Below, in pieces: positions 1-64,000 of a DNA stretch of 64,000 nucleotides. Positions within the stretch are counted from its first letter, which is position 1, and each line of letters begins with the position of its first letter. The notes beneath the pieces are model-generated. The model ran no database searches, was not told the DNA's origin, and saw nothing but the letters and a program-made list of their open reading frames with translations. The stretch covers positions 232,661-296,660 of the forward strand of contig CAZBGS010000001.1 in assembly GCA_964491785.1 (NCBI GenBank). The letters run 5' to 3'. The position numbers and the translations under genes are program-made. This stretch comes from an uncultured Pseudobdellovibrionaceae bacterium (GTDB taxonomy: Bacteria; Pseudomonadota; Alphaproteobacteria; Micavibrionales; Micavibrionaceae).

Positions 1-344
1 AAATCTTACAAGTAATTTTAGCAAAGTTACTTTGCTATAAGGACTGCATAAATAGATCCTTTTAAAAATTCCCTTTTTCGGGGAAAACCTTATTCTTTTA
101 AATACAAAAAAAATGCTTTTGTTATTGTTTTTGGCGATGAATATATTCAATTCTTGATATTAAATTAATTTTTACTTATGAAACTCCCCGCAAGTCTCAT
201 TAAAACTAAAAAATGTAAATTTTGCTCTTGCATTGGTTCTGGAGATGGGGTAAATATTTATACACACACCCTCTATTACCGCCGTTTGTCCGGAGATCCG
301 AAAAGGTCTCCGGACCTTTTTTCTTTTTTTGCCGCAGGGGAAAA

Positions 345-421
345 TGGCGCGCCCGACAGGACTCGAACCTGTAACCGTCCGCTTAGAAGGCGGGTGCTCT
401 ATCCATTGAGCTACGGGCGCC
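345..421 (-). tRNA. tRNA-Arg (anticodon TCT)
   Basis: The reverse complement reads GCGCCCGTAGCTCAATGGATAGAGCACCCGCCTTCTAAGCGGACGG..TTCGAGTCCTGTCGGGCGCGCCA. It folds as a cloverleaf with a 7-bp acceptor stem, GCTC/GAGC D-stem, anticodon loop CTTCTAA, and encoded CCA. Confidence 0.85.
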
Positions 422-482
422 GGATCGTCGAGTTTGTTATAAGGGACAGGCAGATGAAAAAGCAACCGCCTTTGCATATATT

Positions 483-776
483 TTATACAGTTTGCAGGAA
501 ATGGCGAAAGTTATCTGTATAATTTCTTGGTACAATTTTTCTCGGGCTATGGCCGACAATCTCGTATTCCAGACCTTCCCTTCGAGCAAAAGCGGTCGCG
601 TCTTCAAGCTTTCGGAAATGCATCTTTACCTGGTTGTATGTATCGCCAGAGCCAAGCCATCCCATCAGCGGTTCCGGGAATCTTCCAGTAACCGGGATAT
701 ACTCCAGAACCCATCCTCGGTCTGTTCTGCCCGATTGCATGGGATTTTTGGCTGGCTTTGAAATGATTGCCTTCAT
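483..776 (-). CDS. NDUFS4-like complex I subunit family protein (PF04800-like, ~97 aa)
   Basis: The 97-aa ORF has the motif pattern typical of the small alphaproteobacterial NDUFS4-like proteins: MQSGRT...WVLEY, PLMGWLGSGDT, QVKMHF, and a C-terminal YEI. Confidence 0.55.
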   Translation of the reverse strand: MKAIISKPAKNPMQSGRTDRGWVLEYIPVTGRFPEPLMGWLGSGDTYNQVKMHFRKLEDATAFARREGLEYEIVGHSPRKIVPRNYTDNFRHFLQTV

Positions 777-1066
777 ATAAAATTATTTAGATCGATAATC
801 ATTCTTTTTCAGTTACTCGCAGCACGGATGTGCGGTTCATCGGTCATTTATAAAAATAGTACCCATTGTGTAGCAAGCTGCCAATTCGGTTGGGGGGATG
901 CTTTGGATCAGGTAAACGTAATTCATGGTTCTGTGGCTCTCCTCCGCTTTCGCTCCTCCGCAAAGCTTCGGAGCGCAGCCTCCGCCCTAACGGTTCCGTC
1001 CGTCTTCCGTCCCCTCCGCTTAAGCTCCGGCGGCGTAAGCCAGCCGAAGCCCGTAAGGGCGTAGGC

Positions 1067-1142
1067 TGGTCGGGGTGGAGGGATTCGAACCCCCGGCATC
1101 CTGCTCCCAAAGCAGGCGCGCTACCAGGCTGCGCTACACCCC
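1067..1142 (-). tRNA. tRNA-Pro (anticodon TGG)
   Basis: The reverse complement reads CGGGGTGTAGCGCAGCCTGGTAGCGCGCCTGCTTTGGGAGCAGG...GGTTCGAATCC.CCACCCCGACCA. The anticodon loop is TTTGGGA and CCA is encoded. Confidence 0.85.
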
Positions 1143-1171
1143 GTGGCCGTTTTGATTTACATGATAACTTG

Positions 1172-1636
1172 TCAGGGAGCAAGAACATTACCAAATAATT
1201 CATGGCGGACGGTATCCCCCGGCGCTATGCCGAGCTTGCGGGACTGGCCGCCGTTGATTTCCAGGACTGCGGCCACCGGCTCGCCCGAAGATATGGAAGT
1301 CAGGTCATGGGGCATCGCGTTCTCGTGAATTTTAACGATACGTCCATTTTGCCTGATAAAAATCATATCAAGGGGAATCAGGGTATTCTTCATCCAGAAG
1401 CCTGTCAGTTGCTCCTCCCCGAAAAAAAAGAGCATGCCCTTATCTTCGGGAAGGTTTTCGACGAACATCAGGCCTTGGGCTCTTTGCTCGGGGGTTAAGG
1501 CCAGATCGATATTGAAGTCTAATTGCCGTCCGTCGGAAGTGGATATCAGAAGAGAACCGTCCCCGCCCCTGCTTTCAGCCCGGGCGGGGAATGATATGGT
1601 AACCAGGAATAATGACAGAACCAACAATCTGAACAT
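1172..1636 (-). CDS. DUF192 (COG1430) family secreted protein
   Basis: An N-terminal signal peptide (MFRLLVLSLFLVTISFPARA) is followed by a conserved IPLDMIFI core typical of DUF192. Confidence 0.5.
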   Translation of the reverse strand: MFRLLVLSLFLVTISFPARAESRGGDGSLLISTSDGRQLDFNIDLALTPEQRAQGLMFVENLPEDKGMLFFFGEEQLTGFWMKNTLIPLDMIFIRQNGRIVKIHENAMPHDLTSISSGEPVAAVLEINGGQSRKLGIAPGDTVRHELFGNVLAP

Positions 1637-1672
1637 ATCTCTTCCCAGTAATTATTTTTCCAGCGCCCTTAA

Positions 1673-3067
1673 TCAGTGAACCGGGGCGGCGAAGAAATCG
1701 AAGAAAACCCACATGACCACCGAGGATACCGCCAATGTGAGAATCATAGCAGGGGTTCCTTTTCTGATCCAGAGGCCCGGAGTAATTGCCAGATCAGGGT
1801 TCTTTTCGTTCTTGGCCAGACGCTCGGATATGGTGACGATAAAGACGTTCGCCGTCGACCCCAAATGAGAGCCGTTACCGCCCATGCCCACGCCAATTGC
1901 GAGCGACCACCATAGCGGGGCGACGTTGATTCCCTGCGTTTCCATGCTCAGGATGATCGGGATCATCGCCGCGGTGAACGGGATGTTGTCGATCAGAGCG
2001 GAAAGCACTGCCGCCACCCACATCAGCAGGATGCATGAAAGCAGCAGATCCTGCTCGACGAAAGGCTGAAGATGGGCGCCCAGCCACATCAAGAACTGGC
2101 TATGTTCCACTCCGCCGACGAGAACGAACAGCGAGATGAAGAAAAGCAGTAGCGACAGTTCCACCTGCTCGAGATAGGTGTCGAGAACCAGCTTGTGCGA
2201 GATGACTACCAGAGAGGTCAGTCCAAGAACAGCGACGACCCATGCTTCCCAATGCAACGCTCCGTGGAAAATAAACAGGAGCACCATGCATCCGAGTACT
2301 GCCAGCGCCGTATACCATGTGAATTTGTCCTGGAGTTCCACACTGTCAGCAAACTTCAATTCGGCAGTTTTAACCGAAAGTTCTTTTTTGAAGAGGATTT
2401 TCAGTCCGAAAAGTATTGCTATCCAGGCGCAAAAGACGATTCCGCCCATGCGCAGGAAGAAAGTATTGAAGTCGATCCCGGCCGCCGAGCCGATCATAAG
2501 GTTCGGCGGATCGCCAACGAGAGTCGCCACGCCGCCGGTATCAGACAGGAGCGCCGCCGCCAGAAGATAAGGGATCGGGGAAACGCGCAGCACCTGACAG
2601 ATCAGGATGATCAGCGGGCCGAAGATAACCACAGTTGTGACGTTATCGAGAAGCAGGGAAATAACGGTTACCGCCGTTCCCATAAGCACCATCAGTGGAA
2701 ACTGCTTTCCCTTGCTAACCCTTGCTATCCAGTAGGCAAGAGCCTGAAAACCGCCGGTGGGAACCATTATCGAAACGATCGCCATCATGGCTCCGAGCAG
2801 GAAAACGACGTTCCAGTCAATGGCTTCAATCGCCAGTTCCGGATTATAAAAGCCGAAGATCTGACCGGTAATCACCATTACGGCAGCGCCAAGCATTGCC
2901 ACCTTGGTACGGTGAATATGGTGAACGCCTTCTGTAAAAATCGCGGCGAAGGTAACGGCAAGAATTATCGCCGAAACTATCATCGGGGTGTCCATAATCA
3001 TCTCTGTCAGACCATGCGACGCAGTATCTAGCCCCGCTGCTGCGTGCTGGGTATCTATGTGGTTCAT
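1673..3067 (-). CDS. ArsB/NhaD-superfamily (SLC13-like) anion permease, copy A
   Basis: The 464-aa protein is polytopic and carries the GDPPNLMIGSA signature of the ArsB/NhaD/CitMHS permease superfamily. It is about 85% identical to the ORF at 3744..5126. Confidence 0.7.
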   Translation of the reverse strand: MNHIDTQHAAAGLDTASHGLTEMIMDTPMIVSAIILAVTFAAIFTEGVHHIHRTKVAMLGAAVMVITGQIFGFYNPELAIEAIDWNVVFLLGAMMAIVSIMVPTGGFQALAYWIARVSKGKQFPLMVLMGTAVTVISLLLDNVTTVVIFGPLIILICQVLRVSPIPYLLAAALLSDTGGVATLVGDPPNLMIGSAAGIDFNTFFLRMGGIVFCAWIAILFGLKILFKKELSVKTAELKFADSVELQDKFTWYTALAVLGCMVLLFIFHGALHWEAWVVAVLGLTSLVVISHKLVLDTYLEQVELSLLLFFISLFVLVGGVEHSQFLMWLGAHLQPFVEQDLLLSCILLMWVAAVLSALIDNIPFTAAMIPIILSMETQGINVAPLWWSLAIGVGMGGNGSHLGSTANVFIVTISERLAKNEKNPDLAITPGLWIRKGTPAMILTLAVSSVVMWVFFDFFAAPVH

Positions 3068-3085
3068 TGCATTCGCCTCTGGGAT

Positions 3086-3583
3086 TTAATTATTCAAGTT
3101 TTTTTCTTCTTCGGCAGCCATATCAAGGAGAGCCTTGACTATCGACTGGGAGGAGATTATTCCGGCCATTTTCCTGTTTTCCTGGGATTCGACGACCGCC
3201 AGCGGGGAGTCGTATTTCACCAGCAGTCTGACACCTTCCCAAAGTGGCGTCTCGGGGGTCACAAGACGGAGATCCTTTACCGGTTCCATCACCTCTCCCA
3301 CCTTGACAAGCAACAGCTTGCGCAGTCGTTTGGCTATTCCAGGAGCGGCCCCGACCAGGTAGTCGAGCCTCAAGTCAAGGTTGACGCCATGGTCAACCGT
3401 GACATTTACAGGCAGCAGATTTTGCAAAATGTTCCGTAAGTGGAAAACACCGACGATCTCGTCATTCTCAACTACAGGAACGCCTCTGATATTGTACTCG
3501 TTGAACATAGCGAGCACATCGCCAATGGTCTTATCAGGATCAACCGAAATTACTTTCGTGATCATTGCTCTTTTACAAGGCAT
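3086..3583 (-). CDS. CBS-pair (Bateman domain) protein, copy A
   Basis: The 165-aa protein has two CBS motifs (residues ~6-57 and ~95-153). It lies 18 bp upstream of permease copy A and is about 75% identical to the ORF at 5147..5638. Confidence 0.7.
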   Translation of the reverse strand: MPCKRAMITKVISVDPDKTIGDVLAMFNEYNIRGVPVVENDEIVGVFHLRNILQNLLPVNVTVDHGVNLDLRLDYLVGAAPGIAKRLRKLLLVKVGEVMEPVKDLRLVTPETPLWEGVRLLVKYDSPLAVVESQENRKMAGIISSQSIVKALLDMAAEEEKNLNN

Positions 3584-3743
3584 TTCCCAACCTCTATTAT
3601 CAATGTCTTTACAATTCGGTGGGAACTATGCTCTCGATAATTCAGTTTTTCAACCGAAAACGGACAAAGAATTTCCAAAAACCGCCTTCCCGATACCAAG
3701 GAAAGCGGTTTGCTTAATGATTTCAGTTTATTGCACTGGCGGC

Positions 3744-5126
3744 CTAATGGATCGGAGAGGCAAAAAAGTCGAAAAAGACCCACATGATCAATGACGCCAC
3801 GACGAGCGTTAAAAGCATTGCCGGAGTACCTTTCCTTAACCACAATCCCGGAGTGATCGCCAGATCCGGGTTCATCTCGTTTTTGGCAAGGCGCTCGGAA
3901 ATGGTAACTATGAACACATTGGCGGTTGAACCGATATGCGAGCCGTTACCGCCAAGGCCTACGCCTACCGCCAGCGACCACCAAAGCGGGGTGACGTTGA
4001 TGCCCTGAGCTTCCATGCTCAGGATTATCGGGATCATCGCCGCCGTGAAAGGTATATTGTCAATCAATGCCGACAGCACAGCAGCCACCCACATCAGCAC
4101 AATTGCCGCCATCAACAGGTCGCTTTCGACAAAGGGCCTGATGTGCTGTCCGATCCACATCAGGAACTGGCTGTGCTCCACTCCACCGACAAGTACGAAC
4201 AGCGATACGAAAAATACCAGCAGCGATAGCTCCACTTTTTCAAGGTAATGGTCGAGAACCAGCTTGCGTGAGATTATCACCAGCGCCGTCAGGCCAAGAA
4301 CCGCAACGACCCATGCTTCCCACTCAAGCGCCCTGTGGAAGATAAACAGCAGCACCATACAGGCAAGGATGGCAATAGCGGCAAACCAGGTGAAGGGATC
4401 CTGAAGCTGGACGTCTTCAGCGAATTCCATCTTTTCGGATTTTCCAGACAGTTCTTTTCTGAACAAGACTTTCAAACCAACTATTATCGATAACCAGGCG
4501 CAAAAAACGATCCCGCCCATACGCAGGAAGAAGGTGTTGAAATCGATGTCCGCCGCCGAGCCGATCATCAGGTTTGGCGGGTCGCCGACCAGGGTCGCAA
4601 CGCCGCCGGTATCGGACAGCAGGGCAGCCGCCAGCAGGCTAGGTATCGGGGATATTTTAAGAACCTGACAGATCAATATTATCAGCGGCCCGAAAATGAC
4701 GACCGTCGTCACGTTGTCAAGCAGCAGGGAGAAAACCGTAACGGCCGTACCCATCATGATCATCAGCGCAAGATGGTTCCCCCGGCTCAAGCGCGCTATC
4801 AGGTACGCCACGGCCTGGAAACCTCCGGTGGGTATCATGATGGAAACGATCGCCATCATCGCTCCAAGAAGAAATACCACGTTCCAGTCTATCGCCTCGA
4901 TTGCCAGTTCGGGACTGTAAAAACCGAAAATCTGGCCGCTAATCACCATCATGCCGGCGCCGACCATTGCAACCTTGGTACGATGCATATGGTGCACGCC
5001 TTCGGTAAAGATCGCAGCAAAGGTGAATACCAGTACCAATGCCGACACTATCATTGGAGTATTCATAACTAGTTCCGCAACTCCATCATGAGACACCATC
5101 GCTATTTCGCCATGTGCATTACTCAT
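3744..5126 (-). CDS. ArsB/NhaD-superfamily (SLC13-like) anion permease, copy B
   Basis: The 460-aa paralogue of 1673..3067 shares the GDPPNLMIGSA motif and is collinear along its whole length. Confidence 0.7.
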   Translation of the reverse strand: MSNAHGEIAMVSHDGVAELVMNTPMIVSALVLVFTFAAIFTEGVHHMHRTKVAMVGAGMMVISGQIFGFYSPELAIEAIDWNVVFLLGAMMAIVSIMIPTGGFQAVAYLIARLSRGNHLALMIMMGTAVTVFSLLLDNVTTVVIFGPLIILICQVLKISPIPSLLAAALLSDTGGVATLVGDPPNLMIGSAADIDFNTFFLRMGGIVFCAWLSIIVGLKVLFRKELSGKSEKMEFAEDVQLQDPFTWFAAIAILACMVLLFIFHRALEWEAWVVAVLGLTALVIISRKLVLDHYLEKVELSLLVFFVSLFVLVGGVEHSQFLMWIGQHIRPFVESDLLMAAIVLMWVAAVLSALIDNIPFTAAMIPIILSMEAQGINVTPLWWSLAVGVGLGGNGSHIGSTANVFIVTISERLAKNEMNPDLAITPGLWLRKGTPAMLLTLVVASLIMWVFFDFFASPIH

Positions 5127-5146
5127 TTTTCCGTTTCCTTAAGTTA

Positions 5147-5638
5147 TTATTTCTCGTCGGCCATTTCGAGGAGGGCCTTTACGATGGACTGGGAAGTGAT
5201 GATCCCGGCCAGTTTCGTTCCATGAAGATCCTCTACCACCGCAAGTGGCGTATCGTATTTAACCAGCAGCCTTACGCCCTCCCATAATGGAGTTTCAGGA
5301 GTAACGAACCTTAAGTCCTCGGCCGATTCCATTACGTCGCGAACCTTTACCAGAAGCAGCTTGCGCAGCCTTTTGGCGACATCGGGTTCGACATCGACCA
5401 GATAGTCAAGGCGCAGATCGAGGTTAACACCGCGATCTACGTTGACGTTGACCGGCAACAGATTCTGGAGAAGATTCCGCAGGTGGAAAACGCCCAGTAT
5501 ATTGCCGTTTTCCATTACAGGGACTCCCCTTATTCCATATTCATTGAAGATTTTCAGCGCATCTTCGATTGTCTGTTCTGCCCGGACTGAGATCACATTT
5601 GTGATCATCGCTCTTCTGCATGGCATACTAAACCTCAT
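5147..5638 (-). CDS. CBS-pair (Bateman domain) protein, copy B
   Basis: The 163-aa paralogue of 3086..3583 heads the duplicated module. Confidence 0.7.
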   Translation of the reverse strand: MRFSMPCRRAMITNVISVRAEQTIEDALKIFNEYGIRGVPVMENGNILGVFHLRNLLQNLLPVNVNVDRGVNLDLRLDYLVDVEPDVAKRLRKLLLVKVRDVMESAEDLRFVTPETPLWEGVRLLVKYDTPLAVVEDLHGTKLAGIITSQSIVKALLEMADEK

Positions 5639-5669
5639 ATAATCGGGTAAATTTCGCGAAATATGCTCT

Positions 5670-5722
5670 TAATCGATTACGTTCTCAACTTTATTTTTTT
5701 CTGGTGATTATTTAATCGATTA
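5670..5722. promoter_or_regulatory. Putative operator: two perfect 10-bp palindromes TAATCGATTA spaced 43 bp apart, upstream of the CBS-permease operon
   Basis: TAATCGATTA occurs at 5670-5679 and again at 5713-5722 in the AT-rich spacer immediately 5' of the minus-strand CBS gene start (5638). The flanks are related (tgctcttaatcgattac / tttaatcgattactttgagagca). Confidence 0.4.
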
Positions 5723-5895
5723 CTTTGAGAGCAGAGAAAACACTAAATATTGTAGTAGCCGCATACTTTGAACTATATATCGGGGGATCAATTCCTAAAT
5801 GTGACAGGCGTCCTTTGCCGCGACATTCTGTAGCAGGCGCAGCTTCAGCCAGAGCCTTCTGCGATTAGACTGATTCAAACTGATCGTCCAGTGCT

Positions 5896-7656
5896 CTAAT
5901 CGGAAAGGCTGGTGTGGTGCAGGCGTGCGTAAATACCGTTTGAGGATATAAGCTCCTCATGGTTTCCACGCTCGACTATCTTCCCCTCCCCAAGAACCAG
6001 GATCTGGTCGGCCTTATTGATTGTGGACAGGCGATGGGCGATAACGAGTGTGGTGCGGCCCTTTTGCAGTTCGGCCAGAGTGGCCTGAATTGCGCGTTCG
6101 GATTCGTTATCAAGCGCGGAAGTCGCTTCATCGAGTAGCAAGATCGGTGCATCGCGCAAAATCGCCCGCGCAATTGCGATCCTCTGGCGCTGGCCTCCGG
6201 ATAATAAAACGCCGTCTTCTCCGGTCTTTGTCGCATAACCTTCAGGCAGTTCATTAATGAAGTCATGCGCCGAGGCCGCCTTAGCGGCGGCGATGATTTC
6301 CTGTTCCGATGCCCCGGATCTGCCATAGGCGATGTTGGCGCCTATGGTATCGTCAAATATGGTAATCTCCTGAGAGACCAGAGAAATGTTATTTCGCAGG
6401 CTTTCGAGGGTCACGTCGCGAATATCGGTGCCACCTATCATTACCCTGCCCTCCTGAACGTCATAAAAGCGGGGTATCAGGTTCATCAACGTGGTCTTGC
6501 CGCCGCCGGAAGGGCCGACGAGCGCGGTGACCTTGCCTTGCGGAATGACGCAGGAAACCCTGTCCAGCGCCTTGCGGTTATTCTCGCCCGCATACTGGAA
6601 AGATACGTCTTCGAACACTATCTCAGGCGCCCTGACCTTGAGAACTTGAGCGTCTTTTTTATCCACTATGGCGGGACGGAGATCGAGCATTTCGTAAACC
6701 CTGTCCGCCGCACCCAGGCCCATCTGCAAGGTATTATTAAGGGAGGCCAGTTTCTTCATCGGCTCATAGGCCAGAGTGAAGGCGGTGATGAACGAAATCA
6801 GCGCGCCGGCTGTCGTATTGCCAGCGTGAACCTGAAATCCGCCATAAACGATGATCGCAAAAACCACTATCCCCACGAGAAGTTCGTTGACCGGGGTTGA
6901 AAGCTGCCCTGTGCGAACGGATTTGATCATCAGGTTTTTTACGCATTCCACTGCGGTTGCAGTCCTTTTTCTTTCGTATTCCTCCATTCCATAGGCTTTT
7001 ACAAGCCTGATCCCCTGGAAAATCTGGGAAAGGCGGTCGGACAGGAAGCCCAAATTAATCTGAATATTGCCGGACACTTTTCGCAAACGTCTACCTATCC
7101 AGCCGACAAATCCGGCGGCCAGCGGGAATATCAGAAACGCCGCCAGCGAAAGCTTCCAGTCCTTGGCGAACATTACAGCGATCAGAAAGACCAGGGTCAG
7201 GAAGCTTTTGCCAAAACCGGTCAGGGTATCGGAGACTGCTATCCTCATTACGTTAACGTCGTTGACGACACGGGATACAAGCTGGCCGCTAGGGTTGGCA
7301 TGGAAAAATGTCAGGTCGAGTTCCATAAAGCGGGAAAAAAGGTCGTTCTGGATATCGGCCACTATCGACTGGCCGATTTTATTCATGAGGATTACGTGAA
7401 TATAAGTTGCAATACCGCGCAGAAAAAAGACACCGAAGAAAGCCGACGCTATCGGAAGCACAAGCCGCTGATCATCGCCATAAAGAACATCGTCAAGCAC
7501 AGGCTCGATCAACTGCGCGAAACCCGCCGTGGAAGCCGCAGCTACCAGCATGAAGAAGATGGCCCAGGCCAGATCCACCTTGTATGGCTTCAGGTAATCT
7601 GCCGTCATGCGGCGGAACATCTGAAGTGTGGAAGATTGAAGTCTCAGATTCGGCAT
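5896..7656 (-). CDS. ABC exporter, fused permease/ATPase (MsbA-like)
   Basis: The 586-aa protein has an N-terminal six-TM domain and a C-terminal nucleotide-binding domain with Walker A GPSGGGKTT, signature LSGGQRQRIAIARA, and Walker B ILLLDEATSALD. Confidence 0.85.
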   Translation of the reverse strand: MPNLRLQSSTLQMFRRMTADYLKPYKVDLAWAIFFMLVAAASTAGFAQLIEPVLDDVLYGDDQRLVLPIASAFFGVFFLRGIATYIHVILMNKIGQSIVADIQNDLFSRFMELDLTFFHANPSGQLVSRVVNDVNVMRIAVSDTLTGFGKSFLTLVFLIAVMFAKDWKLSLAAFLIFPLAAGFVGWIGRRLRKVSGNIQINLGFLSDRLSQIFQGIRLVKAYGMEEYERKRTATAVECVKNLMIKSVRTGQLSTPVNELLVGIVVFAIIVYGGFQVHAGNTTAGALISFITAFTLAYEPMKKLASLNNTLQMGLGAADRVYEMLDLRPAIVDKKDAQVLKVRAPEIVFEDVSFQYAGENNRKALDRVSCVIPQGKVTALVGPSGGGKTTLMNLIPRFYDVQEGRVMIGGTDIRDVTLESLRNNISLVSQEITIFDDTIGANIAYGRSGASEQEIIAAAKAASAHDFINELPEGYATKTGEDGVLLSGGQRQRIAIARAILRDAPILLLDEATSALDNESERAIQATLAELQKGRTTLVIAHRLSTINKADQILVLGEGKIVERGNHEELISSNGIYARLHHTSLSD

Positions 7657-7706
7657 CCTGATATAATCAATTAGGAAAGACCTTTTATAAAGGTTATAAA
7701 ATACTA

Positions 7707-8681
7707 ATGTCCAGCGCCCTGAAAGTAACCGTTTTTTTTACGTGCCTTTCCGCTTTTCTGTGGCCTTGCGGAACCGATGCTTTCGCAGAGGCTCCGGCGC
7801 TTCAGTTTCCTGTGGACTGTACACCCGGAGGCGATTGTTTTATCGAAAGTTTTGTCGATGTAGACATCAGAGAAGGATCGGTTGCCGATTACAGATGTTC
7901 CGGACTGGCGGACGATGGTTCGAACGGAATACGGATTACCTTCAGATCATTAAAGGAAAAACACCGTGTCTTTGCCGCTGCCGACGGAGTGGCGGCGCTG
8001 GTGCTTGACGGCGGAAGCGGAGGAAATACGCCTGCCGGCGCTTGCGGGAACGGCGTATTGCTGGTTCATGAAGGTGGCTGGGAGACCCGTTACTGCCATC
8101 TGCTCGCGGGAAGCGCCACGGTGAAGCCGGGTCAGTTCGTTACGAGTGGACAGGTTTTAGGTGTGGCCGGAGATTCAGGGCAGACAGACTGGCCGGCACT
8201 ACATTTTGATTTGCGGAACGGAAACGAGTTTTTCGATCCGTTTACCGGCAGATCTCAGTCGGTCGGATGCGGACTTGGAGGCAGGCCCTTGTGGCAGGAT
8301 GGCAAGGCAATCGACTATCTGCCGTTTGCGGTCATGGATTCCGGATTTGCGGCAGGCGTCCCTTCGGAAGAGGCCCTGAAGAAAGGAGTTGCCAGGCTGG
8401 TAGAGATACCGGGAAGCGTGGGCGAACTGGTTTTCTGGGGTCATTTAACAGGGGTAACAAAAGGAGATATGGTCACCCTGGCCGTTTACGATCCTTTTGG
8501 CACCGAGTTCATGAGCCTTAACGGAATGATAGAGGACAGCCGCAAGCGCAGGATAGCTTTCGTGAAACGGCCACTGGAAAAAGGGAACTGGTCACCCGGG
8601 ATATACAAAGGGTCGATCACAATCTCCCGACCGGGCATCCCGCCGGTCATCAGGACTACAAGCGTTGAGTTGAGGTATTGA
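7707..8681 (+). CDS. M23-family (LytM-like) peptidase, secreted
   Basis: A signal peptide is followed by an M23 core (HEGGWETRYCHL...GDSGQTDWPALHFDLRNG). Confidence 0.7.
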   Translation: MSSALKVTVFFTCLSAFLWPCGTDAFAEAPALQFPVDCTPGGDCFIESFVDVDIREGSVADYRCSGLADDGSNGIRITFRSLKEKHRVFAAADGVAALVLDGGSGGNTPAGACGNGVLLVHEGGWETRYCHLLAGSATVKPGQFVTSGQVLGVAGDSGQTDWPALHFDLRNGNEFFDPFTGRSQSVGCGLGGRPLWQDGKAIDYLPFAVMDSGFAAGVPSEEALKKGVARLVEIPGSVGELVFWGHLTGVTKGDMVTLAVYDPFGTEFMSLNGMIEDSRKRRIAFVKRPLEKGNWSPGIYKGSITISRPGIPPVIRTTSVELRY

Positions 8682-8699
8682 CCTGGATTTTCTCACTGT

Positions 8700-8724
8700 C
8701 TTCCCTCCCGCCGGGAGAGGGAAG
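8700..8724. repeat. Short copy of the dispersed GGGAGAGGG palindromic repeat, between convergent genes (likely bidirectional terminator)
   Basis: The sequence cttccctcccgccgggagagggaag is an inverted repeat sitting between the M23 peptidase stop and the HAD hydrolase stop. Confidence 0.5.
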
Positions 8725-8726
8725 TT

Positions 8727-9701
8727 TTATTCCGAATCATCGGAAGAGGATTTCACGGGGCGGCCGCGGCGGCGGACGTGTTTTTTGTGTTTCTTGTGTT
8801 TCCGGTCGGGCAGTGCCCTGCCCCAGATCAGCTTGTCGACAAGGTAGTTCGGTTTGACGTTGTTGTACTGGGCAACAAGGATGTTAAGCGCGTTATCGAT
8901 ATCCCGCATGGTTTTTGCGTTGCGGAACGATGAGAAATGCAGGCCGCCCCTGACGAGGCAGGTATCGATCCCGGCGGCCCATCCGCCCATGATATCGTGG
9001 CCCATCGTATCGCCGACCATCACCGTTTGTCCGGGGTATACGTTTTTTTCCTGCATCAGGCGCAGGCAATGTTGGTAAATGGGCTGATGCGGCTTTCCGA
9101 TGTAATGGACTACTCCGCCAAAATCCTGATAACGCCTTGCGATAAGACCGGGGCCCATTACATAGGTCGCGCCGAGCAGCGCCCTGCTGTCCGGATTTGA
9201 ACAGAAAGCTTTCAGTCCGCGCTTGACGGCAGTTCTCAGCGCCGGTTCGTAATCGGCGATAGAGAGAACCGGCGATTCCGAACCGAGGATCAGCAGAAAA
9301 TCAGCCTGATTTATATCGTCAACTATTTCAACTCCGGTGCCTTCGAGCATGGAGATGTCGCCACCGCGACTGAAGAGATAGCATCTCTTCTGGCCCAGAC
9401 CGCTGAACAATCCGCTGTTCTCGCTCAGGCCCTGCCAGATGAATTCGCCGCTGGATATGATTCTGTTGTAAAGGCTGGGGCCGATGCCGATCTGTTTCAG
9501 ACGCTGCTTGAGCTGGTCTTCGCGAAGAGAAGAGTTGGAAAGGACAATAATGAACTTTTTACGGTTTTTAAGTTCTTTCAGGCAATCAATAACTCCCTCA
9601 TACGGCTTGTTGCCATCATGCATTACACCCCACTGATCCAGGATGAACCCCATGTAGGTATCCGATATGTCTGAAATCCCCTGGCAGAACTTGGTTTTCA
9701 T
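8727..9701 (-). CDS. HAD-IIA family hydrolase
   Basis: The N-terminus (FILDQWGVMHDG) carries the HAD motif I DxxG, and the architecture is HAD-IIA-like. The C-terminus is an unusually basic tail (RKHKKHKKHVRRRGRP). Confidence 0.6.
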   Translation of the reverse strand: MKTKFCQGISDISDTYMGFILDQWGVMHDGNKPYEGVIDCLKELKNRKKFIIVLSNSSLREDQLKQRLKQIGIGPSLYNRIISSGEFIWQGLSENSGLFSGLGQKRCYLFSRGGDISMLEGTGVEIVDDINQADFLLILGSESPVLSIADYEPALRTAVKRGLKAFCSNPDSRALLGATYVMGPGLIARRYQDFGGVVHYIGKPHQPIYQHCLRLMQEKNVYPGQTVMVGDTMGHDIMGGWAAGIDTCLVRGGLHFSSFRNAKTMRDIDNALNILVAQYNNVKPNYLVDKLIWGRALPDRKHKKHKKHVRRRGRPVKSSSDDSE

Positions 9702-9848
9702 ATTTGCCGTTTAGTAAATTATTTTTCTCTTCGTTCGAACATGACAACAATATCGCCACATGTTCTATCCAATCAACGGCAAAATGCACAAAGTCAGGCA
9801 TTTATCAAACCATAAAACCCTACATGGCCCCCGTGTCAAAGCACCGGT

Positions 9849-12800
9849 TTACGAACCCGTTTTTATACTTTCTCTGGCCATTTTCGGCTCGCGGCCAGCT
9901 GCGGTGCACAGGAAGCAGTAGAGCTTGCCCACCTCGCTGGAAACGAAGGTCGAGGAAAGCAACGCGCCGTGGTCGTTGGCGATGGCCTGGTCGTACAGTT
10001 CCTCGAACTGACGCAGATAGCGCTGGACGTAAGTGCGGAATTCGGTGTCGGAGGCGAATTTCTTGCGAACCTTGTCGACCGGCATATTATCGCCAAGCTG
10101 GGCCAGACGGCGGGTAAAGGCGGATACATCGCCTTTCTGGAACGCTCGCCAGGTCTTCTCGGGAACCTCGCCGTCGAGATTGCGGGTAAGGTCGACCGAG
10201 AGCGAATGCAGGCTTTCGACAATGAATTTTGCCGAAGACAGGAAGGATTCCCGCTGCACCCTCGATTCCTCTTTCCGGATTTCCTCGGCATGCTGCCTTG
10301 CGTCTTCGGAAGCTTTGAAAAGAGAGGTTGACTGGCGGTGGAAAGCGGAAGTGGCCTGTTCCGTCGTTTCGATTGCCTTGGTCGACACGAGGATAAGACG
10401 ATCCGTCTCCTTGTCGAGTTTTTCCCGCGCGCCGTCGATTCTGACGGAGACATCGCCAGCGGTCTTGCCGACTTCGTCGAGCCTTGAGGTAAGAACAGAA
10501 ACCGCCTTGCCGATGGTGTCCGCGGAATCAGCCGAGGCCTGGGCGACGGCAGAGGCCTGATCCTTCAACTCCTTGCCGTAGTTCTGGCTTATCTGGAGCG
10601 AGGCTTTCATTTGCTCGGCTATTTCCCTCGACCTAACAGCAAAAGTATCGCCGGCCTTTTTCAGTTCGATCAGGGTTTCACTCGACTTGTCGAACAAGGC
10701 TTCAGCCTCGTTCTGAATGCGGGTGACGAGAAGGCTCGTCGATTCCACTGTATTTTGCGAGGCATCGTTGAGTTTTTCGCTATGGCGCAGTGCCTTGTCA
10801 CCGATCTCGTCGAATTTTGAGGCTATGCGTTCCGCAGTCTCGTCGACGCTTTCGGCGGACTTGCTGAATTCGGTGCCGGCGGCCTGAAGCTGAACCATGG
10901 CCTGGCCGATGGAAGCGGAAAGCTCGTGGAACTGGTCGTTGATGGCCTTCTGGATATTCTCGATTTTGAGCAGAGCCTGATCGGTCACCAGATGGATATC
11001 CGAAGACTGGTTGTCCAGAGAGGCTTCGATTTCCCGCATCTTCTCGCTGGCGGAACGGGCGGCGTCCTCGATCTCGCCCACGCGCTCCTGCAGGTGGTCG
11101 CTGGAAGATTTGAGGATCTGGGAGGCCTGCGACGATCCTTCCTTGAGGTCTTGCAAGCGTTCATCAAAGATGGAGCCGATGTGATCAAGCCTTGCAAGGC
11201 TGCTTTCGGCGGTGTCGCTGAATTCGCCGCGGAGTTTTTCGAAGCGTTCGGTCGCGGTTCCGGCGCGTTCGATAGCTTTTGTATAGACCGGCTCAATTTC
11301 GACCGCCGCGCTTTCAAGCGAACGGGTTACCGCGGTGATCGACGTTTCGGCCGCCGAGCAGCCTGATTTGAGAGTTACAATGCGGTCTTCAAGCGAAGCG
11401 TCAAGCTTTTCCAGTTTCTCCAGAGCTGTCGTGCTGACGTTGCCGATTTCGTCGCAACGCGAGGCGATAGTACCTTCAAGTCTGGCGATCTGCGATACCG
11501 CGTTTCCGGAGAGCCTGTTAAGGTTTTCGGCCTGGATTTCAAGAGCGCTGCGGACTGCCTCGATCTGGACAAGCGAATCCTTGACCTGAAGAGAAAGAGT
11601 ATCCTTCTGTTCGCTCATGTTGTTGTTGATCGCCCTGGCGTGGGCGGCGATCTGACCGGATAGGGTCGAGATCTCCTGCGCCTGGCCTCTTAGAATGGTG
11701 CGGATATGCTCGGCGCTTCCGGTGGCTTTTTCGCTGGCCTCGTTGAGGTCGGAGACGCGGCGGCGCAAGGTGTCCTCAATCTCTTCATGCTTGCCGTCGG
11801 CTTCGCTGACCGCAAGCATCATCGCCTTCAGTGGCTCTTCAAGGGCGGTGCGTACAGTTTCGATCCGGTCGGCAAGGCTTGCGGTGGAGACGCTGATTTT
11901 TTCAGCCTGCTCATCGACGGCGGAAGAAAGTTTGGCGACCTGGACATCGGTAAGTTTCGAGGCTTCCTCGATCTGGTCGCGGCTGCGTTCAAGCAGTTCG
12001 ACGATCGATTTGATATGTTCGACATTGCCCTCGCCGGAAGCGTTGAGTTCATCAATGTGCTTGCGGGCAGTCTGGATCAGTTCTTCGGCCTGCGTACGGG
12101 CGGACTGGGTGGACTTTTCGAGGCTATCGACGGCGCGCCGGACAGCGGAGCTTACTGTTTCCGCCCCTGACAGCGCGACGGAAAGCGCTTCGGTCAGCCT
12201 GTTGGAGACCGCTATTCCGGCTTCTTCAATTCCGCCTGCTTCTTTAGTTAGTATTTTTACTGTTTCTCGCAGCTTGTCGGCTTCCCCGCTGACACGGCCG
12301 GTTACGTCATCGGCCTGACCTGCGGCATAATCTGCCGCTTCCTTAAGTCTGTTTACGCTGGAGCTGACGGCATGCGCGATGTTCTCGGCCTGAACCGCGA
12401 CGGCCCTTGCACCCTGATCCAGCGCCTCGCGCTGATCCTGAATGGTTTCGCTGGAGCGCAGCATGGCTTCGACAACCTTGTCTGTCATATCCTCAAGACT
12501 GCTGACCTGATCATGAATTTGTTCGCCGATGCGGGAAGTTTCTTCGGCGACATGGTCGGTGGCTTCGGTGAGGCCTCTGGTATGTTCGTCAAACTCGCCG
12601 CTCAGTCCTTTAAGGCGTTCGGCGATCTTTTCGACGGCTTCATTGAGGTTTTCGTAGGTCTTCTGCAGGTCTGCCTCTATTCCGCCGATCTTGTCGCGGG
12701 CGGTGTCGGCGGCGGCCAGGATCTTGTCCGCTCCCTTGCAGAGAGAGTTTTCCATCTCTCCGGAGCGCTCAAGGACAGTTCTGGTGACCTCATCCCAGAC

Positions 12801-13664
12801 CTGGACGCCCTTTTCCGTGCTTTCGGCGATTTTCGAAGTTCTGGCCTCGATTTCCGAAGTGAGCGCTATCAGGCTGGCGGCGCGGGTTTGCAGGGTTTCG
12901 GCAAGTCGGTCGATATGGAATTCGGTCTTTTTCGATATGCCAACGAAATCCCGTATTTCGGCGCGCAGCCCCAGTCTTGCCCGGTGAATGGACTTCAGAA
13001 CCGCCTTGGAGCTTGCCGAGAGTTCGGCGGCCTGACGGCACAATAGTTCGATATCGCGGCTTATTATCCGCGAGCGCTCTTCCGAAGGGAAAATCAGGGA
13101 GTGCAGTTCCTTGCGCAATGATTCAGCGTACATGTGTACGTCCGACGTACGCTGGATATGTGAAAGCACCAGCCAGAAAAGCGCAGGAGGAGCCAGCATA
13201 CCGGCAATATAGCCGCCAAGCTCGTCCGGCTTGAGAGACAAAAGATCTCCAGAACGGAAAGCATAGAAAACACAATAGCTTACCCAGGCGATTGTAAGTA
13301 AAAGTCCAAAAGCCTGGCCGTATCTGTGGCTGGCGGGACGCTCAAGCAAAGGAGTGTTCATCGGGGCCAGCATAAGAACCGGTTCGGCGTCGGCTTCATC
13401 GGGATCCAGCTGATCTGGCCGGGTTGCGCGCAGTTCCTCGGTTGTTTTGTCTTCCGATGAAGTAATTCTTAGAGTTTTAAGCCCTGATGCCGTGTTAATC
13501 CTGAAACTTGTCTTGTTGTCACGGGTTTCCGGAAGCTGCGGCAAGCGGACGGATGTTCTGCTTTTTGTTTCTTCCGCGCCGGTCTCCGTGTGGGAAGAAT
13601 CGTCGGCGCCAGTATCCCCACCTGCCTGCCTTGCGGCTGACACTTTCTTCATTTGCAGCTCCAT
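9849..13664 (-). CDS. Large membrane-anchored coiled-coil protein (1271 aa), TipN-like architecture
   Basis: After a ~100-aa charged N-terminal region there are two hydrophobic segments (LLLTIAWVSYCVFYAF and IAGMLAPPALFWLVL). About 1000 aa of E/A/R/K/L-rich heptad-like sequence follows, ending in a distinct ~150-aa C-terminal domain. Confidence 0.6.
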   Translation of the reverse strand: MELQMKKVSAARQAGGDTGADDSSHTETGAEETKSRTSVRLPQLPETRDNKTSFRINTASGLKTLRITSSEDKTTEELRATRPDQLDPDEADAEPVLMLAPMNTPLLERPASHRYGQAFGLLLTIAWVSYCVFYAFRSGDLLSLKPDELGGYIAGMLAPPALFWLVLSHIQRTSDVHMYAESLRKELHSLIFPSEERSRIISRDIELLCRQAAELSASSKAVLKSIHRARLGLRAEIRDFVGISKKTEFHIDRLAETLQTRAASLIALTSEIEARTSKIAESTEKGVQVWDEVTRTVLERSGEMENSLCKGADKILAAADTARDKIGGIEADLQKTYENLNEAVEKIAERLKGLSGEFDEHTRGLTEATDHVAEETSRIGEQIHDQVSSLEDMTDKVVEAMLRSSETIQDQREALDQGARAVAVQAENIAHAVSSSVNRLKEAADYAAGQADDVTGRVSGEADKLRETVKILTKEAGGIEEAGIAVSNRLTEALSVALSGAETVSSAVRRAVDSLEKSTQSARTQAEELIQTARKHIDELNASGEGNVEHIKSIVELLERSRDQIEEASKLTDVQVAKLSSAVDEQAEKISVSTASLADRIETVRTALEEPLKAMMLAVSEADGKHEEIEDTLRRRVSDLNEASEKATGSAEHIRTILRGQAQEISTLSGQIAAHARAINNNMSEQKDTLSLQVKDSLVQIEAVRSALEIQAENLNRLSGNAVSQIARLEGTIASRCDEIGNVSTTALEKLEKLDASLEDRIVTLKSGCSAAETSITAVTRSLESAAVEIEPVYTKAIERAGTATERFEKLRGEFSDTAESSLARLDHIGSIFDERLQDLKEGSSQASQILKSSSDHLQERVGEIEDAARSASEKMREIEASLDNQSSDIHLVTDQALLKIENIQKAINDQFHELSASIGQAMVQLQAAGTEFSKSAESVDETAERIASKFDEIGDKALRHSEKLNDASQNTVESTSLLVTRIQNEAEALFDKSSETLIELKKAGDTFAVRSREIAEQMKASLQISQNYGKELKDQASAVAQASADSADTIGKAVSVLTSRLDEVGKTAGDVSVRIDGAREKLDKETDRLILVSTKAIETTEQATSAFHRQSTSLFKASEDARQHAEEIRKEESRVQRESFLSSAKFIVESLHSLSVDLTRNLDGEVPEKTWRAFQKGDVSAFTRRLAQLGDNMPVDKVRKKFASDTEFRTYVQRYLRQFEELYDQAIANDHGALLSSTFVSSEVGKLYCFLCTAAGREPKMARESIKTGS

Positions 13665-13923
13665 CGCTAGATTTTCTCGGAAGTAAGACTGATTTATAAA
13701 TGCATATCAGTCATTTGCAATGCATACTGAATGCAGTTTTATAATTAGTTGTGGATAAAAGGATCAGGTCTTTGCGGTACTTTACAAAGACTTTTTGTTA
13801 CCAGGTGCTTGCGGGTATATTTTAAGATTGCGCTTGAACGCCTGCCCGCCTATAGCATGAAGATTGACTGAAACGGTTCAGTTTAACAGATCGATGCTTC
13901 AGGCAACAGGGTAAGGCGTTTTG

Positions 13924-13990
13924 CGGACGAGTGCCCTCACCCTCCCGCTTCGCGTGCCCATCCCTCTCCCGGCGGGAGAGGGGGATTGGT
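13924..13990 (+). repeat. Dispersed intergenic repeat, full-length copy (two-hairpin element)
   Basis: The sequence ggacgagtgccctcaccctcccgcttcgcgtgcccatccctctcccggcgggagaggggg contains hairpin 1 (cccgcttcgcg) and hairpin 2 (ccctctcccggcgggagaggg). It sits just 3' of the 14001..14489 gene. Confidence 0.6.
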
Positions 13991-14000
13991 GCCGGATATT

Positions 14001-14489
14001 TTATTGGCCGCAGATGGGTTGGGATACGGGGTGGCCTGGAAAGATAGTCGAGGCCCATTTCCGGATCTCCTGCTGGTTCATTACCGATACCTGGGAAATG
14101 CGGGGCGAGTAGCGTTTGCAAAAAAGATCGGGCCGCATTTTCGCTGCGTCGTTGGAGATCTTGTTGGCGAAGGCGGTGCGCATCAGGTTCAGAGATGCTA
14201 CCGGATTTGGATGGCCGCATTTGCGGAAGTAGTTGATCAGGGTTTCCTCATAGCCGACGATCAGGTCGGAATACCTGCTGGAAAAATTCCGGTACTGGGA
14301 ATAAAGGTTTTCCTGTCCGCTTGGAGTCATGTGCTGGCAATTCAGGCCGATGACCATCAACTCGCTGTGAATGCGGATCCCCTGCTCCGCCTCGGCTTCA
14401 TTAAGAGAATAACAACTGCGGATTTCCTCTGCGGCATTAGCGGTTCCAGAAAAGGCCATTAAAAGAAACAAGATCAGTACTTTACGCAT
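14001..14489 (-). CDS. Secreted cysteine-containing hypothetical protein
   Basis: The 162-aa protein has a signal peptide (MRKVLILFLLMAFSGTANA) and six Cys residues. The family is not recognised. Confidence 0.45.
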   Translation of the reverse strand: MRKVLILFLLMAFSGTANAAEEIRSCYSLNEAEAEQGIRIHSELMVIGLNCQHMTPSGQENLYSQYRNFSSRYSDLIVGYEETLINYFRKCGHPNPVASLNLMRTAFANKISNDAAKMRPDLFCKRYSPRISQVSVMNQQEIRKWASTIFPGHPVSQPICGQ

Positions 14490-14504
14490 AACTCCCCCTA
14501 CACC

Positions 14505-15449
14505 TTATACCGGTGTCAAAAGTTGCTTTCCTTCAAAATGAGCCAAGAGGTTTGCGATAACCAGACGCCCCATTCTTGTCCGAGTCTCGGTTGTCGCTCC
14601 GCCTATATGTGGCAAAAGAATCACATTGTCCATAGAAAAAAGGGCTTCGGGGACATTCGGCTCGTTTTCATACACGTCCAGTCCGGCGCCGGCAATCGCT
14701 CGGTTGCTAAGAGCCATCAGCAGATCCGCCTGATTGACTACCCCTCCCCTTGCTATGTTAACCAGATAGCCGCGCGGCCCGAGAGCTTCGAGTACTTCGT
14801 AACCGATCAATCCTTCCGTTTCCGCGCCCCCCGGACATGCCGCGACCAGAAAATCGCTTTCATGCGCCATTTCGATTAGAGAGCTGAAATACGGGTAAGG
14901 CTGATCCTTTTTCTCGTTCGGGCCGTGATAGATTATATTTATGCCGAAAGCCTCCGCCCGACTGGCAATAGCCTTGCCGATTCGTCCCAGACCAACAATA
15001 CCCGCCGTCTTGCCGCGCAGGCTCGAGCCGAGCGGGAACTGGGAGCCGCCGCTCCACTTGCCAACGCGGACGAACATGTCGCCCTCGACCACCCGCCTTG
15101 AGAGTCCCAAGATCAGCGCGAGAGCTATATCGGCAGTATCGTCGGTGACGACGTCAGGTGTGTTGGTCACCGGAACCTGATAGTCGCTTGCGGCCTCGAT
15201 ATCTATATTGTCGTATCCAGCTCCGTACTGGACTATTATTTCCAGATTTGGCAAGGCCTCGATAAGCGAGCGGCTTACGCGCATGGTGTTGAAGGTCGAA
15301 AGAATGGCACGGATTTCGCGGCTGTTCTCCCTGATCGCGGCTTCGGGGTCAGGTTCCTTCCACAGCCGCACTATTTCCACATGCTGTTCCAGTTCCGACA
15401 TTTCGGCGGGCAGAAGGCTGCCCAGCGCTAAAATTTTGCGGGTCATCAA
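14505..15449 (-). CDS. D-isomer-specific 2-hydroxyacid dehydrogenase (glyoxylate/hydroxypyruvate reductase-like)
   Basis: There is an NAD-binding motif (GIVGLGRIGKAIA) and the catalytic region of the D-2-hydroxyacid dehydrogenase family. Confidence 0.75.
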   Translation of the reverse strand: MMTRKILALGSLLPAEMSELEQHVEIVRLWKEPDPEAAIRENSREIRAILSTFNTMRVSRSLIEALPNLEIIVQYGAGYDNIDIEAASDYQVPVTNTPDVVTDDTADIALALILGLSRRVVEGDMFVRVGKWSGGSQFPLGSSLRGKTAGIVGLGRIGKAIASRAEAFGINIIYHGPNEKKDQPYPYFSSLIEMAHESDFLVAACPGGAETEGLIGYEVLEALGPRGYLVNIARGGVVNQADLLMALSNRAIAGAGLDVYENEPNVPEALFSMDNVILLPHIGGATTETRTRMGRLVIANLLAHFEGKQLLTPV

Positions 15450-15522
15450 ATATCCATCTTTATAAAACTTGATTTATTAACGCTAACCATGGTTAAACCC
15501 AATCGTCAATGTGAGCGCGTAA

Positions 15523-16872
15523 ATGACAGGAAAAAAACTCTTTATAAAAACCTGGGGCTGTCAGATGAACGTATATGACAGCGAGCGTATGGCCGATGTC
15601 CTTGCGCCGCTTGGCTATGAGCGGACGGAGAGTCCGGACGGCGCGGATCTTGTCATATTCAATACCTGTCATATTCGGGAAAAGGCTACAGACAAGGTAT
15701 TTTCGGAGCTTGGCCGCCTGAAGCCGTTCAAAACCGAGAAAGAAGCGGCGGGGGGGAAGATGATTATCGCCGTGGCAGGATGCGTGGCGCAGGCGGAGGG
15801 CGACTTTCTGCTAAAAAGAGCGCCGTTCGTGGATATGGTGTTCGGGCCGCAGAATTACCACAGGCTGCCGGAGATGGTGGCCAAAGCCTCGAACCAGCGC
15901 GTTATCAATACTGATTTCCCCGAAGAGGAAAAGTTCGATTATCTCCCGGAAGAACATGCGGCAAGAGGAGTTTGCGCCTTTTTGTCGGTTCAGGAAGGCT
16001 GCGACAAGTTTTGCACCTATTGCGTCGTACCTTACACAAGAGGCGCGGAATATTCACGAAGTGCGGACTCAATTCTTGAAGAAGCGAGGCGGCTTGCCGG
16101 AAGCGGAGTCAAAGAAATAACCCTGCTTGGGCAGAATGTGAACGCATGGCATGGCGAGACACCGGACGGGAAGACATGGGGGCTTGGCCGCCTTATCGAC
16201 GCGGTGTCGGAAATCGGGGGCATCGAAAGGATCCGCTATACCACCTCGCACCCGCAGGACATGGAACAGGAACTGATCGACGCTCACAGGGACAACCCGA
16301 AGCTTATGCCTTTCCTGCATCTGCCGGTTCAGAGCGGCTCTGACAAAATTCTTAAAGCCATGAACCGCAAGCATAAGGCGGAGGACTATATCGAGACAGT
16401 CGGGAAAATCCGCATGGCGAGAGCCGATATCGCGCTGTCCTGCGATTTCATCGTGGGCTTTCCCGGAGAGAGCGAGAGAGATTTCGAAGATACGCTTGAC
16501 TTGATTCGCAAAGTGAAGTTCGCCTCGGCTTATTCGTTCAATTTCAGTCCGCGCCCAGGCACCCCGGCAGCAGCAATGGACAACCAAATCCCCGACGAGG
16601 TCAAATCGGAGAGGCTCGCCGTTCTCCAGGAACTCATTAACGGACATCAGCTAGAGTTCAACAGGTCTATGGAAGGCAAAATCATGCCTGTTTTATTTGA
16701 CGGAACAGGGAGCGGAAAAGACGGAAATCCGCAACTTCACGGCAGAACGCCTTATAATCAGGCGGTTCACATAGAGGCGCAGGGATTAAGACCCGGAAAC
16801 ATCGTGGATATCATCATCACAAAAGGGCTCGCCAATTCTGTGCGCGGAAGGATTGCAGTCTTGCCTGATTAA
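15523..16872 (+). CDS. miaB: tRNA-i6A37 methylthiotransferase
   Basis: The N-terminus begins KLFIKTWGCQMNVYDSE, there is a radical-SAM CxxxCxxC (CDKFCTYC), and a TRAM C-terminal domain. Confidence 0.9.
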   Translation: MTGKKLFIKTWGCQMNVYDSERMADVLAPLGYERTESPDGADLVIFNTCHIREKATDKVFSELGRLKPFKTEKEAAGGKMIIAVAGCVAQAEGDFLLKRAPFVDMVFGPQNYHRLPEMVAKASNQRVINTDFPEEEKFDYLPEEHAARGVCAFLSVQEGCDKFCTYCVVPYTRGAEYSRSADSILEEARRLAGSGVKEITLLGQNVNAWHGETPDGKTWGLGRLIDAVSEIGGIERIRYTTSHPQDMEQELIDAHRDNPKLMPFLHLPVQSGSDKILKAMNRKHKAEDYIETVGKIRMARADIALSCDFIVGFPGESERDFEDTLDLIRKVKFASAYSFNFSPRPGTPAAAMDNQIPDEVKSERLAVLQELINGHQLEFNRSMEGKIMPVLFDGTGSGKDGNPQLHGRTPYNQAVHIEAQGLRPGNIVDIIITKGLANSVRGRIAVLPD

Positions 16873-16940
16873 TGGTTTCTATTCATTTTAGCTGCTAGAA
16901 TTAGTATTACTTAACGGCGTTCAGACAGAGTAGTAAAAAA

Positions 16941-17939
16941 TTGTCCATCATAGACATCGAATTCGACGACAACGACCTTCTTCCAGTCCTTTTCGGCGAG
17001 CATAACGGCAATCTTAATATCCTTGAGAGAAATCTTGGCGTGACCATTTCCGGACGCGGCAACAGGCTTGTGATCGAGGGGGGCGATGAGGAAGTGCGCA
17101 TTGCCAACACCGTTCTGCTCGCTCTCTGGGACAAGATCAAGCGGCAGGAGGATATCGGTTCGGCGGAAGTCGAGGCGGCTCTTCGCTTCGCTCATCCCGA
17201 TGGCAATAATTCCAGCGGCAATGGAAACGGCACGGCGGCAAGGTCTCCGGGCGATCTTCAGGAATTTGCAGACGTCAAGTCGATCATTCGAACCAAGAAA
17301 AAGACAATAGCCCCGAGATCTCCCACCCAGGCCGCTTATATCAAGACCATCATCGAGAGGGAGATGGTGTTCGGCCTTGGGCCTGCCGGAACGGGCAAGA
17401 CATATCTTGCGGTGGCAATGGCGGTTCAGGCATTTCTACAGGGGGAAGTGGCAAGGATGGTTTTCTGCCGCCCTGCCCTGGAAGCCGGAGAAAGAATCGG
17501 TTTTTTGCCCGGAGACATGAAAGAGAAAGTGGATCCTTACCTGCGTCCGGTCTATGACGCGCTGCATGACATGCTGCCCTGGGATTTCGTTCAGAAGAAA
17601 ATGGATCATGGCGAAATCGAAATCGCTCCTCTCGCCTTCATGCGGGGACGGACATTGAGCAACGCCTTTATCGTTCTCGACGAGGCGCAGAACTCGACGC
17701 CATCGCAGATGAAAATGTTTCTGACCAGGATGGGCGAGCGCTCCAGAGTCGTGGTTACCGGAGATCCATCCCAGAGCGACCTGCCCGGCGGAACTCCTGC
17801 GGGGCTTAATGAAGCGGTGAGAATTCTTGCGGATGTCACGGAAATAGGCTTTGTTAATTTTACAGGCAAGGACGTCGTTCGCCACTCGCTGGTGCAAAAA
17901 ATAGTAGATTCATATGCAACCAAATCAAGAAACACCTGA
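16941..17939 (+). CDS. phoH: PhoH-like ATPase
   Basis: There is a Walker A (GPAGTGKTYLAVAMAV) and a PhoH family core. The start is a TTG codon according to the ORF track. Confidence 0.85.
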   Translation: MSIIDIEFDDNDLLPVLFGEHNGNLNILERNLGVTISGRGNRLVIEGGDEEVRIANTVLLALWDKIKRQEDIGSAEVEAALRFAHPDGNNSSGNGNGTAARSPGDLQEFADVKSIIRTKKKTIAPRSPTQAAYIKTIIEREMVFGLGPAGTGKTYLAVAMAVQAFLQGEVARMVFCRPALEAGERIGFLPGDMKEKVDPYLRPVYDALHDMLPWDFVQKKMDHGEIEIAPLAFMRGRTLSNAFIVLDEAQNSTPSQMKMFLTRMGERSRVVVTGDPSQSDLPGGTPAGLNEAVRILADVTEIGFVNFTGKDVVRHSLVQKIVDSYATKSRNT

Positions 17940-18447
17940 GATTCTCGTCGAAGTTTCCATCCCCTATCAGGCGTGGAGCGAAAACGATCGCAGGCCGGCC
18001 AGTCTTGCAACGCGGGCGGTCAAAGAAACTGTTTTATGCGCGAAGCTTCCGGAGCAAATCAGGAAATCCGAAACGATCGAGGTAAGCGTACTGCTTGCAA
18101 ATGACGATCTGGTCAGAACGCTGAACCGCGAATACCGCAAGAAGGACAGCGCGACCAATGTGCTGTCATTTCCTCAGATAGACTATTTCAGCAAGTCGCC
18201 GCAGGAAGATATGGTCGCGGGGCAGCCTCTTAATGTCGGCGATATTGTTCTGGCTTATGAAACCGTCCACCGCGAATCGCTTGAAAAAATGATTCCATTC
18301 GACAGTCATTTTTTACATTTAATTGTCCATGGAACGCTTCATTTACTTGGTTTCGATCATATCGACGAGGAAGAGGCTTCGACAATGGAAGAAACAGAAA
18401 TCTGGATAATGAGCAGAATGGGTCACAAGAACCCTTATTCGTGGTAA
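17914..18447 (+). CDS. ybeY: rRNA maturation endoribonuclease YbeY
   Basis: The HxxxHxxGxxH motif (HLIVHGTLHLLGFDH) is present. The true start may lie downstream of the overlap with phoH. Confidence 0.85.
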   Translation: MQPNQETPEILVEVSIPYQAWSENDRRPASLATRAVKETVLCAKLPEQIRKSETIEVSVLLANDDLVRTLNREYRKKDSATNVLSFPQIDYFSKSPQEDMVAGQPLNVGDIVLAYETVHRESLEKMIPFDSHFLHLIVHGTLHLLGFDHIDEEEASTMEETEIWIMSRMGHKNPYSW

Positions 18448-18454
18448 GAGCAAG

Positions 18455-19366
18455 GTGATGACAAAAAAAGAAAATCCTGAGAACAACAAACCTCCCGCAG
18501 AAGAAGAACTCAAGGAAAAGGAAAGGTCTGGCAAGGATCTTTTCTCGTTATTAAAGGGTCTGCTGGTCAGCAAGAATGAAACGAGCCTGAGGGAAGCCTT
18601 CGAAGAATATTTCGAAGAGCTGGACGATAACATGGAGGGCACCATTTCCGCCCAGGAAAGGAACCTGATCGGCAATGTCCTCAAGCTCAGGGATCTTACA
18701 GCCGGGGACGTAATGATCCCAAGGGCCGATATCGTTTCAATCGAAGTGAATATTTCGAAAAACGAATTAATGAAGCTTCTGGCCGAAAAGCAGTTCAGCA
18801 GACTTCCGGTTTACAGAGACACCCTTGACGACATTATCGGCACAATTCACATCAAGGACATCCTTGCCCGGATGGCGACAGGGAAACCGGTTAAAATCAA
18901 AGAACTGGTCAGAGAGGTTCCGATAGTTTCCCCGGCCATGCCGGTTCTCGATCTGATGATGCAGATGAGGCTGAACCGCAAGCATATGGTTCTTGTCGTT
19001 GATGAATATGGCGGCATAGACGGCCTGATCACTATCGGCGACCTGATCGAAGCGATCATCGGCGAACTGGAGGATGAGTTCGGAACAGAAGTTCAGCCGG
19101 TCATAGAAGAGCTTCCCGACGGAAGCCTGAAGGCAGACGCGCGTTTTGATATCGATGAATTTGAAGAGCGGTTCGGTGAAGTTCTTTCCGAAGATGAAAG
19201 AGACGATATCGACACTCTCGGCGGGCTTGTATTTTCGCTGGCCGGGAGAATCCCTGCAAGAGGCGAGGTTCTGACGCACGACAGCGGTATGGTATTCGAA
19301 GTACTTGATGCCGATCCCAGAAGAATTAAATGTTTAAGGATTCGCAATATCCCTGATCAGGATTAA
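18455..19366 (+). CDS. corC: CorC/TlyC-family CBS + transporter-associated domain protein (Mg/Co efflux)
   Basis: The protein has a CBS pair plus a C-terminal CorC_HlyC domain, and it sits in the conserved ybeY-corC-lnt neighbourhood. Confidence 0.8.
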   Translation: MMTKKENPENNKPPAEEELKEKERSGKDLFSLLKGLLVSKNETSLREAFEEYFEELDDNMEGTISAQERNLIGNVLKLRDLTAGDVMIPRADIVSIEVNISKNELMKLLAEKQFSRLPVYRDTLDDIIGTIHIKDILARMATGKPVKIKELVREVPIVSPAMPVLDLMMQMRLNRKHMVLVVDEYGGIDGLITIGDLIEAIIGELEDEFGTEVQPVIEELPDGSLKADARFDIDEFEERFGEVLSEDERDDIDTLGGLVFSLAGRIPARGEVLTHDSGMVFEVLDADPRRIKCLRIRNIPDQD

Positions 19367-19408
19367 AATAGTCCAACGTCCGGATTAAAAACGGGAAGAT
19401 CACCGCCT

Positions 19409-20986
19409 ATGCGCCCTGATATCCGCCTTCACGGCCTGCCTGCATCTGCCCTGGCTGCTTTTGCCACCGGGAGCGTGGCGGTTCTGGCCATGCCGCCGTT
19501 CGGACTGTGGCCGGTAATGCTGGCCGCGGTCGCCGTCCTTTATATATTGCACAGCAGATCTATCCGGCCCTTACATTCCGGTGTGCTGGGGTGGGCCTAT
19601 GGTTTTGGCTATTTCGTATTCGGGCTTTACTGGATCGGGAACGCGCTTCTGGTCGACGGCAACGAATTCAGCTGGGCATGGCCGCTGGCCGTGGCCGGGC
19701 TGCCCGTTGTGCTGGCATTCTACCCTGCCGCGGCGCTGTATGCGGCCAAAAGGTTTTTCTCGGGGCAGGTTCTTTCCACGCTGCTCGCTTTCAGCGCCAT
19801 ACTTTCGCTCTCGGAATGGCTCCGTGGCAATCTGTTTACGGGGTTTCCGTGGAACCTGTCAGCATACGCATGGAAAGACGCACTTCCGATTGTCCAGATA
19901 GTATCCGTTGGAGGGGTCTATTTTTTAAGTTTTCTGACTGTATTCTGGGGTGCGTCGATTGGTTTTGTCTTGCTGCGGGATGCAGGCAGAGCCGCAAGGC
20001 TTGTTGTGTTTATCATATCCATGGCAAGTCTGGCAGCTACGTTCGGTTTCGGCGCGGCCAGGCTTGCCGGAGCCGACAGACAACAGGTATCGGGCCTGAA
20101 CGTCCAGATAGTCCAGCCCTCAATTCCTCAGGCCGAAAAATGGCAACAGGAGAAGATCTGGGATCATTTCAATACTCTGGTTGCGATGTCATATCCGCAG
20201 GATAATAGCGATGGCGATGAAGCAGTGACTTTTATAGTCTGGCCGGAAACAGCGATTTCCATGACCATGCTCAATGTTCCCGAGGCAAGGTCACTATTGG
20301 AGACAGCTTTATCCGCCCACCTCGGGCCTGCTTACCTTTTAACCGGAGCATTGCGGATAGAACCAGGCGAATCGGGCGAGCCGGATTATGCGAATTCGCT
20401 TGTCATCCTGGACAAGAATCTTGAAATTGCGGGATACTATGACAAGGCGCATCTGGTACCGTTCGGCGAATATATTCCTTTCAGGAAACTGGTTCCGTTC
20501 GGGCCGGTAGCTTCTTTTTCTGACATGATCGCAGGAAGCGGCCCGAAAAGGCTGACTGTTGGCGAAGGGTACTCCATAAGCCCCATCGTATGTTATGAGG
20601 TGATTTTTCCGGGCAAGATCACTTCACGTTCAAATAGCGACATTTTGCCGCATATCATCGTGAATGTGACCAATGATGCATGGTATGGAGACAGTACCGG
20701 CCCCCAACAGCATTTCAACATGGCCCTGTTCAGGGCAGTTGAAGAAGGGGTCTCCGTTATCAGGGCGGCAAATAACGGCATATCAGGAATAATAGACCCT
20801 TACGGTATGGTTATAACACGCATACCGCTAAACCATCGTGGCAGTACAATGGTAACCAACGTGCCTGTCACTGAAGTTCATACCCTGGTGTATCGCAAAT
20901 TGGGGTACTTGCTTTTCTGGGCGGCAATTGCATTCTTTCTGGCCTTTAGCCTTTCTTTGCAATACTCTAATAAAGGAAAATCTTGA
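19409..20986 (+). CDS. lnt: Apolipoprotein N-acyltransferase
   Basis: It has a multi-TM N-terminus and a CN-hydrolase domain (VCYEVIFPG, catalytic Cys), in the conserved position after corC. Confidence 0.85.
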   Translation: MRPDIRLHGLPASALAAFATGSVAVLAMPPFGLWPVMLAAVAVLYILHSRSIRPLHSGVLGWAYGFGYFVFGLYWIGNALLVDGNEFSWAWPLAVAGLPVVLAFYPAAALYAAKRFFSGQVLSTLLAFSAILSLSEWLRGNLFTGFPWNLSAYAWKDALPIVQIVSVGGVYFLSFLTVFWGASIGFVLLRDAGRAARLVVFIISMASLAATFGFGAARLAGADRQQVSGLNVQIVQPSIPQAEKWQQEKIWDHFNTLVAMSYPQDNSDGDEAVTFIVWPETAISMTMLNVPEARSLLETALSAHLGPAYLLTGALRIEPGESGEPDYANSLVILDKNLEIAGYYDKAHLVPFGEYIPFRKLVPFGPVASFSDMIAGSGPKRLTVGEGYSISPIVCYEVIFPGKITSRSNSDILPHIIVNVTNDAWYGDSTGPQQHFNMALFRAVEEGVSVIRAANNGISGIIDPYGMVITRIPLNHRGSTMVTNVPVTEVHTLVYRKLGYLLFWAAIAFFLAFSLSLQYSNKGKS

Positions 20987-21160
20987 CTAAATGCGCTCCT
21001 ATATACTTTTGTATATATATTAAAAAGTACGTGTTGCACTCAATTGTATTCAGGGTTATGACTGACCATAATCAAATCCAGAATGCTTTGGTGCCTCATA
21101 AAGCTGGAGACATTATCTTTTCCAGTTACCAGAGCGGGCTACAACGTATAAGATAATTCA

Positions 21161-21619
21161 ATGATGGAAGAAAAACAGAGAAAACGCGCGACGAAAACCA
21201 AAGGCAGCCCGACACATGTTGATCAGCATGTGGGCAACCGCCTGAGAAAGAGAAGAACTCTTCTCGGCTGGAGTCAGGAAAAATTGGCAGCTGCCGTTGA
21301 CGTTACCTTTCAGCAGGTTCAAAAGTACGAAAAAGGGCTAAACCGAATTAGCGCCAGCAGATTGTTTCAGTTTGCGACCGTGCTTGACGTTCCCATCTCC
21401 TATTTCTTTGACGAGTTCGCGGTCAAGGATCATCACGTGTTAAATCTTCCCGGACTCGCAGACAGCGATCAGGAAGAATTTCAGGGAAGCGACGTTTTCG
21501 ACCGCAAGGAGACTATCGAGCTGATCAGGTCTTACTACTCGATCGGAGATCCCAAGATGCGCAAGGATATCTACAGACTCATCAAATCCATGGCAGAGAA
21601 TATAAGCAGCCATAACTAG
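21161..21619 (+). CDS. XRE-family helix-turn-helix transcriptional regulator
   Basis: The HTH_XRE motif (LRKRRTLLGWSQEKLAAAVDVTFQQVQKYEKGLNRISASRL) is present. Confidence 0.8.
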   Translation: MMEEKQRKRATKTKGSPTHVDQHVGNRLRKRRTLLGWSQEKLAAAVDVTFQQVQKYEKGLNRISASRLFQFATVLDVPISYFFDEFAVKDHHVLNLPGLADSDQEEFQGSDVFDRKETIELIRSYYSIGDPKMRKDIYRLIKSMAENISSHN

Positions 21620-21723
21620 CCGCATTTCGCTTTTTTATGAATTGATACCTGGCCCTGACCGTTTATATTGAGTTACGGTCGAGGTTCAGGTATGTCTTCG
21701 ACCTTTATTAGGAAAGGCCTGAA

Positions 21724-22929
21724 ATGACAATCTGCACAGTTCTTAATATGCCGCAATCCGATGTCCTGAAGAATTACATTTTTACTAGCGAATCGGTTGC
21801 CGAGGGGCACCCTGACAAACTTTGCGACCGGATATCGGATTCGCTGGTAGACCTTTATATAGGCCAGGATCCTTTCGCCCGAACCGCCATCGAGACCGTG
21901 GCCACCACGAACTATGTCGGAATAATCGGGGAAACCAGGGGGCCGGACACCATCACCAAAGCAGACATTGAATCCACCGCGCGCCAGGCGATCAGGGAAA
22001 TCGGATACGAACAAAAGGATTTCGACTGGCGCAAAGTCGAGATCGACATACGTTTGCACCGGCAGTCACCCGATATCGCTATGGGCGTCGATGCCTCCGG
22101 AAACAAGGATGAAGGTGCAGGCGATCAGGGAATCATGTTCGGATACGCCTGCCGCGAGACAGATGTTTACATGCCTGCCGCGATTCATTTTTCGCATCAG
22201 ATTCTGCATTCACTGGCAATCGGGCGGCATTCCGGGGAACTTTCCGATCTGGGGCCCGACGCCAAGTCGCAGGTAACTCTGGAATATGTGAACGGCAAGC
22301 CGGTGCGAGCCGCTTCGGTAGTCGTATCGACGCAACACAGCGAGAAGCTCGACCAGAGAGACGTGAGGGAAATAGTGCACCCGCATGTATTGAAAGTCCT
22401 GCCAGAGGGCTGGATGTGCCCGGAAGAAGAGTTTTACGTCAATCCAACGGGGCGTTTCGTCATCGGCGGGCCGGTCGGGGATTCGGGGCTTACGGGACGC
22501 AAGATCATTGTCGATACATATGGCGGGGCCGCGCCGCATGGCGGCGGGGCCTTTTCCGGGAAGGATCCGTCGAAGGTGGATCGGTCGGCGGCATATGCGG
22601 CAAGGTATCTCGCCAAGAACATCGTCGCCGCAGGTTATGCGGATCAATGCACGATACAGCTTTCATATGCGATAGGGATCTCCAGGCCGATATCCGTTTA
22701 CATCAATACTCATGGCACCGGCACGGTGAGCGAGCAGATCCTGTCCTGCGCAATGCGCAAACTGATGGATTTAAGCCCGAGGGGCATACGGGAACATCTG
22801 GGACTGAACAGGCCGATATACGCGAGAACCGCCGCGTACGGGCATTTCGGACGCACACCTGATTTGGATGGCGGCTTTTCCTGGGAAAAGACCGATCTGG
22901 TTAATGAGCTTCAAAGAATCCTCGGCTGA
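21724..22929 (+). CDS. metK: S-adenosylmethionine synthetase
   Basis: Near the N-terminus, [20 protein letters not shown] matches the MetK signature (SESVSEGHPDK). The protein also has a [10 protein letters not shown]-loop-like motif. Confidence 0.9.
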
Positions 22930-23623
22930 GCGACCGGAACGAAGGGTTTTCGGCAGAAGGCAGGGACGGCCGCTGAAGGCGTCCCGGCAAAATGTGCTGG
23001 AGTCCGCCCTTCCGCAACTGGCTTTGCCGAAGGATGATTTACGGGGCGGCGGCGATATCGATCCCGGAATATGGTTCGAGGTTCCGGAAAAGCCGCTGGT
23101 TATCGAGATAGGTTTCGGAAACGGCGAGCATCTGGCCGCCATGATGCGGGAATATCCCGAAAACAATTACATAGGAGCCGAGCCTTTCATTAATGGAATG
23201 GCGGCGTTTCTAAAGGAAATATCGAGCGAGGCGAAGGGCAATGTCCGGGTGCATATGGACGACGCTCTTCAGGTAATAAAATCAATCAGGCCGACAACTG
23301 TTGATGCCATTTATATTCTAAATCCGGATCCCTGGCCGAAAACCCGCCATCACAAGCGGCGTATCGTCAATCCTGATAATCTTAATGCCTTTGCCAGGGT
23401 AATCAGGCCCGGAGGCAAACTTGTAATGTCTACCGACGTTGACGATTTGGCTGAATGGATGCTGACCCACACTTTCAGACATCCCGCCTTTGAATGGAGC
23501 GCCGAAAAGCTTTCGGACTGGACGCGCCCTCCCCCCGGCTGGATAGAAACCCGCTATGAACAAAAAGGACGAGCACAGGGCCGGAGGCAAAGTTATCTGA
23601 TTTTTGAAAGAATTCAGGATTAA
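22868..23623 (+). CDS. trmB: tRNA (guanine46-N7)-methyltransferase
   Basis: The SAM-binding motif ([11 protein letters not shown]) and TrmB family core are present. The annotated 5' end overlaps metK, so the real start is probably further downstream. Confidence 0.75.
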
Positions 23624-23731
23624 CGTATTTCTAACATTCTCGTATCAGTCATGTCCGCGACGCGCCGGAAGGCGCGCTGATCTGCGGGTATCCGAAAAAA
23701 GCGTGCGGCGCGGGAGAGGGATTTTATCAGG

Positions 23732-24694
23732 TTATATGGCGACCTGCCAGACCGGGGACATTTTATGACTGATATGGATTCCGGAATACGGACGAACGTA
23801 CGCGCAGGGGCCTGCGGACAGACGTTCGGCAGCTATCCTGAAACGAGCGGCAATCCCTGATTCGCGCGACCCTTCGTGGAAAATCCCGTCGTCAAGAACC
23901 CTGCCCGCAGCGGCGGCAAAATCTTCAAGCGTATTATTGCGAACAACTTTCGCGACCTGCTTGCCGACCGCATAAACCGCTTCTGGCATGGCATCGTAGC
24001 TTTCATGGCGAATGGCTTTTATCTGGTTTACATCCATGGAATCAACTGCTGCCTGCGGCCATCCAAGCACCTCTTCTATTACCTGACCACAAGGCCAGCC
24101 ATACTTTTCCAGAATTTCGCCCTTATCATAATACATGACGGGCTGGGCGTAGCGAAAATCGGCACGCAACAAAATTAATTCAGAACTGGCAAACGCCTGG
24201 CGATTAAGTGTACTGGCAATTTTTTCGGCCTGCGGCTCTCCCCCTCCTGCGGCATGTGCAAGTTCGTGGCAGAATGAAAGGTGATGATGCTGAGACTGGG
24301 AAAAACAGCTATCGAAGAGCGAATCACAATTTGAACCCAAAGCCGATGTTAAACTAGGTGCAATGCTTGCGTGTGGTGCCCACAGTATGGCGCAGAAAGG
24401 CTCTATGTAAGCGTGCGGAGAATAATTGTCTGCAAACTTTTCATACTCGGGATGAAAGAAACGGTGACATTGGGGGCTATATTTCCTGATATCTTCAAGC
24501 GAGTCCGACAAGACATATTCTTTCAGTTCGCTGGCCATTCTAGCAGGTTCAAGATTAAATAGTGCCGCCTTCTCGCAAACAGAACTGCTCCTTGAGAACC
24601 TGCCGTCAGGAGAAAAAAAATTCTCAACGGCACGGAAAAAAGCATCTCTTACTTTGCAGGTATCTTCGTAATCTGCAAACCAGTCACGGATCAC
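23732..24694 (-). CDS. Hypothetical protein with HExxH motif (possible zinc metallopeptidase-like)
   Basis: The 320-aa protein contains FCHELAHA (HExxH) and is cysteine-rich. No family is recognised, and the local GC appears lower than in the flanks. Confidence 0.4.
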   Translation of the reverse strand: MIRDWFADYEDTCKVRDAFFRAVENFFSPDGRFSRSSSVCEKAALFNLEPARMASELKEYVLSDSLEDIRKYSPQCHRFFHPEYEKFADNYSPHAYIEPFCAILWAPHASIAPSLTSALGSNCDSLFDSCFSQSQHHHLSFCHELAHAAGGGEPQAEKIASTLNRQAFASSELILLRADFRYAQPVMYYDKGEILEKYGWPCGQVIEEVLGWPQAAVDSMDVNQIKAIRHESYDAMPEAVYAVGKQVAKVVRNNTLEDFAAAAGRVLDDGIFHEGSRESGIAARFRIAAERLSAGPCAYVRPYSGIHISHKMSPVWQVAI

Positions 24695-24981
24695 CAGAAC
24701 AGGGACACCGAACGGATCATCGTTTTTGCAATAATCATACAGATCTTCCAGAATTCCTTGGCCCTCGGCTTCGGTAGTCGCCTTTTTTTCTATGTTTGGA
24801 AATATTTTAACCTCCCTTTTCGATTATGTTTAATGGTTAATTTTCGGGCGATCAACCGTTTTGTTACGTAAACCACAAAGCTATTGATTTCTTGCCCGCG
24901 CCGGTATATATAAGCAACGATAAATATCCCGAATTTAAGATTTTGGGTGGGTTCAAAAGACCCGCCTTTTTTGTTAGGTAA

Positions 24982-25482
24982 ATGAAAGCAAGCGCGCTCG
25001 AAATCAAAGTTGCGGAAATAGTAAGGCCGGTTGTCGAAGATCTCGGCTTTCGCTTCGTATGGGTGCGGATCACCACGGAAAACCAGGGGCAATCAGTACA
25101 GATTACCGCGGAAGATCCCGAAACCAGGAGGCTGGGCGTTGACGACTGCGCACGGATCAGCCGGGCGGTGTCGGTCGCGCTCGATGTCGAAGACCCTGTT
25201 CCGGGGAAATACATGCTGGAGGTAACTTCCCCGGGCATAGACCGCATGCTTTTTACAGAACGGGATTATGCCGATTATACGGGCTTTGAGGCCAAGATAG
25301 AAATGGAAGCGCCTATAAACGGCCAGAAACGCTTTCGGGGAACCATCAGGAAAGTCGAAGACGGCAACGTGGTTATCGAAAGCGAGGGAAATGAATTCAG
25401 ACTTCCGGTGGACGCCGTTCGCAAGGCGAAGCTGGTTCTGACGGACGAATTGATAAATGCGACTTCAGGAAAGGTAAGTTAA
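24982..25482 (+). CDS. rimP: Ribosome maturation factor RimP
   Basis: The motif LEVTSPGIDRMLF is present and the gene sits immediately upstream of nusA. Confidence 0.85.
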   Translation: MKASALEIKVAEIVRPVVEDLGFRFVWVRITTENQGQSVQITAEDPETRRLGVDDCARISRAVSVALDVEDPVPGKYMLEVTSPGIDRMLFTERDYADYTGFEAKIEMEAPINGQKRFRGTIRKVEDGNVVIESEGNEFRLPVDAVRKAKLVLTDELINATSGKVS

Positions 25483-25486
25483 AAAA

Positions 25487-27022
25487 ATGGAACTGTTGCA
25501 AGTAGCCGATGCAGTGGCAAGGGACAAAAGCATTGACCGCGAAATCGTGATCGAAGCCATGGAAGAGGCTATCCAGAAAGCGGGCCGTTCCAAATACGGC
25601 CACGACCATGACATCCGCGCCCATATCGACCGCAAGTCCGGGGATATCGAGCTCAAGCGTTACCGCGAGGTGGTCGCGGACGACGCCGAGATCGAAAACG
25701 AGGCGGCGCAGCTTACCCTGTCTCAGGCCAGACGCATCAAGGACGAGGCGCAAATAGGCGAATTCTTCATCGACAGCCTGCCCCCGCTCGATTTCGGAAG
25801 GATCGCGGCCCAGACGGCGAAACAGGTAATCGTCCAGAAAGTCCGCGACGCAGAGCGCAAACGCCAGTACGAGGAATTCAAGAACCGCGCGGGCGAAATC
25901 ATCAGCGGCGTGGTCAAGCGCATAGAATACGGGAACGTCACTGTCGATCTCGGGCGCGCCGAAGCCCTTCTCCGCCGCGACGAGTGCCTGCCGAGAGAGC
26001 GTTTTGAAAACGGCAACCGGGTTCGCGCCCTGATCTATGACGTCAGGCAGGAGCCCAGAGGCCCGCAGATTTTTCTCTCGCGCACTCATCCTGAATTCAT
26101 GGCCAAGCTTTTCATGCAGGAAGTGCCGGAAATATATGACGGCATCATCGAAATCAGGGCAGTCGCAAGAGATCCGGGAAGCCGCGCAAAGATCGCCGTG
26201 ATATCAAGGGATTCGAGCATCGATCCCGTCGGGGCCTGCGTCGGCATGCGCGGCAGCCGGGTTCAGGCTGTCGTACAGGAGCTCATGGGCGAGAAGATCG
26301 ATATCGTGCCATGGTCGCAGGATATCGGCACATTTGTCGTTAACGCCCTGCAACCCGCCGAAGTCTCCCGCGTCGTTCTCGACGAGGAGAAAAAGCGCAT
26401 GGACGTGGCGGTTCCCGACGATCAGCTCAGCCTTGCGATCGGTCGCAGGGGCCAGAACGTTCGCCTCGCCTCGATGCTGACCGGCTGGGATATCGATATT
26501 CTTACCGAGGCAGAGGAATCCGAACGCCGCGCCGAAGAGTTCCGTACTCGCTCCGCCCTGTTCATCGAAGCTCTGGACGTCGACGACGTTATCGCTCATC
26601 TGCTGGTGGCCGAAGGATTCAGCAGGGTTGAAGAAATCGCGGAGACTCCCATTCACGAATTGAACGACATCGAGGGGTTCGAGGAAGAGATTTCCACGGA
26701 ACTGCAGAACCGGGCAAAGCTGTGGGTCGAGGAGAAGCAGCGAGAGCTGCGCGAGAAGCAGGAGGAGCTTGGGCTTCAGGATGATCTGATTACGTTCGAA
26801 GGCCTGCGTCCCGACTGGATCATGAAGCTTGGCGAAAACGGCGTCAAATGTCTTGACGATCTGGCCGATCTGGCGGCTGACGAACTCATCGAAGTTTTGG
26901 GCAGCAACAAGATAACCACCTCCCAGGCCAACGAGTTGATAATGCGCGCAAGAGAGCACTGGTTCGCCGAAGAGGCTTCAGAGGATGAACAAGCGCAAGA
27001 GGTTGCAAGTCCGGCAGCATAA
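25487..27022 (+). CDS. nusA: Transcription termination/antitermination factor NusA
   Basis: The protein has an N-terminal domain, S1, KH1/KH2 (GACVGMRGSRVQAV), and acidic C-terminal repeats. Confidence 0.9.
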   Translation: MELLQVADAVARDKSIDREIVIEAMEEAIQKAGRSKYGHDHDIRAHIDRKSGDIELKRYREVVADDAEIENEAAQLTLSQARRIKDEAQIGEFFIDSLPPLDFGRIAAQTAKQVIVQKVRDAERKRQYEEFKNRAGEIISGVVKRIEYGNVTVDLGRAEALLRRDECLPRERFENGNRVRALIYDVRQEPRGPQIFLSRTHPEFMAKLFMQEVPEIYDGIIEIRAVARDPGSRAKIAVISRDSSIDPVGACVGMRGSRVQAVVQELMGEKIDIVPWSQDIGTFVVNALQPAEVSRVVLDEEKKRMDVAVPDDQLSLAIGRRGQNVRLASMLTGWDIDILTEAEESERRAEEFRTRSALFIEALDVDDVIAHLLVAEGFSRVEEIAETPIHELNDIEGFEEEISTELQNRAKLWVEEKQRELREKQEELGLQDDLITFEGLRPDWIMKLGENGVKCLDDLADLAADELIEVLGSNKITTSQANELIMRAREHWFAEEASEDEQAQEVASPAA

Positions 27023-27122
27023 AAACCAGCAAATTCAAAGCGGCGGCTTTGAAAACGTGGAATGCTGGTGTATATGTTCTACCAGCGCTTTGCCTGCAAG
27101 TTTAAAACTGAAATGAGAGCTT

Positions 27123-29633
27123 ATGAACGACAGCACTGAAAAAGAAAAAAAGACGCTAAGTCTTGGCAAAGGTACTCTTAGCCTGAAAGGCTCGGCAGGC
27201 GTGCAGGCTCGCCAGCATGCCGGTCAGCGCGGCAAAGGCGGAGTGGCGGTCGAAGTTCGCCGCAAAAGAGTTGCAAAGCCTCAGGAAGAAGCAGGAAAGC
27301 AGCAGGACAGACTGGATGAGTTGCAGCATCTCACTCCGGAAGAAAGGCAGGCCCGCGCCAAGGCATTGAAGGATGCTCTGGCCGAAAGCGAACGCCGCAA
27401 GAAAGAGGAGGCTTTAAAGCAATCCGAGCAGGAGAATCTGCAGGAACAACCAGGTGACGCTGAATCCCGGCAGGAAGAGTCCTCCCAGCCGCTGCCCGAG
27501 GACGAGCTTCGCAGGCGTGAACTTGAAGAACTCCACCGGATCGAGGAAGAAGAGAAAAAAAGGATTGAAGAGGAAGTCGTTCTTGTTCAACAAAAAGAAG
27601 GACAGCATCAAACGGCTACCGAATTTGCCGGTCGCAAGCGTCATGAGACCGATGACGAGGAACTTTTGCGCGAAAAGGCCAAACGCGGGGTTAAAACTCC
27701 GGCAGCCAGAAAAGGCGGGGAAGAAAGACGTCGCGGCAAACTCACAGTTACCAAGGTCTTAAGTGACGACTATGAAAGAGATCGCGGGCCTTCCCTTGCC
27801 GCCCAGAAGCGGGCCAAGGAAAAGGCGCGGAACATGCTCAGAAACAAGGAGCCTGCCGCCAAAGTCTACCGTGAAGTGACCCTGCCGGAGACCATTACCG
27901 TTCAGGAACTGGCCAACCGTATGACCGAACGCGGTGCAGATATCATCAAGTCGCTGATGAAAATGGGGGTCATGGCCACGATAAACCAGACCATCGACGC
28001 GGATACCGCCGAACTGATTATTCTTGAATTCGGGCACAAGGTTCGCCGTGTTACGGAAGCGGATATCGAGATCGGACTCGCCGGTGAAACTGACAGCCAG
28101 GATAATATGATTTCTCGTCCGCCGGTTGTTACCGTAATGGGGCATGTCGACCATGGAAAGACTTCATTGCTGGACGCCTTGCGTCAGACGGATGTGGTTT
28201 CCGGCGAGGCCGGGGGGATAACCCAGCATATTGGCGCTTACCAGGTAATGCTCAAAAACGGGGCGAAGATCACTTTTCTCGACACGCCCGGTCACGCGGC
28301 CTTTACAGAAATGCGCGCCCGAGGCGCCAATGTCACGGACATCGTAGTTCTGGTGGTAGCGGCGGACGACAGCCTGATGCCGCAGACCGTCGAAGCTATA
28401 AACCACGCCAAGGCGGCCAAGGTTCCGATTATCGTTGCGATCAACAAGATCGACCTGCCCGCGGCAAATCCGCAGAAGGTCAAGCAGGATCTGCTTCAGC
28501 ATGAAATCGTTATCGAGGAAATGGGCGGCGACGTTCTTTGCATTGAGCTTTCAGCAAAAAAGAAGATCAATCTGGACAAGCTTGAAGAAGCTATTCTTTT
28601 GCAATCGGAAATTCTTGAGCTTCTGGCCAACCCGAACAGAATGGCCGAAGGCGTTGTCGTCGAATCGCGTCAGGAAGTCGGACGCGGATCGGTGGCGACG
28701 GTTCTTGTTCAGCGCGGGACACTTAAAGTCGGCGATAACTTCGTCGCCGGGGCCGAATGGGGTCGCGTGCGCGCCCTGCTAGATGATCGCGGCAACAGCA
28801 TTTCGGCGGCCACCCCTGGCCAGCCGGTCGCCATTATCGGACTTCAGGGTACGCCCGAGGCCGGAGACAAGTTCGTCGTGGTTCCCGGAGAATCGCGGGC
28901 CCGAGAGGTTTCCGAATACCGCCACCGCAAGCGCCGCGAAGCGCAGGCCGCGATTGCCGCGAAGAAACGCACCACACTCGAAGACCTGCTGGAGCAGGCG
29001 CGGGACGGAAAGAAGGCCGAACTGCCCATGGTTATCAAGGGTGACGTTCACGGCTCGGTCGAGGCGATTATCGGATCTCTGCTCAAGCTCACCGAAGAGA
29101 ACAGGGAAATCGCCGTAAATGTTCTGCACTCCGGTGTGGGCGGAATTACCGAGTCCGATGTGATCCTGGCGCGGGCTTCAGGAGGGGTAATAATCGGCTT
29201 TAACGTACGCGCAAATCCGCAGGCTCGTGAAATGGCCCAGCGGGATGGCGTCGATATTCGTTACTATAATGTTATTTATAATGTCATCGACGATGCCAAG
29301 GCCATTTTGAGCGGAATGCTTTCTCCGGAACTCCGCGAGGAATATCTGGGACAGGCAGAAATCAGGCAGGTCTTCAATATCACCAAGGTCGGCAAGGTCG
29401 CAGGCTGCATGGTCACCATGGGCGATGTCCGCAGGGGTGCAAAAGTCCGGTTGCTACGCGACGATGTGGTCATTCACGAAGGCAAGCTGAAGACGCTGCA
29501 GCGTTTCAAAGACGAGGTGCGGGAAGTCAAGGAAGGCATGGAATGCGGTATAGCCTTTGAGAATTACGACGACATCAAGGAAGGCGACGTCGTCGAATGC
29601 TTCGAGGTCGTCGAGAAGAAGCGCGCTTTATAA
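27123..29633 (+). CDS. infB: Translation initiation factor IF-2
   Basis: The G-domain motifs are [17 protein letters not shown] and NKID, and the N-terminus is long and charged. Confidence 0.9.
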
Positions 29634-29654
29634 GCCGCATCGCCTGATGCAATT

Positions 29655-30047
29655 TTGAGGGAAAAGATGAAACAACGCAGTTCGGGAGCTTCGCAGCGTC
29701 AGTTGCGCGTCGGGGAGCAGATCCGCCATGTGATCGCGGAAACGCTTCAGCGCGGTCATTTTCATGACGAAGCGCTACTCGACGCGGGAAGGATTACGGT
29801 GACAGAGGTCAGGGTTTCGCCGGATCTTAAGCATGCCAAGACTTTTGTCATGCCGCTTGGCGGTTTTGACATCGAGAGCGTGCTGCTGGCGCTCAATGAG
29901 GCCGCACCCTATTTCCAGCAGGAGATAAACCGGAAGACGAGCCTGAAGTTCACTCCGAAGGTGCATTTCGTGCCGGATCCCAGTTTTGCGCAGGCCGAGA
30001 GGATCGAGACTATCTTAAGAAATATTCCGAAATCTTCCGACGGGTAA
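29655..30047 (+). CDS. rbfA: Ribosome-binding factor A
   Basis: The family signature RVGEQIRHVIAETL and its position after infB identify it. Confidence 0.85.
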   Translation: MREKMKQRSSGASQRQLRVGEQIRHVIAETLQRGHFHDEALLDAGRITVTEVRVSPDLKHAKTFVMPLGGFDIESVLLALNEAAPYFQQEINRKTSLKFTPKVHFVPDPSFAQAERIETILRNIPKSSDG

Positions 30048-30115
30048 ATCAGCCGGAGGATTGTTTTCGCGTTATACGAGAGGATGAGGGGGTTCGATTG
30101 GAAAATTACCGTCAT

Positions 30116-30188
30116 ACCCCTCACCCGGCTACAGCTAATCTCTCTTCGAGGGATAAGCTTGCGCATCCCTCTCCCGCAGGGAGAGAGA
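30116..30188 (+). repeat. Dispersed intergenic repeat, divergent copy (rbfA-truB spacer)
   Basis: The sequence cccctcacccggct...catccctctcccgcagggagagag shares the CCCTCACCC head and the CCCTCTCCCnnnGGGAGAG hairpin with the other copies. Confidence 0.45.
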
Positions 30189-30231
30189 AATACTGGCGGA
30201 GTTACTACTAGAGTTATGTTAAAAGGCGGGC

Positions 30232-31170
30232 ATGAAGAAGGGCAAAGGCATTCCTATTAATGGCTGGATTAATCTGGACAAGCCGACGGGGCCGACATCG
30301 ACGCAGGCTCTGGCGGCAGTGAAGAGGATGTTGCGGCCAATGAAAGCCGGTCATGCCGGGACGCTCGATCCGCTGGCGAGCGGGATACTTCCGATTGCGC
30401 TGGGCGAGGCGACAAAGGTTATTTCCTTTGCGCAGGATTCGCGCAAGATCTATTCCTTCACTGTCCGCTGGGGCGAGGAGAGGGATACCGACGATGCCGA
30501 GGGCAAGATCGCAGGCAGGTCGGACAACCGCCCTGCCCGCGAAGAAATTCTTGCTATCCTGCCCGAATTCACCGGCCTGATATCGCAGCTGCCGCCGAAA
30601 TACTCAGCCATCAAGGTCGGGGGCGAGAGAGCATACGATCTGGCCAGAGAAGGATTAGAAGTCGAACTAAGCTCCAGAGAGATTGAAATCGAGAGCCTTG
30701 AACTTACCAACTGCGAAGCAGAGAGCGCGGAGTTTCGGGTGGCTTGCGGCAAAGGCACTTATGTGCGCTCGTTGGCGAGGGATATGGGGCGCAGGCTCGG
30801 GACATTCGGATATGTGTCCAGGCTGCGCCGGGAAGCGGTCGGGGTGTTCAATACCGGGAACGCGATTTCTCTGGACAATCTGGAAAAAATGAGTGAAAGT
30901 GCGCGCCTTGAAGAGGCGGTGCTTCCGCTTGAGACCGTGCTGGACGACATCCCGGCTCTGGCCCTGAGCGAAATGGAGGCATCGAGGCTTAAGAACGGCC
31001 AGAGCCTGAGTTTTATTTCCCGTCCGGACATGGACAGACTTGGACGCGCAGGAATAGAAATCGGTTCCGGATACGATCAGACGGCCCTTGCTCTTCTGGA
31101 CGGGAAACCGGTCGCGCTCGTGAGCGTTTCCGGGGTTCAGATAAAACCCGTCCGCGTACTTAACCTTTAG
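30232..31170 (+). CDS. truB: tRNA pseudouridine(55) synthase
   Basis: There is a catalytic Asp motif ([11 protein letters not shown]) and a PUA-like C-terminus. Confidence 0.85.
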
Positions 31171-31171
31171 A

Positions 31172-31453
31172 ATGGAGAGATCGATGTCGGTTACAACCGA
31201 GAGAAAACAGGAACTGATCAAGGACTACCGCACCGCGGAAAACGACACTGGTTCGCCTGAAGTCCAGGTCGCCATACTCACCGAGAAAATCACGAAGCTT
31301 TCGCAGCACATGCAAGCTCATAAAAAAGATTTTCACAGCCGCAGAGGTCTGCTGATGATGGTGGCCCAGCGCCGCAAACTTCTCGACTATCTGAAGAGCA
31401 AGGATGAAAATCGCTATCTGACGCTGATCAAACGACTTGGAATCAGGCGTTAA
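31172..31453 (+). CDS. rpsO: 30S ribosomal protein S15
   Basis: The 93-aa protein contains [20 protein letters not shown]. Confidence 0.9.
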
Positions 31454-31504
31454 TTTATTATATAAAATACGCTGAGCCGTATTTTATATATTTGAGAGTC
31501 CTTT

Positions 31505-32497
31505 ATGGAACTGAGCACAATATTCAATTATGCAGCCAACGCAGTGTTGGCTTACGGGGCGACATTGCTCGCTTCCTACCCTGCAAGCCTGATTTACAAC
31601 AACTGGCTGACGAACGAGAAAATCCGCAGCGGATGGCGTCCGGATATGCTCGGTTTTTCGGTAACTCCGCCAAACAGAACCGATGTTTACGTCAATTTTT
31701 TTGGCAAGCCACATTTCGCTGCCGACAGGGCGGGCGTTCATATGCACAGCCTTGGCATACCGTTTTTACCGCTGCTGTGGACGAAGCGAATGGTTTCGTT
31801 CAATCCTTTGCTCAAAATCCATAACGACCAGCTTGATAATCTGAAGACTGCAGAAGGAAACATAGTAACGATACCTCTGGTCGTGCAGTACCGTATTAGA
31901 AACGCGTTAAAATTCGCGTTTTCGGCAGAAAGCCTGAAAGTCGCCGGCAAAGCTGTCACCGACAGGGTCAAGAAGCATGTTCAGGTCAAAGTCGGGAGCA
32001 TGACGACTGACGAGTTGTTCGAGTTTACCAGAAGCAATGGCGGGAACAGTATTAACATACTTGACCCTGATGATCTCAGGCTTGCGGATGATCTTTATCA
32101 GTTCGGTGTCGAGGTGGACAGTGTTTTCGTATTCGAGCCTCAGCTTGAGCAAATCCAGCAGGACGCGCATGCTATCAAGGCCTCGATGGTTATGATGCAG
32201 CGTATCTACAATGAAACATATGAAACGGTTTACAGGGCTGCCATAAGCAGCCAGGGTGAAAATCCTGACCTGGAGCGGGCTCACAGTATGGCGGCCAAGC
32301 AAGCAGAGGAAGCAAAAAGAAGCGCCCAGCAGATATTCTTTGCCGAGCGGCTAGGCGGCAAAGGTCTGGTTAATCTGGATATGGCTGATATATCAGGCAG
32401 AGGCCGGGAGGAACGCATCGGCAACAGAAAAGCCGAAAGCCCCCCCGCGCCAGAAAAGCAGTCTCCGCCTCCTGCCGATGAATTTGAGCCGATTTAA
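31505..32497 (+). CDS. Hypothetical protein (330 aa) with Pro/Glu-rich C-terminal tail
   Basis: No family is recognised. It has an N-terminal hydrophobic segment and a C-terminal low-complexity tail (ESPPAPEKQSPPPADEFEPI). It is inserted between rpsO and pnp. Confidence 0.45.
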   Translation: MELSTIFNYAANAVLAYGATLLASYPASLIYNNWLTNEKIRSGWRPDMLGFSVTPPNRTDVYVNFFGKPHFAADRAGVHMHSLGIPFLPLLWTKRMVSFNPLLKIHNDQLDNLKTAEGNIVTIPLVVQYRIRNALKFAFSAESLKVAGKAVTDRVKKHVQVKVGSMTTDELFEFTRSNGGNSINILDPDDLRLADDLYQFGVEVDSVFVFEPQLEQIQQDAHAIKASMVMMQRIYNETYETVYRAAISSQGENPDLERAHSMAAKQAEEAKRSAQQIFFAERLGGKGLVNLDMADISGRGREERIGNRKAESPPAPEKQSPPPADEFEPI

Positions 32498-32509
32498 CTT
32501 TTTCGACAT

Positions 32510-33475
32510 TTAGCGATCGAGTTGGCGGAAATCTGTCCGGATGCCTGCCTTCGCAGTCATGACGTTTTCGGGATTGCCGTCCTCTAAGCTTCTTCCGGTT
32601 GTCATCAGATAATTCATGGCCCTGCCCATTGCGCCTGCGGCCATAGAAAATGCTTTGCATGCCCTTCGTTTTGTTGCCTGCAGATAGTGACTTGCCGACA
32701 TGGCCTTTGGAATTAAGAATGATGGCAGTGAAGGGTAATGGTGCCTGTAGATTTCAGGGTAGTTTGTCGCCGCCTGTGTGAAAAAGACGGAAAGCGGAAT
32801 GCCATGAGAATTATTGACGTTCTTGCCATGGGAATGCTGCCGGTAGTCATACAGCTCTTCTTCTATCCTGTGTACCGGCGCAGGAATGCCATTTTTCTTT
32901 CGATTATTCAGCATGCGTATCCAGAAGGCCCAGTCTTCAAGGCCTTTCAGGGTTTCGTCGTATCCTCCTACTTCCAGCGCCTCTTTACGACGGAACATCG
33001 CGTAAACAGGAACCATATTTGCGGCCAGTATCTTCTTTTCATTAAACTCAGGAAGATTCCACTTGCTTGATCGTGCGCCAAAAAGCCTGCATCTACAGTA
33101 TGTAAAAATACAGTCCGGATTTGCTTCCATGTACTCGAATGCCTTATGCATGACCCCCTTGCCCGCCTTGACCTTAGACAGCCTGTCATCAGCATCAACG
33201 GGAAGTATGTAATCATAGCGGGCCTCCTTCAGCGCCATGTTGCGGGCTGCCGAGGGCCCTTTGTTTTCCGGGAGGCGCAAAACTTTAACATTATGCCTGC
33301 CGAATGAGGCTTCCACGCGGTTCAAGGCAACTTGTGTTTCGGGGCCGCTGCAATCATCGACGACAATTATTTCGTAATCATGATCAAATTTCTGATCCAG
33401 AATGGAAGCTACCGCTTCTTCAATGAACTCACCCGCATTGTAGCAAGGCATTATGACGCTTATCCCTTTGCCCAT
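32510..33475 (-). CDS. Family 2 glycosyltransferase
   Basis: It contains ISVIMPCYNAGEFIEEAVASILDQ and a DxD-containing GT-A fold (VVDDCS ... VDADD). Confidence 0.8.
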   Translation of the reverse strand: MGKGISVIMPCYNAGEFIEEAVASILDQKFDHDYEIIVVDDCSGPETQVALNRVEASFGRHNVKVLRLPENKGPSAARNMALKEARYDYILPVDADDRLSKVKAGKGVMHKAFEYMEANPDCIFTYCRCRLFGARSSKWNLPEFNEKKILAANMVPVYAMFRRKEALEVGGYDETLKGLEDWAFWIRMLNNRKKNGIPAPVHRIEEELYDYRQHSHGKNVNNSHGIPLSVFFTQAATNYPEIYRHHYPSLPSFLIPKAMSASHYLQATKRRACKAFSMAAGAMGRAMNYLMTTGRSLEDGNPENVMTAKAGIRTDFRQLDR

Positions 33476-33548
33476 GGGCCACCTCTTTGCAAACTGAACT
33501 TAGGCGGCCCATGCTACATTATGTAAATATTTTCTTCAATATAAAAGT

Positions 33549-34187
33549 TCAGGCAGCCTGCTTGTCCTTCAGGGCGTAGCGTTTGACGATGCTGCCGTTT
33601 TCGAATTCGACGACCACGGGGACGCCGGTTTCCATTTCAGCCTTGTTGATGGTATCCGGGGTTTCCAGACCGAGGATAATCAACATCGCGCGCAGCGAGT
33701 TGCCGTGGGCGGCGATGAGAATGTTTTCGCCCTTGTCGACCAGAGGCCTGATATTCGCCTCGTAATACGGGCGGACACGGTTTTCGACCACGTCCTGCAG
33801 GCATTCGCCTCCCGGGGGGCGGACGTCATATGAGCGGCGCCAGATGTGAACCTGCTCCTCGCCGTACTTCTTGCGCATTTCGTCCTTGTTGAGGCCGGTG
33901 AGGTCGCCGTAATCGCGTTCGCGCAGGTCGTCATGCTTTACCATGGTCTTCAGAATATCATCCTGCCCGGCGTTGAAGAGGGCTATTTCAGCGGTGTGGT
34001 ATGCCCTTTGCAGCGTGCTGGTGAAGACCCTGTCGAATTTGATGCCTGCCGAATTCAGACGCTTGCCGGCGTCTTCGGCTTCCTTGCGCCCCAGGTCGCT
34101 GAGGTCGATGTCATGGAAGCCGGTAAAGCGATTTTCAAGATTCCATTGCGATTGTCCATGACGGAGAAGAACCAGATAATTGGGCAT
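33549..34187 (-). CDS. gpmA: 2,3-bisphosphoglycerate-dependent phosphoglycerate mutase
   Basis: The catalytic His is in LVLLRHGQSQWNLENRFTG. Confidence 0.85.
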   Translation of the reverse strand: MPNYLVLLRHGQSQWNLENRFTGFHDIDLSDLGRKEAEDAGKRLNSAGIKFDRVFTSTLQRAYHTAEIALFNAGQDDILKTMVKHDDLRERDYGDLTGLNKDEMRKKYGEEQVHIWRRSYDVRPPGGECLQDVVENRVRPYYEANIRPLVDKGENILIAAHGNSLRAMLIILGLETPDTINKAEMETGVPVVVEFENGSIVKRYALKDKQAA

Positions 34188-34509
34188 AAGAACTCCTTGT
34201 TAATTTGCTGATAAGACACCTGCCAACTTTTTTAATATTTATCAGTCCCGCTTTCAACGCTTAAAATCTTTGACTTTTTCATTGCAAATATGCGATTAGC
34301 TATAGAGAGGTTTCAGATTTCCGGCTCGTTCGGTTGACTGTCAAGTTCAGGAAAAACTTCTTGAATGAGTTTGACTGTCCACCGAATCCGGTTCGAAGAC
34401 TTCACATACATTTAATCACGCAGCTCCCGGACGCAAGCTTTTGGGAATCCAGGAACACATGAAAAGATTCCAGGCTTGAGCGCGGCGAGAAGAAAAGAAA
34501 GGACATATT

Positions 34510-36672
34510 ATGTTTAGAGTTTACCGCAAGGAAATAGATTTCGCGGGCAAGACGCTTACGCTTGAAAGCGGAAAGATCGCCAGGCAGGCCGATGGCTCGG
34601 TCATGGCCACCATAGGGGAAACAAGCGTTCTGTGTACAGCAGTGGCATCCAAGACCGTCAACCCGGGGCAGGACTTTTTCCCGCTTACGGTTCATTATCA
34701 GGAAAAAACCTATGCCGCAGGCAAGATCCCTGGCGGATTCTTCAAGCGCGAAGCCAAGCCTTCGGAGAAGGAGGTTCTCACCAGCCGCCTTATCGACAGG
34801 CCGATACGCCCGTTATTTCCAAAAGAATTTCTCAATGAAGTTCAGGTTATCGCGACAGTCGTGTCGCATGATCTGGAAAACGATCCCGACATCGTCGCGT
34901 TGATCGGCTGCTCTGCGGCGCTGACCATTTCCGGCATTCCGTTCTTCGGGCCGATCGCCGCGGCGCGGGTCGGCTACAAGGACGGCAGCTATATCATCAA
35001 CCCGCTAGTGCACGAAATGGACGGCATGCAGCTGGATCTGGTTGTGGCCGGTACTCACGACGGCGTTCTGATGGTGGAATCGGAGGCGCAGGAACTGCCG
35101 GAAGATGTCATGCTCGGCGCCGTGATGGAAGGATGGAGATCGTTCCAGCCAGTAATCAACGGCATTATCGAATTCGCGGAGATGGCCGCCAAAGAACCCT
35201 GGGATCTTCCAGAAACTCCGGAGAACATTAGCAATATGGCTGAAAAACTGGATAAAAAATACAGCGCCCAGGTCGCAGCCGCATATGAAATCACTGAAAA
35301 ACAGTCGAGGCACAACGCGCTGAACGCTTTGCGCGGTCAGGCGGTAGAAGAGTATCTTGACGAGGAAAACGGGATAACCGAGAGCGTTATAAACTCGAAG
35401 TTCAAGCATGTGGAGGCGGACGTCGTGCGCGGTCAGATTCTCAAGACCGGCAAACGTATCGACGGGCGTGACACGAAAACTGTCAGGCCGATAGTCGCCG
35501 AAGTCGGCATTCTCCCGAGGGCGCACGGCTCGGCGCTGTTTACCAGGGGCGAGACGCAGGCGCTGGTAGTGACCACTCTGGGCACTGGCCAGGACGAGCA
35601 GATAATCGACGCGCTCGAAGGCGAGTACAAGGAGCGGTTCATGCTTCACTACAACTTCCCGCCCTATTCCGTCGGCGAAGCCGGAAGGATGGGCCCTCCC
35701 GGACGCAGGGAAATCGGACATGGCAAGCTGGCATGGCGGGCGATCCACCCTCTGCTGCCCAAGGCTGAGGACTTCCCGTATACGATCCGCGCGGTTTCGG
35801 AAATCACCGAGTCCAACGGGTCTTCCTCGATGGCGACGGTGTGCGGGACTTCGCTTTCGCTGATGGATGCCGGCGTGCCACTGAAGCAGCCGATCGCAGG
35901 CATCGCCATGGGACTGATCAAGGAAGGGGGCGAGTTCGCCGTCCTTACCGATATTCTCGGGGATGAGGATCATCTCGGCGACATGGATTTCAAGGTCGCG
36001 GGAACTTCGAACGGCATTACCGCCCTGCAGATGGACATCAAGATCACCTCGATAACCGAAGAAATCATGCAGATCGCGCTTAATCAGGCGAAAGACGGGC
36101 GCATGCATATTCTGGGAGAGATGGAAAAGGCTCTATCGACATCGCGTTCCGGTCTGAGCCAGTACGCACCGCAGATAGTCACGCTGCACATTCCCACCGA
36201 CAAGATCCGGGAAGTCATCGGAACCGGCGGAAAAGTCATCCGGGAGATCGTCGAGGTCTCCGGCGCCAAGATCGATATCGAGGACGACGGCACTATCAAG
36301 GTCGCCGCGGTAAATCAGCAATCGATCGACAAGGCCGTTTCCATGATCAAGAACATCACCGACGAGCCGGAAGCAGGCAAGGTATACGATGGCAAGGTCG
36401 TCAAGACCGTGGACTTCGGGGCTTTCGTCAATTTCATGGGAAGCAAGGACGGATTAGTCCATATTTCGGAACTGGCCAATTACCGGGTCGCCAAGACCAC
36501 GGATGTCGTCAAGGAAGGCGATATCGTCAAGGTTCTGATGATCGGCCAGGACGATCGCGGCAAGATCAAGCTCTCAATGAAGCAGGTCGATCAGGAGACC
36601 GGCGAGATCCTGCAGCTTCCCGAGAAGGAAAAGAAACCGGGCGGCAAGGACAGGAAAGAGGCCGCCGGTTGA
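34510..36672 (+). CDS. pnp: Polyribonucleotide nucleotidyltransferase (PNPase)
   Basis: The 720-aa protein has two RNase PH domains, a KH domain, and a C-terminal S1 domain ([13 protein letters not shown]). Confidence 0.9.
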
Positions 36673-37415
36673 GTCTGAAACTGCCCCGGATAGCCGGGCA
36701 TCGTGGCGCGGCCGCATATGCTCCAGAGAATACTCTTGAGGGGATACATACTGCGGCCGACATGGATGTCGAATGGGTAGAGCTTGACGTAAAGCTGACG
36801 AAAGACGGGGTGCCGATCATTTTTCACGACGACACGCTCGACCGCACCACCAACGGCGCGGGGCCGGTCGCGGAGGCCGATTATTCGCATATCCGGGAAC
36901 TTGAGGCAGGAAGCTGGTTTTCGGACAGTTTTGCGGGAATTAAAATTCCCTCCCTTGAAGAGGCCATCGAGGTTCTGATCGAGCGCGATCTTGGCCTTAA
37001 CCTTGAAATCAAGCCCTGCCCCGGACGGGAAATCGAAACCGCGGAAGCGGCGCTGGACGTGCTTTCGCAGTACTGGGACGATCACGAACGCCTTCTGATA
37101 TCCAGCTTCCAGCAGGTAAGTCTCGAGTCGGCGAGAGATTTGGCAAGGGACTGGAACCGCGCTCTTCTGATCGGGGATAACTGGCCGGATAATCTGACCG
37201 ATCTTGCCGATTATCTCGAATTAAAATGCGTAAATTTTAACGCCTCATCCGCGGACGAGGAAACGGTCAGAAGGGTCATCGAAGCGGGTTTCAAAACCTG
37301 CGCCTACACGGTCAATGATCCTGATCTGGCCAGAGAAATGCAGTCATGGGGGGTCAACTGCCTTATAACCGACGTCCCCGATTTGATCGGCGAAAGCATA
37401 TTGTCGATTCACTGA
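36669..37415 (+). CDS. Glycerophosphodiester phosphodiesterase
   Basis: The GDPD family motifs [18 protein letters not shown] and [20 protein letters not shown] are present. Confidence 0.8.
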
Positions 37416-37441
37416 TACAATATTTGCAAGAGGAGCATGTT

Positions 37442-37873
37442 ATGAGAAGGCCGCTTAATGCTTTTATACAGGAGTTCCAGCAATTCGCCGTAAAAGGTAA
37501 CGTGATCGACCTTGCTATCGGCGTTGTAATCGGGACTGCCTTTGGAAAAATTACCAATTCTCTGGTTGCGGATGTGATCATGCCGCCTTTGGGGCTGCTG
37601 ACTGGCAACCTTGATTTCAGCGACTACGCGCTGGTTTTGCGGGAAGCCGGCCCGGAGATGGCGGCGGTAACAATAAATTACGGCATGTTCATTCAAACCT
37701 TGATGAACTTTATGATCATTGCTTTTGCCATGTTTCTAGTGATGAAAGGGGCAAACAAACTCCGCTCGCTTCAGGAAACGCCGGAACCAGCGCCCTGCGC
37801 CCCTCCTCCGCCACCGCGTCAGGAAGTGCTTCTTGAAGAGATCAGGGATCTTTTGAAGAAGAAATCTGCCTAG
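37442..37873 (+). CDS. mscL: Large-conductance mechanosensitive channel
   Basis: The true start is at MRRPLNAFIQEFQQFAVKGNVIDLAIGVVIG, the MscL signature. The upstream in-frame extension (37346) is likely not translated. Confidence 0.85.
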   Translation: MRRPLNAFIQEFQQFAVKGNVIDLAIGVVIGTAFGKITNSLVADVIMPPLGLLTGNLDFSDYALVLREAGPEMAAVTINYGMFIQTLMNFMIIAFAMFLVMKGANKLRSLQETPEPAPCAPPPPPRQEVLLEEIRDLLKKKSA

Positions 37874-37886
37874 ACGAATTAACTAT

Positions 37887-38438
37887 ATGGACGAAGATCT
37901 TTTCGAGTATTTCCTCGCCGGTGGAATTGTTAATACCGTAAGTACCGGATTGCGGCTGCTCGGCACGGATGACGCCAAGCGGCTGTTCGAAATTCTCTCC
38001 GATCCCGCGGTATCTTCCCCGATAAGACTTTTCCGCCAGCCATTCACAATGCCTCAGGCCGAGGAATGGTGCGCGCGCGCCGAAGCCTCGGCCGCCGCCA
38101 AAAGCGAACTGCTTCTGGCCGCTGTTCGTAAGGCTGACGCGGTTATCGCCGGGAATGCCGGCATTCACCTTATTCAGGATGAAAACATGGCGGAGATAGG
38201 CTACTGGGTGGCCAGGGAATACTGGGGTCAGGGTCTGGCAAGAGAGATGACGGCATCGGTGATTGCTCTCGCCCGCAGCCGCCTTGACCTTAAAGGCCTT
38301 TGCGCAACTACCGCCGCCAGTAACGACGCATCACGACATATCCTTGAAAAATTTGCCTTCAAGGCCACAGAAGAATACGAACTTATCACCGCCGCAGGCC
38401 AATCCAGACCTACGGTCAAATATGAGCTGCACTTCTGA
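37887..38438 (+). CDS. GNAT family N-acetyltransferase
   Basis: The acetyl-CoA binding motif is VAREYWGQGLAREM (Q/RxxGxG/A). Confidence 0.7.
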   Translation: MDEDLFEYFLAGGIVNTVSTGLRLLGTDDAKRLFEILSDPAVSSPIRLFRQPFTMPQAEEWCARAEASAAAKSELLLAAVRKADAVIAGNAGIHLIQDENMAEIGYWVAREYWGQGLAREMTASVIALARSRLDLKGLCATTAASNDASRHILEKFAFKATEEYELITAAGQSRPTVKYELHF

Positions 38439-38445
38439 AAAAAGC

Positions 38446-39294
38446 TTAAGCCTGATTTCCGTTCTGGTCGCTTTTGACGGCTATGCCGGTGAGGTTTTCG
38501 TGGGGGGGCATGCCCATGTGGTTGAAGCCGCAATCGACGTAATGAACCTCACCCGTCACAGCGGAGGACATGTCGGAAAGGAGGTATACGGCCGTGTTGC
38601 CGACTTCTTCGAGCTCAACATTCCGACGCAGAGGGGCGGTGCGGACGTTATATCTGAAGGTCTGGCGGGCGTTGCCTATGGCGGATCCAGCCAGGGTTTT
38701 CATCGGCCCTGCGGAAATGGCGTTAACCCTGATGCCGTCCTCCGGGCCGAGATCGGCGGCGAGATAGCGGACAGAGGCTTCCAGAGCCGCCTTGGCTATG
38801 CCCATGACGTTGTAATTGGGCATCACTTTTTCAGAGCCGTAATAGGTAAGCGTCAGCGCTGAACCACCGGGATTCATGAGAGGTCTTGCCCGGCGCATTA
38901 TGGAAGTGAACGAATAACAAGAGATGTGCATCGTCTGGAGAAAATTTTCCAGCGTGGTATCCACGTATCGGCCTTTAAGTTCCTCCTTGCGGGAGAAAGC
39001 TACGCCGTGAACGATAAAGTCGAATTTGCCCCAGCGGCTGGCGAGTTCGCCAAAAACGCTATCAAGATCTTTTTCCTCCTGAACATCGCAGGGAAGCACG
39101 ATTTGTGAGCCAACGCTCTCGGCAAGAGGCTCCACGCGGCGTTTGAAGGAATCTCCCTGATAGGTGAAGGCAAGTTGCGCGCCCGCGTCATGTGCAGCTT
39201 TGGCGATCCCCCAGGCAATGGAGTGATCGTTGGCAACGCCCATGATCAGTCCTTTTTTTCCTTTCATCAACCCGGAAGGCGCTGTAATTGTCAT
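38446..39294 (-). CDS. fabI: Enoyl-[acyl-carrier-protein] reductase (NADH)
   Basis: The N-terminus is LMKGKKGLIMGVANDHSIAWGIAKA and the family is SDR-like, in a fabA-fabB-fabI operon. Confidence 0.85.
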   Translation of the reverse strand: MTITAPSGLMKGKKGLIMGVANDHSIAWGIAKAAHDAGAQLAFTYQGDSFKRRVEPLAESVGSQIVLPCDVQEEKDLDSVFGELASRWGKFDFIVHGVAFSRKEELKGRYVDTTLENFLQTMHISCYSFTSIMRRARPLMNPGGSALTLTYYGSEKVMPNYNVMGIAKAALEASVRYLAADLGPEDGIRVNAISAGPMKTLAGSAIGNARQTFRYNVRTAPLRRNVELEEVGNTAVYLLSDMSSAVTGEVHYVDCGFNHMGMPPHENLTGIAVKSDQNGNQA

Positions 39295-39300
39295 ATTATT

Positions 39301-40554
39301 TTATTCCTTGAACTTGCTTAGAACCAGCGAGCAATTGGTACCGCCAAAGCCGAAAGAGTTGGAAAGGACGGTATCGAACTGAACACCTTCCCGGCAGCTT
39401 TGAACGATAGGCAGATTTTTCGCGCCTTCATCCAGTGTTGAAATATTTATGCTCGGAGATATAAAGCCATTTTGCATCATCAGAAGACAGTAGATGGCCT
39501 CCTGCGCCCCCGTTGCGCCAAGTGAATGCCCGGTCATCGATTTGGTGGAACTTAGAGGCGGAACGTCTTCTCCACGGGATGCGAAGACTTCGCGAAGCGC
39601 GTTCAATTCAGTTATGTCGCCAGCAACCGTACTTGTGCCGTGGGTGTTTATATAGCTGACACGGCCCTTGCCGATATCCTTCAGCGCATGCTTCATACAA
39701 CGCATGGCGCCTTCGCCGCTTGGCGCGACCATGTCGGCGCCGTCGGAAGTTGCGGCATAGCCGGTAACCTCGGCGTAAATTTTAGCACCGCGCGCGCGGG
39801 CGTGCTCAAGTTCCTCAAGTACGACAACAGCACCGCCCCCGGCGATAACAAAGCCGTCACGAGTGGCGTCAAACGGACGCGAGGCTTTTTCAGGCGTATC
39901 GTTATATTTCGATGACAAAGCTCCCATGGCGTCAAAGAGAACCGACAGCGTCCAGTGCAGTTCCTCTCCGCCGCCGGCAAACATTACGTCCTGCTTGCCC
40001 CACTGAATAAGCTCCGCCGCATTGCCGATGCAGTGGGCCGAGGTCGAACACGCTGAAGATATCGAATAGCTCAGGCCCTTGATATGGAATTGCGTCGCCA
40101 GCACCGCGGAATTCGTGGATGACATGCAGCGGGGAACCATATACGGCCCCACCCTTTTAGGGCCTTTTTCCCGGGCGATATCGACGGCCTCGGTCTGGTT
40201 GCTGGTGGAAGGGCCGCCGGAGCCCATGATAAGGCCGGCGCGCTCGTTCACTATATCCTTTTCCTCAAGCCCGGAATCGCGGATGGCGTCTTCCATGGCA
40301 ATATAATTGTATGCCGCGCCATCGCCCATGAATCGTCGGTGCTTGCGGTCTATGCGTTCTTCAAGATCGATTTTAGGAGCGCCGTGGACATGGCTTCTGA
40401 AGCCGCGCTCGGCGTATTCGGGGGCAAAAACAATACCAGACCGGCCTGCACGCAACGATGCGGTGACCTCATCCTTGCTGTTGCCTATGCAGGAGACTAT
40501 TCCGATTCCGGTGATTACAACACGTCTTGCCTGGGACATAGCTGCTACTGTCAC
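39301..40554 (-). CDS. fabB: 3-oxoacyl-[acyl-carrier-protein] synthase I
   Basis: It has a thiolase-like KAS fold with an active-site Cys and HGTSTxxGD, and lies between fabA and fabI. Confidence 0.85.
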
Positions 40555-41072
40555 ATTGCTCTTGGATTAGAAAAAAGGCCTACTTTCAAATCAGCGGCCT
40601 CATATATCATGTTTCCGTCGGCGTATACCTCGCCATCGCCGATACCGAGAACCAGCTTTCTGTTTATAACCCTTTTCAGGTTTACTACATATTTTACCAA
40701 TTTCGTTTCAGGCAAGACCTGACCTGTAAATTTTAGCTCTCCCAGGCCAAGCGCCCTGCCCGATCCCGGCGCGCCAGTCCAGCCCAGATAGAAGCCAAGC
40801 AACTGCCAGAGAGCGTCAAGACCAAGGCATCCCGGCATAACCGGGTCTGATTCGAAATGGCACTGGAAGAACCAAAGGTCTTTGGTTACGTCCAGTTCCG
40901 CCTCAATCAGTCCCTTGCCGTATTTTCCGCCCTCATTGCTGATAACGGGAATGCGATTGAACATGAGCATCGGAGGCAATGGCAGGCGGGCGTTTCCCGG
41001 CCCGAACAGTCTGCCGTGTCCGCATTCAAGAAGGTCTTCGTAAGAAAAACTTGATTTGGCTGAATTCGTCAT
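40551..41072 (-). CDS. fabA: 3-hydroxydecanoyl-ACP dehydratase/isomerase
   Basis: Residues [17 protein letters not shown]...[21 protein letters not shown] align with E. coli FabA. The start is taken at MTNSAKSS rather than the longer ORF (to 41138). Confidence 0.85.
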
Positions 41073-41131
41073 TTCCGGTTTACCGCTTCTTCTTGCGTTT
41101 ATCGCTAGAGTTATAAGGCTACATGGTTTTG

Positions 41132-42106
41132 TTAGCAAGAGATGATCGCGTGTTCAAGGCAAACGCTCTTGTAAGTTTCTGTCATCGCAGCCATGGCCAG
41201 CGGTTTTGCGATTACAGGCTCAAGTTCAGGCAAGTCTCCCGCCGAAGCAACCGCTATCATTCTTCCCGCGGCCTTGGCGCAGCCGACAGCCTGATCCTGC
41301 AACCCGGCCAACCTGATTATTCTGAAGAATTCCCGGCAGCTCGGCTCAAGCCCGTTTATAAGCTCTATCGGCGCGTTTACCGGAACATCATTGGCGGCAA
41401 GGCCAAAGCGCCAGTCGCTTCCGGCGGATATGCCAAGGCGGATAGCTTCCTGTGTCATTACATAAGCTATCTGATCCAGCTGATACGGAAGATCGCCCGG
41501 CTTGAAAAATTTTTCGGGCCCGGAATGCATCGAGAGGGCAAGGCGCCTGCCCGCCATGGCGCTGAGACCTGATATACTATCTCCCAAAGTCCAGCCGCAG
41601 CCGCCGATTTTCTTGTCGATAACGAGATCGCAAAGCTCCTGCGCTGAAATCTCGTAGGCGAGGCACCTGTTGGCAAATTCGATGAACAGACGGAAAGATT
41701 CCTCCAGCGACTGCCCTGCACGCTGCCATTGATAAAAGTTATAATGGATGACGTACAGCATCAGATCGTGAAAATCGTATTCGCATTCCAGCCAGTCCTC
41801 AAATAGCGTGCGCGCAAGCGCCCTGCCACATTCGCATTCGAAATCGATAACATATGAAGGCGGCAGCGAATTGGCAGGCAACTGGCCCCCGGCAGGTTCC
41901 ACGCCGAGCAGCCTGGCCAGATAGCCGTAGCTTCCCTCCAGGGCAGTATCGGGTTCATCGAACAGCAAAACAGTTTCCACCAATATTCCGGAGAGAATCT
42001 GCATCATTCTGGTAATGTCCAGGCCGCGGCTTTCATCAGAGGCCAGAGTCATCAAGTTTAGCTGCAACTGCGAAGCTATTTCCGCCTTGTTACCGGGATG
42101 GTTCAT
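41132..42106 (-). CDS. Hypothetical protein (324 aa)
   Basis: The protein is Cys/Trp-rich with no recognisable family. It is co-oriented with, and immediately upstream of, fabA. Confidence 0.45.
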
Positions 42107-42205
42107 AGGAATACTCGTCTAATGCTGGTTCAGTGGGCAGGAGTGTAGTAGAAGCAGGTTGTGGATAAGTCTGTGGAAAGAGGGTGAATCACCCATATAA
42201 TCAGG

Positions 42206-42730
42206 TTAATTGAAATCTTCTTCCTGGTAAATGCCCCAAAGAGATTTTCTTTGCACCCACCCCTTAAACCCTTGAGCTTCCAGCAAACACCAGTCCTGTT
42301 CGCAGGTATGGAGATTTAGGACGGCGCGGGGTTCGATACGGGCAATGACAGGCGAGTGGGCAGACGCCTGACGCTGCATCGGTACTGTCCGATCCTCGAT
42401 TACAAGCGCCGTGCGATTTCCGGAAACGAGCGATCTGTGAACCCATCCCTCTTCACCGTCGATATCGCGGATTTTGCGCCAGGCGTCAAACTCCTTGACC
42501 ACCTCCACCGGAAGGCCATCGCGCATGTATGTCCATCGCACCGGGTAGCGCAGGCCGGGGCCTGTCCGCGCATAGACTTTTTCTGATCGCAGCGAAACGA
42601 ATCTGGGCAGCGGGAATTCCGTGGAGCGGAATTTTTCGTCTGCTCCCGCAAGCGTTTGCGAGCCGGACGCCAGAACGACGACCAGAGCGGGCATCAATAT
42701 AACCAGAATCTTCTTTATATATTTTTTCAT
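42206..42730 (-). CDS. Secreted SH3-like domain protein
   Basis: After a signal peptide it contains W..(R/K)..PG....P....G....V.....W.(I/V) spacing typical of bacterial SH3b. Confidence 0.5.
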   Translation of the reverse strand: MKKYIKKILVILMPALVVVLASGSQTLAGADEKFRSTEFPLPRFVSLRSEKVYARTGPGLRYPVRWTYMRDGLPVEVVKEFDAWRKIRDIDGEEGWVHRSLVSGNRTALVIEDRTVPMQRQASAHSPVIARIEPRAVLNLHTCEQDWCLLEAQGFKGWVQRKSLWGIYQEEDFN

Positions 42731-42802
42731 TGAACCTCACCAACCTGCGTCCGAGCGTGATACAGCTTTCGCCGGGCTCACAGTTTATATATTTCTATAT
42801 CC

Positions 42803-43786
42803 ATGAACAACACAACTGTATTACATCAAATTTGCGTAGCCCCGATGCTCGACTGGACCGACAGGCATTGCAGGTATTTTCACAGGCTTCTGTCACCCGG
42901 CGTCCGGCTTTATACCGAGATGGTCACCTCTTCGGCAATAGTCCACGGACACAGGGACAGACTGCTTGCATTCGATGTGGCCGAGCATCCTCTCGCTCTG
43001 CAGGTGGGGGGAAGCGACCCGGAAGAGCTGGAACTGGCCGTACGTATAGCAGCAGATTACGGATACGACGAAATCAACCTGAACTGCGGCTGCCCCAGCG
43101 ACAGGGTTCAGAAAGGCAGTTTTGGCGCCTGCCTGATGTCATGTCCCTCGCTTGTGGCCAGATGCGTCGAGAAAATGGCCGCGGCATCAGCCGTTCCGGT
43201 CAGTGTCAAATGCCGGACGGGAATCGACGATCAGGACAGCTATGAATTTCTGGAGAATTTCATATCGGAGATCAGAGACGCCGGTTGCAGGCATGTCATC
43301 ATTCACGCGCGAAAGGCCTGGCTTAAAGGCCTGAGCCCCAAAGAGAACAGGGAAATACCGCCTCTCGAATACGGGAAAGCGCGCAGGATAAAAGAAAATT
43401 TCCCTGAGTTGAGAGTCGTATTGAACGGTGGAATTGTTACGCTCTCCCAGATTCGGGATCTGCTCCCGGAGTTTGACGGAATCATGATCGGAAGAGCGGC
43501 ATATCAGAATCCTTACCTGCTTGCCGAGATCGAAAGAGAGATATATGGCAACGTTAATGTCAAAAGTCGCAAGGAAGCCGCCCTGGCAATGATTCCTTAT
43601 ATTGAACGGATGCAAAAGGAAAACAAGACTCCGGTAAAGTCTGTCACCAGGCATATGCTCGGGCTTTTCCACGGACAGAAGAAGGGCAAAAGCTGGCGGC
43701 GGGTTTTAAGTACTTGCGTACATGATGAAAATGCAGATGCAAAAATTATCGAGACGGCTTTGCTGGAAGCGGATATCCGGTTATAA
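42803..43786 (+). CDS. dusA: tRNA-dihydrouridine(20/20a) synthase
   Basis: It contains CVAPMLDWTDRHCRYFHR and NLNCGCP (catalytic Cys) in a TIM barrel with an FMN site. Confidence 0.85.
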   Translation: MNNTTVLHQICVAPMLDWTDRHCRYFHRLLSPGVRLYTEMVTSSAIVHGHRDRLLAFDVAEHPLALQVGGSDPEELELAVRIAADYGYDEINLNCGCPSDRVQKGSFGACLMSCPSLVARCVEKMAAASAVPVSVKCRTGIDDQDSYEFLENFISEIRDAGCRHVIIHARKAWLKGLSPKENREIPPLEYGKARRIKENFPELRVVLNGGIVTLSQIRDLLPEFDGIMIGRAAYQNPYLLAEIEREIYGNVNVKSRKEAALAMIPYIERMQKENKTPVKSVTRHMLGLFHGQKKGKSWRRVLSTCVHDENADAKIIETALLEADIRL

Positions 43787-43875
43787 ACTATGATGTGCGA
43801 TTCTATCCTTTAGGTCTCGGCATCATTTGCGGAAAATAGTTCAAATATGGTAAAATCTTCTACTCTGTCCAGGAT

Positions 43876-44502
43876 GTGCTAATGCAGTGGTATCCGGTTG
43901 AAAAGACACAAACGATCGAAATGATCGAAAAAGTAATACCAGGTGACATGCCTTCCTTCTTTTCGGCCAGGTCAAGCGAAGCGCGCTGCGCAAAACTTCC
44001 CTTTTACACGAATTTCCTGCTGTACAGACTGACCAACAACGCCACACTGCCGGCGTTTTCCATTGATTTTCTAAGCAACGGACGGCAGTACCATTATCTT
44101 GACGGATCTTCCCAGCCGATTTACCGGGCCAATGCCACCGGCGACCTAATTATTAACGATAATACGGTACTGGATTATCTGGCGTTTTACGTTCATTACG
44201 TTCCAGGGCCGGAGGGAGAGATTCTGCTGATCGACAGCCACAAGAAAATCATGCCGACAGGCGTGCTGGATATAGACCGGCACAGGGACATGCTCTATTC
44301 GCACAGGGATATCAATATAAGCTTCGACAAGGACACAAAAAATTATACAATCAAAGCGCCCATGTATTATGGCGGAGCTCTGGTCAAGGCTATTATCAAC
44401 ATCAGCGAGCAAGGCCATCTGGAGATAATGGATTATCAAATGTTATTAAAAGGAAGTTTCGAACTTACAGAGACTCCGGCATCTTCCGGAAAAAAGATAT
44501 AA
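43876..44502 (+). CDS. Hypothetical protein (208 aa), cassette gene 1
   Basis: No family is recognised. It is Asn/Ile/Tyr-rich and the codon usage looks AT-shifted. Confidence 0.4.
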   Translation: MLMQWYPVEKTQTIEMIEKVIPGDMPSFFSARSSEARCAKLPFYTNFLLYRLTNNATLPAFSIDFLSNGRQYHYLDGSSQPIYRANATGDLIINDNTVLDYLAFYVHYVPGPEGEILLIDSHKKIMPTGVLDIDRHRDMLYSHRDINISFDKDTKNYTIKAPMYYGGALVKAIINISEQGHLEIMDYQMLLKGSFELTETPASSGKKI

Positions 44503-44526
44503 GCAGGAAGGGGTAATAATTTTAAG

Positions 44527-45111
44527 ATGGATAATATCCAGCATAATCCGGGAGTTCTAAGCAGCATTTTTGGCGGGGAGCCCAAATCCGCCACTATCGG
44601 CTTTTCGCATCCAAACGAAGAGGAAATTCTGGTTAAGACAATCGAGATTCTTCAGAAGAGCGATACCGGCGCCCATCTGCTGGGCGTGCTGAACGAAAAG
44701 AATCTCGGGGTGCGGGTAATCAGGAATCGCAACGCCCACGGCTATACCGCTAATTTCCAGATTATCTACTTAGGGGTGCCTCCGGACAAGGCCGAACCGG
44801 ACGCTTACGCGGTGCTCGAACTGGGGGGGGCAATCCGTGAAATCGAGCAGGAACTGGTGGGTTTTTCCCTGCCCAAGGAGGGGGAGGATCCGCTCATGGC
44901 TGCGTCAATAAGACATGCCAAATACCTTGACATAATTGTATATATGTGTAGAATAGCAATTGAGCTAGGTAAAAGTCTGAGTACCACGGAATACGTGGAT
45001 ACAATAGAAAAGCTGGGGCATGGTGACATCCTCCGCGCACTTTTGGCTCAGACGGGCAACGAACATCTGGTCAGCGCTTACGCCGAAGCTCACAAGAAGG
45101 TGCAACAGTAG
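44527..45111 (+). CDS. Hypothetical protein (194 aa), cassette gene 2
   Basis: No family is recognised. It is tightly spaced behind gene 1 (24 bp). Confidence 0.4.
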   Translation: MDNIQHNPGVLSSIFGGEPKSATIGFSHPNEEEILVKTIEILQKSDTGAHLLGVLNEKNLGVRVIRNRNAHGYTANFQIIYLGVPPDKAEPDAYAVLELGGAIREIEQELVGFSLPKEGEDPLMAASIRHAKYLDIIVYMCRIAIELGKSLSTTEYVDTIEKLGHGDILRALLAQTGNEHLVSAYAEAHKKVQQ

Positions 45112-45131
45112 GCTACCAAGGGTGTAAAGAA

Positions 45132-45329
45132 ATGACAAAATCAATAGGTTTAGTACCGGGCGAAATCTCAGAAGGCGCGATCCTGGGATATCTTAATCAG
45201 GGAGCCAGAGAACTCCCCGTGGCGAGTTACAAGAATCGCCCCGAAGATCTGGCCGCAAGAGCTTTGCGTGCCGCTAACGGGGTTGGAGCAAGGGACTTTA
45301 CACAAAGCGGCCCTGCCCTTTCACTTTGA
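45132..45329 (+). CDS. Small hypothetical protein (65 aa), cassette gene 3
   Basis: It lies 20 bp after gene 2 and is Gly/Ala-rich. Confidence 0.3.
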   Translation: MTKSIGLVPGEISEGAILGYLNQGARELPVASYKNRPEDLAARALRAANGVGARDFTQSGPALSL

Positions 45330-45402
45330 GCCTGAATATCAGGCCTGACCAGTTTCCAACGGCGTTGCGGGATACCGCTGCGCCGTTTGTTTTTGTGTGA
45401 TG

Positions 45403-45466
45403 CACCTCCGAAGTCCCCTTACCCTTCCGCTTTGCGGCCCCCTCGCTCTCCCGGCGGGAGATAGGC
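45403..45466 (+). repeat. Dispersed intergenic repeat copy (after cassette, before suf regulator)
   Basis: The sequence tccgaagtccccttacccttccgctttgcggccccctcgctctcccggcgggagatagg is collinear with the copies at 13924 and 62002. Confidence 0.55.
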
Positions 45467-45567
45467 TAAACCGTAAATTTGCGGTACTGTTTTGGGATGT
45501 TACCTTGAAATTGTGTTAAAAAAGTGCCAAATCTTAAAAATAACAACTCAAACAAGGCGACGTATTA

Positions 45568-45981
45568 ATGATAAAACTTTCCCGTCTGGCGTGCTACGGC
45601 GTTGTGATTCTTTCCGAGATGGCGGCGGGAGAAAAGCTTCGTACGGCTTCCGGTCTTTCTGAAAAAACCGGGCTTCCGGAACCGACCGTGGCAAAAATTC
45701 TAAAATTGCTGTCGAAGGGCGGCTTTGTTTCTTCGTCGAGAGGAATTAACGGCGGATACACTCTTATCAGGGAGCCCGTAAACATAAGCATTGCAGATAT
45801 TGTCACGGCGCTTGATGGCGAGATATCGCTTACAGGCTGCGTCGAAGGCAAGAGTGAAGAATGCCGCCTTAAAAGCGGATGCGCTCTGCATGGTTGCTGG
45901 GACGAGTTGAACGCTTCGGTGAGGAACGCCCTGTCACAGACCAACCTTGCCTGCATAGTATCTTCGAAAAAGAAGGTGTAA
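45568..45981 (+). CDS. Rrf2-family transcriptional regulator (IscR/RirA-like), likely suf operon regulator
   Basis: The HTH reads [19 protein letters not shown]...[21 protein letters not shown]. Three Cys residues ([15 protein letters not shown]) resemble Fe-S ligands, and the gene is immediately upstream of sufB. Confidence 0.8.
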
Positions 45982-47432
45982 TGGACAAAAAGGCGGAAAC
46001 AATCAGCCGGGTCGAGGAGCTGAAACGCTATTCAGCGGGATTTCAGACTACGATCGATTCCGTGCGCGCGCCAAAGGGACTGAATGAGGAAATTATCCGT
46101 TTTATCTCAAGCAGGAAGGAAGAACCTGAATGGCTGCTTGAGTGGCGGCTCAAGGCTTACAGGCACTGGCTGAAAATGCCGGAGCCGACATGGGCGAAGA
46201 TTAGCTTTCCGCCGATCGATTATCAGGACGCATATTATTATTCAGCCCCAAGATCATTTGAAAACCGTCCAAAATCTCTTGACGAGGTAGATCCCAAACT
46301 GCTTGAGACCTATGAGAAGCTCGGGATACCTCTACGAGAGAGAGAGATCCTTGCCGGAGTGGCGGTGGATGCTATTTTTGATTCAGTTTCCGTTGCCACC
46401 ACCTTCAAGGACAAGCTTCTGGAGGCGGGGGTTATCTTTTGTCCGATCAGCGAAGCGGTTCGTGATTACCCGCATCTTGTGCAGAAGTACATGGGTACGG
46501 TGGTGCCCTTTACCGATAACAAGCATGCCTGTCTCAATTCGGCTCTTTTTACCGACGGTTCTTTTGTTTACGTCCCCGAAGGCGTCCGTTGTCCGATGGA
46601 GCTGTCGTCGTATTTCCGGATCAACGAGATGAACACGGGCCAGCTGGAACGAACGCTGATTATCGCGGAAAAGGGCTCCTATGTAAGTTATCTGGAAGGC
46701 TGTACAGCTCCGATGCGCGACGAGCGGCAGTTGCATGCGGCCGTGGTCGAGCTGATCGCCCATGAAGATGCAGAGATCAAATACTCCACCGTCCAGAACT
46801 GGTATCCCGGCGACGAGCAGGGAAAAGGCGGGATATATAATTTCGTCACCAAGCGCGGTCATTGCGCGGGGGCGGGATCAAGAATCTCATGGACCCAGGT
46901 GGAGACCGGGTCGGCGATCACATGGAAATACCCGAGCTGCGTGCTGAAAGGCGACAATTCGTCATGTGAGTTCTATTCAGTGGCGATAACCAATAACTAC
47001 CAGCAGGCCGACACGGGAACCAAAATGATCCATATCGGCAAGAACACACGTTCCAAAATCATTTCCAAAGGCATATCCGCCGGACACGCAAACAACACCT
47101 ACAGAGGTCTGGTAAAGGTAATGCCGAATGCGGACGGCGCGCGAAATTTCACACAGTGTGACAGTTTGCTGATTGGCAACAATTGCGGAGCGCATACCGT
47201 GCCCTATATAGAATGCCGCAATCCCGGGGCTCAGCTGGAGCATGAGGCCACCACTTCGAGAATTTCGGAAGACCAGATGTTTTACTGCAGGCAAAGAGGC
47301 ATGGGCCCCGAGGAAACGGTCGCGCTGATAGTCAACGGCTTCTGCCGAGATGTACTTCAGCACTTACCCATGGAATTTGCCGTGGAGGCCCAGAAACTGG
47401 TAGGCATTTCCCTTGAAGGAAGCGTAGGATAG
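45981..47432 (+). CDS. sufB: Fe-S cluster assembly scaffold SufB
   Basis: The SufB/SufD family core is present. The start is taken at ATG 45981, overlapping the Rrf2 stop (TAATG). Confidence 0.85.
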
Positions 47433-47464
47433 ATCCGAAAAATAAAACAGGCAGGATCAATGCA

Positions 47465-47734
47465 ATGAAAAAGATTAATTTTACCAACGTGCTTTTCTGG
47501 TTTACCGGACTTATAGGGTTCGTAATCGGAGTGATTATCTTTTTGATCATTGTCGCAGGACTGGATACCACCAGCGGAGATCCGGTAAGAAGCGGGATGA
47601 TTCTTTTTGTTTCCTTCATCATGTGCTACGGCGTGGCCTTCGGAGGCTTGATTATTATGGCGCTAACGCAAATATCTTCTACGCTTCACAGGATAGAAAG
47701 ACTTTTGAAGGATCGGGAAGAAGCCGGCAAATGA
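47465..47734 (+). CDS. Small hydrophobic protein (89 aa, two predicted TM helices) inserted between sufB and sufC
   Basis: It is an ATG-initiated ORF (MKKINFTNVLFWFTGLIGFVIGVIIFLIIVAG...) that ends 4 nt into the sufC start. Confidence 0.4.
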   Translation: MKKINFTNVLFWFTGLIGFVIGVIIFLIIVAGLDTTSGDPVRSGMILFVSFIMCYGVAFGGLIIMALTQISSTLHRIERLLKDREEAGK

Positions 47735-48477
47735 TTGAAATAAATAATCTGCAGATTAACGTAGATGACAAGACAATACTCAAAGGAATAGATCTTTCCA
47801 TCAAGCCGGGAGAGATCCATGCGGTGATGGGGCCGAACGGTTCCGGGAAATCCACTCTTTCCTACTTTCTTGCAGGCAACGAAAAATATGAACTGGCCGG
47901 GGGGGACGTCACGCTCGACGGCGAGAGTATTATTGAACTTGAGCCTGAAGAAAGAGCTGCCAGGGGCCTGTTTCTGGCATTCCAGTATCCTGTTGAAATT
48001 CCTGGAGTTACTCTCAACAATTTCCTCAAAACCTCGATTAACGCGCTGCGCAAGGCAAGAGGGCTTGAGGAGATGGATACCCTCGAGTTTCTTAAGCTCA
48101 TGAAGAAAAGAGCAAAAGAAATCGGCATCAGCGACGAAATGCTGAAACGACCTCTTAACGTCGGCTTTTCGGGGGGCGAGAAGAAACGTAACGAAGCCTT
48201 GCAAATGTCGCTGCTGGAGCCAAGATTCGCCATTCTCGACGAAACGGACAGCGGACTGGACATCGATGCCTTGCGGATAGTGGCGGAGAGCGTAAACCGT
48301 CTGAGGTCGCCTGATCGCGCTTTTCTGATCATCACTCACTACCAGAGGCTTCTGGATTATGTCGTGCCGGATCACGTGCATATAATGGCGGACGGCAGGA
48401 TACGCAGATCCGGTGGCCCGGAACTGGCCAAGGAGCTTGAAGCCAAGGGCTATAGCGAGTTTCTGGAGGTCGCGTGA
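47731..48477 (+). CDS. sufC: Fe-S cluster assembly ATPase SufC
   Basis: It has Walker A GPNGSGKSTL, signature FSGGEKKRNE, and Walker B AILDETDSGLD. The start is at MIEINNLQ. Confidence 0.9.
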   Translation: MIEINNLQINVDDKTILKGIDLSIKPGEIHAVMGPNGSGKSTLSYFLAGNEKYELAGGDVTLDGESIIELEPEERAARGLFLAFQYPVEIPGVTLNNFLKTSINALRKARGLEEMDTLEFLKLMKKRAKEIGISDEMLKRPLNVGFSGGEKKRNEALQMSLLEPRFAILDETDSGLDIDALRIVAESVNRLRSPDRAFLIITHYQRLLDYVVPDHVHIMADGRIRRSGGPELAKELEAKGYSEFLEVA

Positions 48478-49688
48478 ATAACGTAACCGCTTTGATTAAA
48501 AACAATCCCGAAAAGAAAATATATGCCCCTGAAACGGCAAGAGCTTTCACGCAAGCAGCTGGAGAATTTGTTTTAAGGCATCCCGCAGATGCAAACATCG
48601 CCGCCATCAGGGCAAGAGGCCTGCGCCAGATCGAGCTTCAGGGCCTGCCTTCAAGAAGGCTTGAAAGCTGGAAGTATACCGACCCCGGCCCCGCCCTGAA
48701 AAATAACTATGAAGTAAAAACTGTTTCACCGACAGCCAGCCATCCCACGCAGCAAGTCAATCCGGCGTTTGTCGCCGTTTTATCTCAGGACTATCCTGGA
48801 CAGGAGGTCGACGGTCAGTTATGGGCGCTAAACCAGGCTTTTCTCGACAAGCCTTATATGATCGAGGTCGGTAAAGGCGAGGAACTGGAACTGGAATTAA
48901 TCTGGAATGCCGGAGAGAAAGACGTTTTTTCATCACCACGCACAGTAATTATTCTTAAAAAAGGGGCAAGGCTACACCTTACGGAGATAATTCAGTCCGG
49001 TGAAAAATGCTGGTTTAATCTGTGCACGCAAATAATTGTTGAATCGGGTGCAAAACTTTGCCATTTCCGGCTTCAGGGATGCGGGAATGATTCTTTTTGC
49101 ACTTTGAACACCATGCTCCGGATCGAGCGCGACGGGTGTTACGAGCACCATTTCATCAATCTCGGGGCAAGGATCGGGCGGAACCAGTATCATGTAAGTC
49201 TTGAGGGCGAGAATGCCTCGTGCCGTATCAACGGCGTTAATCTGCTGGACGGGGAAAGAGTCGGGGATGCGACGGTAACCGTACGCCACAAGGCCGAAAA
49301 CGGGTTTTCCATGCAGAATATCAGGTCTGTGCTGCTGGATCAGGCTCGCGGGGTTTTTCAGGGGGCGATACAGGTCGAGCGCGAGGCTCAGAAAACAAAC
49401 GCCCATCAGCTAAGCAAGGCGCTTATGCTGAGCGAAGGGGCGGAGATGGATACCAGGCCGGAACTGGAAATCTTCGCCGACGACGTCAAATGCTCTCACG
49501 GCGCAACCACGGGACAGATCGACAGGGAGGCGATGTTTTATCTGCGCTCCCGCGGCCTGAATGAGGCGCAGGCGAAGAAAATACTTATGTCGGCCTTTGT
49601 TTCCGAGCTTCTTGAGAGTATAGATCCTGAAAAAACAAAGGATCTGTTTATTGGCCGGGTGGAAGACTGGCTGGATCGGTCAGGGTAA
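48474..49688 (+). CDS. sufD: Fe-S cluster assembly protein SufD
   Basis: The C-terminal SufD beta-helix core is present and the gene lies between sufC and sufS. Confidence 0.8.
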   Translation: MNNVTALIKNNPEKKIYAPETARAFTQAAGEFVLRHPADANIAAIRARGLRQIELQGLPSRRLESWKYTDPGPALKNNYEVKTVSPTASHPTQQVNPAFVAVLSQDYPGQEVDGQLWALNQAFLDKPYMIEVGKGEELELELIWNAGEKDVFSSPRTVIILKKGARLHLTEIIQSGEKCWFNLCTQIIVESGAKLCHFRLQGCGNDSFCTLNTMLRIERDGCYEHHFINLGARIGRNQYHVSLEGENASCRINGVNLLDGERVGDATVTVRHKAENGFSMQNIRSVLLDQARGVFQGAIQVEREAQKTNAHQLSKALMLSEGAEMDTRPELEIFADDVKCSHGATTGQIDREAMFYLRSRGLNEAQAKKILMSAFVSELLESIDPEKTKDLFIGRVEDWLDRSG

Positions 49689-50917
49689 TGAGCAATAAGG
49701 GATTTGAGAGATACCGGCAAGATTTCCCGGTTCTTGGCACGCGGATGCACGATCAGCCGCTATGCTTTCTTGATTCGGCGGCAAGCTCGCAAAAGCCGGA
49801 ACGCGTGATAAATACCATGAACGCGGTGCTGCGGGGCGGATATGCCAATATCCATCGCGGCCTTTACGAGATTTCTCAGAACGTTACCCGGCAGTATGAA
49901 TTGGCGAGGGAGAAAGCCGCCAGCTTTATTGGCGCTTCCAAAGCCGGAGAAATAGTGTTTACCCGCAACTCGACAGAGGCGATCAACCTTGTGGCGCAAA
50001 GCTGGGGGCGGTGGTTTTTACGCGCCGGGGATGAGGTGATACTTACGGAAATGGAGCATCACGCCAATATCGTCCCCTGGCAATTGCTGCGCGAACAGAC
50101 GGGTATTGTTATCCGGGTTGTTCCGATCGAGGAGAACGGGACTCTCAGGCTGAAAGAGCTTGAAAACATGCTTTCGGAAAAGACCAGACTGGTCAGCTTC
50201 GTGCATGTTTCCAACGCACTCGGCACCATAAATCCGGCGGGCGAGATAATCAGGAAGGTGAAAGCGTTTAACGAATCGATCACGGTTATGGTCGACGGCT
50301 CGCAGGCGGCGGTGCATCTGCCGGTGGACGTTGCCGCGCTCGGTTGCGACTTTTATGTGTTCACCGGGCACAAGCTGTACGGGCCTACCGGCATAGGCGT
50401 CCTTTACGGCAGAAGCGAGTTGCTTGAAGAAATGCCGCCATATCAGGGGGGAGGCGACATGATAGAATCGGTAAGTTTCGAGAAGACGACGTACAAAGCC
50501 CCGCCCCAGCGTTTCGAGGCGGGAACACCGGCTATCGTGGAAGCTATCGGACTTGGGGCGGCCATAGATTACGTGAACGGCATCGGCATGGCTGCCATTA
50601 ACGAGCATGAACTTGAACTGCTGAGCTATGGCGATCAGGCGCTGCGGGATATCAGCGGGCTGAAGATCTACGGGAACGCGCCGGAGAAAGCGGCTATTTT
50701 TTCATTCACGATTGAGGGCATTCACGCGAGCGATATCGCGATGGTACTCGATCAGTGCGGTATCGCGGTCAGATCCGGGCACCACTGCTGCATGCCGCTG
50801 ATGCGAAAGCTGGGCGTCAGCGCGACCGTAAGGGCATCCATGGCCTTGTATTCTTCGGAAAATGATATAGATAGACTGGTTGAGGGTTTGCATAAGACAA
50901 TAAAAATGTTTTCATGA
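49688..50917 (+). CDS. sufS: Cysteine desulfurase SufS
   Basis: This class-V aminotransferase has a PLP-lysine region (VFTGHKLYGPTGIGVLYG) and an active Cys (RSGHHCCMP). Confidence 0.9.
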   Translation: MSNKGFERYRQDFPVLGTRMHDQPLCFLDSAASSQKPERVINTMNAVLRGGYANIHRGLYEISQNVTRQYELAREKAASFIGASKAGEIVFTRNSTEAINLVAQSWGRWFLRAGDEVILTEMEHHANIVPWQLLREQTGIVIRVVPIEENGTLRLKELENMLSEKTRLVSFVHVSNALGTINPAGEIIRKVKAFNESITVMVDGSQAAVHLPVDVAALGCDFYVFTGHKLYGPTGIGVLYGRSELLEEMPPYQGGGDMIESVSFEKTTYKAPPQRFEAGTPAIVEAIGLGAAIDYVNGIGMAAINEHELELLSYGDQALRDISGLKIYGNAPEKAAIFSFTIEGIHASDIAMVLDQCGIAVRSGHHCCMPLMRKLGVSATVRASMALYSSENDIDRLVEGLHKTIKMFS

Positions 50918-51342
50918 AAGCGATGCAGAACACGGCTGAGGTCAATCAGGTATCGGGATCGGATGATTGCGGCGAGTTTGACGAACTCGCCGAACCGCCT
51001 GTGGCGGACGTCCCCAGGTGCCATCCTCTTTGGCCGAAAATCGCGGCGGCGCTGCGCGAAGTCTACGATCCTGAAATTCCCGTCAATCTTTATGAACTCG
51101 GGCTGATTTATAAAGTCGAGATCAAGGATTCGCGTTTCGAGGGTAAATACGACGTTTATGTGGAAATGTCTTTGACTTCTCCGGGGTGCCCGGTGGCGCA
51201 GGAAATGCCGGGCATGATCCAGGACGCGATCATTCCGCTAGGGAATACCGGAGAGGTAATCGTCGAACTTATATGGGATCCGCCGTGGGAGCCCTCAATG
51301 ATGGCCGAGACCGCAAGACTGCAGCTAAATATGTTTTATTAA
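50914..51342 (+). CDS. DUF59/MIP18-family Fe-S assembly protein (SufT-like)
   Basis: It contains VYDPEIPVNLYELGLIY and SPGCP motifs, located at the end of the suf operon. Confidence 0.7.
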   Translation: MKAMQNTAEVNQVSGSDDCGEFDELAEPPVADVPRCHPLWPKIAAALREVYDPEIPVNLYELGLIYKVEIKDSRFEGKYDVYVEMSLTSPGCPVAQEMPGMIQDAIIPLGNTGEVIVELIWDPPWEPSMMAETARLQLNMFY

Positions 51343-51496
51343 AACATCGTAATTTCAGCTTTAATCATGTCATGCCTGCCCCGTGCGGGCATCCGGAATA
51401 TAAGATGTGCGGATGATGCATCGAGTTTCATTGCTTGTGAATGCGGGCGGTTAGGGGCTAGGATTATGTATTGCTCCTGATTTCTAACCGGGCGTT

Positions 51497-53776
51497 TTGA
51501 TGAAAAAGATTCTGGACAGTTTCAGGGAAGACCCGTATGTGCCGGTTTTCTCGGTTACGCTGATGCTCAGCGCTTTTCTGCTTTTCTCCGTCCAGCCGCT
51601 CGTCAGCAAGATGATATTGCCGATACTTGGCGGCACGCCATCAGTCTGGAATACGGCGATGATGTTTTTCCAGATAACGTTGCTGGCCGGATATGCGTAT
51701 GCCCATATCACGACCCGGTTTCTTGGCGTGCGAATGCAGGCGGTGGCGCATATCGCTCTGATGATAGCTTTCGTTTTTATTCTTCCGATCGCCCTGCCCG
51801 CCGGATGGCTGCCGCCGGAGAACGCAAATCCGGCTTTCTGGCAGATCGGGGTTATGAGCATTACGGTCGGCGGGCCGTTCTTCGCGCTGGCAGCCACAGC
51901 TCCGATGCTTCAGCGGTGGTTTACAAGAACGCCCCATCCTTATGCCGGCAACCCTTACTTCCTGTACGCGGCCAGCAATCTCGGCAGCCTTGCGGCGCTT
52001 GTGGCTTATCCGATACTGATCGAGCCGCTGGCCGGACTGCAAACGCAGTCGATGAACTGGGCATCGGGATATCTTGCGTTAACGGGCCTCGTGCTCGTCT
52101 GCGCCGGAGCGGTATGGCATCAGAGCGCAGAAAATCAGGCGCAGGAAGGCAATGAGATTGTAAAAGAGCAGATATCGTGGTCGATAAAGGCGATGTGGCT
52201 GGTGTTGGCTTTCGTGCCTTCAAGCATGCTTCTGGGCGTTACGACCTTCATTACCACGGATATAGCTTCGGTGCCGCTGTTCTGGGTATTGCCGCTGGCG
52301 ATTTATGTCGGATCTTTCGTGATCGCGTTTTCAAGGCGGCAGATAGTCTCTTACGGTTTTGCCGTCTGGTTTCAGGGATTCTTTTTCGCTGGAGCGGTAT
52401 TTTTTATGTTCCATCAGCAGACAGCGAGTCTGGTTCTGATTGTTGTCCATCTTGCTCTACTCGCATGTACTTCGGTTATCTGCCACAAGGATCTGGCAAG
52501 ACTTCGCCCTTCGGCAGCCAGTCTTACTGAATTTTATCTGGTTATCGCGGCGGGCGGGGCTTTGGGGGGTATTTTCAATGCGATTTTAGCCCCAAGGCTG
52601 TTTCCTGCGCCAATAGAGTATCCGATCGCGCTTGCGGCGGCCGCCTGCCTCAGATATGCGGCGCTTCCCGGGAGCGGGATCGTCAGGGCTTATCAAAGAG
52701 CGGTCAGTGATTTTAAAGCCAGAAGGATCTTTGGCGATCCGGGCGGGATGGCAGGCATAGTTCTTCTGGCATCGGTTTGCCTTTTCGCGGCAATTTCCGG
52801 GGGAGCGTACGGCAGTTTCAAGCTGGCGGCAACGCTTGGCACAATTCTGCTGCTGCTGTTTTTATACCGCAGGTGGACATTTGCGGTTACGGCGGCGATT
52901 GCACTTGGCTGCGCGATGCTCAAGGTCTGGTTTATGGATCCAGACGTTATGCTGATGCAAAGGAATTTCTTCGGGGTGGTAAAGGTGATCGACCGCGAAT
53001 CTGAGGGAATGCGCGAACTGGTTCATGGAACCACGCTGCACGGCGCGCAGCCGCTTGCGGAGGAGCACAGGCTTACCCCGGTTACCTATTACAGCCCTTA
53101 TACGGCGGCGGGAGAGGTATTCGAGATATTCGAATCCTACCCTTCAGAAAGCCAGAAAGTCGCCGTCATCGGCCTCGGGGTCGGGGCCGTCAGTTGTTAC
53201 GGCGGCAGAGAGAGGCATTACGATTACTACGAGATCGATCCGGATATCGCAGGCATAGCGACAGATCCGGAACTTTTCACGTATTTGCGCGACTGCGGAA
53301 CGTCCAGCAAAATAATCATCGGCGACGGCAGAGTCAGGATTGCCGGGGCTGAAGACGGCGGCTATGACATGATATTGCTCGATGCTTTCAGTTCAGACAG
53401 CATTCCCGTTCACTTGCTGACTGTTGAGGCTTTTCTGCTTTACAGAAAAAAACTGGCGCCGGAGGGGCTGATCGTAACCAATATCTCGAACCGTTTTCTC
53501 GATCTGCGCCCTGTCGTAGCCACAAGCGCCAGGGACATCGGCATGACGGCCCTGTTCAAATTCAAGAATTCAGGAAGCCATATCAATTCAGGGCTGGAAT
53601 TCAGCGGCACGCTCTTCGGTGTGGTGACAGAGAACAAAGACATACTGCTGGATCTGTACCAGAGAGGCTGGAGAGAGGCGGATATAAAACCCGACCGCAA
53701 CTCCTGGACTGATGATTACGTCAATATACTCGGGGTCATGAACAGGGTCAAAGGCGAGAAAAGCAGCAAGAAGTGA
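51497..53776 (+). CDS. Fused polytopic membrane domain / spermidine-synthase-like domain protein
   Basis: The 759-aa protein has about 12 hydrophobic helices, then a C-terminal spermine/spermidine-synthase fold with a GxGxG motif (VIGLGVGAV), an acidic loop (DGGYDMILLDAFSSD), and PEGLIVTN. Confidence 0.6.
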   Translation: MMKKILDSFREDPYVPVFSVTLMLSAFLLFSVQPLVSKMILPILGGTPSVWNTAMMFFQITLLAGYAYAHITTRFLGVRMQAVAHIALMIAFVFILPIALPAGWLPPENANPAFWQIGVMSITVGGPFFALAATAPMLQRWFTRTPHPYAGNPYFLYAASNLGSLAALVAYPILIEPLAGLQTQSMNWASGYLALTGLVLVCAGAVWHQSAENQAQEGNEIVKEQISWSIKAMWLVLAFVPSSMLLGVTTFITTDIASVPLFWVLPLAIYVGSFVIAFSRRQIVSYGFAVWFQGFFFAGAVFFMFHQQTASLVLIVVHLALLACTSVICHKDLARLRPSAASLTEFYLVIAAGGALGGIFNAILAPRLFPAPIEYPIALAAAACLRYAALPGSGIVRAYQRAVSDFKARRIFGDPGGMAGIVLLASVCLFAAISGGAYGSFKLAATLGTILLLLFLYRRWTFAVTAAIALGCAMLKVWFMDPDVMLMQRNFFGVVKVIDRESEGMRELVHGTTLHGAQPLAEEHRLTPVTYYSPYTAAGEVFEIFESYPSESQKVAVIGLGVGAVSCYGGRERHYDYYEIDPDIAGIATDPELFTYLRDCGTSSKIIIGDGRVRIAGAEDGGYDMILLDAFSSDSIPVHLLTVEAFLLYRKKLAPEGLIVTNISNRFLDLRPVVATSARDIGMTALFKFKNSGSHINSGLEFSGTLFGVVTENKDILLDLYQRGWREADIKPDRNSWTDDYVNILGVMNRVKGEKSSKK

Positions 53777-53840
53777 ACCAGCACGCATTTCTTACACTCT
53801 CGCCTGAGAAATACAGGCTAAACCCTTTTTACCCAAGACT

Positions 53841-55418
53841 TTATTTTGTAGAGAGGAATTTTACAGAGGGGTGTTTATCCTGTACGTCTCCAAGGTGCCA
53901 GGCGTTTCTGGCGATGAAGACGGGGTCTTCGTCGTGATCGAGGGCCATTGCGCTGCGGTTTTCGTCGATAAGCTTCTTGAGCGCAGCCGGATTGTCGGAT
54001 TTCGCCCATCTTGCCGTGTAAAGGCTGGTTTCTTCGAAATGAACGGGGATATTAAACTCCGTACGTATCCTGTCGGCCAGAACGTCGAACTGCAAGGGGC
54101 CGACCACGCCGACGATCCAGTTGGAATCGGCCATCGGCTTGAATACCCGGGCACCGCCTTCTTCGGCAATCTGGGTCAGCGCGGCGCCTAAATGCTTGGC
54201 TTTCATGGGGTCGTCGGGGCGTACGCGTTGCAGATATTCCGGCGCAAAGCTTGGAATGCCTGTAAAATGCAGATCCTCGCCTTCGGTAAGCGTGTCGCCT
54301 ATCCGCAGGTTGCCATGGCTCTGAATGCCGATGATGTCGCCGGGATAGGCTTCTTCGGCCATTTCACGCTCCTGGGCCATAAAAAACTGGGGAGAGTGGA
54401 TATTGATGGTTTTCCCCAGACGTACGTGTTTAAGCTTCATGTTGCGCCTGAACTCGCCGGAGCAGATCCGGGTAAAAGCGATACGGTCGCGGTGCTTGGG
54501 ATCCATGTTTGCCTGAATTTTAAAAACAAAGGCGGTAAGTTTTTTTTCATCTGGAGAGATTTCCCTCTCCAGGGTCTTCAAAGGCCCTGGGGACGGGGCA
54601 AACTCTTCTATTCCCCGCAGCAGTTCGCGCACGCCAAAGTTATTGATGGCGCTGCCGAAGAAAACCGGGGTCATGTGCCCCTCGCGGAAAGAGTTCAAAT
54701 CGAAAGGCTTGCAAAGCGCTTCCGCCATTTCGACTTCCTCGCGCAGGGTTGAAAGCCTGTCTCCGGGAAGCATTTGCGAAAGCACCGGATCGTCAAGACC
54801 CCGGCAGGCGACACCTTCCTGAACCGTTTCGCCCTTGCCGCGTTCAAACAGGTTCAATTCCTTATGAAACAGGTCGTAACAACCAAGGAAATCGCGGCCC
54901 ATGCCGACAGGCCAGCTGGCCGGGGTAACGTCGAGCGCTAGCTTTTGCTCGATCTCGTCAAGCAAATCGACAGGCTCCATCCCGTCGCGATCCATTTTAT
55001 TGATGAATGTAAGGATAGGCACGTCGCGCAGGCGGCAAACCTCGAAGAGTTTAAGAGTCTGCGCCTCTATGCCCTTGGCGGCATCGAGAACCATAATGGC
55101 GCTGTCGATGGCGGTAAGCGTACGATAGGTATCCTCGCTAAAATCCTCGTGTCCGGGGGTGTCGAGGAGATTGTAAACAATGCCGCCATGCTCGAAAGTC
55201 ATGACGCTGGAGGCGACAGATATGCCTCTTTCCTGCTCTACCTTCATCCAGTCGGATCTGGCCCGGCGGCGGTCACCTCTGGCCTTGACCATTCCCGCCA
55301 TCTGGATCGCACCTCCGAAAAGAAGCAGTTTTTCGGTAAGGGTGGTTTTGCCCGCGTCAGGGTGCGATATGACGGCAAATGTCCGCCGCTGCCGGATCTT
55401 TTCGTTTAAATTGCTCAC
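53841..55418 (-). CDS. prfC: Peptide chain release factor 3
   Basis: The GTPase motifs are AVISHPDAGKTTLTEKLL, DTPGHEDF and NKMD. Confidence 0.9.
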   Translation of the reverse strand: MSNLNEKIRQRRTFAVISHPDAGKTTLTEKLLLFGGAIQMAGMVKARGDRRRARSDWMKVEQERGISVASSVMTFEHGGIVYNLLDTPGHEDFSEDTYRTLTAIDSAIMVLDAAKGIEAQTLKLFEVCRLRDVPILTFINKMDRDGMEPVDLLDEIEQKLALDVTPASWPVGMGRDFLGCYDLFHKELNLFERGKGETVQEGVACRGLDDPVLSQMLPGDRLSTLREEVEMAEALCKPFDLNSFREGHMTPVFFGSAINNFGVRELLRGIEEFAPSPGPLKTLEREISPDEKKLTAFVFKIQANMDPKHRDRIAFTRICSGEFRRNMKLKHVRLGKTINIHSPQFFMAQEREMAEEAYPGDIIGIQSHGNLRIGDTLTEGEDLHFTGIPSFAPEYLQRVRPDDPMKAKHLGAALTQIAEEGGARVFKPMADSNWIVGVVGPLQFDVLADRIRTEFNIPVHFEETSLYTARWAKSDNPAALKKLIDENRSAMALDHDEDPVFIARNAWHLGDVQDKHPSVKFLSTK

Positions 55419-55423
55419 TATTG

Positions 55424-55831
55424 CTACCGCCGTTTTTTCTTTTTCCCGTACAGCTCCAGCCTGTGATCGACGAGATCAAAACCCATTCTGGCCGCTATTT
55501 TCTCCTTCAGAGCCTCAAGCTCGTCGTCATGAAACTCTATTACTTCGCCGGATTCAAGATCAATAAGATGATCGTGATGGTCGGTATTGATTTCATATCT
55601 TGAAAAATTCTCCCTGAAGTCATGGCGGACGACGATATCAAGTTCGTCCAGCAGGTTCATGGTACGGTACACGGTCGCCATACTAATAGCCGGATTAAGG
55701 CTGCGCGCACGGTCGTAGACCATTTCCACCGACGGGTGGTCTTCCGAATCGCTGATAACTTTCAGGATAGTGCGCCGCTGATCTGTCATTTTGAGACCGG
55801 CTTTGCTGCATTTTTCCTCGATAGTATTCAT
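55424..55831 (-). CDS. Fur-family metalloregulator domain (possible separately initiated cistron at internal ATG 55829-55831)
   Basis: The 135-aa segment MNTIEEKCSKAGLKMTDQRRTILKVI...ATVYRTMNLLDELDIVVRH...HHDHLIDLESGEVIEFHDDELE aligns with E. coli Fur (LKKAGLKVTLPRLKILEVL...ATVYRVLNQF...HHHDHLICLDCGKVIEF). It lacks the CxxC pair. Confidence 0.6.
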   Translation of the reverse strand: MNTIEEKCSKAGLKMTDQRRTILKVISDSEDHPSVEMVYDRARSLNPAISMATVYRTMNLLDELDIVVRHDFRENFSRYEINTDHHDHLIDLESGEVIEFHDDELEALKEKIAARMGFDLVDHRLELYGKKKKRR

Positions 55832-57442
55832 AAATTCCACTGGCAGGTTGAAGCTTACAGGGGTTTTAAGAAAGTTACTATTTCCTTCAGCGCCAATCAA
55901 ATCCTGACTTGTGCTGAGGTTTTGACCTTTTTTAAGAGTTCTGAAGGGAGGGAAGATAATTTTGACAGTAGTTCCAAGACCAAGCTCGGACTGAAGATCG
56001 AGAGATCCTCCATGCAGTTCCGCCATTGCCTTGGCAAGCGGAAGGCCAAGTCCGGTGCCCTGATAACCCTTGACGTTGACAGGCTCGCTGATCTGGCCGA
56101 AGGGTTCCATAGCTTCCTGAATGCGGTCTTTGGGAATGCCTATGCCCTTGTCGATGACGGCAAACTCCAGCGAACCGTTTTTCAGTCGCCTGGCTCTAAT
56201 AATGACCGCCTGTCCGCTATTGGAAAATTTGACAGCGTTGGTTACCAGGTTTATCAGAATCTGCCGCACCAGACGCATGTCGGCAAAGAGCGGTGGAATG
56301 CCGTCCTCAACTTCCTCGACAATTGTCAGGCCGCTGGTAAAGGCTCTTGAGGCCATCATTCTTGAGACAGTCGCAACAAGGTCAGAAACGGAAATCCAGC
56401 TTTCATCCAGCTCTACCCTGCCGGCCTCGATCTTGGACATATCAAGTACTTCGTTAATGATTTCCAGAAGATGGCATGCACTAAGGTGAATGTCCCCAAG
56501 ATACTCCTTGTACTTGTCATTGCCAAGAACTCCAAAAGTCTCGTTTTTCATCATTTCGGAAAAACCTATGATCGCGTTCAAAGGCGTACGCAATTCGTGT
56601 GACATATTGGCAAGGAAAGTGGACTTGGCGTGATTTGCCATATCCGCCTGCTCCTTGGCAAGCCTTAAGGAGACTTCCATCTGCTTGCGAAGAGTGATGT
56701 CCATGACTGTTGTTACCTGAAAGCGTCTGTTCTGGCTAAGTTCAAGAGTCGCCGTAGTGAACAGAGCATTGGCGACTGAACCATCCTTGCGCTCTATTCT
56801 CATTTCACCAGAGCTGCGGTATCCGCTACGGATGAATTCATCGTGGTTGATTTGCATGGTTTCCCGGTCTTCGAGCGGGGAGATATCGGCAAAATCCATA
56901 CCGATTAGTTCTTCCCGTCCCCAGCCATACATGCGAATGAAACTTTCATTAACCTTAACCACACGGCGCGTTTCGTCTGAAACCAGGATACCGACCTCGC
57001 TAACATCGAATATGGATGACAGAAGGGATATCGCGTCATCCCGTTCACGCTGTAGCATGGAATGGTCGGCGCTGTCGGCATGGGCGATAACGTCCATATA
57101 ATCGACGTTACCATCATCGTCGACCACAGGGTTGATAATGAAGCCGTGGACGCGTAGACCGCCGGGAAATCCTGGCAAAGACTGCATGCTTACAGGCTTT
57201 TTCTGTTTGATGCAGACTTCAAAGGAATGACGAAAATGCCTTGAATTATCGGCGTCCAGAAACTCATCCAGCTTTTGACCAAGAAGATTTTTTTGGCCTC
57301 TGTCAAAGTATTGCAAAGCTTTTTTGTTGGCGCTGATGAGGAAATAGCCGCCAAGCCCATCCGGCCTGACGAGAAATCTCGGCACAGGCATTAGATGGAA
57401 GAGCGTTCTGTAATCAACCAACCCTTCACTCATCGCGTTCAT
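55424..57442 (-). CDS. Cytoplasmic two-PAS sensor histidine kinase with in-frame C-terminal Fur-family domain (672-aa continuous ORF)
   Basis: The HK part has an H-box (MSHELRTPLNAIIGFSEMM) and a G2 box (GTGLGLPLAKAMAELHGG), with no TM segment. The same frame then continues without a stop codon into a complete Fur-like domain at 55424..55831. Confidence 0.65.
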   Translation of the reverse strand: MNAMSEGLVDYRTLFHLMPVPRFLVRPDGLGGYFLISANKKALQYFDRGQKNLLGQKLDEFLDADNSRHFRHSFEVCIKQKKPVSMQSLPGFPGGLRVHGFIINPVVDDDGNVDYMDVIAHADSADHSMLQRERDDAISLLSSIFDVSEVGILVSDETRRVVKVNESFIRMYGWGREELIGMDFADISPLEDRETMQINHDEFIRSGYRSSGEMRIERKDGSVANALFTTATLELSQNRRFQVTTVMDITLRKQMEVSLRLAKEQADMANHAKSTFLANMSHELRTPLNAIIGFSEMMKNETFGVLGNDKYKEYLGDIHLSACHLLEIINEVLDMSKIEAGRVELDESWISVSDLVATVSRMMASRAFTSGLTIVEEVEDGIPPLFADMRLVRQILINLVTNAVKFSNSGQAVIIRARRLKNGSLEFAVIDKGIGIPKDRIQEAMEPFGQISEPVNVKGYQGTGLGLPLAKAMAELHGGSLDLQSELGLGTTVKIIFPPFRTLKKGQNLSTSQDLIGAEGNSNFLKTPVSFNLPVEFMNTIEEKCSKAGLKMTDQRRTILKVISDSEDHPSVEMVYDRARSLNPAISMATVYRTMNLLDELDIVVRHDFRENFSRYEINTDHHDHLIDLESGEVIEFHDDELEALKEKIAARMGFDLVDHRLELYGKKKKRR

Positions 57443-57448
57443 TAACAG

Positions 57449-58339
57449 CTATGTTTCATTTTTCATATTTCTAAGGTATCTTTTAAGCGGGCTTACCTCA
57501 TAGTACTGAAGTGATACGTCCTTTTCAGATACATACTGGTCGATGTCGTCACGAAGATATACGATAAGCTGCTTAACATCATCACCCTCCCCGGGTTCGG
57601 CGGTAACATATGAGAGGGTGGTTTGACCGCCGGCCTCCTTTAGCATGCGCCTCAGCCTGTTTACCGCGGCCATACCGCCTCTGATATCCGCATGCTTCAG
57701 GCAAAGCACGAATTCTCCATTATCGATGTAATAAGCATCGTCATAGGTACGCACGCATTTTCTGACGATATCGGCAACCGAGCTTATTATTTCCTCCAGA
57801 TGCTCATGGGAAATGCCATGCGAAAACTCGCCAAAACCATCAATTCTGGCAAGGACAACGCAAAACGGCTTGCCTCTTCTGGCCCGACGCTCCATTTCCA
57901 GTTCCAGATCGCGGAACATCGCTTCAGATGTACGCAACCCGGTAAGAGTATCTATTCCACTACCGGCAAGAATGTTGTCCTTTTCCAGCCTGCGTATGTG
58001 AGCAAGGAAGGATTCAGAGAGGTTGATCAGGTTGTCCATCAAGGAAATATCGGGCCTGCCTTCACTCGCACTGCCTGCTTCAATTAGGTTGTCAGCGGCC
58101 TGATACATCTCTTTTGAAATAGATAGGATGATATCCACCATCCTTTCGTGAACCCCGTTATCCCGCAGTTCTTCCATCAGGTTGCCGGCGCCGGAGGGGG
58201 GGCTGGCAGGGACAGACCTGCTTTCCCCGGGATAGAAACTCTTGCGCATGATACGGCCAAACCAATCGCTATGCTCATCGAGTATTAGCGTTATGGCCCT
58301 GATCATCTTTTCCTTTTTTTCCTTTTCTTTTTCGTCCAT
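57449..58339 (-). CDS. GGDEF-domain protein with degenerate active site (DNGEF in place of GG[D/E]EF)
   Basis: The domain contains DTLTGLRT, the I-site-region RxxD-like RIDGFGEF, and YYIDNGEFVLCL at the A-site. The ~150-aa N-terminus begins with a KEKEKKEK tract and is not a receiver domain. The gene sits 7 bp upstream of the HK-Fur ORF. Confidence 0.65.
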   Translation of the reverse strand: MDEKEKEKKEKMIRAITLILDEHSDWFGRIMRKSFYPGESRSVPASPPSGAGNLMEELRDNGVHERMVDIILSISKEMYQAADNLIEAGSASEGRPDISLMDNLINLSESFLAHIRRLEKDNILAGSGIDTLTGLRTSEAMFRDLELEMERRARRGKPFCVVLARIDGFGEFSHGISHEHLEEIISSVADIVRKCVRTYDDAYYIDNGEFVLCLKHADIRGGMAAVNRLRRMLKEAGGQTTLSYVTAEPGEGDDVKQLIVYLRDDIDQYVSEKDVSLQYYEVSPLKRYLRNMKNET

Positions 58340-58424
58340 ATGATGAATCCAGCAGAAAATGACAGGTTTTATAATACTACGATTAAAAGCGTCCGGTAAA
58401 GGAAGGGCGCATAATTAGTGAGAT

Positions 58425-59624
58425 TTAAAGAAGATTGTCGTTAAGCCATTCTTTTTCGAGCTGCCTTAGGGTTCCCTGCCTGATGGCCGATCTGATCTCC
58501 TGCATCAGGGTGGAAATGACGCCGATATTATGGCGGGTGAGAATTGTGCCCGCTGTGCCCGGTTCCGCCTTGAGCAGATGGTGAAGCGAAGCTTTGCTAT
58601 AGGTACGGGAAACTTCCGTGGGCATGCGAGAATCAAGGGGGGTAAAATCATCGCGAAACCTGGAATTTCTAAGATTAATCGAGCCTTTCGGATCGCCTTT
58701 GATCAGGGCGGTTCCATGCCTTGCCATGCGGGTGACCGCTACGCAGTCAAAGGTGTCTATTCCAAGGCGTACGAATTCGAAGACATCCTTTATTCTGCCA
58801 ATTCCAAGCAGGTGCACAGGACGATCAGGGTGAATGTGTGGAACGCACATTGATACTACTTCGCGCATTTGCTGCTCGTCCTTGCCAAGACAGCCGCCGA
58901 TGGCGGTGCCGAAAAAGTCCCTGTCCCTGGTGTATTCGCAGCACTCGCGGCGAAGTTTCTCGTATACGCCGCCCTGCACCACGCCATACAGGGCCTGACG
59001 TCCGTCGTTGCCGCGCCTGAATTCTTCAAGAGAACGGTCTTCCCAGCGGTGTGTACGTTCCATTGAACGAGCGGTGTACTCTTCACTGTCATGAAACGCG
59101 GTAAGCTCGTCGAAAGCCACGATCAGGTCGGCGCCGATGCGGCGCTGGGTGTCGATGGAAACCTCGGGAGAGATAAAGAGCTTGCTGCCGTCCAGGTGGT
59201 TACGGAAGGTGACTCCATCCTCGTCTATCGAGAGAAGCAGGTTTGGCAAGTCTGTCTGCCTGCGTCTGCCCTTGATTTCATCAGCTACTCCTCCGTATTG
59301 CAGCGAGAAGATCTGGTAGCCGCCGCTGTCGGTAAGCATCGGGCCTTCCCAGGTGGTGAATTCGTGAAGACCCCCGGCCTTTTCGATGATCTCGGCCCCC
59401 GGCTGGACGAGAAGATGATAGGTGTTCGAAAGAATGATCTGCGCCCCGGCTTCCTTAACCTCTTTCGCGGCAAGTCCCTTGATAGTGCCTTTTGTGGCGC
59501 AGAAGATATAATTAGGAGTTTCGATGGTTCCGTGCGGAGTTTCGAGCAGTCCGGCACGCGCGTGCGTGCCTTCCGTCTCATCCCTTTTCGTTACCTGAAA
59601 GCTGAAATTCGGGTATAGCGACAC
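58425..59624 (-). CDS. tgt: Queuine tRNA-ribosyltransferase
   Basis: The N-terminal motif HARAGLLETPHGTIETP is followed by a TIM barrel and a C-terminal zinc site. The start is taken at GTG 59622-59624 because the longer ATG ORF would overlap rpmB. Confidence 0.8.
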   Translation of the reverse strand: MSLYPNFSFQVTKRDETEGTHARAGLLETPHGTIETPNYIFCATKGTIKGLAAKEVKEAGAQIILSNTYHLLVQPGAEIIEKAGGLHEFTTWEGPMLTDSGGYQIFSLQYGGVADEIKGRRRQTDLPNLLLSIDEDGVTFRNHLDGSKLFISPEVSIDTQRRIGADLIVAFDELTAFHDSEEYTARSMERTHRWEDRSLEEFRRGNDGRQALYGVVQGGVYEKLRRECCEYTRDRDFFGTAIGGCLGKDEQQMREVVSMCVPHIHPDRPVHLLGIGRIKDVFEFVRLGIDTFDCVAVTRMARHGTALIKGDPKGSINLRNSRFRDDFTPLDSRMPTEVSRTYSKASLHHLLKAEPGTAGTILTRHNIGVISTLMQEIRSAIRQGTLRQLEKEWLNDNLL

Positions 59625-59632
59625 AGGCCGGT

Positions 59633-59923
59633 TCAGCCCTTCGCGGCCATAACCCTGGCTACCTGTTCCCTGACTTTGCGCAGTCCGGCGTCGATCTTGC
59701 TGGCAGGCGTGGAAGCGAGCCATGCGTCAAGGCCGCCCTTATGATCTATAGTGCGGAGACCATTGGTTGATACGCGAAGCCGAACCATGCGTCCCAGAGC
59801 CTCGCTGTAAAGGCTGGTGTCCTGGATATTCGGCAGGAACCTGCGGCGGGTTTTGTTATTGGCATGCGATACATTATTGCCCGAAAGCACGCCTTTTCCC
59901 GTAACCATGCAACGACGACTCAT
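59633..59923 (-). CDS. rpmB: 50S ribosomal protein L28
   Basis: The sequence [32 protein letters not shown] is the L28 signature. The start is the internal Met of the ORF-track entry. Confidence 0.85.
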
Positions 59924-59976
59924 TGTCTCGCCCTTTCCTTCTATAATCAATCTAATAGCTTGACTTAAAAATTTGA

Positions 59977-61323
59977 ATGCCGAACTTATGCCAGTACGGT
60001 TTGAAAAGTCAAGCGGAAAGGGCTTTTACACCTATGAATCAGGAAAATCAACTGTCTTTAACGTCGGGTGTGGGTTCCGGAACCCTCGTTTATATGCGCT
60101 GGCTGGCCGTCGCGGGCCAGAGCACGGCGATTCTGGGGGCCTATCTCCTTCTGGGAATCGACCTGCCACTTGCCGCCACTCTAGCGGTTACAGGTATTTC
60201 CGCTGCTTTGAATCTCTTCATACATTTCAAAGGACTTGAACTGGTTTCGAATAAAAGGATTTTCGGGCTTTTATGCTTTGACACGCTTCAGATCGCTTCT
60301 TTGCTATTGCTTGCCGGCGGCCTTGAAAACCCGTTTTCGCTATTTTTGCTGGCTCCGGCAGCGGTCGGAGCGGCGCTGCTGGATGGCAGGCACACGGTGT
60401 TTTTGCTTGGGGTATTCGCGTTGACCCTGCCGGTTTTATACATTTTTGCGATGCCGCTGGAATGGCCGGGTAATTCATATGAGTTCCCTAAGGAATACAA
60501 GCCTGGAATGCTGACTGCCCTGTTACTGTCCTGTGGGTTCACTGCTTTTTACATCAGAAGGACGCTTTTTGAAGCCGTCAGGCTTAACAGGGCGCTCAGC
60601 GCGATGCGTCTTGCCCTGGCCAGGCAGGAACAAGACTCCAGACTGGGAATTCTTGCAGCTGCCGCAACACATGAGTTAGGCAGTCCCTTAAATACTATCA
60701 GTCTTATAGCGGGAGATATTAAGAAAGAAATTGAACAAGACTCGCCTTTGAGGGAAGACGTCGAGTTGCTCGCAAGTCAAATCGGCAAATGCAAGTCAAT
60801 TCTTATGGAATTTTCCAGCCGCCCGCGGGAAATAACTAATAGCTTTGAACAGCCCATACCACTCGAAGTGCTTCTTGCAGAGATATCAGATCAGTACAAG
60901 ATGTTATTTCCTTCTGTTAAAGTTATTGTCGAACAAGGCAAGGCTTCCCCGGCACCGCCGCCTGAAGTGATCAAGACGGCGGAGCTGAGCTACGGGCTTG
61001 GCAATATCATAAAAAATGCCTTTGAGTTCGCAGGTGAAGAAATCAGGCTTGTTTATTTTTGGGATGAAAATTATATTTTTATTGTAATAGAAGATGATGG
61101 CCCGGGTTTTTCAAGTAAGGCTTTAAGCAATATCGGCAGTCCCTACTTTTCAGAACGAAAAAGTGCTGGCAAAAATATGGGACTGGGTATATTTATCGCG
61201 CGAACGTTACTTGAGCGGACAGGCGCGATCCTTAGCTTCAGTAATCGATGTAACGGCAAAGGCGCAAGAATCGCTGTGCAATGGCCGCGCAATGTTATTG
61301 ATAGCGGCGGTAAACGTTTTTAG
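59977..61323 (+). CDS. regB: Membrane redox-sensing histidine kinase RegB/PrrB/ActS family
   Basis: It has six predicted TM helices, the H-box [14 protein letters not shown] characteristic of the RegB family, and the HATPase motif [12 protein letters not shown]. The real start may be MNQENQ (60034). Confidence 0.7.
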
Positions 61324-61355
61324 TCTGAAACGGGGAAAATCTGTATAAAACCGAG

Positions 61356-61922
61356 ATGACACAAAAATCAAAGACTTCGACAAAGGGCAGGCTTCTGATC
61401 ATCGACGACGATGCGGTTTTGGCAGATCGTCTTGATAAATCGCTGGCAAAGCGCGGATTTCTGACTGAAACCGCGCTTTCCAACAGTGAGGCCATGGAAA
61501 AAATCAGTTTGAATGCCCCTGATTTCGCTTTGATAGATCTGAGAATCGGTCATGAGAGCGGCCTTGCTCTGATCGATGCGTTAAGGAAAGCCTCGCCCCA
61601 GTGCCGGATCGTGATGCTTACGGCCTTTGGCAATATCGCCACGGCGGTTGCGGCGGTAAAATCGGGGGCGATCGATTATCTAGCGAAACCGGCGGACGCC
61701 GATGCTATCGAGAACGCGCTGCTTCAGGAGGGTGAACATTCGCTTCCCCCGCCGCCCGCCGAACCGATGACCGCGGAAAGGGTACGATGGGAGCATATCC
61801 AGAGAATTTACGAGCAGTGCGAACGAAATATTTCGGAAACCGCCCGCAGGCTGAAGATGCACAGGCGGACATTGCAGAGAATCCTCAGTAAATACGCGCC
61901 CAGGGACAATCCGGAAGAGTAG
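61356..61922 (+). CDS. regA: Response regulator RegA/PrrA/ActR family (receiver + Fis-type HTH)
   Basis: The receiver domain begins LLIIDDD and the C-terminal HTH (NISETARRLKMHRRTLQRIL) matches the highly conserved RegA C-terminus. Confidence 0.75.
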   Translation: MTQKSKTSTKGRLLIIDDDAVLADRLDKSLAKRGFLTETALSNSEAMEKISLNAPDFALIDLRIGHESGLALIDALRKASPQCRIVMLTAFGNIATAVAAVKSGAIDYLAKPADADAIENALLQEGEHSLPPPPAEPMTAERVRWEHIQRIYEQCERNISETARRLKMHRRTLQRILSKYAPRDNPEE

Positions 61923-62001
61923 TATAATTTTTGCATTCAGTTTCGCCGCTTCGCGCCACGAAGATCACGGAGCAACCTGTTTCAACGGATTCCCGCACGA
62001 G

Positions 62002-62078
62002 GCGGACGACGCTCCGAAACTCCCTCACCCTCCCGCTTCGCGGGCCCCGCCCTCTCCCAGTGGGAGAGGGGTTTGTGG
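62002..62078 (+). repeat. Dispersed intergenic repeat, full-length copy (between convergent regA and cobD)
   Basis: The sequence gcggacgacgctccgaaactccctcaccctcccgcttcgcgggccccgccctctcccagtgggagaggggtttgtgg is the best-preserved consensus copy. Confidence 0.6.
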
Positions 62079-62083
62079 ATGAT

Positions 62084-63139
62084 TCAACTTATCATCAGTA
62101 TCAGGGCGGCGAGCAGGAGGGTTGCCGAGATTATCAGGAGATAGAGGGAACGCTTGACGTGGGAAGCGTCCAGTCTGGCGCTGGCGCCTTCGGGGCCGAT
62201 CCAGGCTTTCTTTCTGGCAAAGCCGTCCATGCCTGTCACCGGGCCGCCCAACGAAATATCAAGGCCCCACGCGGCACAGGTCAGGTTCTTGCCGCCTTCG
62301 GCGTATGGCGCCGCGTTTTCTTTGGCGAACCACCCTTTAAAAGTTTTGAAAACTGAAACGGTCGGCGAAAAAGCCGAGGCGAGAGTTAGCAGAACTGCCG
62401 AAAGAATATTGGCGATAAAGCCGGTGGCGGCCTCCAGCAGCAATACAGGCTTGCCGAACGCCTTGCCGTACCCCTCCCTTCCCAGATGCCATGCGCTTGC
62501 CGCGATGGCGGCGTAGGCGAAAGCGAGAGGCAAGCCGCCGATCAGATACCAGAAAACCGGAGCTACCAACGCCATGGGCAGCATGCGAACCGCGTAGCCT
62601 ATGGCGACTCTCGTCAGGCCGAAATCGTCGCTGGCCGAGAGATCAAGGCCGGAAGAGCGGGCAATCGTGTAATATACTCCGGATTTGCGCTTGTTTTTCT
62701 TCAAAGCTTCGTACAGCTGCCAAGCGGCACGCCATATCGAACCGCTGGAAAGGCAGAGCGAGAGAAATAAAATTTCTAGAAGATCATAATGAGGGAATTT
62801 CCAGACAATGTGCAGCGCCAGACTTCCCATGCCCAGACCGAAAAACAGCGCAAGCGCCGCAAAGGCAAGCCCCCTCAGGAACAACTCTTTTCCCGAGCGC
62901 TGGCGGCGGTCGAGGCGGCGGCCCAGTATGCCAAGGGTGCTGTCGACAAGAAGCCATACGGGCGGCCCGGCATATCCCCGCAAAGGCGCGGCGGCCAGAC
63001 CGGCTATCGAAACCGCAGCCAGCGACGTTATGGCAAGCGGCAATCTGTCAAATATCGCTATTTCAGGGATGACCTCGATCATAAAGCGGATTATAGCTGA
63101 CAGGATGACTAAATGCATCCGCTTGTGATAAACAACCAA
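62084..63139 (-). CDS. cobD: Adenosylcobinamide-phosphate synthase CobD/CbiB
   Basis: This is a polytopic membrane protein. The CobD family conserved C-terminal half (SAVLLTLASAF...TCAAWGLDISLGGP) is recognised. Confidence 0.7.
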   Translation of the reverse strand: MVVYHKRMHLVILSAIIRFMIEVIPEIAIFDRLPLAITSLAAVSIAGLAAAPLRGYAGPPVWLLVDSTLGILGRRLDRRQRSGKELFLRGLAFAALALFFGLGMGSLALHIVWKFPHYDLLEILFLSLCLSSGSIWRAAWQLYEALKKNKRKSGVYYTIARSSGLDLSASDDFGLTRVAIGYAVRMLPMALVAPVFWYLIGGLPLAFAYAAIAASAWHLGREGYGKAFGKPVLLLEAATGFIANILSAVLLTLASAFSPTVSVFKTFKGWFAKENAAPYAEGGKNLTCAAWGLDISLGGPVTGMDGFARKKAWIGPEGASARLDASHVKRSLYLLIISATLLLAALILMIS

Positions 63140-63144
63140 ATACG

Positions 63145-63870
63145 ATGGATCAGAAAGATTTTTTGAAAATCTCGCCGATGTTGCGTCTGCGCGTCAGTAA
63201 AAGGGCGCGCAGGCTGGCCCTGCGCCTTGATTCCAAAGAAAGGGTCATTACCCTTGTGGTGCCCGGACGTACAAGCTTTGGTAAGGCGTACGAATTTGCG
63301 AAATCGCATGAAGAATGGATAAACAAGCGACTGGATTCTTTGCCTAAACCCGTTCCGTTTGTTCAGGGGGAGGTTGTACCGGTGGCAGGAATCAACAGGA
63401 CTATACATATTAGTTATGATTTTGATTTAAAAACAACTTCTATATTATTGAAGAATAATGAAATTTCAGTGGTTACCAATCATGAGGACGTTTCGGGGAG
63501 AATCGAAAGGTTTCTGAAGCGTCATGCCTGCGAGCTGATAAAGCCGCTTGCCATAAAGAAGGCGGAAAGCATCGGGAAGAGTATAAACGGGGTGGCGGTG
63601 CGCGATACCAAGACGCGCTGGGGCAGTTGCAGCAACGACGGAAAGCTCTCTTTTTCGTGGAGGCTGATCTTCGCGCCGCCAGCAGCCATGGATTACGTAA
63701 TTTCACACGAGGTCGCGCATCTCAGGCATATGAACCACGGCAAGGCGTTCTGGAGCGCCTGCCGGTCGCTATGCGACGATTATCTGGAGGGGCATAACTG
63801 GATGCATAATCACGGCCACGAGCTTATGCGTTACGGGCAGAGATATAGTCCAGTGCACTTTGAAGAATGA
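63145..63870 (+). CDS. YgjP-like (DUF45) M48-related metal-dependent hydrolase
   Basis: The motif HEVAHLRHMNHGKAFW (HExxH...H, WLM/SprT-like) is near the C-terminus. Confidence 0.7.
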   Translation: MDQKDFLKISPMLRLRVSKRARRLALRLDSKERVITLVVPGRTSFGKAYEFAKSHEEWINKRLDSLPKPVPFVQGEVVPVAGINRTIHISYDFDLKTTSILLKNNEISVVTNHEDVSGRIERFLKRHACELIKPLAIKKAESIGKSINGVAVRDTKTRWGSCSNDGKLSFSWRLIFAPPAAMDYVISHEVAHLRHMNHGKAFWSACRSLCDDYLEGHNWMHNHGHELMRYGQRYSPVHFEE

Positions 63871-64000
63871 TTTGGGCGGCGAGCTTGTCTACAAGCCCTT
63901 TTTCCTTTGCTTTACGGTATGTTATGTTTTCTTCTAAAAGCCCGGCGGCAGCGAAGGTCGACAATCTCTCGTCCCATAAGGAAATCCAGGGATCCTGGCC
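63830..64000 (-). CDS. ruvX: Holliday-junction resolvase-like RuvX/YqgF, C-terminal part (5' end outside the window)
   Basis: The minus-strand translation DERLSTFAAAGLLEENITYRKAKEKGLVDKLAAQIILQSALDYIFCP* aligns with the E. coli YqgF C-terminus ([42 protein letters not shown]). The stop is at 63830-63832, overlapping the convergent YgjP 3' end by 41 nt. Confidence 0.6.

Follow-up and report, generated by a model that had tools for sequence, protein, structure and literature searches.

Membrane transporters may be controlled by a soluble partner or by a regulatory domain. GlnK controls AmtB, SbtB controls SbtA, and fused CBS pairs act in MgtE, ClC and CNNM. The stand-alone CBS-pair proteins DarB/CbpB, CBSX1/2, AcuB, MJ1225 and ST2348 work via the binding of partner proteins. 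To our knowledge, no function has been assigned to the DUF192 (UPF0127) family, for which two crystal structures are available. In the arsenite transporter LfArsB, the As(OH)3 pocket is formed by N111, D112, N158, N337 and S380, D148 serves proton coupling, and the cytoplasmic linker spans R199-V221 (PMC13381914).

Here we analyzed a window of 64,000 nucleotides, that is, the whole stretch of DNA to which all positions below refer, in which two pairs of a CBS gene and a permease gene stand in tandem. The copies are old and under purifying selection, and are best explained by an ancient duplication, in tandem, of the two leading genes of a conserved, uncharacterized alphaproteobacterial cassette. 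The host of both copies is an uncultured alphaproteobacterium.

Results

Organization of the Tandem Modules

An earlier note on this DNA had described a tandem module of two genes. We found four open reading frames, all on the minus strand, within exactly the span that it gave, but the cassette has three genes, the third, present in single copy at the locus, encoding a DUF192 protein (Table 1). The longest open reading frame of CBS-B spans 5147..5638; translation most likely starts at its second ATG (5626), since the family-conserved M-P-C start lies there, GAGG stands 7 nt upstream, and the DNA similarity between the modules begins at this point.

Table 1. Features of the tandem-module locus, in window positions.
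Feature	Coordinates	Strand	Description	Basis
CBS-B	5147..5626	minus	Stand-alone CBS-pair (Bateman) protein, 159 aa	ORF, Pfam CBS x2
Permease-B	3744..5126	minus	ArsB/NhaD (CitMHS) superfamily, 460 aa	ORF, Pfam
CBS-A	3086..3583	minus	Stand-alone CBS-pair protein, 165 aa	ORF, Pfam
Permease-A	1673..3067	minus	464 aa	ORF, Pfam, AF2 model, structure match
DUF192	1172..1636	minus	DUF192 (UPF0127/COG1430) protein, N-terminal signal peptide	Pfam PF02643
Terminator-like hairpin	3679..3711	minus	13-bp stem, then U-run	Pattern scan and RNA fold
Sigma-70-like promoter match	3625..3653	minus	TTGAAA-17-CATAGT, upstream of CBS-A	Consensus match only
Sigma-70-like promoter match	5660..5688	minus	TTGAGA-17-CATATT, upstream of CBS-B	Consensus match only

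The stop codon of the CBS gene is followed by the start of the permease gene after 20 nt in the B module and 18 nt in the A module, in each case with a ribosome-binding site. The 160-nt spacer between the B and A modules holds the hairpin and one of the promoter-like sites; the terminator role of the hairpin is putative, because the z-score for the whole 86-nt stretch was not significant in RNA folding. The promoter match of CBS-B sits in a 269-nt gap after an ABC transporter gene. Permease-A and the DUF192 gene are separated by 36 nt, and no terminator was found in this gap. The likely operons would be CBS-B with permease-B, ended by the terminator, and then CBS-A, permease-A and DUF192, and the two modules may be transcribed separately. 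The locus also includes genes for an M23 peptidase, a HAD hydrolase, tRNAs and NDUFS4. An assembly artefact is an unlikely source of the tandem copies, since L004, a Logan assembly made independently, matches positions 1108..13000 of the window at 100% identity and covers both junctions.

The CBS-Pair and DUF192 Proteins

The CBS-pair assignment was supported by two PF00571 stretches in each protein (75.8 and 80.3 bits, as compared with a cut-off of 24), and the AF2 model of CBS-A (pLDDT 82) matched stand-alone CBS pairs in Foldseek at E values of 1e-11 to 1e-9. The family has a signature of its own, consisting of the M-P-C N-terminus, an LLP motif and a G-A-A-P-G-I-A-K-R-L insert between the CBS motifs; the insert (residues 60-79 of CBS-A) is disordered in the model, with pLDDT below 50, and nevertheless conserved. 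A search of 1.84 billion proteins retrieved only 61 representatives at E<1e-30, and the score fell sharply past about 50 clusters. Judged from these searches, the family is small, unnamed and distinctive, and is encoded only in the context of the CBS/permease/DUF192 cassette.

The CBS protein lacks a signal peptide. In 140 family members, the ribose-binding Asp of the canonical G-h-h-T/S-x-x-D/N motif is missing from both CBS motifs: position 51 varies, and position 147 is occupied by Ser in 73% and by Thr in 11% of them, with T/S144 and Q146 conserved, these motif positions being assigned from sequence and the AF2 model rather than from a ligand complex. The family thus lacks this hallmark of adenosine-nucleotide sensors. 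The nucleotide gating suggested previously is not indicated, and any ligand is probably bound in a mode other than the canonical adenosine one.

The product of the third gene matched PF02643 with 116.4 bits (cut-off 27, E 7e-34) and carries the signal peptide MFRLLVLSLFLVTISFPARA. A signal peptide or a lipobox was present in every DUF192 homologue, and in relatives the gene keeps its place after the permease gene or the CBS gene. No function is assigned to the PDB homologues 3pjy and 3m7a.

Conservation of Gene Linkage

The CBS-permease pair was found in alpha-, beta- and gammaproteobacteria and in both gene orders, the CBS gene preceding the permease gene in alphaproteobacterial loci and following it in Accumulibacter, Chromatiaceae, Thiohalocapsa and the locus L094. 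An ion-transporter (IT)-superfamily permease with TrkA_C is also encoded near L094. Among the 65 permease loci with sufficient flanking sequence, 51 had no CBS neighbor; in the NJ tree, all CBS-linked permeases were placed in basal subclades, and the presence of the CBS gene tracked the permease subclades. Since the pair occurs in three proteobacterial classes, in both orders and with only certain permease subclades, these data support a functional link between the two genes, in agreement with the linkage proposed earlier for a stand-alone CBS gene and its neighboring permease gene. One locus (L001) has two CBS genes before a single permease gene, which would fit a CBS protein that works as a dimer. 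The permease has also been duplicated in tandem repeatedly, in the window and in L044, L063 and L073.

The commonest arrangement in the wider family is a CBS gene followed directly by the DUF192 gene, with no permease gene between them (23 of 27 scorable metagenome loci), frequently with stop and start codons overlapping by 1-4 nt; the CBS protein thus has a role for which no adjacent permease is needed. Two loci (L090 and L092) keep the synteny of the window without the permease, and two others (L103 and L117) hold the CBS-DUF192 pair amid different flanking genes. These loci favor an explanation in which the CBS protein actually works with the DUF192 product, or with the process that this product serves, the permease being an optional insert alongside which the CBS gene was copied as a neighbor. 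Although it has to be taken seriously, we regard this explanation as unlikely. The CBS protein bears no export signal, whereas all DUF192 homologues carry one (a signal peptide or lipobox) and Saro_0823 has been detected in the periplasm (PMC3608174), so that direct contact between the two would need a membrane partner. Moreover, the beta- and gammaproteobacterial pairs lack DUF192, and the slot between CBS and DUF192 is filled by two deeply diverged permease types, the second being only 33-37% identical. Both CBS copies in the window are also kept under purifying selection, each beside its own permease.

Adjacency could alternatively be inherited synteny, the CBS protein regulating something unrelated and independent neighbors having been copied together. 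Nearly all alphaproteobacterial loci lie in one syntenic block (HAD, ABC, CBS, optional permease, DUF192, ECF sigma/NrsF, NDUFS4), so the adjacency partly reflects common ancestry. Only three positions, all hydrophobic, separate CBS-linked from unlinked permeases, and no dedicated docking surface is evident. However, the pair also occurs outside the block, in reversed order in beta- and gammaproteobacteria, the intergenic gaps are very short, and the CBS family is confined to the cassette context; an absence of any functional link is thus very unlikely.

Age and Retention of the Duplication

Permease-A and permease-B are 81% identical (364/449, BLASTP), below the value of about 85% given in the earlier note, and the CBS proteins are 75% identical (119/159), as it had estimated. 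The DNA of the modules aligned over approximately 1.9 kb at 72% identity (blastn), a similarity not due to chance; it begins at the CBS start and does not extend past the permease stop. Divergence at synonymous sites has reached saturation (dS = 1.86), the permease dN/dS is 0.07, and the closest relative of each CBS copy is a different sequence in other metagenomes (P0004 for CBS-B, bootstrap 99; P0002 for CBS-A, bootstrap 80), bearing out the suggestion of an old duplication that was retained. In the phylogeny that had been proposed as a check, the CBS tree separated the relatives of A and B, but the permease tree separated close relatives poorly (bootstraps 3-43); dating of the duplication, like the approximately twofold faster evolution of permease-B, therefore rests on the CBS tree.

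The differences between the two permeases cluster in residues 1-40 and 221-260, regions that vary throughout the family anyway, the latter corresponding to the cytoplasmic linker by homology to LfArsB. The hairpin and loop motifs of the transport core are identical in both copies, which probably carry one substrate. Sub-functionalization, as envisaged earlier, is plausible given the terminator-like and promoter-like elements between the modules, the faster rate of permease-B, and differences lying mainly in the N-terminal tail and linker.

We give little credence to the explanation that the second module reached the locus by lateral transfer from a related lineage, with insertion in tandem, or that the junction is a chimeric assembly. 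Permease-A is indeed closer to P0016 and P0017 (86%) than to permease-B, the flanks of the modules share no similarity, and on the P0002 contig, which carries an A-like CBS gene, a permease gene and DUF192, no gene was called within 300 nt upstream of the CBS gene. On the other hand, CBS-A and CBS-B form one clade (bootstrap 99) that excludes L001 and L005, G+C is similar over both modules, the junction is identical in the independent assembly, and another organism (L085) has a B-like CBS gene and a B-like permease gene after the ABC gene, the same position as in the window.

Family and Fold of the Permeases

The permeases have the length of about 460 aa and the GDPPN motif attributed to them earlier. 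Both matched the CitMHS profile PF03600 (241.7 and 237.6 bits, cut-off 31.9; E 1e-71 and 3e-70), a broad domain model whose match does not show citrate-metal transport. The best NCBIfam match, over the full length, was MamN (NF040989), but this identity was rejected, as the scores (163 and 162 bits) fell short of the cut-off of 500 and no mam (magnetosome) genes were seen near the locus. DASS/SLC13 was also rejected, as TIGR00785 scored 57 and 64 bits (cut-off 198.6) and the hairpin tips read L-D-N-V-T-T and I-D-N-I-P-F instead of SNT. The libraries searched gave no match to an NhaD-specific model, the sole such label being a generic JGI COG name. The AF2 model of permease-A (pLDDT 84) was closest among solved folds to ArsB (10tp, TM 0.79/0.85), followed by VcINDY; as modeled, the permease is an ArsB/DASS-like elevator protein that scores under every named-family cut-off.

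The core pocket contains four conserved Asp residues, which favor a cation or a cation/H+-coupled substrate over a free anion or As(OH)3; the anion carrier proposed earlier found no support. Such a pocket is compatible with NhaD Na+/H+ antiporters but not diagnostic of them. A role of the permeases in arsenite/antimonite efflux, as ArsB-type pumps under the control of a CBS regulator, is scarcely credible: despite the structural match, weak ArsB hits in Pfam and NCBIfam for both permeases, and conservation of LfArsB N111, N337, S380 and D148 as N142, N361, S404 and D176 (phmmer alignment to 10tp), the ArsB profiles lie far below cut-off (45-61 bits at cut-offs of 415-457, with NF011980 at 61.4 vs 457 and TIGR00935 at 49.7 vs 415; NF033877, 40.3 vs 760 bits), sequence identity is 20%, D112 and N158 are replaced by V143 and D186 with D141 and D360 in addition, no ars genes (arsR, arsC, arsA, arsD) were found near the locus, and the family is 65-75% identical between phyla, in housekeeping contexts.

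Discussion

The duplication itself is ordinary; the cassette that it copies is interesting and uncharacterized. The interpretation in the earlier note was partly right, and, on a modest balance of probability, we prefer the hypothesis that the window holds tandem copies of a sensor and a permease, in which the CBS protein is a separate cytoplasmic regulator of the permease and the copies are regulated isoforms. The cassette would comprise a cytoplasmic stand-alone CBS pair, an elevator-type secondary permease and a periplasmic DUF192 protein. By analogy with known sensor-transporter pairs, the CBS protein may act as a dimer that binds the cytoplasmic face of a dimeric permease and tunes its activity, such docking and gating being a prediction. 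The modules may be two differently regulated isoforms, since they differ in promoter, N-terminal tail, cytoplasmic linker and CBS insert.

A more extended version of this hypothesis, which we consider doubtful at best, is a three-compartment system in which the periplasmic DUF192 protein works with the permease and the detachable Bateman sensor gates the permease from the cytoplasm. TRAP transporters, which combine an elevator fold with a binding protein, offer a loose analogue for such a periplasmic partner. If this were true, it would provide a first function for DUF192/UPF0127 and the first separately encoded CBS-pair subunit of an IT-superfamily carrier, and the recurrent permease duplication could reflect heterodimers.

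The analysis exposes a conserved, unnamed cassette that is widespread in Alphaproteobacteria and whose CBS-permease pair extends to Accumulibacter and purple sulfur bacteria. It offers a testable lead on DUF192/UPF0127 and a lead on a very highly conserved, uncharacterized permease family, and it suggests a new coupling of a Bateman sensor to a secondary transporter through a separate subunit instead of a fused domain.

Among described permeases, ArsB shares the inverted-repeat elevator fold, the HP1-L1 and HP2-L2 motifs, the hairpin-tip Asn residues, S380 and D148 (PMC13381914), but differs in its low identity, in the two changed and two extra pocket residues, and in its ars operon context. 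The magnetosome protein MamN, which is ArsB/NhaD-like, resembles the permeases over their full length, but below its cut-off and in a different gene context. Stand-alone CBS-pair proteins of the DarB/CbpB, CBSX1/2, AcuB, MJ1225 and ST2348 type share fold and size with the CBS proteins described here, which are only 15-25% identical to them and have their own signature and gene context. In MgtE, ClC, CNNM/CorC and OpuA, a Bateman module is likewise tied to a transporter as a presumed allosteric regulator; here it is a separate polypeptide, lacks the canonical ribose-binding Asp, and accompanies an elevator-type permease of the IT superfamily. Permeases with TrkA_C (RCK_C) belong to this same superfamily and carry a cytoplasmic regulatory module at the central linker, as a fused RCK_C pair in contrast to the separate CBS pair. 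The closest parallels are GlnK-AmtB and SbtB-SbtA, in which a small soluble sensor that plugs the transporter is encoded beside it; as in the present cassette, the two genes share one operon and the linkage is kept across phyla. Those sensors are PII-fold trimers, whereas a CBS pair is found here, with a complex and gating predicted from the genes, and only the present cassette has a third gene, for a periplasmic DUF192 protein.

The Duplicated Module and Its Operon Layout

In agreement with the earlier note, which had described tandem copies of a CBS-pair gene and a permease gene, we found four minus-strand ORFs within 1673..5638 of the window, with the CBS-B/permease-B module lying upstream of the CBS-A/permease-A module. 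Pfam detected two CBS motifs apiece in CBS-A and CBS-B, and CitMHS (PF03600, E ~1e-71) together with a weak ArsB match in both permeases. The CBS proteins were 75% identical (119/159), as the note had estimated, and the permeases 81% identical (364/449), below its figure of about 85%. As DNA, the modules were 72% identical across ~1.9 kb; the alignment began exactly at 3583/5626 and stopped near the permease stop codons, and comparison of the regions upstream of the two modules revealed no similarity. Given this repeat boundary, the M-P-C start common to the whole CBS family and the GAGG located 7-8 nt 5' of the CBS start, the true start of CBS-B is probably 5626. An independent Logan assembly (L004) was identical to the window across 1108..13000.

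The gaps between the CBS stop and permease start codons were 18 and 20 nt, with ribosome-binding sites, and the 36-nt gap between permease-A and the DUF192 gene was hairpin-free. Within the 160 nt separating permease-B from CBS-A lay a fully paired 13-bp hairpin with a U-run behind it, and also a promoter-like site. These features suggest two transcription units, one of CBS-B and permease-B and the other of CBS-A, permease-A and DUF192. A search of window 1..8000 for an RNA leader or riboswitch returned two tRNAs as the sole Rfam elements. The two-gene module of the note describes the duplicated pair correctly, and the cassette is larger, with DUF192 as its third gene. The arrangement is best read as a CBS-permease-DUF192 cassette in which the leading two genes were duplicated in tandem.

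Coordinates of the cassette genes and adjacent tRNAs, and of second-type permeases in related loci
Feature	Sequence	Coordinates	Strand	Remarks
CBS-B	window	5147..5638	-	ORF; probable true start 5626, giving 159 aa
permease-B	window	3744..5126	-	460-aa ORF
CBS-A	window	3086..3583	-	165-aa ORF
permease-A	window	1673..3067	-	464-aa ORF
DUF192	window	1172..1636	-	154-aa ORF with signal peptide; PF02643, E 7e-34
tRNA-Pro	window	1067..1143		between DUF192 and NDUFS4-like gene
tRNA-Arg	window	345..420		just past NDUFS4-like gene
second permease	L095	4530..5894		slot after CBS
second permease	L100	1166..2533		slot after CBS
second permease	L104	4504..5868		slot after CBS
second permease	L107	370..1716		slot after CBS

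Age and Divergence of the Copies

Permease-A and permease-B differed by a dN of 0.131 and a dS of 1.86 (dN/dS 0.07), and dS between CBS-A and CBS-B was saturated past estimation. In a neighbor-joining tree of the CBS family with bootstraps, CBS-B grouped with the metagenomic relative P0004 (bootstrap 99) and CBS-A with another, P0002 (bootstrap 80); the four formed one clade (bootstrap 99), outside which lay the CBS proteins of the related loci L001 and L005. The P0004 gene has ahead of it an ABC transporter gene sharing 87% identity with the window's and behind it a B-like permease, and the P0002 gene lies ahead of an A-like permease and then DUF192. Since each CBS copy has its own orthologue elsewhere, the duplication is older than those splits, which, with the dS values, bears out the note's view that it is old. 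The phylogeny proposed there resolved the copies for the CBS proteins; the permease tree, with bootstraps of only 3-43 among close relatives, did not, and dating by it was dropped.

Permease-B was the most divergent, showing 74-80% identity to other permeases as compared with 78-86% for permease-A. It had accumulated 47 lineage-specific changes versus 18 in permease-A with L005 as the outgroup (p = 3e-4), and 40 versus 20 with L001 (p = 0.01). Either an approximately twofold rate in permease-B, or an older duplication with ancient homogenisation of the CBS genes, fits these data.

Related duplications were found elsewhere. L001 (GCA_964498755.1, 7391..10495) carries, in this order, two CBS paralogues in tandem, a single permease and DUF192, and may represent an alternative duplication outcome or the loss of one permease. 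Tandem or nearby permease pairs without CBS were present in L044 (4966..7768), L063 (4521..7323), L073 (4518..7323) and L072, from a Micavibrio MAG and Pseudomonadales MAGs, indicating that permease duplication is recurrent. The CBS pair of L001 and the tandem permeases of L044, L063 and L073 suggest that both partners are duplication-prone, which would fit CBS and permease working as dimers.

Gene Context of the CBS, Permease and DUF192 Genes

Among 80 species-representative permease loci, a family CBS gene adjoined the permease in 14; 51 had no CBS neighbour although 700 bp of flank or more was available on each side, and 15 were unscorable. CBS lies upstream of the permease in alphaproteobacterial MAGs and downstream in Accumulibacter, Chromatiaceae and Thiohalocapsa (L008, L009, L014, L015, L020) and in L094. 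In a neighbor-joining tree, the CBS-linked permeases all fell in basal subclades, and the unlinked ones formed one large clade. That the two genes stay adjacent in three classes, whichever of them comes first, speaks for a functional connection between the CBS protein and the permease. In a separate arrangement, a 602-675-aa ORF, apparently membrane-embedded as judged by its N-terminus, lies directly 5' of a CBS-less permease in L031 (4015..5985) and 10 more gammaproteobacterial loci.

DUF192 follows the permease in L001, L003, L005, L007, L016, L069 and the P0002 contig. In L090 and L092, which share the window's synteny, the permease is missing and CBS is followed directly by DUF192. Scanning metagenomes for the CBS motif AAPG[IV]AKRL yielded 33 loci, 27 of them scorable for the gene after CBS: DUF192 followed in 23, its start codon frequently overlapping the CBS stop codon, and a second, distant ArsB/NhaD-type permease in four. 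This second type is 31-37% identical to the window permeases (61-72% mutually) and has N-N, not D-N, at the second hairpin tip. In L100, where no CBS ORF was called, tblastn placed CBS ahead of it. DUF192, there with a lipobox, follows it in L100, L104 and L107; no DUF192 was detected in L095, and the L096 contig stops within the permease.

Most CBS-motif loci lie in one alphaproteobacterial block, namely HAD, ABC (MsbA-like), sometimes a 270-aa gene, CBS, an optional permease, DUF192, ECF sigma, NrsF and NDUFS4; L095, L103 and L117 have other flanks. Most relatives have ECF sigma and NrsF anti-sigma genes separating DUF192 from the NDUFS4-like gene (L090 6180..7391; L092 6071..7302), a pair that the window lacks. 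In the window, an M23 peptidase gene (7707..8681, +) of opposite orientation separates the HAD hydrolase gene from the ABC transporter gene; this slot is empty in L001 and holds a patatin gene in L090, and is thus variable amid conserved synteny. A 1,271-aa ORF (9849..13664, -) without a significant Pfam domain has counterparts of 1,251-1,274 aa, likewise without a Pfam match, in the same syntenic slot of L001, L090 and L092.

Among relatives, DUF192 was the most constant neighbour of the CBS family. In the main rival explanation, the CBS protein works for DUF192 or for a process common to both, and the permease is optional. However, all DUF192 homologues carry a signal peptide or lipobox, and a periplasmic location was found for a Novosphingobium member (PMC3608174); an exported DUF192 and a cytoplasmic CBS protein would occupy separate compartments. 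Moreover, beta- and gammaproteobacteria possess the CBS-permease pair without DUF192. Neither of two DUF192 crystal structures has an assigned function, and the literature searched contained no paper giving DUF192 a function or linking CBS proteins to ArsB/NhaD permeases.

Family, Fold and Pocket of the Permease

The permease family is very large (7,565 matches at E<1e-20) and unusually conserved, with 65-75% identity in Alpha-, Beta- and Gammaproteobacteria, Campylobacterota and Aquificae. Its database names conflict (arsenic transporter, citrate transporter, SLC13 permease, NhaD/arsenite permease-like), and the permeases reached none of the curated family cut-offs: MamN, 163 bits (cut-off 500); ArsB, 61 bits (457); DASS, 57-64 bits (199). 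These scores ruled out MamN and DASS membership and, together with the pocket residues, identity as an ArsB arsenite pump.

The AF2 model (pLDDT 84) best matched ArsB of L. ferriphilum (TM 0.79/0.85, 20% identity), whose 2026 cryo-EM structure includes a published As(OH)3 site (PMC13381914), followed by VcINDY and SLC13 proteins. These matches indicate that the modelled permease is an elevator-type member of the ion-transporter superfamily. We transferred the As(OH)3 site by phmmer alignment. Besides the fold, the permease shares ArsB N111, N337, S380, A382 and D148 (here N142, N361, S404, A406 and D176); in contrast, D112 and N158 are replaced by V143 and D186, and each hairpin tip bears an extra Asp (D141, D360). 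D141, D186 and D360 are invariant across the family, and D176 nearly so. The note had proposed an anion carrier; this Asp-rich core instead weakly favours a cation or a cation/H+-coupled substrate.

The pocket and hairpin motifs of permease-A and permease-B are the same. Their differences concentrate at residues 1-40 and 221-260, the latter aligning with the cytoplasmic inter-repeat linker of ArsB, R199-V221 (PMC13381914). This clustering in tail and linker is compatible with partner-specific co-divergence, but is not diagnostic, since both regions are variable throughout the family. A comparison of CBS-linked with unlinked permeases, made to look for a docking surface, yielded only three discriminating positions, all hydrophobic, and was uninformative about such a surface.

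The CBS Protein Family

A single-sequence search with the CBS protein returned 14 relatives, and a profile search ~50 clusters before a sharp fall in score to generic four-CBS archaeal proteins. An exhaustive HMM scan of 1.84 billion representatives gave 61 relatives at E<1e-30 and ~100 full-length ones (146-176 aa) at E<1e-24; none was found in annotated plasmids. The signature over 140 sequences comprised M1, C3, G45, F47, L57-P58 (99%), E116, P127, G141, T/S144, Q146 and S147, with an insert ending G-A-A-P-G-I/V-A-K-R-L. The canonical ribose-binding Asp was absent from both CBS motifs in these sequences. Cys3 of the M-P-C start, conserved in 77% of them (CBS-A, window ~3575..3577), may serve to sense redox state or a metal.

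The AF2 model (pLDDT 82) showed an ordinary Bateman module, a fold shared with the solely generic stand-alone CBS pairs retrieved by Foldseek (ST2348, MJ1225, CBSX2, AcuB and DarB). Residues 60-79 of the conserved insert were modelled at pLDDT <50; such a conserved yet apparently disordered insert would be typical of a partner-binding element. CBS-A carries the consensus GAAPGIAKRL, and CBS-B and its orthologue the acidic variants VEPDVAKRL and IEPEVAQRL, respectively.

We prefer the reading of a duplicated CBS-permease pair within the cassette, in which the CBS pair may act as a putative detachable cytoplasmic sensor of the permease, and modules A and B would be differently regulated isoforms sharing one transport core. 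The duplication itself is ordinary; the CBS-permease-DUF192 cassette is the interesting part. The CBS-permease pair would be a variant of an established arrangement, that of a transporter having a small cytoplasmic sensor partner.

Follow-up and report, generated by a model that had tools for sequence, protein, structure and literature searches.

Copies of an intergenic repeat in the window

The window (the whole 64-kb stretch of DNA analyzed here) carries a genuine dispersed GC-rich repeat, all copies of which lie in intergenic spacers. The genes neighboring these copies have no common function, and no transposases were found among the flanking genes scanned in the window. Three copies, labeled B, D and E, are clearly homologous; copy C has the same architecture with a different and longer middle hairpin, and copy A is the terminal hairpin alone. 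The copies and their parts are as follows:

8700-8724, no strand assigned: copy A, a slightly defective solo hairpin (CTTCCCTCCC-GCC-GGGAGAGGGAAG) followed by TTTTATT, flanked by convergent genes (M23 peptidase and HAD hydrolase)
13923-13983, plus strand: copy B (found by repeat grouping and HMM), 18 nt past the stop of a minus-strand 162-aa gene (14001-14489) and upstream of a minus-strand gene of ~1270 aa
13923-13933, 13934-13942, 13943-13961 and 13962-13982: truncated tail, C-block 1, linker and hairpin 2 of copy B, whose hairpin 1 is weakened (GCGTG replaces GCGGG)
30117-30187, plus strand: copy C, the longer-linker variant (supported by its folds and a weak HMM match), between rbfA and truB
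30117-30126, 30133-30159 and 30167-30187: C-block 1 (CCCCTCACCC), 27-nt linker hairpin with a TTC loop, and hairpin 2 (CCCTCTCCC-GCA-GGGAGAGAG) of copy C
45366-45382: separate terminator-like hairpin that precedes copy D
45405-45465, plus strand: copy D, degenerate (repeat grouping and HMM), inside a 456-nt spacer, with a tail fragment (CCTCCGAAGTC)
45416-45424, 45427-45437 and 45444-45464: C-block 1 (CCCTTACCC), hairpin 1 (CCGCTTTGCGG) and hairpin 2 (CGCTCTCCC-GGC-GGGAGATAG) of copy D
62002-62071, plus strand: copy E, the best preserved (mismatch counts, repeat grouping and HMM), flanked by convergently transcribed actR and cobD-like genes, with stops at 61922 and 62084, respectively
62002-62021, plus strand: lineage-specific 5' tail of copy E (GCGGACGACGCTCCGAAACT), partly common to B and D
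62022-62030, plus strand: C-block 1 of copy E (CCCTCACCC), the third block (GGGTGAGGG) on the G-rich strand
62031-62049, plus strand: 19-nt linker of copy E (TCCCGCTTCGCGGGCCCCG), characterized by folds, covariation and the mini-hairpin literature
62032-62044: hairpin 1 of copy E, CCCGCGAAGCGGG on the G-rich strand, including the GCGAAGC mini-hairpin
62050-62070, plus strand: hairpin 2 of copy E (CCCTCTCCC-AGT-GGGAGAGGG, that is, C-block 2, loop and G-block), supported by folds

Hairpin 2, searched as CCCTCTCCC-NNN-GGGAGAGGG with up to 2 mismatches, occurs three times in the window against 0.00 expected from 100 shuffles, and the 5' half (CCCTCACCCTCCCGCTTCGCGGG, up to 3 mismatches) occurs twice, again against 0.00 in 100 shuffles. 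Repeat grouping joins 13934-13983, 45416-45465 and 62022-62071 at 82-90% identity, and 30139-30188, in copy C, at 60% only. An HMM trained on 98 copies from other genomes matched E (E = 1e-14), B (3e-12) and D (2e-7) over their full length, C (0.012) and A (0.05) through hairpin 2 alone, and nothing in the window beyond these five. Despite its weak match, copy C is a true family member because it has the 5' block, the middle hairpin with its TTC loop and hairpin 2. Copy A is best read as a probable collapsed remnant of a full unit, since solo hairpins occupy the positions of full elements at orthologous Azospirillum loci.

The earlier note on this DNA had described a family of at least five copies, all of them directly 3' of genes and three between convergent genes. 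The sequences are indeed there and B, D and E are homologous, but A is a lone hairpin and C diverges in its middle. Only A and E lie between convergent genes; the public gene calls place B between two minus-strand genes, and D sits 290 nt past its upstream gene and ~100 nt ahead of a gene for an Rrf2 regulator, hence not directly 3' of a gene. The open reading frame at 61931-62356, suspected of being spurious, has no Pfam match and is not called in the public record, which is consistent with that suspicion.

The linker hairpin is conserved as a structure

On the G-rich strand the core reads CCCTCTCCC-N3-GGGAGAGGG-(19-nt linker)-GGGTGAGGG, the linker holding a mini-hairpin of its own. The three 9-nt blocks are exact in B and E and have one or two mismatches each in D (CGCTCTCCC, GGGAGATAG and GGGTAAGGG); the G-block of C is GGGAGAGAG, and A has the first two blocks only. 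The first loop, from the C-block to the first G-block, is 3 nt long in all five copies (AGT, GGC, GGC, GCA and GCC), and the second, in which an internal hairpin is present, measures 19 nt in B, D and E and 40 nt in C. The ends of the unit are near-inverted, CCCTCACCC agreeing with the complement of GGGAGAGGG at 8 of 9 positions.

This block plan fits the published TM_ECO pattern, CCCTCNCCC N3-6 GGGNGAGGG N3 GGGNGAGGG (Holder et al. 2015, PMC4666352), save for the second loop. Strict membership of that pattern fails because the second loop is not 3 nt long, the length found in 23 of 23 units of E. coli K-12 (TTA or CCG types). The repeat is nevertheless a hairpin-linker variant of the BoxC / PIT / TM_ECO repeats, a known kind of element. 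To our knowledge, BoxC, PIT or triplex-motif repeats have been recognized since the 1990s, and both their function and their means of spread are still unexplained.

Hairpins 1 and 2 are both predicted to fold as first described, on either strand, in copy E, but in B the G-to-T change cuts hairpin 1 to 3 predicted pairs. Hairpin 2 is a strong palindrome with an identical predicted fold in both transcript orientations. With a G-quadruplex term included, predictions for the G strand favor hairpin 2 plus a quadruplex in B and E. The G-strand linker of these two copies includes the exact sequence GCGAAGC, and linkers that vary elsewhere still have C(GNA)G or C(GNNA)G, with the hairpin retained through compensatory changes in the stem. 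Covariation, counted for hairpin 1 only (MAFFT left the 3' arm of hairpin 2 unaligned), amounts to 11 cells altered on both sides versus 1.1 in shuffles, none of 500 shuffles reaching the observed value. Among 38 distinct perfect linker hairpins, 29 have GNA or GNNA loops on the G strand, nearly all closed by C·G. The linker hairpin is conserved as a structure.

The DNA sequences d(GCGNAGC) and d(GCGNNAGC) form extraordinarily stable mini-hairpins (review PMC13037366); the d(GCGNAGC) type melts at ~76 °C and is much weaker as RNA (Hirao and colleagues; same review). This greater stability as DNA points to single-stranded DNA. Natural mini-hairpins of this type occur at sites of single-strand replication or priming and in the hairpin promoters of phage N4 (PMC13037366). 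They are, however, a structural motif, whereas the window element is a repeat family, and the priming and promoter roles are on record for the former. A literature search for the linker sequence found no description of it, which is not proof that it is undescribed.

Distribution, gene context and turnover

The core is present in at least 119 stretches across many alphaproteobacterial lineages, including Sphingomonadales, Inquilinus, Stellaceae, Pelagibius, Kiloniellaceae, Caulobacter and Magnetospirillum, among others, so that the occurrence in other genera, which the earlier note had proposed to look for, is wide. It also occurs at 133 places on 35 Azospirillum replicons, classed as plasmids by PLSDB, with almost none over an annotated feature. 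Copies elsewhere were collected, among the matches listed, with an exact 21-nt pattern, and the conservation of the 5' half therefore looks inflated. The core of the consensus first given for the window is thus found far beyond it, but its 5' tail (GCGGACGACGCTCCGAAACT) is lineage-specific: it occurs in 0 of 121 copies elsewhere, among the matches listed, and was rejected as a conserved part of the element. A metagenome scan for this tail mostly matched an unrelated conserved gene.

Again among the matches listed, ~121 of 127 classifiable copies elsewhere are intergenic, 31 in convergent, 13 in divergent and 77 in tandem spacers, as judged from crude gene calls at these outside loci (a filter on codon-position GC). 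With the longest open reading frames taken as genes, 80 of 147 copies seemed to lie "inside" a gene, but this artefact was caused by the long spurious frames of GC-rich DNA. Tandem copies are oriented 42 versus 35 relative to their flanking genes, and 142 copies elsewhere, among the matches listed, are oriented 69 versus 73 relative to GC skew. The repeat is thus intergenic without orientation bias. In the window, the four copies that can be oriented (B, C, D and E) do agree, as claimed before, but four of four gives p = 0.125, and with no bias elsewhere their common orientation is best read as chance. A replication-strand bias, suggested by the location of these four on the strand of positive GC skew, was rejected on the same 69 versus 73. 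Neither do phages or plasmids appear to be the vehicle: 4 of 2.9 million viral contigs match, phage records hold a partial match of at most 23 nt, and plasmid matches are the large Azospirillum replicons, save one partial match in Mitsuaria.

Some REP elements protect upstream mRNA from exonucleases as a 3' stem-loop. In a comparable RNA-level role, also proposed for this repeat from the start, hairpin 2 would be a terminator or a protective 3' stem-loop of the mRNA. Its position 3-19 nt from the stop codon in A, B and E, its palindrome that folds alike in either transcript orientation, the T-run after the stem of copy A, the excess of convergent over divergent spacers and the termination presumed for identical palindromes in Enterobacter sp. 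638 (PMC2869309) all speak for such a role, which we nonetheless find doubtful. None of the five window copies meets the consensus in a scan for intrinsic terminators; a T-run is seen by eye only in A among them and follows hairpin 2 in just 9 of 115 copies elsewhere, among the matches listed. Copy D lies beyond a separate terminator-like hairpin and just ahead of a gene, and C lies within the rbfA-truB pair. Maher's work, as cited in Holder et al. 2015 (PMC4666352), found neither promoter nor terminator activity for E. coli PIT elements. Moreover, an RNA role explains neither the conserved extra blocks nor a linker with GNA loops, whose stability is far greater in DNA than in RNA. The distance of hairpin 2 from the stops in A, B and E and the 31 versus 13 spacers, which also fit a role at RNA 3' ends, weigh for their part against a DNA-level reading. 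Hairpin 2 may still act incidentally as a 3' stem-loop of the mRNA.

The evidence for turnover is drawn from Azospirillum alone. In the window's own lineage, which offers no close relative for comparison, two proteins looked up were alone in their 90%-identity clusters and the nearest relative of the window ActR protein is 77% identical. All three orthologous Azospirillum loci examined, a small sample without control loci, are polymorphic. Depending on the strain, they are empty or contain a lone hairpin, canonical BoxC with a TTA linker, or hairpin-linker units; a TTA or CTAA linker (canonical type A) is found in some strains or halves and the mini-hairpin in others. A single site is empty in some strains, and others have there a hairpin alone, a unit of the canonical TTA type or the complete hairpin-linker pair. 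At the TonB-receptor/ABC locus, MTCC4035 and A. lipoferum 4B differ in the presence of the element. The several forms at orthologous loci imply one fast-changing family, in which forms are rapidly gained, lost and interconverted between Azospirillum strains. Likewise, 101 of 291 G-block junctions in the outside loci analyzed have a linker of at most 6 nt, so that the canonical and hairpin-linker forms coexist.

A clean indel of ~172 nt spans the element (filled in MTCC4039, empty in MTCC4038), the insert being possibly bordered by TA...TA, and the 145-nt composite that makes up the Azospirillum form has long inverted ends and is dispersed in copies up to 92.6% identical. Together with the insertion/absence polymorphism and the near-inverted ends of the window unit (8 of 9 positions), these features would suit a classical MITE, namely a non-autonomous element descended from an insertion sequence, with terminal inverted repeats, which a transposase encoded elsewhere moves through cut-and-paste or copy-and-paste, generating target-site duplications. 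Such an origin is nevertheless improbable. B, D and E lack visible target-site duplications, as do the other Azospirillum loci; at 50-70 nt, the single units of the window fall short of typical MITE length; and we neither know of an insertion sequence with ends of this kind nor saw one in the window or the outside loci analyzed. Holder et al. found no link to transposons, phages or plasmids (PMC4666352), the viral matches reported above are few, and deletion between the two palindromic hairpins is a better explanation for much of the variation.

Interpretation and relation to known repeats

We favor, with a probability of roughly 60%, the explanation that this is a hairpin-linker form of BoxC / PIT / TM_ECO, common in Alphaproteobacteria, that acts at the DNA level as a structured repeat; we infer the action on DNA from the loop chemistry and the absent orientation bias. 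The element would then be a self-propagating or tolerated structured DNA repeat and not a host RNA signal. Its unit on the G-rich strand comprises a C-block (CCCTCTCCC), a 3-nt loop, a G-block (GGGAGAGGG), the C(GNA)G mini-hairpin and a second G-block (GGGTGAGGG). Once single-stranded during replication, repair or transcription, this strand may fold into hairpin 2 plus the very stable mini-hairpin, or alternatively into a triplex or G-quadruplex. These folds could promote slippage or template switching, by which inverted pairs would be built and collapsed back to lone hairpins like copy A. Copies would persist mainly near gene 3' ends, presumably because insertions there cause little harm.

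A host-serving signal, in which a non-B structure (triplex or G-quadruplex/hairpin switch) or a bound protein would regulate neighboring genes or chromosome processes, is quite improbable: the 9-nt blocks conserved across distant bacteria, the stable triplex formed in vitro by the isolated E. coli sequence (for which a hairpin/G-quadruplex switch has also been proposed), the quadruplex predicted for the G strand of B and E and the similar mini-hairpins of priming sites and phage N4 promoters would agree with it, but gain and loss between close strains is unlike a required signal, neighbors have no common function here or in E. coli (Holder et al. 2015, PMC4666352), the copies show no preference with respect to the direction of replication, and in E. 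coli neither a stable triplex nor its footprint was seen in vivo.

A further and rather unlikely idea is that the element is active as its single G-rich strand, flagged by the covarying C(GNA)G mini-hairpin, and that BoxC-type repeats form a family across several bacterial classes whose folded single strands are recognized by a conserved enzyme. This enzyme might be primase-like or have a single-strand-initiation activity, or it might be a transposase of the HUH/Y1 type, as in REP/RAYT. If true, recognition of single-stranded DNA would account for the extreme degree to which the 9-nt blocks are conserved as well as for the arrival of the repeats at new sites, and the alphaproteobacterial hairpin-linker form would be the version that displays the recognition structure most explicitly.

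What is new here is a structured, covarying linker form in many alphaproteobacterial lineages. Since this form would escape both the published pattern and ITxF, with its loop limits, the family is broader than catalogued. The GNA loops closed by C·G suggest that the form that matters is the single G-rich DNA strand, which can be tested, and the single-locus series in Azospirillum (empty, lone hairpin, canonical and full pair) is useful for tracing the origin and decay of a repeat. For genome annotation, recognizing the family averts spurious open reading frames, such as that at 61931-62356, and unfounded terminator labels.

A search of the window at Rfam gathering thresholds returned two tRNAs only, and Rfam membership was rejected after a permissive search with the element and the Azospirillum composite gave sub-threshold chance matches, mostly to microRNA hairpins. 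The earlier description of the repeat as REP/BIME- or MITE-like captured its dispersed, structured and intergenic character, much like that of REP or MITEs, but it is a BoxC variant and not REP/BIME. REP sequences have a conserved GTAG-type head beside an imperfect palindrome, recognized by the RAYT transposase. With the REP/BIME of enterobacteria and pseudomonads, our repeat has in common short GC-rich imperfect palindromes that are multicopy, extragenic, often near gene 3' ends and arranged in mosaics. It differs in its block composition and in the absence of alternating clusters in the window, and by inspection no GTAG-type head was seen beside the palindromes of the window or of the outside loci. 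MITEs such as Correia/NEMIS of Neisseria, ERIC/IRU and the Rickettsia palindromic elements are likewise non-coding, dispersed, self-complementary and polymorphic in presence, and their long inverted ends recall those of the 145-nt Azospirillum composite; the window units, by contrast, are merely 50-70 nt long, have no consistent target-site duplications and no known parent insertion sequence, and share a core common to many families and orders, a breadth unusual among MITEs. In Enterobacter sp. 638, palindromes of the form CCCTCTCCC-XX(X)-GGGAGAGGG, identical to hairpin 2, occur in ~100 copies, often at gene 3' ends, and were presumed to be terminators (Taghavi et al. 2010, PMC2869309), although they were described as simple palindromes, without the extra block or the linker hairpin.

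The closest relatives are the BoxC / PIT / TM_ECO repeats of E. coli and other Proteobacteria, studied as potential intrastrand triplexes in earlier work by Maher's group (as cited in Holder et al. 2015, PMC4666352) and found again as a G-quadruplex-hairpin motif (Kaplan et al. 2016, PMC5100583). The 9-nt blocks (CCCTCNCCC, GGGNGAGGG and GGGTGAGGG) are shared in unchanged order, as are the 3-nt first loop, the intergenic location without orientation rule, the instability from strain to strain and the inverted pairs, seen for the present repeat in Azospirillum, where canonical and variant forms interchange at the same loci. The window copies differ in being single units with a lineage-specific 5' tail, and the linker-bearing 52-nt consensus had no match in 5,426 E. 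coli genomes. Above all, the second loop is ~19 nt long (40 nt in C) instead of 3 nt, which places hairpin-linker units outside the published TM_ECO pattern and the 1-6-nt loop limit of the ITxF search, and this loop is itself a conserved mini-hairpin with a covarying stem and GNA loops.

Copies of the repeat in the window

The two-hairpin intergenic repeat described in the earlier note is present, with the sequences it gave, at all five of its sites. Two parts of it recur where shuffled sequence is expected to give 0.00 occurrences: hairpin 2 (CCCTCTCCC-NNN-GGGAGAGGG, up to 2 mismatches), with 3 matches, and the 5' half (CCCTCACCCTCCCGCTTCGCGGG, up to 3 mismatches), with 2. A search of the window with a profile of 98 copies from other genomes yields the same five copies and nothing further.

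Copies of the repeat, with extent and E-value of the profile match and gene setting (public gene calls and family scans)
Copy A, 8700-8724: hairpin 2 only, 0.05; between convergent M23 peptidase and HAD hydrolase genes
Copy B, 13923-13983: full length, 3e-12; between two minus-strand genes, 18 nt beyond the stop of a 162-aa gene
Copy C, 30117-30187: hairpin 2 only, 0.012; between rbfA and truB
Copy D, 45405-45465: full length, 2e-7; 290 nt past one gene, after a separate terminator-like hairpin, ~100 nt ahead of an Rrf2 regulator gene
Copy E, 62002-62071: full length, 1e-14; between actR and a cobD-like gene, convergent

Of the "at least 5 copies in 64 kb", three are clear (E, B and D, grouped at 82-90% identity by a repeat search of the window as 13934-13983, 45416-45465 and 62022-62071), whereas C is a structural variant and A a remnant consisting of the hairpin alone. 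Copy C joins the group at 60% identity (30139-30188) and has the family architecture: CCCCTCACCC as its block at 30117-30126, next a middle hairpin (30133-30159) that is longer but has the same TTC loop, and lastly hairpin 2. Only A and E, not three copies, lie between convergent genes, and the distance of copy D from its upstream gene contradicts a placement of all copies immediately 3' of genes. The open frame at 61931-62356, as the note holds, is probably spurious; it has no Pfam match and is absent from the public gene calls.

The surrounding genes, in alphaproteobacterial sequence of ~52% GC, include by family scans an ActR/PrrA regulator (nearest homologue 77% identical), sufB and the adjacent rbfA and truB; the two window proteins looked up have no second member in their 90%-identity clusters. 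At 23684-23721, between convergent genes, there is a possible sixth, decayed copy, TCCGAAAAAAGCGTGCGGCGCGGGAGAGGGATTTTAT, missed by the profile search. It retains the tail motif TCCGAA, a stretch GCGTGC resembling that of copy B and a single GGGAGAGGG block devoid of its C-block partner. Just downstream of copy B, a minus-strand gene (9849-13664) codes for a ~1270-aa protein without family assignment, with weak, sub-threshold matches to coiled-coil/repeat families such as SMC and ZorA. Two neighbouring minus-strand gene pairs at 1673-5638 (464 aa + 165 aa and 460 aa + 163 aa) resemble a tandem duplication, with an offset of 2,071 nt and a 300-nt stretch 77% identical.

Family relationship, distribution and linker hairpin

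On its G-rich strand, copy E reads CCCTCTCCC-ACT-GGGAGAGGG-CGGGGCCCGCGAAGCGGGA-GGGTGAGGG. The E. coli motif TM_ECO is CCCTCNCCC N3-6 GGGNGAGGG N3 GGGNGAGGG (Holder et al. 2015, PMC4666352), earlier named BoxC and PIT (PMC4666352), and was found again as a hairpin/G-quadruplex motif (Kaplan et al. 2016, PMC5100583). The bare hairpin has been reported in 100 copies from the genome of Enterobacter sp. 638. The three blocks, their order and the first loop are common to both elements, whereas the second loop, of 3 nt in TM_ECO, is a 19-nt linker with its own hairpin (the note's hairpin 1) in the window, a departure from one feature by which the published pattern is defined. The three orthologous Azospirillum loci described below lead us, by sequence comparison, to count the window element in evolutionary terms among the members of the BoxC/TM family. 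The family is already known; we rate the hairpin-linker form as a newly recognised variant, since it was not found in the searchable literature and lies outside both the published TM pattern and the loop limit (1-6 nt) of the ITxF search.

The element is widely distributed in Alphaproteobacteria. The earlier note had advised looking in related genera, and a scan that took one genome from each species, with the pattern CCCTYACCCTYCCGCTTYGCG by which the copies are thus selected, found the core across many alphaproteobacterial lineages, in at least 119 stretches, nearly all from this class. Among the matches listed are Sphingomonas/Allosphingosinicella, Inquilinus, Stellaceae, Pelagibius, Kiloniellaceae, Ferrovibrio, Aliidongia, Magnetospirillum and Caulobacter, many metagenome-assembled genomes and a few bins assigned to other phyla. 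Most copies listed run on, beyond the search pattern, as GG(Y)CCCTCCCTCTCCC-loop-GGGAGAGGG, and 15 of 115 carry the fourth block GGGTGAGGG, giving a long hairpin from which the mini-hairpin branches off. A 52-nt consensus matches 133 places on 35 Azospirillum replicons, with an annotated feature beneath almost none, and has no match in 5,426 E. coli genomes; its best match in phage records is a 23-nt partial one, and the pattern turns up in just 4 viral contigs. The 5' tail of E, B and D is lineage-specific (0 of 121 copies elsewhere).

Mosaic forms were also encountered among loci fetched from other genomes and metagenome contigs (L numbers, positions local to each). One alphaproteobacterial genome has the 5' module in head-to-tail arrays (L065:515-650, L112:7324-7450, L100:4597-4700, L003:2299-2400), in which C-block, linker hairpin and ~13 nt recur two to three times at 36-nt intervals, followed by one hairpin 2; the number of repeats differs between loci in minisatellite-like fashion. 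Sphingomonadales copies (L010, L019, L030, L043, L052, L067, L069, L083 and others) have an inverted block 1 plus linker start (GGGAGGTGAGGGC) ~22 nt upstream, forming an extra long hairpin, a lineage-specific mosaic. In one Desulfobacteraceae bin (L026, L034, L074, L082, L087, L095, L110, L115), another multi-copy repeat holds the module CCCTCACCCTCCCGCTTTGCGGGA between the unrelated hairpins CCATTTGAA...TTCAAATGG and TTGACGGACT...AGTCCGTCAA, which suggests that the block and mini-hairpin module may have been shuffled into other repeat families beyond Alphaproteobacteria. Four-block units with very short linkers and TCCGAA-type inverted flanks occur in metagenome contigs with a GC content of 44-52%, from a range of environments (L145, L146, L158, L183, L204 and others), extending the family's range well past GC-rich Alphaproteobacteria.

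Both hairpins are conserved as structures. Linker variants remain hairpin-forming through compensatory changes (CCCGC/GCGGG to CCCAC/GTGGG, CCCAT/ATGGG, CCCAAGGC/GCCTTGGG and GGCGC/GCGCC). In an alignment of 94 copies, relatedness not being accounted for, both-side changes fill 11 cells; shuffles give 1.1, none of the 500 being as high, and slid registers of the stem pair far more poorly; the test is conservative for variation, as the sample was partly chosen by the search pattern. Among 38 distinct perfect linker hairpins, the G-rich-strand loop is GNA in 25 and GNNA in 4, nearly all C·G-closed, and copies B and E contain exactly GCGAAGC. In DNA the mini-hairpins d(GCGNAGC) and d(GCGNNAGC) have extraordinary stability (Tm ~76 C), and as RNA they are much weaker; natural examples lie at sites of single-strand priming and in the hairpin promoters of phage N4 (reviewed in PMC13037366). 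A nearest-neighbour model, which does not capture this extra stability, rates both strands equal; once its G-quadruplex term is included, the preferred fold predicted for the G strand in B and E is hairpin 2 plus a quadruplex from flanking G-runs.

Placement and the question of an RNA role

Our preferred overall reading, with a probability of about 0.6, is that of a DNA-level structured repeat, orientation-free, which builds and collapses through its own folds. A role at RNA 3' ends, as in the terminators proposed earlier, is unlikely. Its attraction is the proximity of stop codons, the upstream one lying at a median of 67 nt, and within 20 nt for about a quarter of the copies elsewhere, on approximate gene calls. 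Terminator features are nevertheless missing: a terminator scan accepts no window copy of the five, and a T-run follows hairpin 2 in only 9 of 115 copies elsewhere. Just upstream of copy D there is a conventional terminator-like hairpin with T-run (45364-45398, AACGGCG...CGCCGTTTGTTTTTG), so that the upstream gene does not depend on this copy for termination. The DNA-type linker loops and negative published tests also count against an RNA role, as does the free orientation of the copies, which are intergenic. Crude and hence approximate gene calls, from open frames that pass a codon-position GC filter, placed 31 of 147 copies in convergent and 13 in divergent spacers, 42 and 35 in tandem spacers with the G-rich and C-rich strand, respectively, in the mRNA sense, and 6 within genes, 20 being unclassifiable; orientation relative to GC skew has no bias (69 vs 73).

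Turnover at Azospirillum loci

Among strains of Azospirillum, a lineage other than the window's, turnover is rapid. Between a beta-propeller gene and an ABC ATPase gene (locus 1), three strains have a lone hairpin, CCCTCTCCCC-NNN-GGGGAGAGGG, and three others inverted pairs of ~150 nt, some halves with the linker TTA or CTAA (canonical E. coli type A) and other halves with a mini-hairpin linker (GGCCCGAAGGGCC, GGCCGCGAAGCGGCC, CCCGCCTTCGGCGGG or GGCCCTGCGGGCC). Judged by the flanks, the short form is the long form minus all between its two palindromic hairpins, which are direct repeats of each other. Directly past the stop codon of a TonB-dependent receptor gene (locus 3, L242-L246), five strains have four states: empty (A. 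lipoferum, A. ramasamyi), a lone hairpin (TSH58), a canonical three-block unit with TTA (MTCC4038) and, in MTCC4035, a full inverted pair whose linkers are hairpins. Such a natural series lends itself to the study of repeat growth or decay. Over all fetched loci, linkers of at most 6 nt occupy 101 of 291 G-block junctions, so canonical and hairpin-linker units coexist. Copy A is plausibly a collapsed unit.

At locus 2, A. brasilense MTCC4039 (L126:1088-1259) has a clean ~172-nt insert containing a 145-nt inverted-pair element where the MTCC4038 site (L133) is uninterrupted; MTCC4038 and Az39 have the element at another point of the same spacer. TA stands at either junction and may be a 2-nt target duplication; this single case hints at an active process of reaching new loci, but other sites have no duplication. 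A classical MITE moved by a transposase is slightly less likely than an RNA role, and a non-B DNA or protein-binding signal serving the host slightly less likely still.

Under the structured-repeat reading, the G-rich strand would fold once single-stranded, these folds may lead to slippage or template switching by which units are built and collapsed, and copies would survive where harm is small. BoxC-type repeats in Alphaproteobacteria will not surprise the specialist; concrete handles on the family's function are offered by the GNA mini-hairpin, with its covariation, and by the allelic series in Azospirillum. REP elements are likewise intergenic, scarcer in promoter-bearing spacers and orientation-free, and the alphaproteobacterial copies are similar to them in all three respects.

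Follow-up and report, generated by a model that had tools for sequence, protein, structure and literature searches.

Among Fur-family regulators, the closest described counterparts of the protein considered here are the solved Fur/Mur-type chains 5FD5/5FD6 and 4RAY/4RAZ (ferric uptake regulation or Fur-family proteins), which are stand-alone proteins of about 135-145 amino acids. Many Fur proteins possess a structural Zn(Cys)4 site built from two CxxC motifs, though this site is not universal. On the kinase side, the nearest described proteins are the cytoplasmic PAS-HisKA-HATPase_c kinases of Micavibrio-like bacteria, encoded with a GGDEF-domain gene upstream and with fur and prfC downstream. 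Fusions of neighbouring genes can arise by stop loss or frameshift and, when established as 'Rosetta-stone' fusions, recur across several genomes; when seen only once, in a draft genome or MAG, an apparent fusion of same-strand neighbours is often the product of an indel error. In the 64,000-nucleotide stretch of DNA analysed here (the window), such a kinase and a complete Fur regulator share a single reading frame. The explanation we consider probable is that two ordinary neighbouring genes have been joined by one small indel at the kinase stop, with free Fur still being made.

The fused reading frame (55424..57442 on the minus strand, stop codon included) runs uninterrupted from its ATG at 57442 to its stop at 55424, encoding 672 aa and consisting of kinase, former spacer and fur. 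The ORF list and the codon table agree on zero internal stops and on the direct passage of the kinase frame ...GLGTTVKIIFPPFRTLKKGQNLSTSQDLIGAEGNSNFLKTPVSFNLPVEF into MNTIEEKCSKAGLKMTDQRR..., bearing out the initial annotation, and Pfam gives the domain order PAS, HisKA, HATPase_c and then a complete FUR domain. The PAS sensor domain covers aa 140-253 (56684..57025, minus strand), where PF13426, PF08448 and PF00989 each score above their cut-offs; the N-terminal 130 aa have a single, sub-threshold match (PF24820, 17 bits against a cut-off of 28.1), so that of the two PAS domains originally proposed one stands and the second is not established. The HisKA dimerisation and phospho-acceptor domain (aa 272-341; 56420..56629, minus strand; PF00512, 3.8e-21, 75.3 bits against a cut-off of 26.9) bears the H-box MSHELRTPLN, with MSHELRTPLNAIIGFSE invariant in the alignment with relatives, and the HATPase_c catalytic domain (aa 389-498; 55949..56278, minus strand; PF02518, 1.5e-23, 83.7 bits against 26.4) has a G2-box region, QGTGLGLPLAKAM, likewise invariant among relatives. 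Beyond it lies the variable C-terminal tail of the kinase (aa 499-520; 55883..55948, minus strand), which reads ...FRTLKKGQNLSTSQDLIGAEG and keeps the ancestral frame up to ...GAE. There is no receiver domain inside the fused ORF or adjoining it, the nearest receiver gene (61356-61922) adjoining a different kinase. The Micavibrio-like kinases are 53-81% identical to the window's copy over residues 1-505 and have the same domain order; their source labels are 'PAS domain-containing sensor histidine kinase' or, at JGI, 'cell cycle sensor histidine kinase PleC', which is an automatic name. Identity as PleC, DivJ or PdhS was considered and is not shown, since the NCBIfam PleC-like models match by the catalytic core alone and score far under their equivalog cut-offs (PdhS 223 against 2000, DivJ 197 against 1000).

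The Fur part is equally complete. The fur gene proper (55424..55831, minus strand) encodes 135 aa from Met538 and a stop; its FUR domain (aa 547-665) matches PF01475 over profile positions 1-121 of 121 (8.1e-38, 129.7 bits against a cut-off of 23.1), which places it in the Fur family. In length and N-terminus it equals the stand-alone Fur of 41 relatives, in which the protein is conserved end to end. Residues 538-672 of the fused product align end to end with the solved chains (E 5e-43 for 5FD5/5FD6 and 4e-42 for 4RAY/4RAZ); in Fur numbering, residues 2-133 align with 5FD5 residues 5-137 and with 4RAY at E ~1e-42, and at the level of sequence the winged-helix DNA-binding and dimerisation domains are collinear with those of the solved proteins. 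HHDH, VIEF and DHRLELYG are kept in the window, in the 41 relatives (as HHDH or HHHH for the first) and in 5FD5, the Fur/Mur-type solved chains sharing HHDHLIDL, VIEF and DHRLELYG with the window; by reference to known Fur structures, we take HHDH, the Glu of ...IEF... and the His of DHR to be the ligands of the regulatory metal site. No CxxC motif occurs in the window's Fur or in that of any of the 41 relatives; the closest solved chain shown has none either, and the Fur/Mur-type solved chains likewise lack them. The initial annotation, in describing the CxxC as replaced by D..S, was right that the motif is absent, but the absence is nothing special to the fusion, as the Fur of the relatives and the closest structures are also without these cysteines. 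The idea that the missing CxxC is a peculiarity of the fusion is rejected on these family-wide grounds; the CxxC-less state is a lineage trait, common to solved Fur of the alphaproteobacterial type, and no bar to Fur membership. None of the NCBIfam equivalog cut-offs for Fur, PerR, Irr or Zur is reached, the best being PRK09462 Fur with 104 against 146 bits and the Irr, PerR and Zur models scoring far lower, and the protein may accordingly sense either Fe or Mn (Fur versus Mur).

In contrast to the window, where the open frame allows Fur to form the C-terminal domain of a kinase, Fur is a stand-alone protein in all relatives. A search of 5.8 billion proteins gives, as the 119 best relatives of the kinase, proteins of 497-536 aa, which without exception have no FUR domain; the fused protein forms a singleton cluster, with no other fused protein among the relatives. 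Kinase and fur follow each other as separate genes, with a stop between them and a spacer of 3-244 bp, in 41 of 41 distinct related loci, these being the distinct Micavibrio-like MAG loci that hold both genes. The next gene after fur is prfC wherever inspected (loci L001, L002 and L004), and in the window prfC (release factor 3; 53841..55418, minus strand) begins, as previously noted, 5 bp downstream of the fused ORF, with a GTG at 55418 and the Pfam domains GTP_EFTU, EF-G_D2 and RF3_C. A GGDEF-domain gene (57449..58339, minus strand; PF00990) lies 6 bp upstream of the kinase and occupies the same position in L001-L004. In our preferred reading, the window's kinase and fur belong to a conserved cluster, GGDEF, kinase, fur and prfC, of a Micavibrio-like bacterium. 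The initial annotation had named as evidence against its fusion a stop codon revealed by resequencing, together with orthologues that consistently encode two genes; since the orthologues are consistently separate (119 of 119 proteins, 41 of 41 loci), half of this is already borne out.

The same annotation knew of no described kinase-Fur architecture and proposed searching other genomes for HisKA, HATPase_c and FUR in combination. This search yields no second case among the proteins and loci examined, and the architecture is as unfamiliar as it first seemed: the fusion is shared by 0 of the 119 relatives, by 0 of the 41 loci and by 0 of the best 150 of 23,956 matches to an exhaustive phmmer query composed of the HATPase_c end, the linker and Fur, very distant fusions being outside the reach of these best 150, and a literature search on kinase-Fur architecture found nothing relevant. 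Within these best 150 of 23,956, the phmmer query matches single Fur proteins, tandem FUR-FUR proteins and GNAT-FUR proteins. The multi-domain cases, with two FUR stretches (P0151, P0128, P0131 and P0125) or with GNAT and FUR (P0137), resemble the window in having FUR fused to something, though they may themselves be artefacts, and, unlike the window ORF, none has HisKA or HATPase_c.

It is against this background that a functional, selected fusion has to be judged, in which PAS signals or kinase conformation would control DNA binding by Fur, or in which Fur would be tethered to the kinase; as the initial annotation proposed, signalling would then take a new route within one polypeptide. The intact ORF, with both halves full-length and conserved, speaks for such a protein, as does the kinase-fur adjacency kept in 41 distinct loci, which hints at a functional link; moreover, kinases and Fur proteins are both normally homodimers, so that the 39-aa linker could sterically allow a fused dimer. 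Nonetheless we regard a selected fusion as very unlikely, given that neither the orthologues nor the best 150 of 23,956 junction-search matches provide a second instance, that the literature search was empty, that the linker is recognisably an old spacer with its old stop, RBS-like motif, start codon and intergenic composition, and that one cheap mutation suffices to create it. The proposal that the protein is an evolved architecture coupling PAS-sensed signals to metal-dependent DNA binding is thus unsupported, the relatives' genes being separate and the bridge being former intergenic DNA, and the data do not support reading the locus as a new signalling architecture.

The joining of two ordinary genes, which we prefer, is best followed at the junction itself. 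The kinase tails of relatives extend 3-32 aa past an FPxxR motif (found in 36 of the 41 loci) and often end in ...[GS]AE before the stop; the window's tail, ...DLIGAE, matches this ending, whereas the window's copy then adds 17 and 135 residues. The old stop, TAG followed by TAA (55875..55880, minus strand), is visible in three-frame translation one base off the kinase frame and sits at the relatives' stop position, AAA TAG TAA spanning 55883-55875. As the ancestral frame is kept up to ...DLIGAE, the indel is confined to about 5 nt, at GGAAA (55881..55885, minus strand), and consists either of one A lost from GGAAAA or of 5 nt inserted after GAA (E519). With one A put back, the kinase has 521 aa and ends in ...IGAEGK and two stops. 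Removing 5 nt gives GCT GAA TAG TAA C, which resembles GCC GAA TAG TAC of locus L045 and GCG GAG TAA of L028. The deposited junction at 55885-55878 reads GGAAATAG, the alternative letterings being GGAAAATAG or GAATAG, and the junction-spanning tryptic peptide of the fused product would be TPVSFNLPVEFMNTIEEK. With 53% mean column identity, the DNA alignment of tail and spacer with the four closest loci is too diverged to separate a 1-nt deletion from a 5-nt insertion with certainty; most simply, the indel is the loss of one A from GGAAAA.

From this site to fur extends a bridge of 17 codons, NSNFLKTPVSFNLPVEF (55832..55882, minus strand), which corresponds to the former stop and kinase-fur spacer, non-coding in the relatives. 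Its GC of 0.37 and GC3 of 0.41, as measured on 17 codons only, lie below the 0.50 and 0.56 of the coding sequence on either side, and the linker does not look coding, with the old TAG TAA, a promoter-like -10, an SD-like GGAA and the orthologous ATG inside it or at its edges. Given its length of 17 codons and the stop-free outcome of 34% of shuffles of the same bases, a bridge without stops is not improbable. Among the 41 related loci, one change at the stop codon would be enough to run the kinase into fur in 4 by substitution, in 3 by a -1 and in 6 by a +1 change, and a one-mutation origin of the fusion is cheap. In the sequence of events we propose, a small indel directly before the kinase stop would have shifted the kinase frame by one base in one genome, so that the old TAG TAA was skipped, the 46-nt former spacer was read through without a stop and fur was entered in frame. 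The window thereby resembles stop-loss or frameshift fusions of the 'Rosetta-stone' type in its adjacent same-strand genes, short spacer and single indel, and in retaining the old stop out of frame together with the downstream start codon and RBS; in contrast to established fusions of this kind, conserved in several genomes, it is a singleton.

The same singleton status invites another explanation, that the indel is an error of sequencing or assembly, the true sequence being GGAAAA TAG TAA, with a 521-aa kinase and a separate fur, from which the consensus dropped one A. Adding one base to the short run of As brings the kinase back to normal length and ends it with two stops, the fused protein is known from one contig only, every relative has two genes, and general experience with drafts and MAGs is that isolated fusions of neighbouring same-strand genes are often indel errors. 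However, the run is just 3-4 bases long and no typical error hotspot, and an error would be very unlikely if the change were a 5-nt insertion. The remainder of the 64-kb window has no broken genes: it is 91% coding by long intact ORFs, and suspicious adjacent ORF pairs, when tested, were distinct complete genes; no other frameshift was found in the window. Tails and spacers differ by indels between almost all relatives, which gives a real indel a high prior. Besides NCBI and ENA, Logan also lists a product identical to the 672-aa sequence; the Logan entry comes from a separate assembly of public reads that is independent by source label only, and the same reads would underlie it. All collections searched together contain just one contig of the organism: its genome is not among the GTDB representatives scanned, a scan of JGI metagenomes for same-species contigs across the junction gave nothing above 56% identity, a lookup by the exact fused product yielded no contig, and neither a repaired kinase (521 or 519 aa) nor a stand-alone Fur of this organism has an exact match among 15 billion proteins, this last absence counting in favour of a real change. 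We consider an error rather doubtful on balance; given the clean assembly and the Logan listing, the DNA itself probably carries the indel.

The locus is mainly a reminder of caution, as a striking domain architecture from one assembly can resolve into two textbook genes and a one-step frameshift, which comparison with relatives exposes quickly. If the indel is real, it would offer a snapshot of the birth of a Rosetta-stone fusion, in which the spacer has become a linker and the downstream gene keeps its promoter, RBS and start codon intact, and a natural experiment on the tolerance of Fur for a 537-residue N-terminal extension.

The initial annotation suggested that an internal ATG with a weak GGAA could start Fur separately, and this is plausible, since Met538 (ATG at 55831-55829) aligns with the fur start codon in 41 of 41 relatives; the weak Shine-Dalgarno-like GGAA (55835..55838, minus strand) lies 3 nt before this ATG, and the closest relatives have similarly weak, purine-rich sequences. 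In the 3' end of the kinase, a putative promoter, TTGATT-N17-TAACTT (55872..55900, minus strand), emerged only in a comparative scan of the 41 relatives and the window, a generic promoter and terminator scan of the region having listed, at its thresholds, nothing in front of fur. Relatives carry T[GA]GACA or TTGAxx, N17 and TAATAT, of which the -10 begins with the kinase stop codon. The window pair is weak, with 7 of 12 hexamer positions matching the consensus, and has the relatives' -35/-10 geometry, on which account free Fur is probably still made from the locus. The spacing is 17 nt at present, 18 nt with the A restored and 12 nt without GGAAA, which mildly favours a 1-nt deletion. Under the two-gene explanation, fur would still be transcribed from its own putative promoter and translated from Met538, and the 75-kDa fusion would be a minor, unselected by-product of read-through kinase transcripts. 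That the indel is real and the 75-kDa polypeptide is both made and regulatory, for instance as a tethered Fur dimer or in mixed dimers with free Fur, we hold to be very improbable; if it were so, occupancy by the tethered Fur could change with the redox, oxygen or haem signal perceived by PAS, and the conserved kinase-fur adjacency would represent a pre-existing functional link hard-wired in the window's lineage.

Apart from the fusion, a PAS kinase gene immediately precedes fur in those Micavibrio-like relatives that were examined, and the likely fur promoter overlaps the kinase stop. Such an overlap would explain why the last kinase residues (...DIAxSAE and stop) are conserved in a tail that otherwise drifts freely, and the kinase-fur order with its overlapping putative promoter is more reusable biology than the fusion.

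The minus strand of the window carries a single stop-free open reading frame of 672 aa, running from its ATG at 57442 to its stop at 55424 in the ORF list and codon table, in which Pfam recognises a PAS domain (aa 140-253), a HisKA domain (aa 272-341), an HATPase_c domain (aa 389-498) and a complete FUR domain (aa 547-665, profile positions 1-121 of 121, 8.1e-38). The kinase frame passes into Fur without interruption, the junction reading ...IIFPPFRTLKKGQNLSTSQDLIGAEGNSNFLKTPVSFNLPVEF followed directly by MNTIEEKCSKAGLKMTDQRR..., exactly as in the initial annotation, and the fused ORF is thereby confirmed. The internal ATG described there is also present as Met538, the fur start codon (55831-55829, minus strand), with a weak, RBS-like GGAA ahead of it at 55838-55835, and prfC starts 5 bp past the stop of the fused ORF. 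Only one of the two PAS domains originally ascribed to the kinase lies above Pfam thresholds, the N-terminal 130 residues giving sub-threshold matches only. The comparison with related loci indicates how this frame arose: it is a by-product of one indel that displaced the stop codon between two conserved neighbours.

When the whole fused ORF was searched against 5.8 billion clustered proteins, the window's own protein formed a singleton cluster, and the next 119 proteins, at 58-81% identity and all of 497-536 aa, contained no PF01475 domain; a fused orthologue would outscore these separate kinases, so none is present in that database. The source databases label these relatives as Micavibrio, Pseudobdellovibrionaceae or Alphaproteobacteria MAGs. 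In the four closest relatives, the genes follow the same order as in the window (GGDEF, sometimes UPRTase, kinase, fur, prfC), with kinase and fur called as separate genes. A scan of GTDB species representatives supplied 43 loci, in each of which the kinase stop and fur start were placed by tblastn and frame walking. In all 41 distinct related loci holding both kinase and fur, the kinase ends at its own stop codon, a spacer of 3-244 bp (mostly 30-80 bp) precedes fur, and fur lies in any of the three frames relative to the kinase, leaving the window as the only fused case among the loci compared. That orthologues consistently encode two genes is half of what the initial annotation had said would count against its proposal. 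The adjacency itself is kept in 41/41 loci at 53-81% kinase identity, and this conserved pairing may reflect a functional link. GGDEF and prfC genes flank the pair in all four of the closest loci, as they do in the window, whose cluster spans 53841-59950 on the minus strand. Between GGDEF and kinase, the two relatives L001 and L002 carry a UPRTase gene that is missing from the window, L003 and L004.

Three-frame translation of the junction reveals AAA TAG TAA at 55883-55875 (minus strand), one base off the kinase frame and positioned exactly where the kinases of relatives end. Kinase tails in relatives extend 3-32 aa beyond an FPxxR motif (found in 36 of the 41 loci), many of them closing with ...[GS]AE*, as in GGC GCG GAG TAA of locus L028 and GCC GAA TAG TAC of locus L045, whereas the window reads GGC GCT GAA GGAAA TAG TAA C at the end of its kinase tail. 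The kinase is thus in its ancestral frame through ...DLIGAE, which places the frameshift within the five nucleotides GGAAA (55885-55881). Either GGAAAA would have lost one A, from an ancestral kinase of 521 aa ending ...GAEGK*, or 5 nt would have been inserted after ...GAE*, from one of 519 aa; both histories fit, each takes one step, and the frame moves the same way in either. The resulting bridge of 17 codons (55882-55832, minus strand) consists of the old stop and the old 46-nt spacer, and its composition is intergenic-like, with GC 0.37 and GC3 0.41 against 0.50 and 0.56 in flanking coding sequence. Since 34% of shuffles of its 51 nt are stop-free, the open bridge requires no selection. 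Single mutations simulated at the kinase stop of the 41 relatives led to read-in to fur in four by substitution, three by -1 and six by +1 shifts, which makes a kinase-fur fusion an easy accident in such a gene arrangement.

The indel is probably, if not securely, real in the DNA. A single 554,992-bp contig represents the organism, all of its proteins are singletons, and scans of GTDB species representatives and JGI metagenomes found no same-species contig, as would suit an error in the deposited sequence. Such an error is nevertheless rather unlikely, since long intact ORFs cover 91% of the 64-kb window, the tested adjacent or overlapping same-strand ORF pairs (PhoH/YbeY, TruB/S15, PNPase/GDPD, DUF192, NDUFS4) are all distinct complete genes, the A-run at the indel comprises only 3-4 A, and indels distinguish the kinase tails and spacers of nearly all relatives. 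Logan (a separate assembly of public reads), NCBI and ENA, moreover, all list the identical 672-aa product, the neighbouring genes bearing the same source labels.

By its sequence, the Fur half is a normal fur gene. In the alignment its Met538 coincides with the fur start codon of all relatives, among which the protein is conserved over its whole length. The absence of CxxC, to which the initial annotation had drawn attention as a replacement by D..S, holds, but it is a lineage trait unrelated to the fusion, as both CxxC motifs are absent from all relatives and from the closest solved structure, all of which retain HHDH or HHHH, VIEF and DHRLELYG. Full-length likeness extends to the structures 5FD5/5FD6 (E 5e-43), a rhizobial Mur, and to the 4RAY family (E 4e-42), a Magnetospirillum Fur; scores against the NCBIfam equivalogs of Fur, PerR, Irr and Zur stay below their cut-offs. 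The best-matching -35/-10 pair ahead of fur consists, in at least 20 relatives, of TGGACA, TAGACA or TTGAxx, an N17 spacer and a -10-like hexamer that opens with the kinase stop codon (for example L012, ~4514-4542, and L010, L021-L025, L027, L033 and L043, within 25 nt either side of the kinase stop). This hexamer is TA[AG]TAT in 15 of the 41 and lies 27-66 nt upstream of the fur ATG. A likely fur promoter within the kinase 3' end of relatives would account for the conserved ...[MI]DIAxSAE* end of an otherwise variable tail. The window keeps this geometry in TTGATT (55900-55895)-N17-TAACTT (55877-55872) on the minus strand, 40 nt before the ATG, with a weaker consensus match (7/12 positions). 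Restoring the A would widen its 17-nt spacing to 18 nt and removing GGAAA would cut it to 12 nt, which mildly favours the 1-nt deletion. With this promoter-like element, the orthologous ATG and a GGAA as weak as the RBS-like motifs of the closest relatives, free Fur is probably still produced, and the 75-kDa fusion would come only from transcripts initiated upstream of the kinase.

The segment from the HATPase_c end through the linker to Fur, run exhaustively with phmmer against 1.84 billion representatives, gave 23,956 matches. Among the best 150, the longest protein has 465 aa, the two-stretch matches that were examined carry FUR-FUR in tandem, a further protein combines GNAT with FUR, and the remaining four that were scanned consist of Fur plus unannotated extensions. 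Kinase domains are absent from all of those scanned, and distant fusions would rank lower. As deposited, P0151, P0128, P0131 and P0125 (197-331 aa) each contain two FUR stretches in tandem, and P0137 joins an acetyltransferase (GNAT) to FUR. A literature search likewise returned no kinase-Fur fusion. While the reading frame stands, its proposal as a new signalling architecture is unsupported, with no second instance in these searches and separate genes in the relatives compared; the components are of known kinds and the fusion is at most a singleton variant. A functional role, favoured only by the conserved kinase-fur adjacency, is very improbable.

About 4 kb from fur lies a suf Fe-S cluster assembly operon (45568-51342, plus strand) encoding SufB (45879-47432), an ABC ATPase (47623-48477), a SufD-like protein (48474-49688), a class-V aminotransferase (49688-50917) and an FeS_assembly_P protein (50914-51342). 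The 137-aa ORF ahead of it (45568-45981, plus strand) looks like an Rrf2/IscR-type regulator and overlaps the listed SufB start, the true one probably lying downstream. Adjoining prfC is a 759-aa ORF (51497-53776, plus strand) whose N-terminal half is hydrophobic and which lacks a Pfam match at E<=1e-4; L002 has a 752-aa gene, with no Pfam match on record, on the same side of prfC. A second, divergent two-component pair (59977-61922, plus strand) comprises a 448-aa membrane kinase, with HATPase_c only in Pfam, and a 188-aa regulator with receiver and Fis-type HTH; the kinase gene at the corresponding position in L002 has a 6TM_PilS match, and nothing links the pair to the PAS kinase. Rfam matches nothing in the window but two tRNA genes (348-420 and 1070-1143, minus strand), and a 119-aa ORF overlapping the second (844-1203, no Pfam match) is probably not a gene. 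The tRNA-guanine transglycosylase ORF (58425-59723, minus strand) is listed with 432 aa, against 393 aa for the orthologue in L002, and its Pfam TGT match begins at residue 55; the first ~40 residues are probably spurious, arising from the choice of the first ATG after a stop.

Follow-up and report, generated by a model that had tools for sequence, protein, structure and literature searches.

What is the role of a GGDEF protein whose signature motif has decayed? The question is raised by a 296-amino-acid protein encoded on the reverse strand (57449..58339, ATG start) of the stretch of 64,000 nucleotides that was analyzed, which we refer to as the window. A reading made without database searches (the sequence-only reading) had proposed that this protein has a non-receiver N-terminus, is probably catalytically inactive, may act as a c-di-GMP receptor or adaptor, and forms a three-part signaling unit with a PAS kinase and a Fur regulator encoded immediately downstream. 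Our analysis points to a dead diguanylate cyclase homolog that is most likely a c-di-GMP receptor acting through the allosteric I-site.

A GGDEF gene with a degenerate signature

Pfam assigns residues 129-241 of the encoded protein to GGDEF (E = 2.7e-11; 44 bits, cutoff 23.8), and no Pfam domain was found in its N-terminal 128 residues. Direct reading of the sequence confirmed the three motifs named earlier, all on the reverse strand. The domain starts with DTLTGL (amino acids 130-135, 57935..57952), an instance of DxLTGL. The RxxD motif of the primary I-site is RTYD (amino acids 197-200, 57740..57751, encoded by CGT ACC TAT GAC), and the GG[DE]EF signature is replaced by DNGEF (amino acids 206-210, 57710..57724, encoded by GAT AAT GGA GAA TTC). 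The gap of five residues between RTYD and DNGEF is the one typical of a canonical I-site. The first helix of the domain carries R151-R-A-R154 (57878..57889, reverse strand), and a family-specific motif, EVSPLKRY, lies near the C-terminus (amino acids 281-288; 57476..57499, reverse strand).

The TAG stop codon of the gene (57449-57451) is followed after a 6-nt spacer (57443..57448, reverse strand) by the ATG of the kinase (57440-57442). The near-contiguous start of the kinase reported by the sequence-only reading therefore stands, with the spacer corrected from 7 to 6 nt. No terminator-like sites were detected between the two open reading frames, and Rfam and tRNA scans gave no matches near the GGDEF locus. 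In the intergenic region between tgt and the GGDEF gene there is a weak sigma-70-like promoter match (58371..58400, reverse strand), TTTACC-18-TATTAT, which agrees at 9 of 12 positions and is based on the consensus only.

A sizeable family annotated as diguanylate cyclase

When 1.84 billion cluster representatives (50% identity clusters) were searched exhaustively with a profile, at least 282 clusters fell into the family at E <= 1e-30; a word-indexed search returned only 21 relatives. The conservation figures given below are those of the best 150 of the 282 representatives (E <= 1.6e-58), nearly all of which are full-length (about 280-325 amino acids, 142 of them with at least 270). All of the named members come from Micavibrio and related metagenome-assembled genomes, which are alphaproteobacterial; the labels Pseudobdellovibrionaceae and Bdellovibrionales reflect the NCBI placement of Micavibrio. 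Micavibrio is an alphaproteobacterial epibiotic predator (PMC6717892). In the literature on Micavibrio and c-di-GMP, GGDEF or diguanylate we found no account of this GGDEF family, and the public databases annotate its members as "diguanylate cyclase".

Several features outside the signature are shared by the family. The DTLTGL motif is well conserved (D130 in 96% and G134 in 92% of the best 150 representatives), as are the RRLEKD motif that closes the linker helix and K215. The family-specific C-terminal motif has the form [ED]-x-S-P-L-x-[RK]-[FY], with Glu or Asp in 99%, Ser in 94%, Leu in 92% and Arg or Lys in 92% of the 150 representatives. It is followed in the AlphaFold2 (AF2) model by an extra helix (residues 284-295, pLDDT about 63), which falls outside the region of the alignment matched by DgcZ and PleD and has no counterpart in them. 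We propose the RRLEKD linker and the C-terminal motif as partner-contact surfaces.

The catalytic site is lost across the family

Two cyclases served as references for residue mapping, E. coli DgcZ and Caulobacter PleD, whose sequences were verified against PDB chains 4h54 and 1w25/2wb4, respectively, and then aligned to the family HMM. In place of the metal ligand D327 of PleD the protein has R165. The guanine-contacting N335 and D344 correspond to S173 and E182, the phosphate-contacting R366 and K442 to Y204 and V270, and the signature G368-G369-E370-E371-F372 to D206-N207-G208-E209-F210. A HMMER alignment with the c-di-GMP-bound cyclase 3IGN has the same register, with RQSD..GGEEF set against RTYD..DNGEF. 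The possibility that the true GGDEF motif lies elsewhere in the protein was not borne out, as DNGEF aligns opposite GGEEF in 3IGN, PleD and DgcZ.

The loss extends to the whole family. A canonical GG[DE]EF occurs in none of the 150 best representatives and in none of the 38 sequences of a smaller member set. The signature pentad is nearly free to vary among the 150 representatives (GNGEF, GDGEF, EGGEF and QDDQF, among others), the column of PleD D327 holds Arg in 91, Gln in 21 and Lys in 15 of them, and the columns of N335 and D344 are variable. E209 is kept in only 86 of 149 representatives. Because the signature hairpin, the metal-binding Asp, the guanine-contacting Asn and Asp, and the phosphate-contacting Lys and Arg are missing or free to vary family-wide, we consider it very probable that the protein is catalytically dead. 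The inactivity that had been suspected from the DNGEF motif is thus the expected state not of one protein but of the family, with no GG[DE]EF in 150 representatives and the substrate and metal positions lost.

The I-site is preserved

The alignment against active cyclases shows the A-site gone and the I-site present. The I-site residues R359, D362 and R390 of PleD correspond to R197, D200 and R228 (57656..57658, reverse strand, for R228), and the secondary I-site residue R313 corresponds to R151. Only four positions are fully invariant among the best 150 representatives, namely R154, R197, D200 and R228, and three of these four are the primary I-site of PleD as assigned by alignment. R197 and D200 are conserved in 150 of 150 representatives and R228 in 149 of 149, and R151, the secondary I-site Arg by alignment to PleD, is 96% conserved. 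This invariance stands out because the GGDEF protein evolves faster than its neighbors; in the same loci, amino acid identity is 26-61% for the GGDEF protein, 54-80% for the kinase, 55-75% for Fur and 70-81% for prfC.

A drifting catalytic site combined with a frozen I-site inverts the pattern of active cyclase families, and its presence in the alignments is the core evidence for the putative receptor role. It is probable that the protein binds c-di-GMP at its I-site, and a c-di-GMP receptor or adaptor, as first suggested from the motifs, appears to be the best reading of a family that has lost the A-site and keeps the I-site 100% conserved in 150 representatives. Members labeled "diguanylate cyclase" would accordingly be mislabeled, being predicted to be unable to make c-di-GMP and probably to be receptors. 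Relabeling them matters for the c-di-GMP census of Micavibrio-type predators, whose small genomes have few such genes. The family also offers a clean natural experiment in which the catalytic site drifts and the I-site is frozen, and is a good candidate for the study of receptors that have the I-site only.

A predicted N-terminal bundle with a DgcZ-like layout

The N-terminus had been described as unlike a receiver, and no receiver domain is present; instead, the AF2 model built from the family alignment (mean pLDDT 86) predicts a four-helix bundle (amino acids 1-124; 57968..58339, reverse strand). Its helices span residues 2-35, 50-60, 65-91 and 98-124, and the last of them runs into the GGDEF domain. 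This layout resembles that of DgcZ (YdeH) of E. coli, which likewise has 296 amino acids and a four-helix bundle fused straight to the GGDEF domain, and whose HxxW and FxxW helix motifs are also found in the protein studied here. Full-length DgcZ is the top Foldseek match, and an hhalign comparison of the family with DgcZ gives a probability of 97.5% over a collinear match of residues 6-281. The best NCBIfam model is that of DgcZ/YdeH (NF007380), which is collinear over residues 8-236 and reaches 87.8 bits, where the cutoff is 256.

DgcZ itself is active as a cyclase and is inhibited by zinc. Its GGEEF signature, its metal-binding Asp and its zinc site of three His and one Cys have been lost in the 296-amino-acid protein. 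The zinc ligands H22, C52, H79 and H83 correspond to H23, S49, S75 and Y79, and in the family alignment the eight most frequent residues at the C52 column do not include Cys. His is found at the equivalents of H22 in 25 of 140, of H79 in 65 of 146 and of H83 in 22 of 144 representatives, and at all three in 3 of 150. These minority His residues may be remnants of a metal site of the CZB type. No Pfam CZB domain, nor any other Pfam family, was found in 30 N-terminal regions. When the N-terminal profile alone was compared with the PDB, the CZB domain of DgcZ appeared among designed helical proteins at a non-significant E = 0.37. The protein has a DgcZ-like layout but is not a member of the DgcZ family. 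Descent from a CZB-GGDEF cyclase is plausible from the collinear matches, and since the N-terminal match to CZB is non-significant we keep this derivation as a lead and not as membership.

Comparison with known c-di-GMP receptors

The protein has the features of an I-site receptor, namely a GGDEF fold without a catalytic site, an RxxD motif five residues upstream of the signature, and the helix Arg. Among the known proteins of this kind, CdgA (Bd3125) of Bdellovibrio bacteriovorus also stands alone and comes from a predator; its GGDEF signature is degenerate, with RxxD five residues upstream. It has been reported at the prey-contact pole, and we know of no kinase neighbor of CdgA. With GVNEF and RxxD, CdgA lacks cyclase activity and binds c-di-GMP with a Kd of about 2 µM (PMC3271064). 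It differs from the 296-amino-acid protein in its N-terminal region and lineage, and was not among the matches of the word-indexed or profile searches with the family.

In SgmT of Myxococcus xanthus, a kinase carries a fused degenerate GGDEF domain that binds c-di-GMP via its I-site (PMC3509222). By analogy, SgmT shows that the combination of a kinase with a dead-GGDEF receptor can be functional. SgmT is a hybrid kinase that carries the GGDEF domain as a C-terminal fusion; here the domain belongs to a protein of its own, with its own four-helix bundle, whose gene lies upstream of the kinase. Two further receptors differ both in their N-terminal regions and in their outputs, as PopA of Caulobacter has a REC-REC N-terminus and acts as a proteolysis adaptor, and PelD of Pseudomonas has a TM-GAF N-terminus and acts in polysaccharide synthesis. 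The family described here is uncharacterized, sizeable and mis-annotated, and probably belongs to a kind that is already known, the degenerate-GGDEF c-di-GMP receptor with an I-site.

M. aeruginosavorus encodes a cNMP/EAL homolog of Bd1971 (PMC6717892), so that c-di-GMP turnover is likely in the Micavibrio lineage. Within the 64-kb window, a search of the six-frame translation with regular expressions for GG[DE]EF-like motifs found no canonical cyclase, and regular expressions together with Pfam on ten of the larger open reading frames found no genes for active cyclases, EAL or PilZ proteins.

A possible partner and alternative roles

How would binding of c-di-GMP be read out? The protein would dimerize through its N-terminal four-helix bundle, like DgcZ. 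Intercalated c-di-GMP dimers would bind R197, D200 and R228 of one GGDEF domain and bridge to R151 and R154 of its partner, and such bridging between domains by intercalated c-di-GMP has been described for PleD. The bridge would hold the dimer in a conformation of its own, which a partner protein would recognize; the likeliest partner is the orphan PleC/PdhS-like PAS kinase encoded directly downstream. Contact with the kinase could involve either the RRLEKD linker or the C-terminal E-x-S-P-L-x-R-Y motif and would alter kinase or phosphatase output. No receiver partner of the kinase was found at the locus.

The gene order was taken from 35 loci, the genome loci having been found with a 7-sequence subset of the 21-sequence alignment. 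With the degenerate gene written as GGDEF*, the order is rpmB - tgt - GGDEF* - (upp) - PAS kinase - Fur - (DUF1491) - prfC. A kinase ortholog lies downstream of the GGDEF gene in 32 of the 34 informative loci, and Fur comes next after the kinase in 28 of 30. Where GGDEF* and kinase are adjacent, their spacers measure 6-100 nt; in about a third of the loci upp lies between them. The pair is kept despite relocation of tgt or prfC (loci L022, L023 and L025), and also in two loci without Fur (L032 and L033), where Fur is missing between the kinase and DUF1491. It is broken in L012, in which a breakpoint falls directly after the gene and is followed by acyl-CoA dehydrogenase, rpiB, glyA and nusB, and in L030, where a divergent family member has no downstream kinase.

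The flanking genes tgt, rpmB and prfC are nearly as syntenic as the kinase. Because these housekeeping flanks are similarly conserved across the order, adjacency is weak to modest evidence for a functional link, and the block may reflect collinearity and not function. The link to the kinase that the sequence-only reading had drawn from proximity therefore holds in part: it recurs in 32 of 34 loci, but is tempered by the inserted upp, the two loci without a kinase and the syntenic flanks. Coupling to the kinase is plausible, and we hold it somewhat less probable that the GGDEF protein acts on its neighbor than that it does not. If the coupling is true, the pair would realize in two polypeptides what SgmT combines in one, a kinase with a dead-GGDEF receptor. 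The most detailed form of this proposal can be entertained only tentatively and is doubtful as a whole. In that form the pseudo-cyclase would be the dedicated c-di-GMP-gated accessory subunit of the orphan PAS kinase, in a pair conserved throughout the obligate predatory Micavibrio lineage. It would be a split, trans-acting counterpart of SgmT that descended from a DgcZ-like cyclase sensing zinc, and by way of a kinase encoded beside Fur and the suf operon it would link c-di-GMP to iron or redox control or to the predatory cell cycle.

The synteny of tgt, rpmB and prfC would also be expected if the receptor worked independently of the neighboring kinase, for example as a localization factor or adaptor like PopA or CdgA, with adjacency being inherited synteny. 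The separation of the pair by upp in about a third of the loci agrees with such independence, as do the family members of L012 and L030, which keep an intact I-site without a downstream kinase. An independent receptor accounts less readily for the survival of the pair through rearrangement of the flanks and loss of Fur, or for spacers as short as 6-12 nt between GGDEF* and kinase, and the fused kinase-GGDEF protein SgmT (PMC3509222) is a precedent for coupling. We consider it rather unlikely that the receptor has no connection with the kinase.

A second alternative is a structural pseudo-enzyme that does not bind nucleotides. Its invariant Arg and Asp residues would be needed for contacts between proteins or for the stability of the fold, and its role would be that of a constitutive scaffold or an accessory subunit. 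The conservation of surfaces that are unrelated to nucleotide binding (the RRLEKD linker, K215 and ExSPLxRY) fits this role. The invariant set, however, includes precisely those three residues with which PleD contacts c-di-GMP, and the secondary-site Arg of PleD is the counterpart of R151 in the alignment. Furthermore, the RxxD motif is dispensable for the GGDEF fold, and many GGDEF domains are without it, so that the fold does not require its invariance. A scaffold of this type is improbable next to the c-di-GMP receptor that we favor.

The public label "diguanylate cyclase" and the retention of E209 and F210 in this protein would suit two further readings, a cyclase that is active despite its unusual signature and a sensor of GTP comparable to the degenerate GGDEF domain of PdeA from Caulobacter. 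Both were rejected as very improbable, since every substrate-contacting position, along with the metal position, is lost here and variable family-wide; E209 itself is kept in only 86 of 149 representatives.

A kinase-Fur fusion that depends on one base

The third part of the proposed unit is encoded by the same open reading frame as the kinase. This frame (55424..57442, reverse strand; Pfam) reads through from a PAS-PAS-HisKA-HATPase_c kinase into a Fur-family regulator, giving a product of 672 amino acids. In every one of the relatives the two are separate genes, for a kinase of 500-535 and a Fur protein of about 135 amino acids, and among the best 120 kinase homologs only the protein of the window has a FUR domain. 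The Fur part is nearest to the true Fur models and scores below their cutoffs.

The junction, on the reverse strand, consists of GGAAATAGTAAC (55874..55885), an A-run followed by an out-of-frame TAG TAA, and reads ...GAA GGA AAT AGT AAC..., with the A-run at 55881-55883. Insertion of one A in silico gives ...DLIGAEGK-TAG-TAA, that is, a kinase which ends at amino acid 521. The kinase of the nearest relative also has 521 amino acids and a similar tail (...DLAEIDK*), and the ancestral ATG of Fur (MNTIEEK...) is still present at amino acid 538. The in-frame tail ...DLIGAEG resembles those of the relatives, and one A at 55881-55883 is the simplest repair. A frameshift in the upstream A6 run was also considered as the cause of the fusion and was rejected on these grounds.

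The fusion would thus be due either to a one-base deletion in this genome or to a homopolymer error. NCBI, ENA and Logan all yield the same 672-amino-acid product, which hints that the reads carry the deletion. Since the fusion rests on a single homopolymer base, caution is called for before it is interpreted. Fur is not supported as an integral third part of a signaling unit, being a separate gene in every relative, missing from L032 and L033, and joined to the kinase here by the state of one A. We infer that it is a frequent neighbor and not an obligatory component.

The two loci without Fur are of the Micavibrio type, and one of them is from a marine metagenome. The GGDEF* homolog of L033 (262 amino acids) is so divergent that it has no Pfam match on record, and it keeps R..D, the helix Arg and LSPLQR.

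Flanking genes

Upstream of the GGDEF gene, the tgt open reading frame (58425-59723, reverse strand, 432 amino acids) overlaps rpmB (59633..59950) by about 90 nt. The relatives align only from about amino acid 27-37, so the start of tgt is probably internal and the N-terminal extension spurious. Beside rpmB lies a divergent pair of genes for a kinase and a response regulator (59977-61922, forward strand), which is also present in L006, L007 and L032. The Pfam records of the relatives' versions describe a 6TM_PilS/HATPase_c kinase and a Response_reg regulator (with a weak HTH_8 in L032), and from its sequence we read the pair as putatively RegB/RegA-like (PrrB/PrrA-type).

On the other side, DUF1491 lies between Fur and prfC in most relatives (L001-L005 and L031-L034). 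It is missing in the window, where 5 nt (55419-55423) separate the Fur-encoding frame from prfC, as in L006 and L009. No Pfam family matches the product of an open reading frame of 759 amino acids (51497-53776, forward strand) at E <= 1e-5. In L006, L001 and L031, prfC likewise adjoins the gene of a protein that has about 750 amino acids and no Pfam match, so the protein is conserved. About 3 kb beyond prfC there is a sufB-sufC-sufD-sufS operon (45879-50917, forward strand), and the relatives have Rrf2 and sufB at the same position, which gives the locus an iron-sulfur context.
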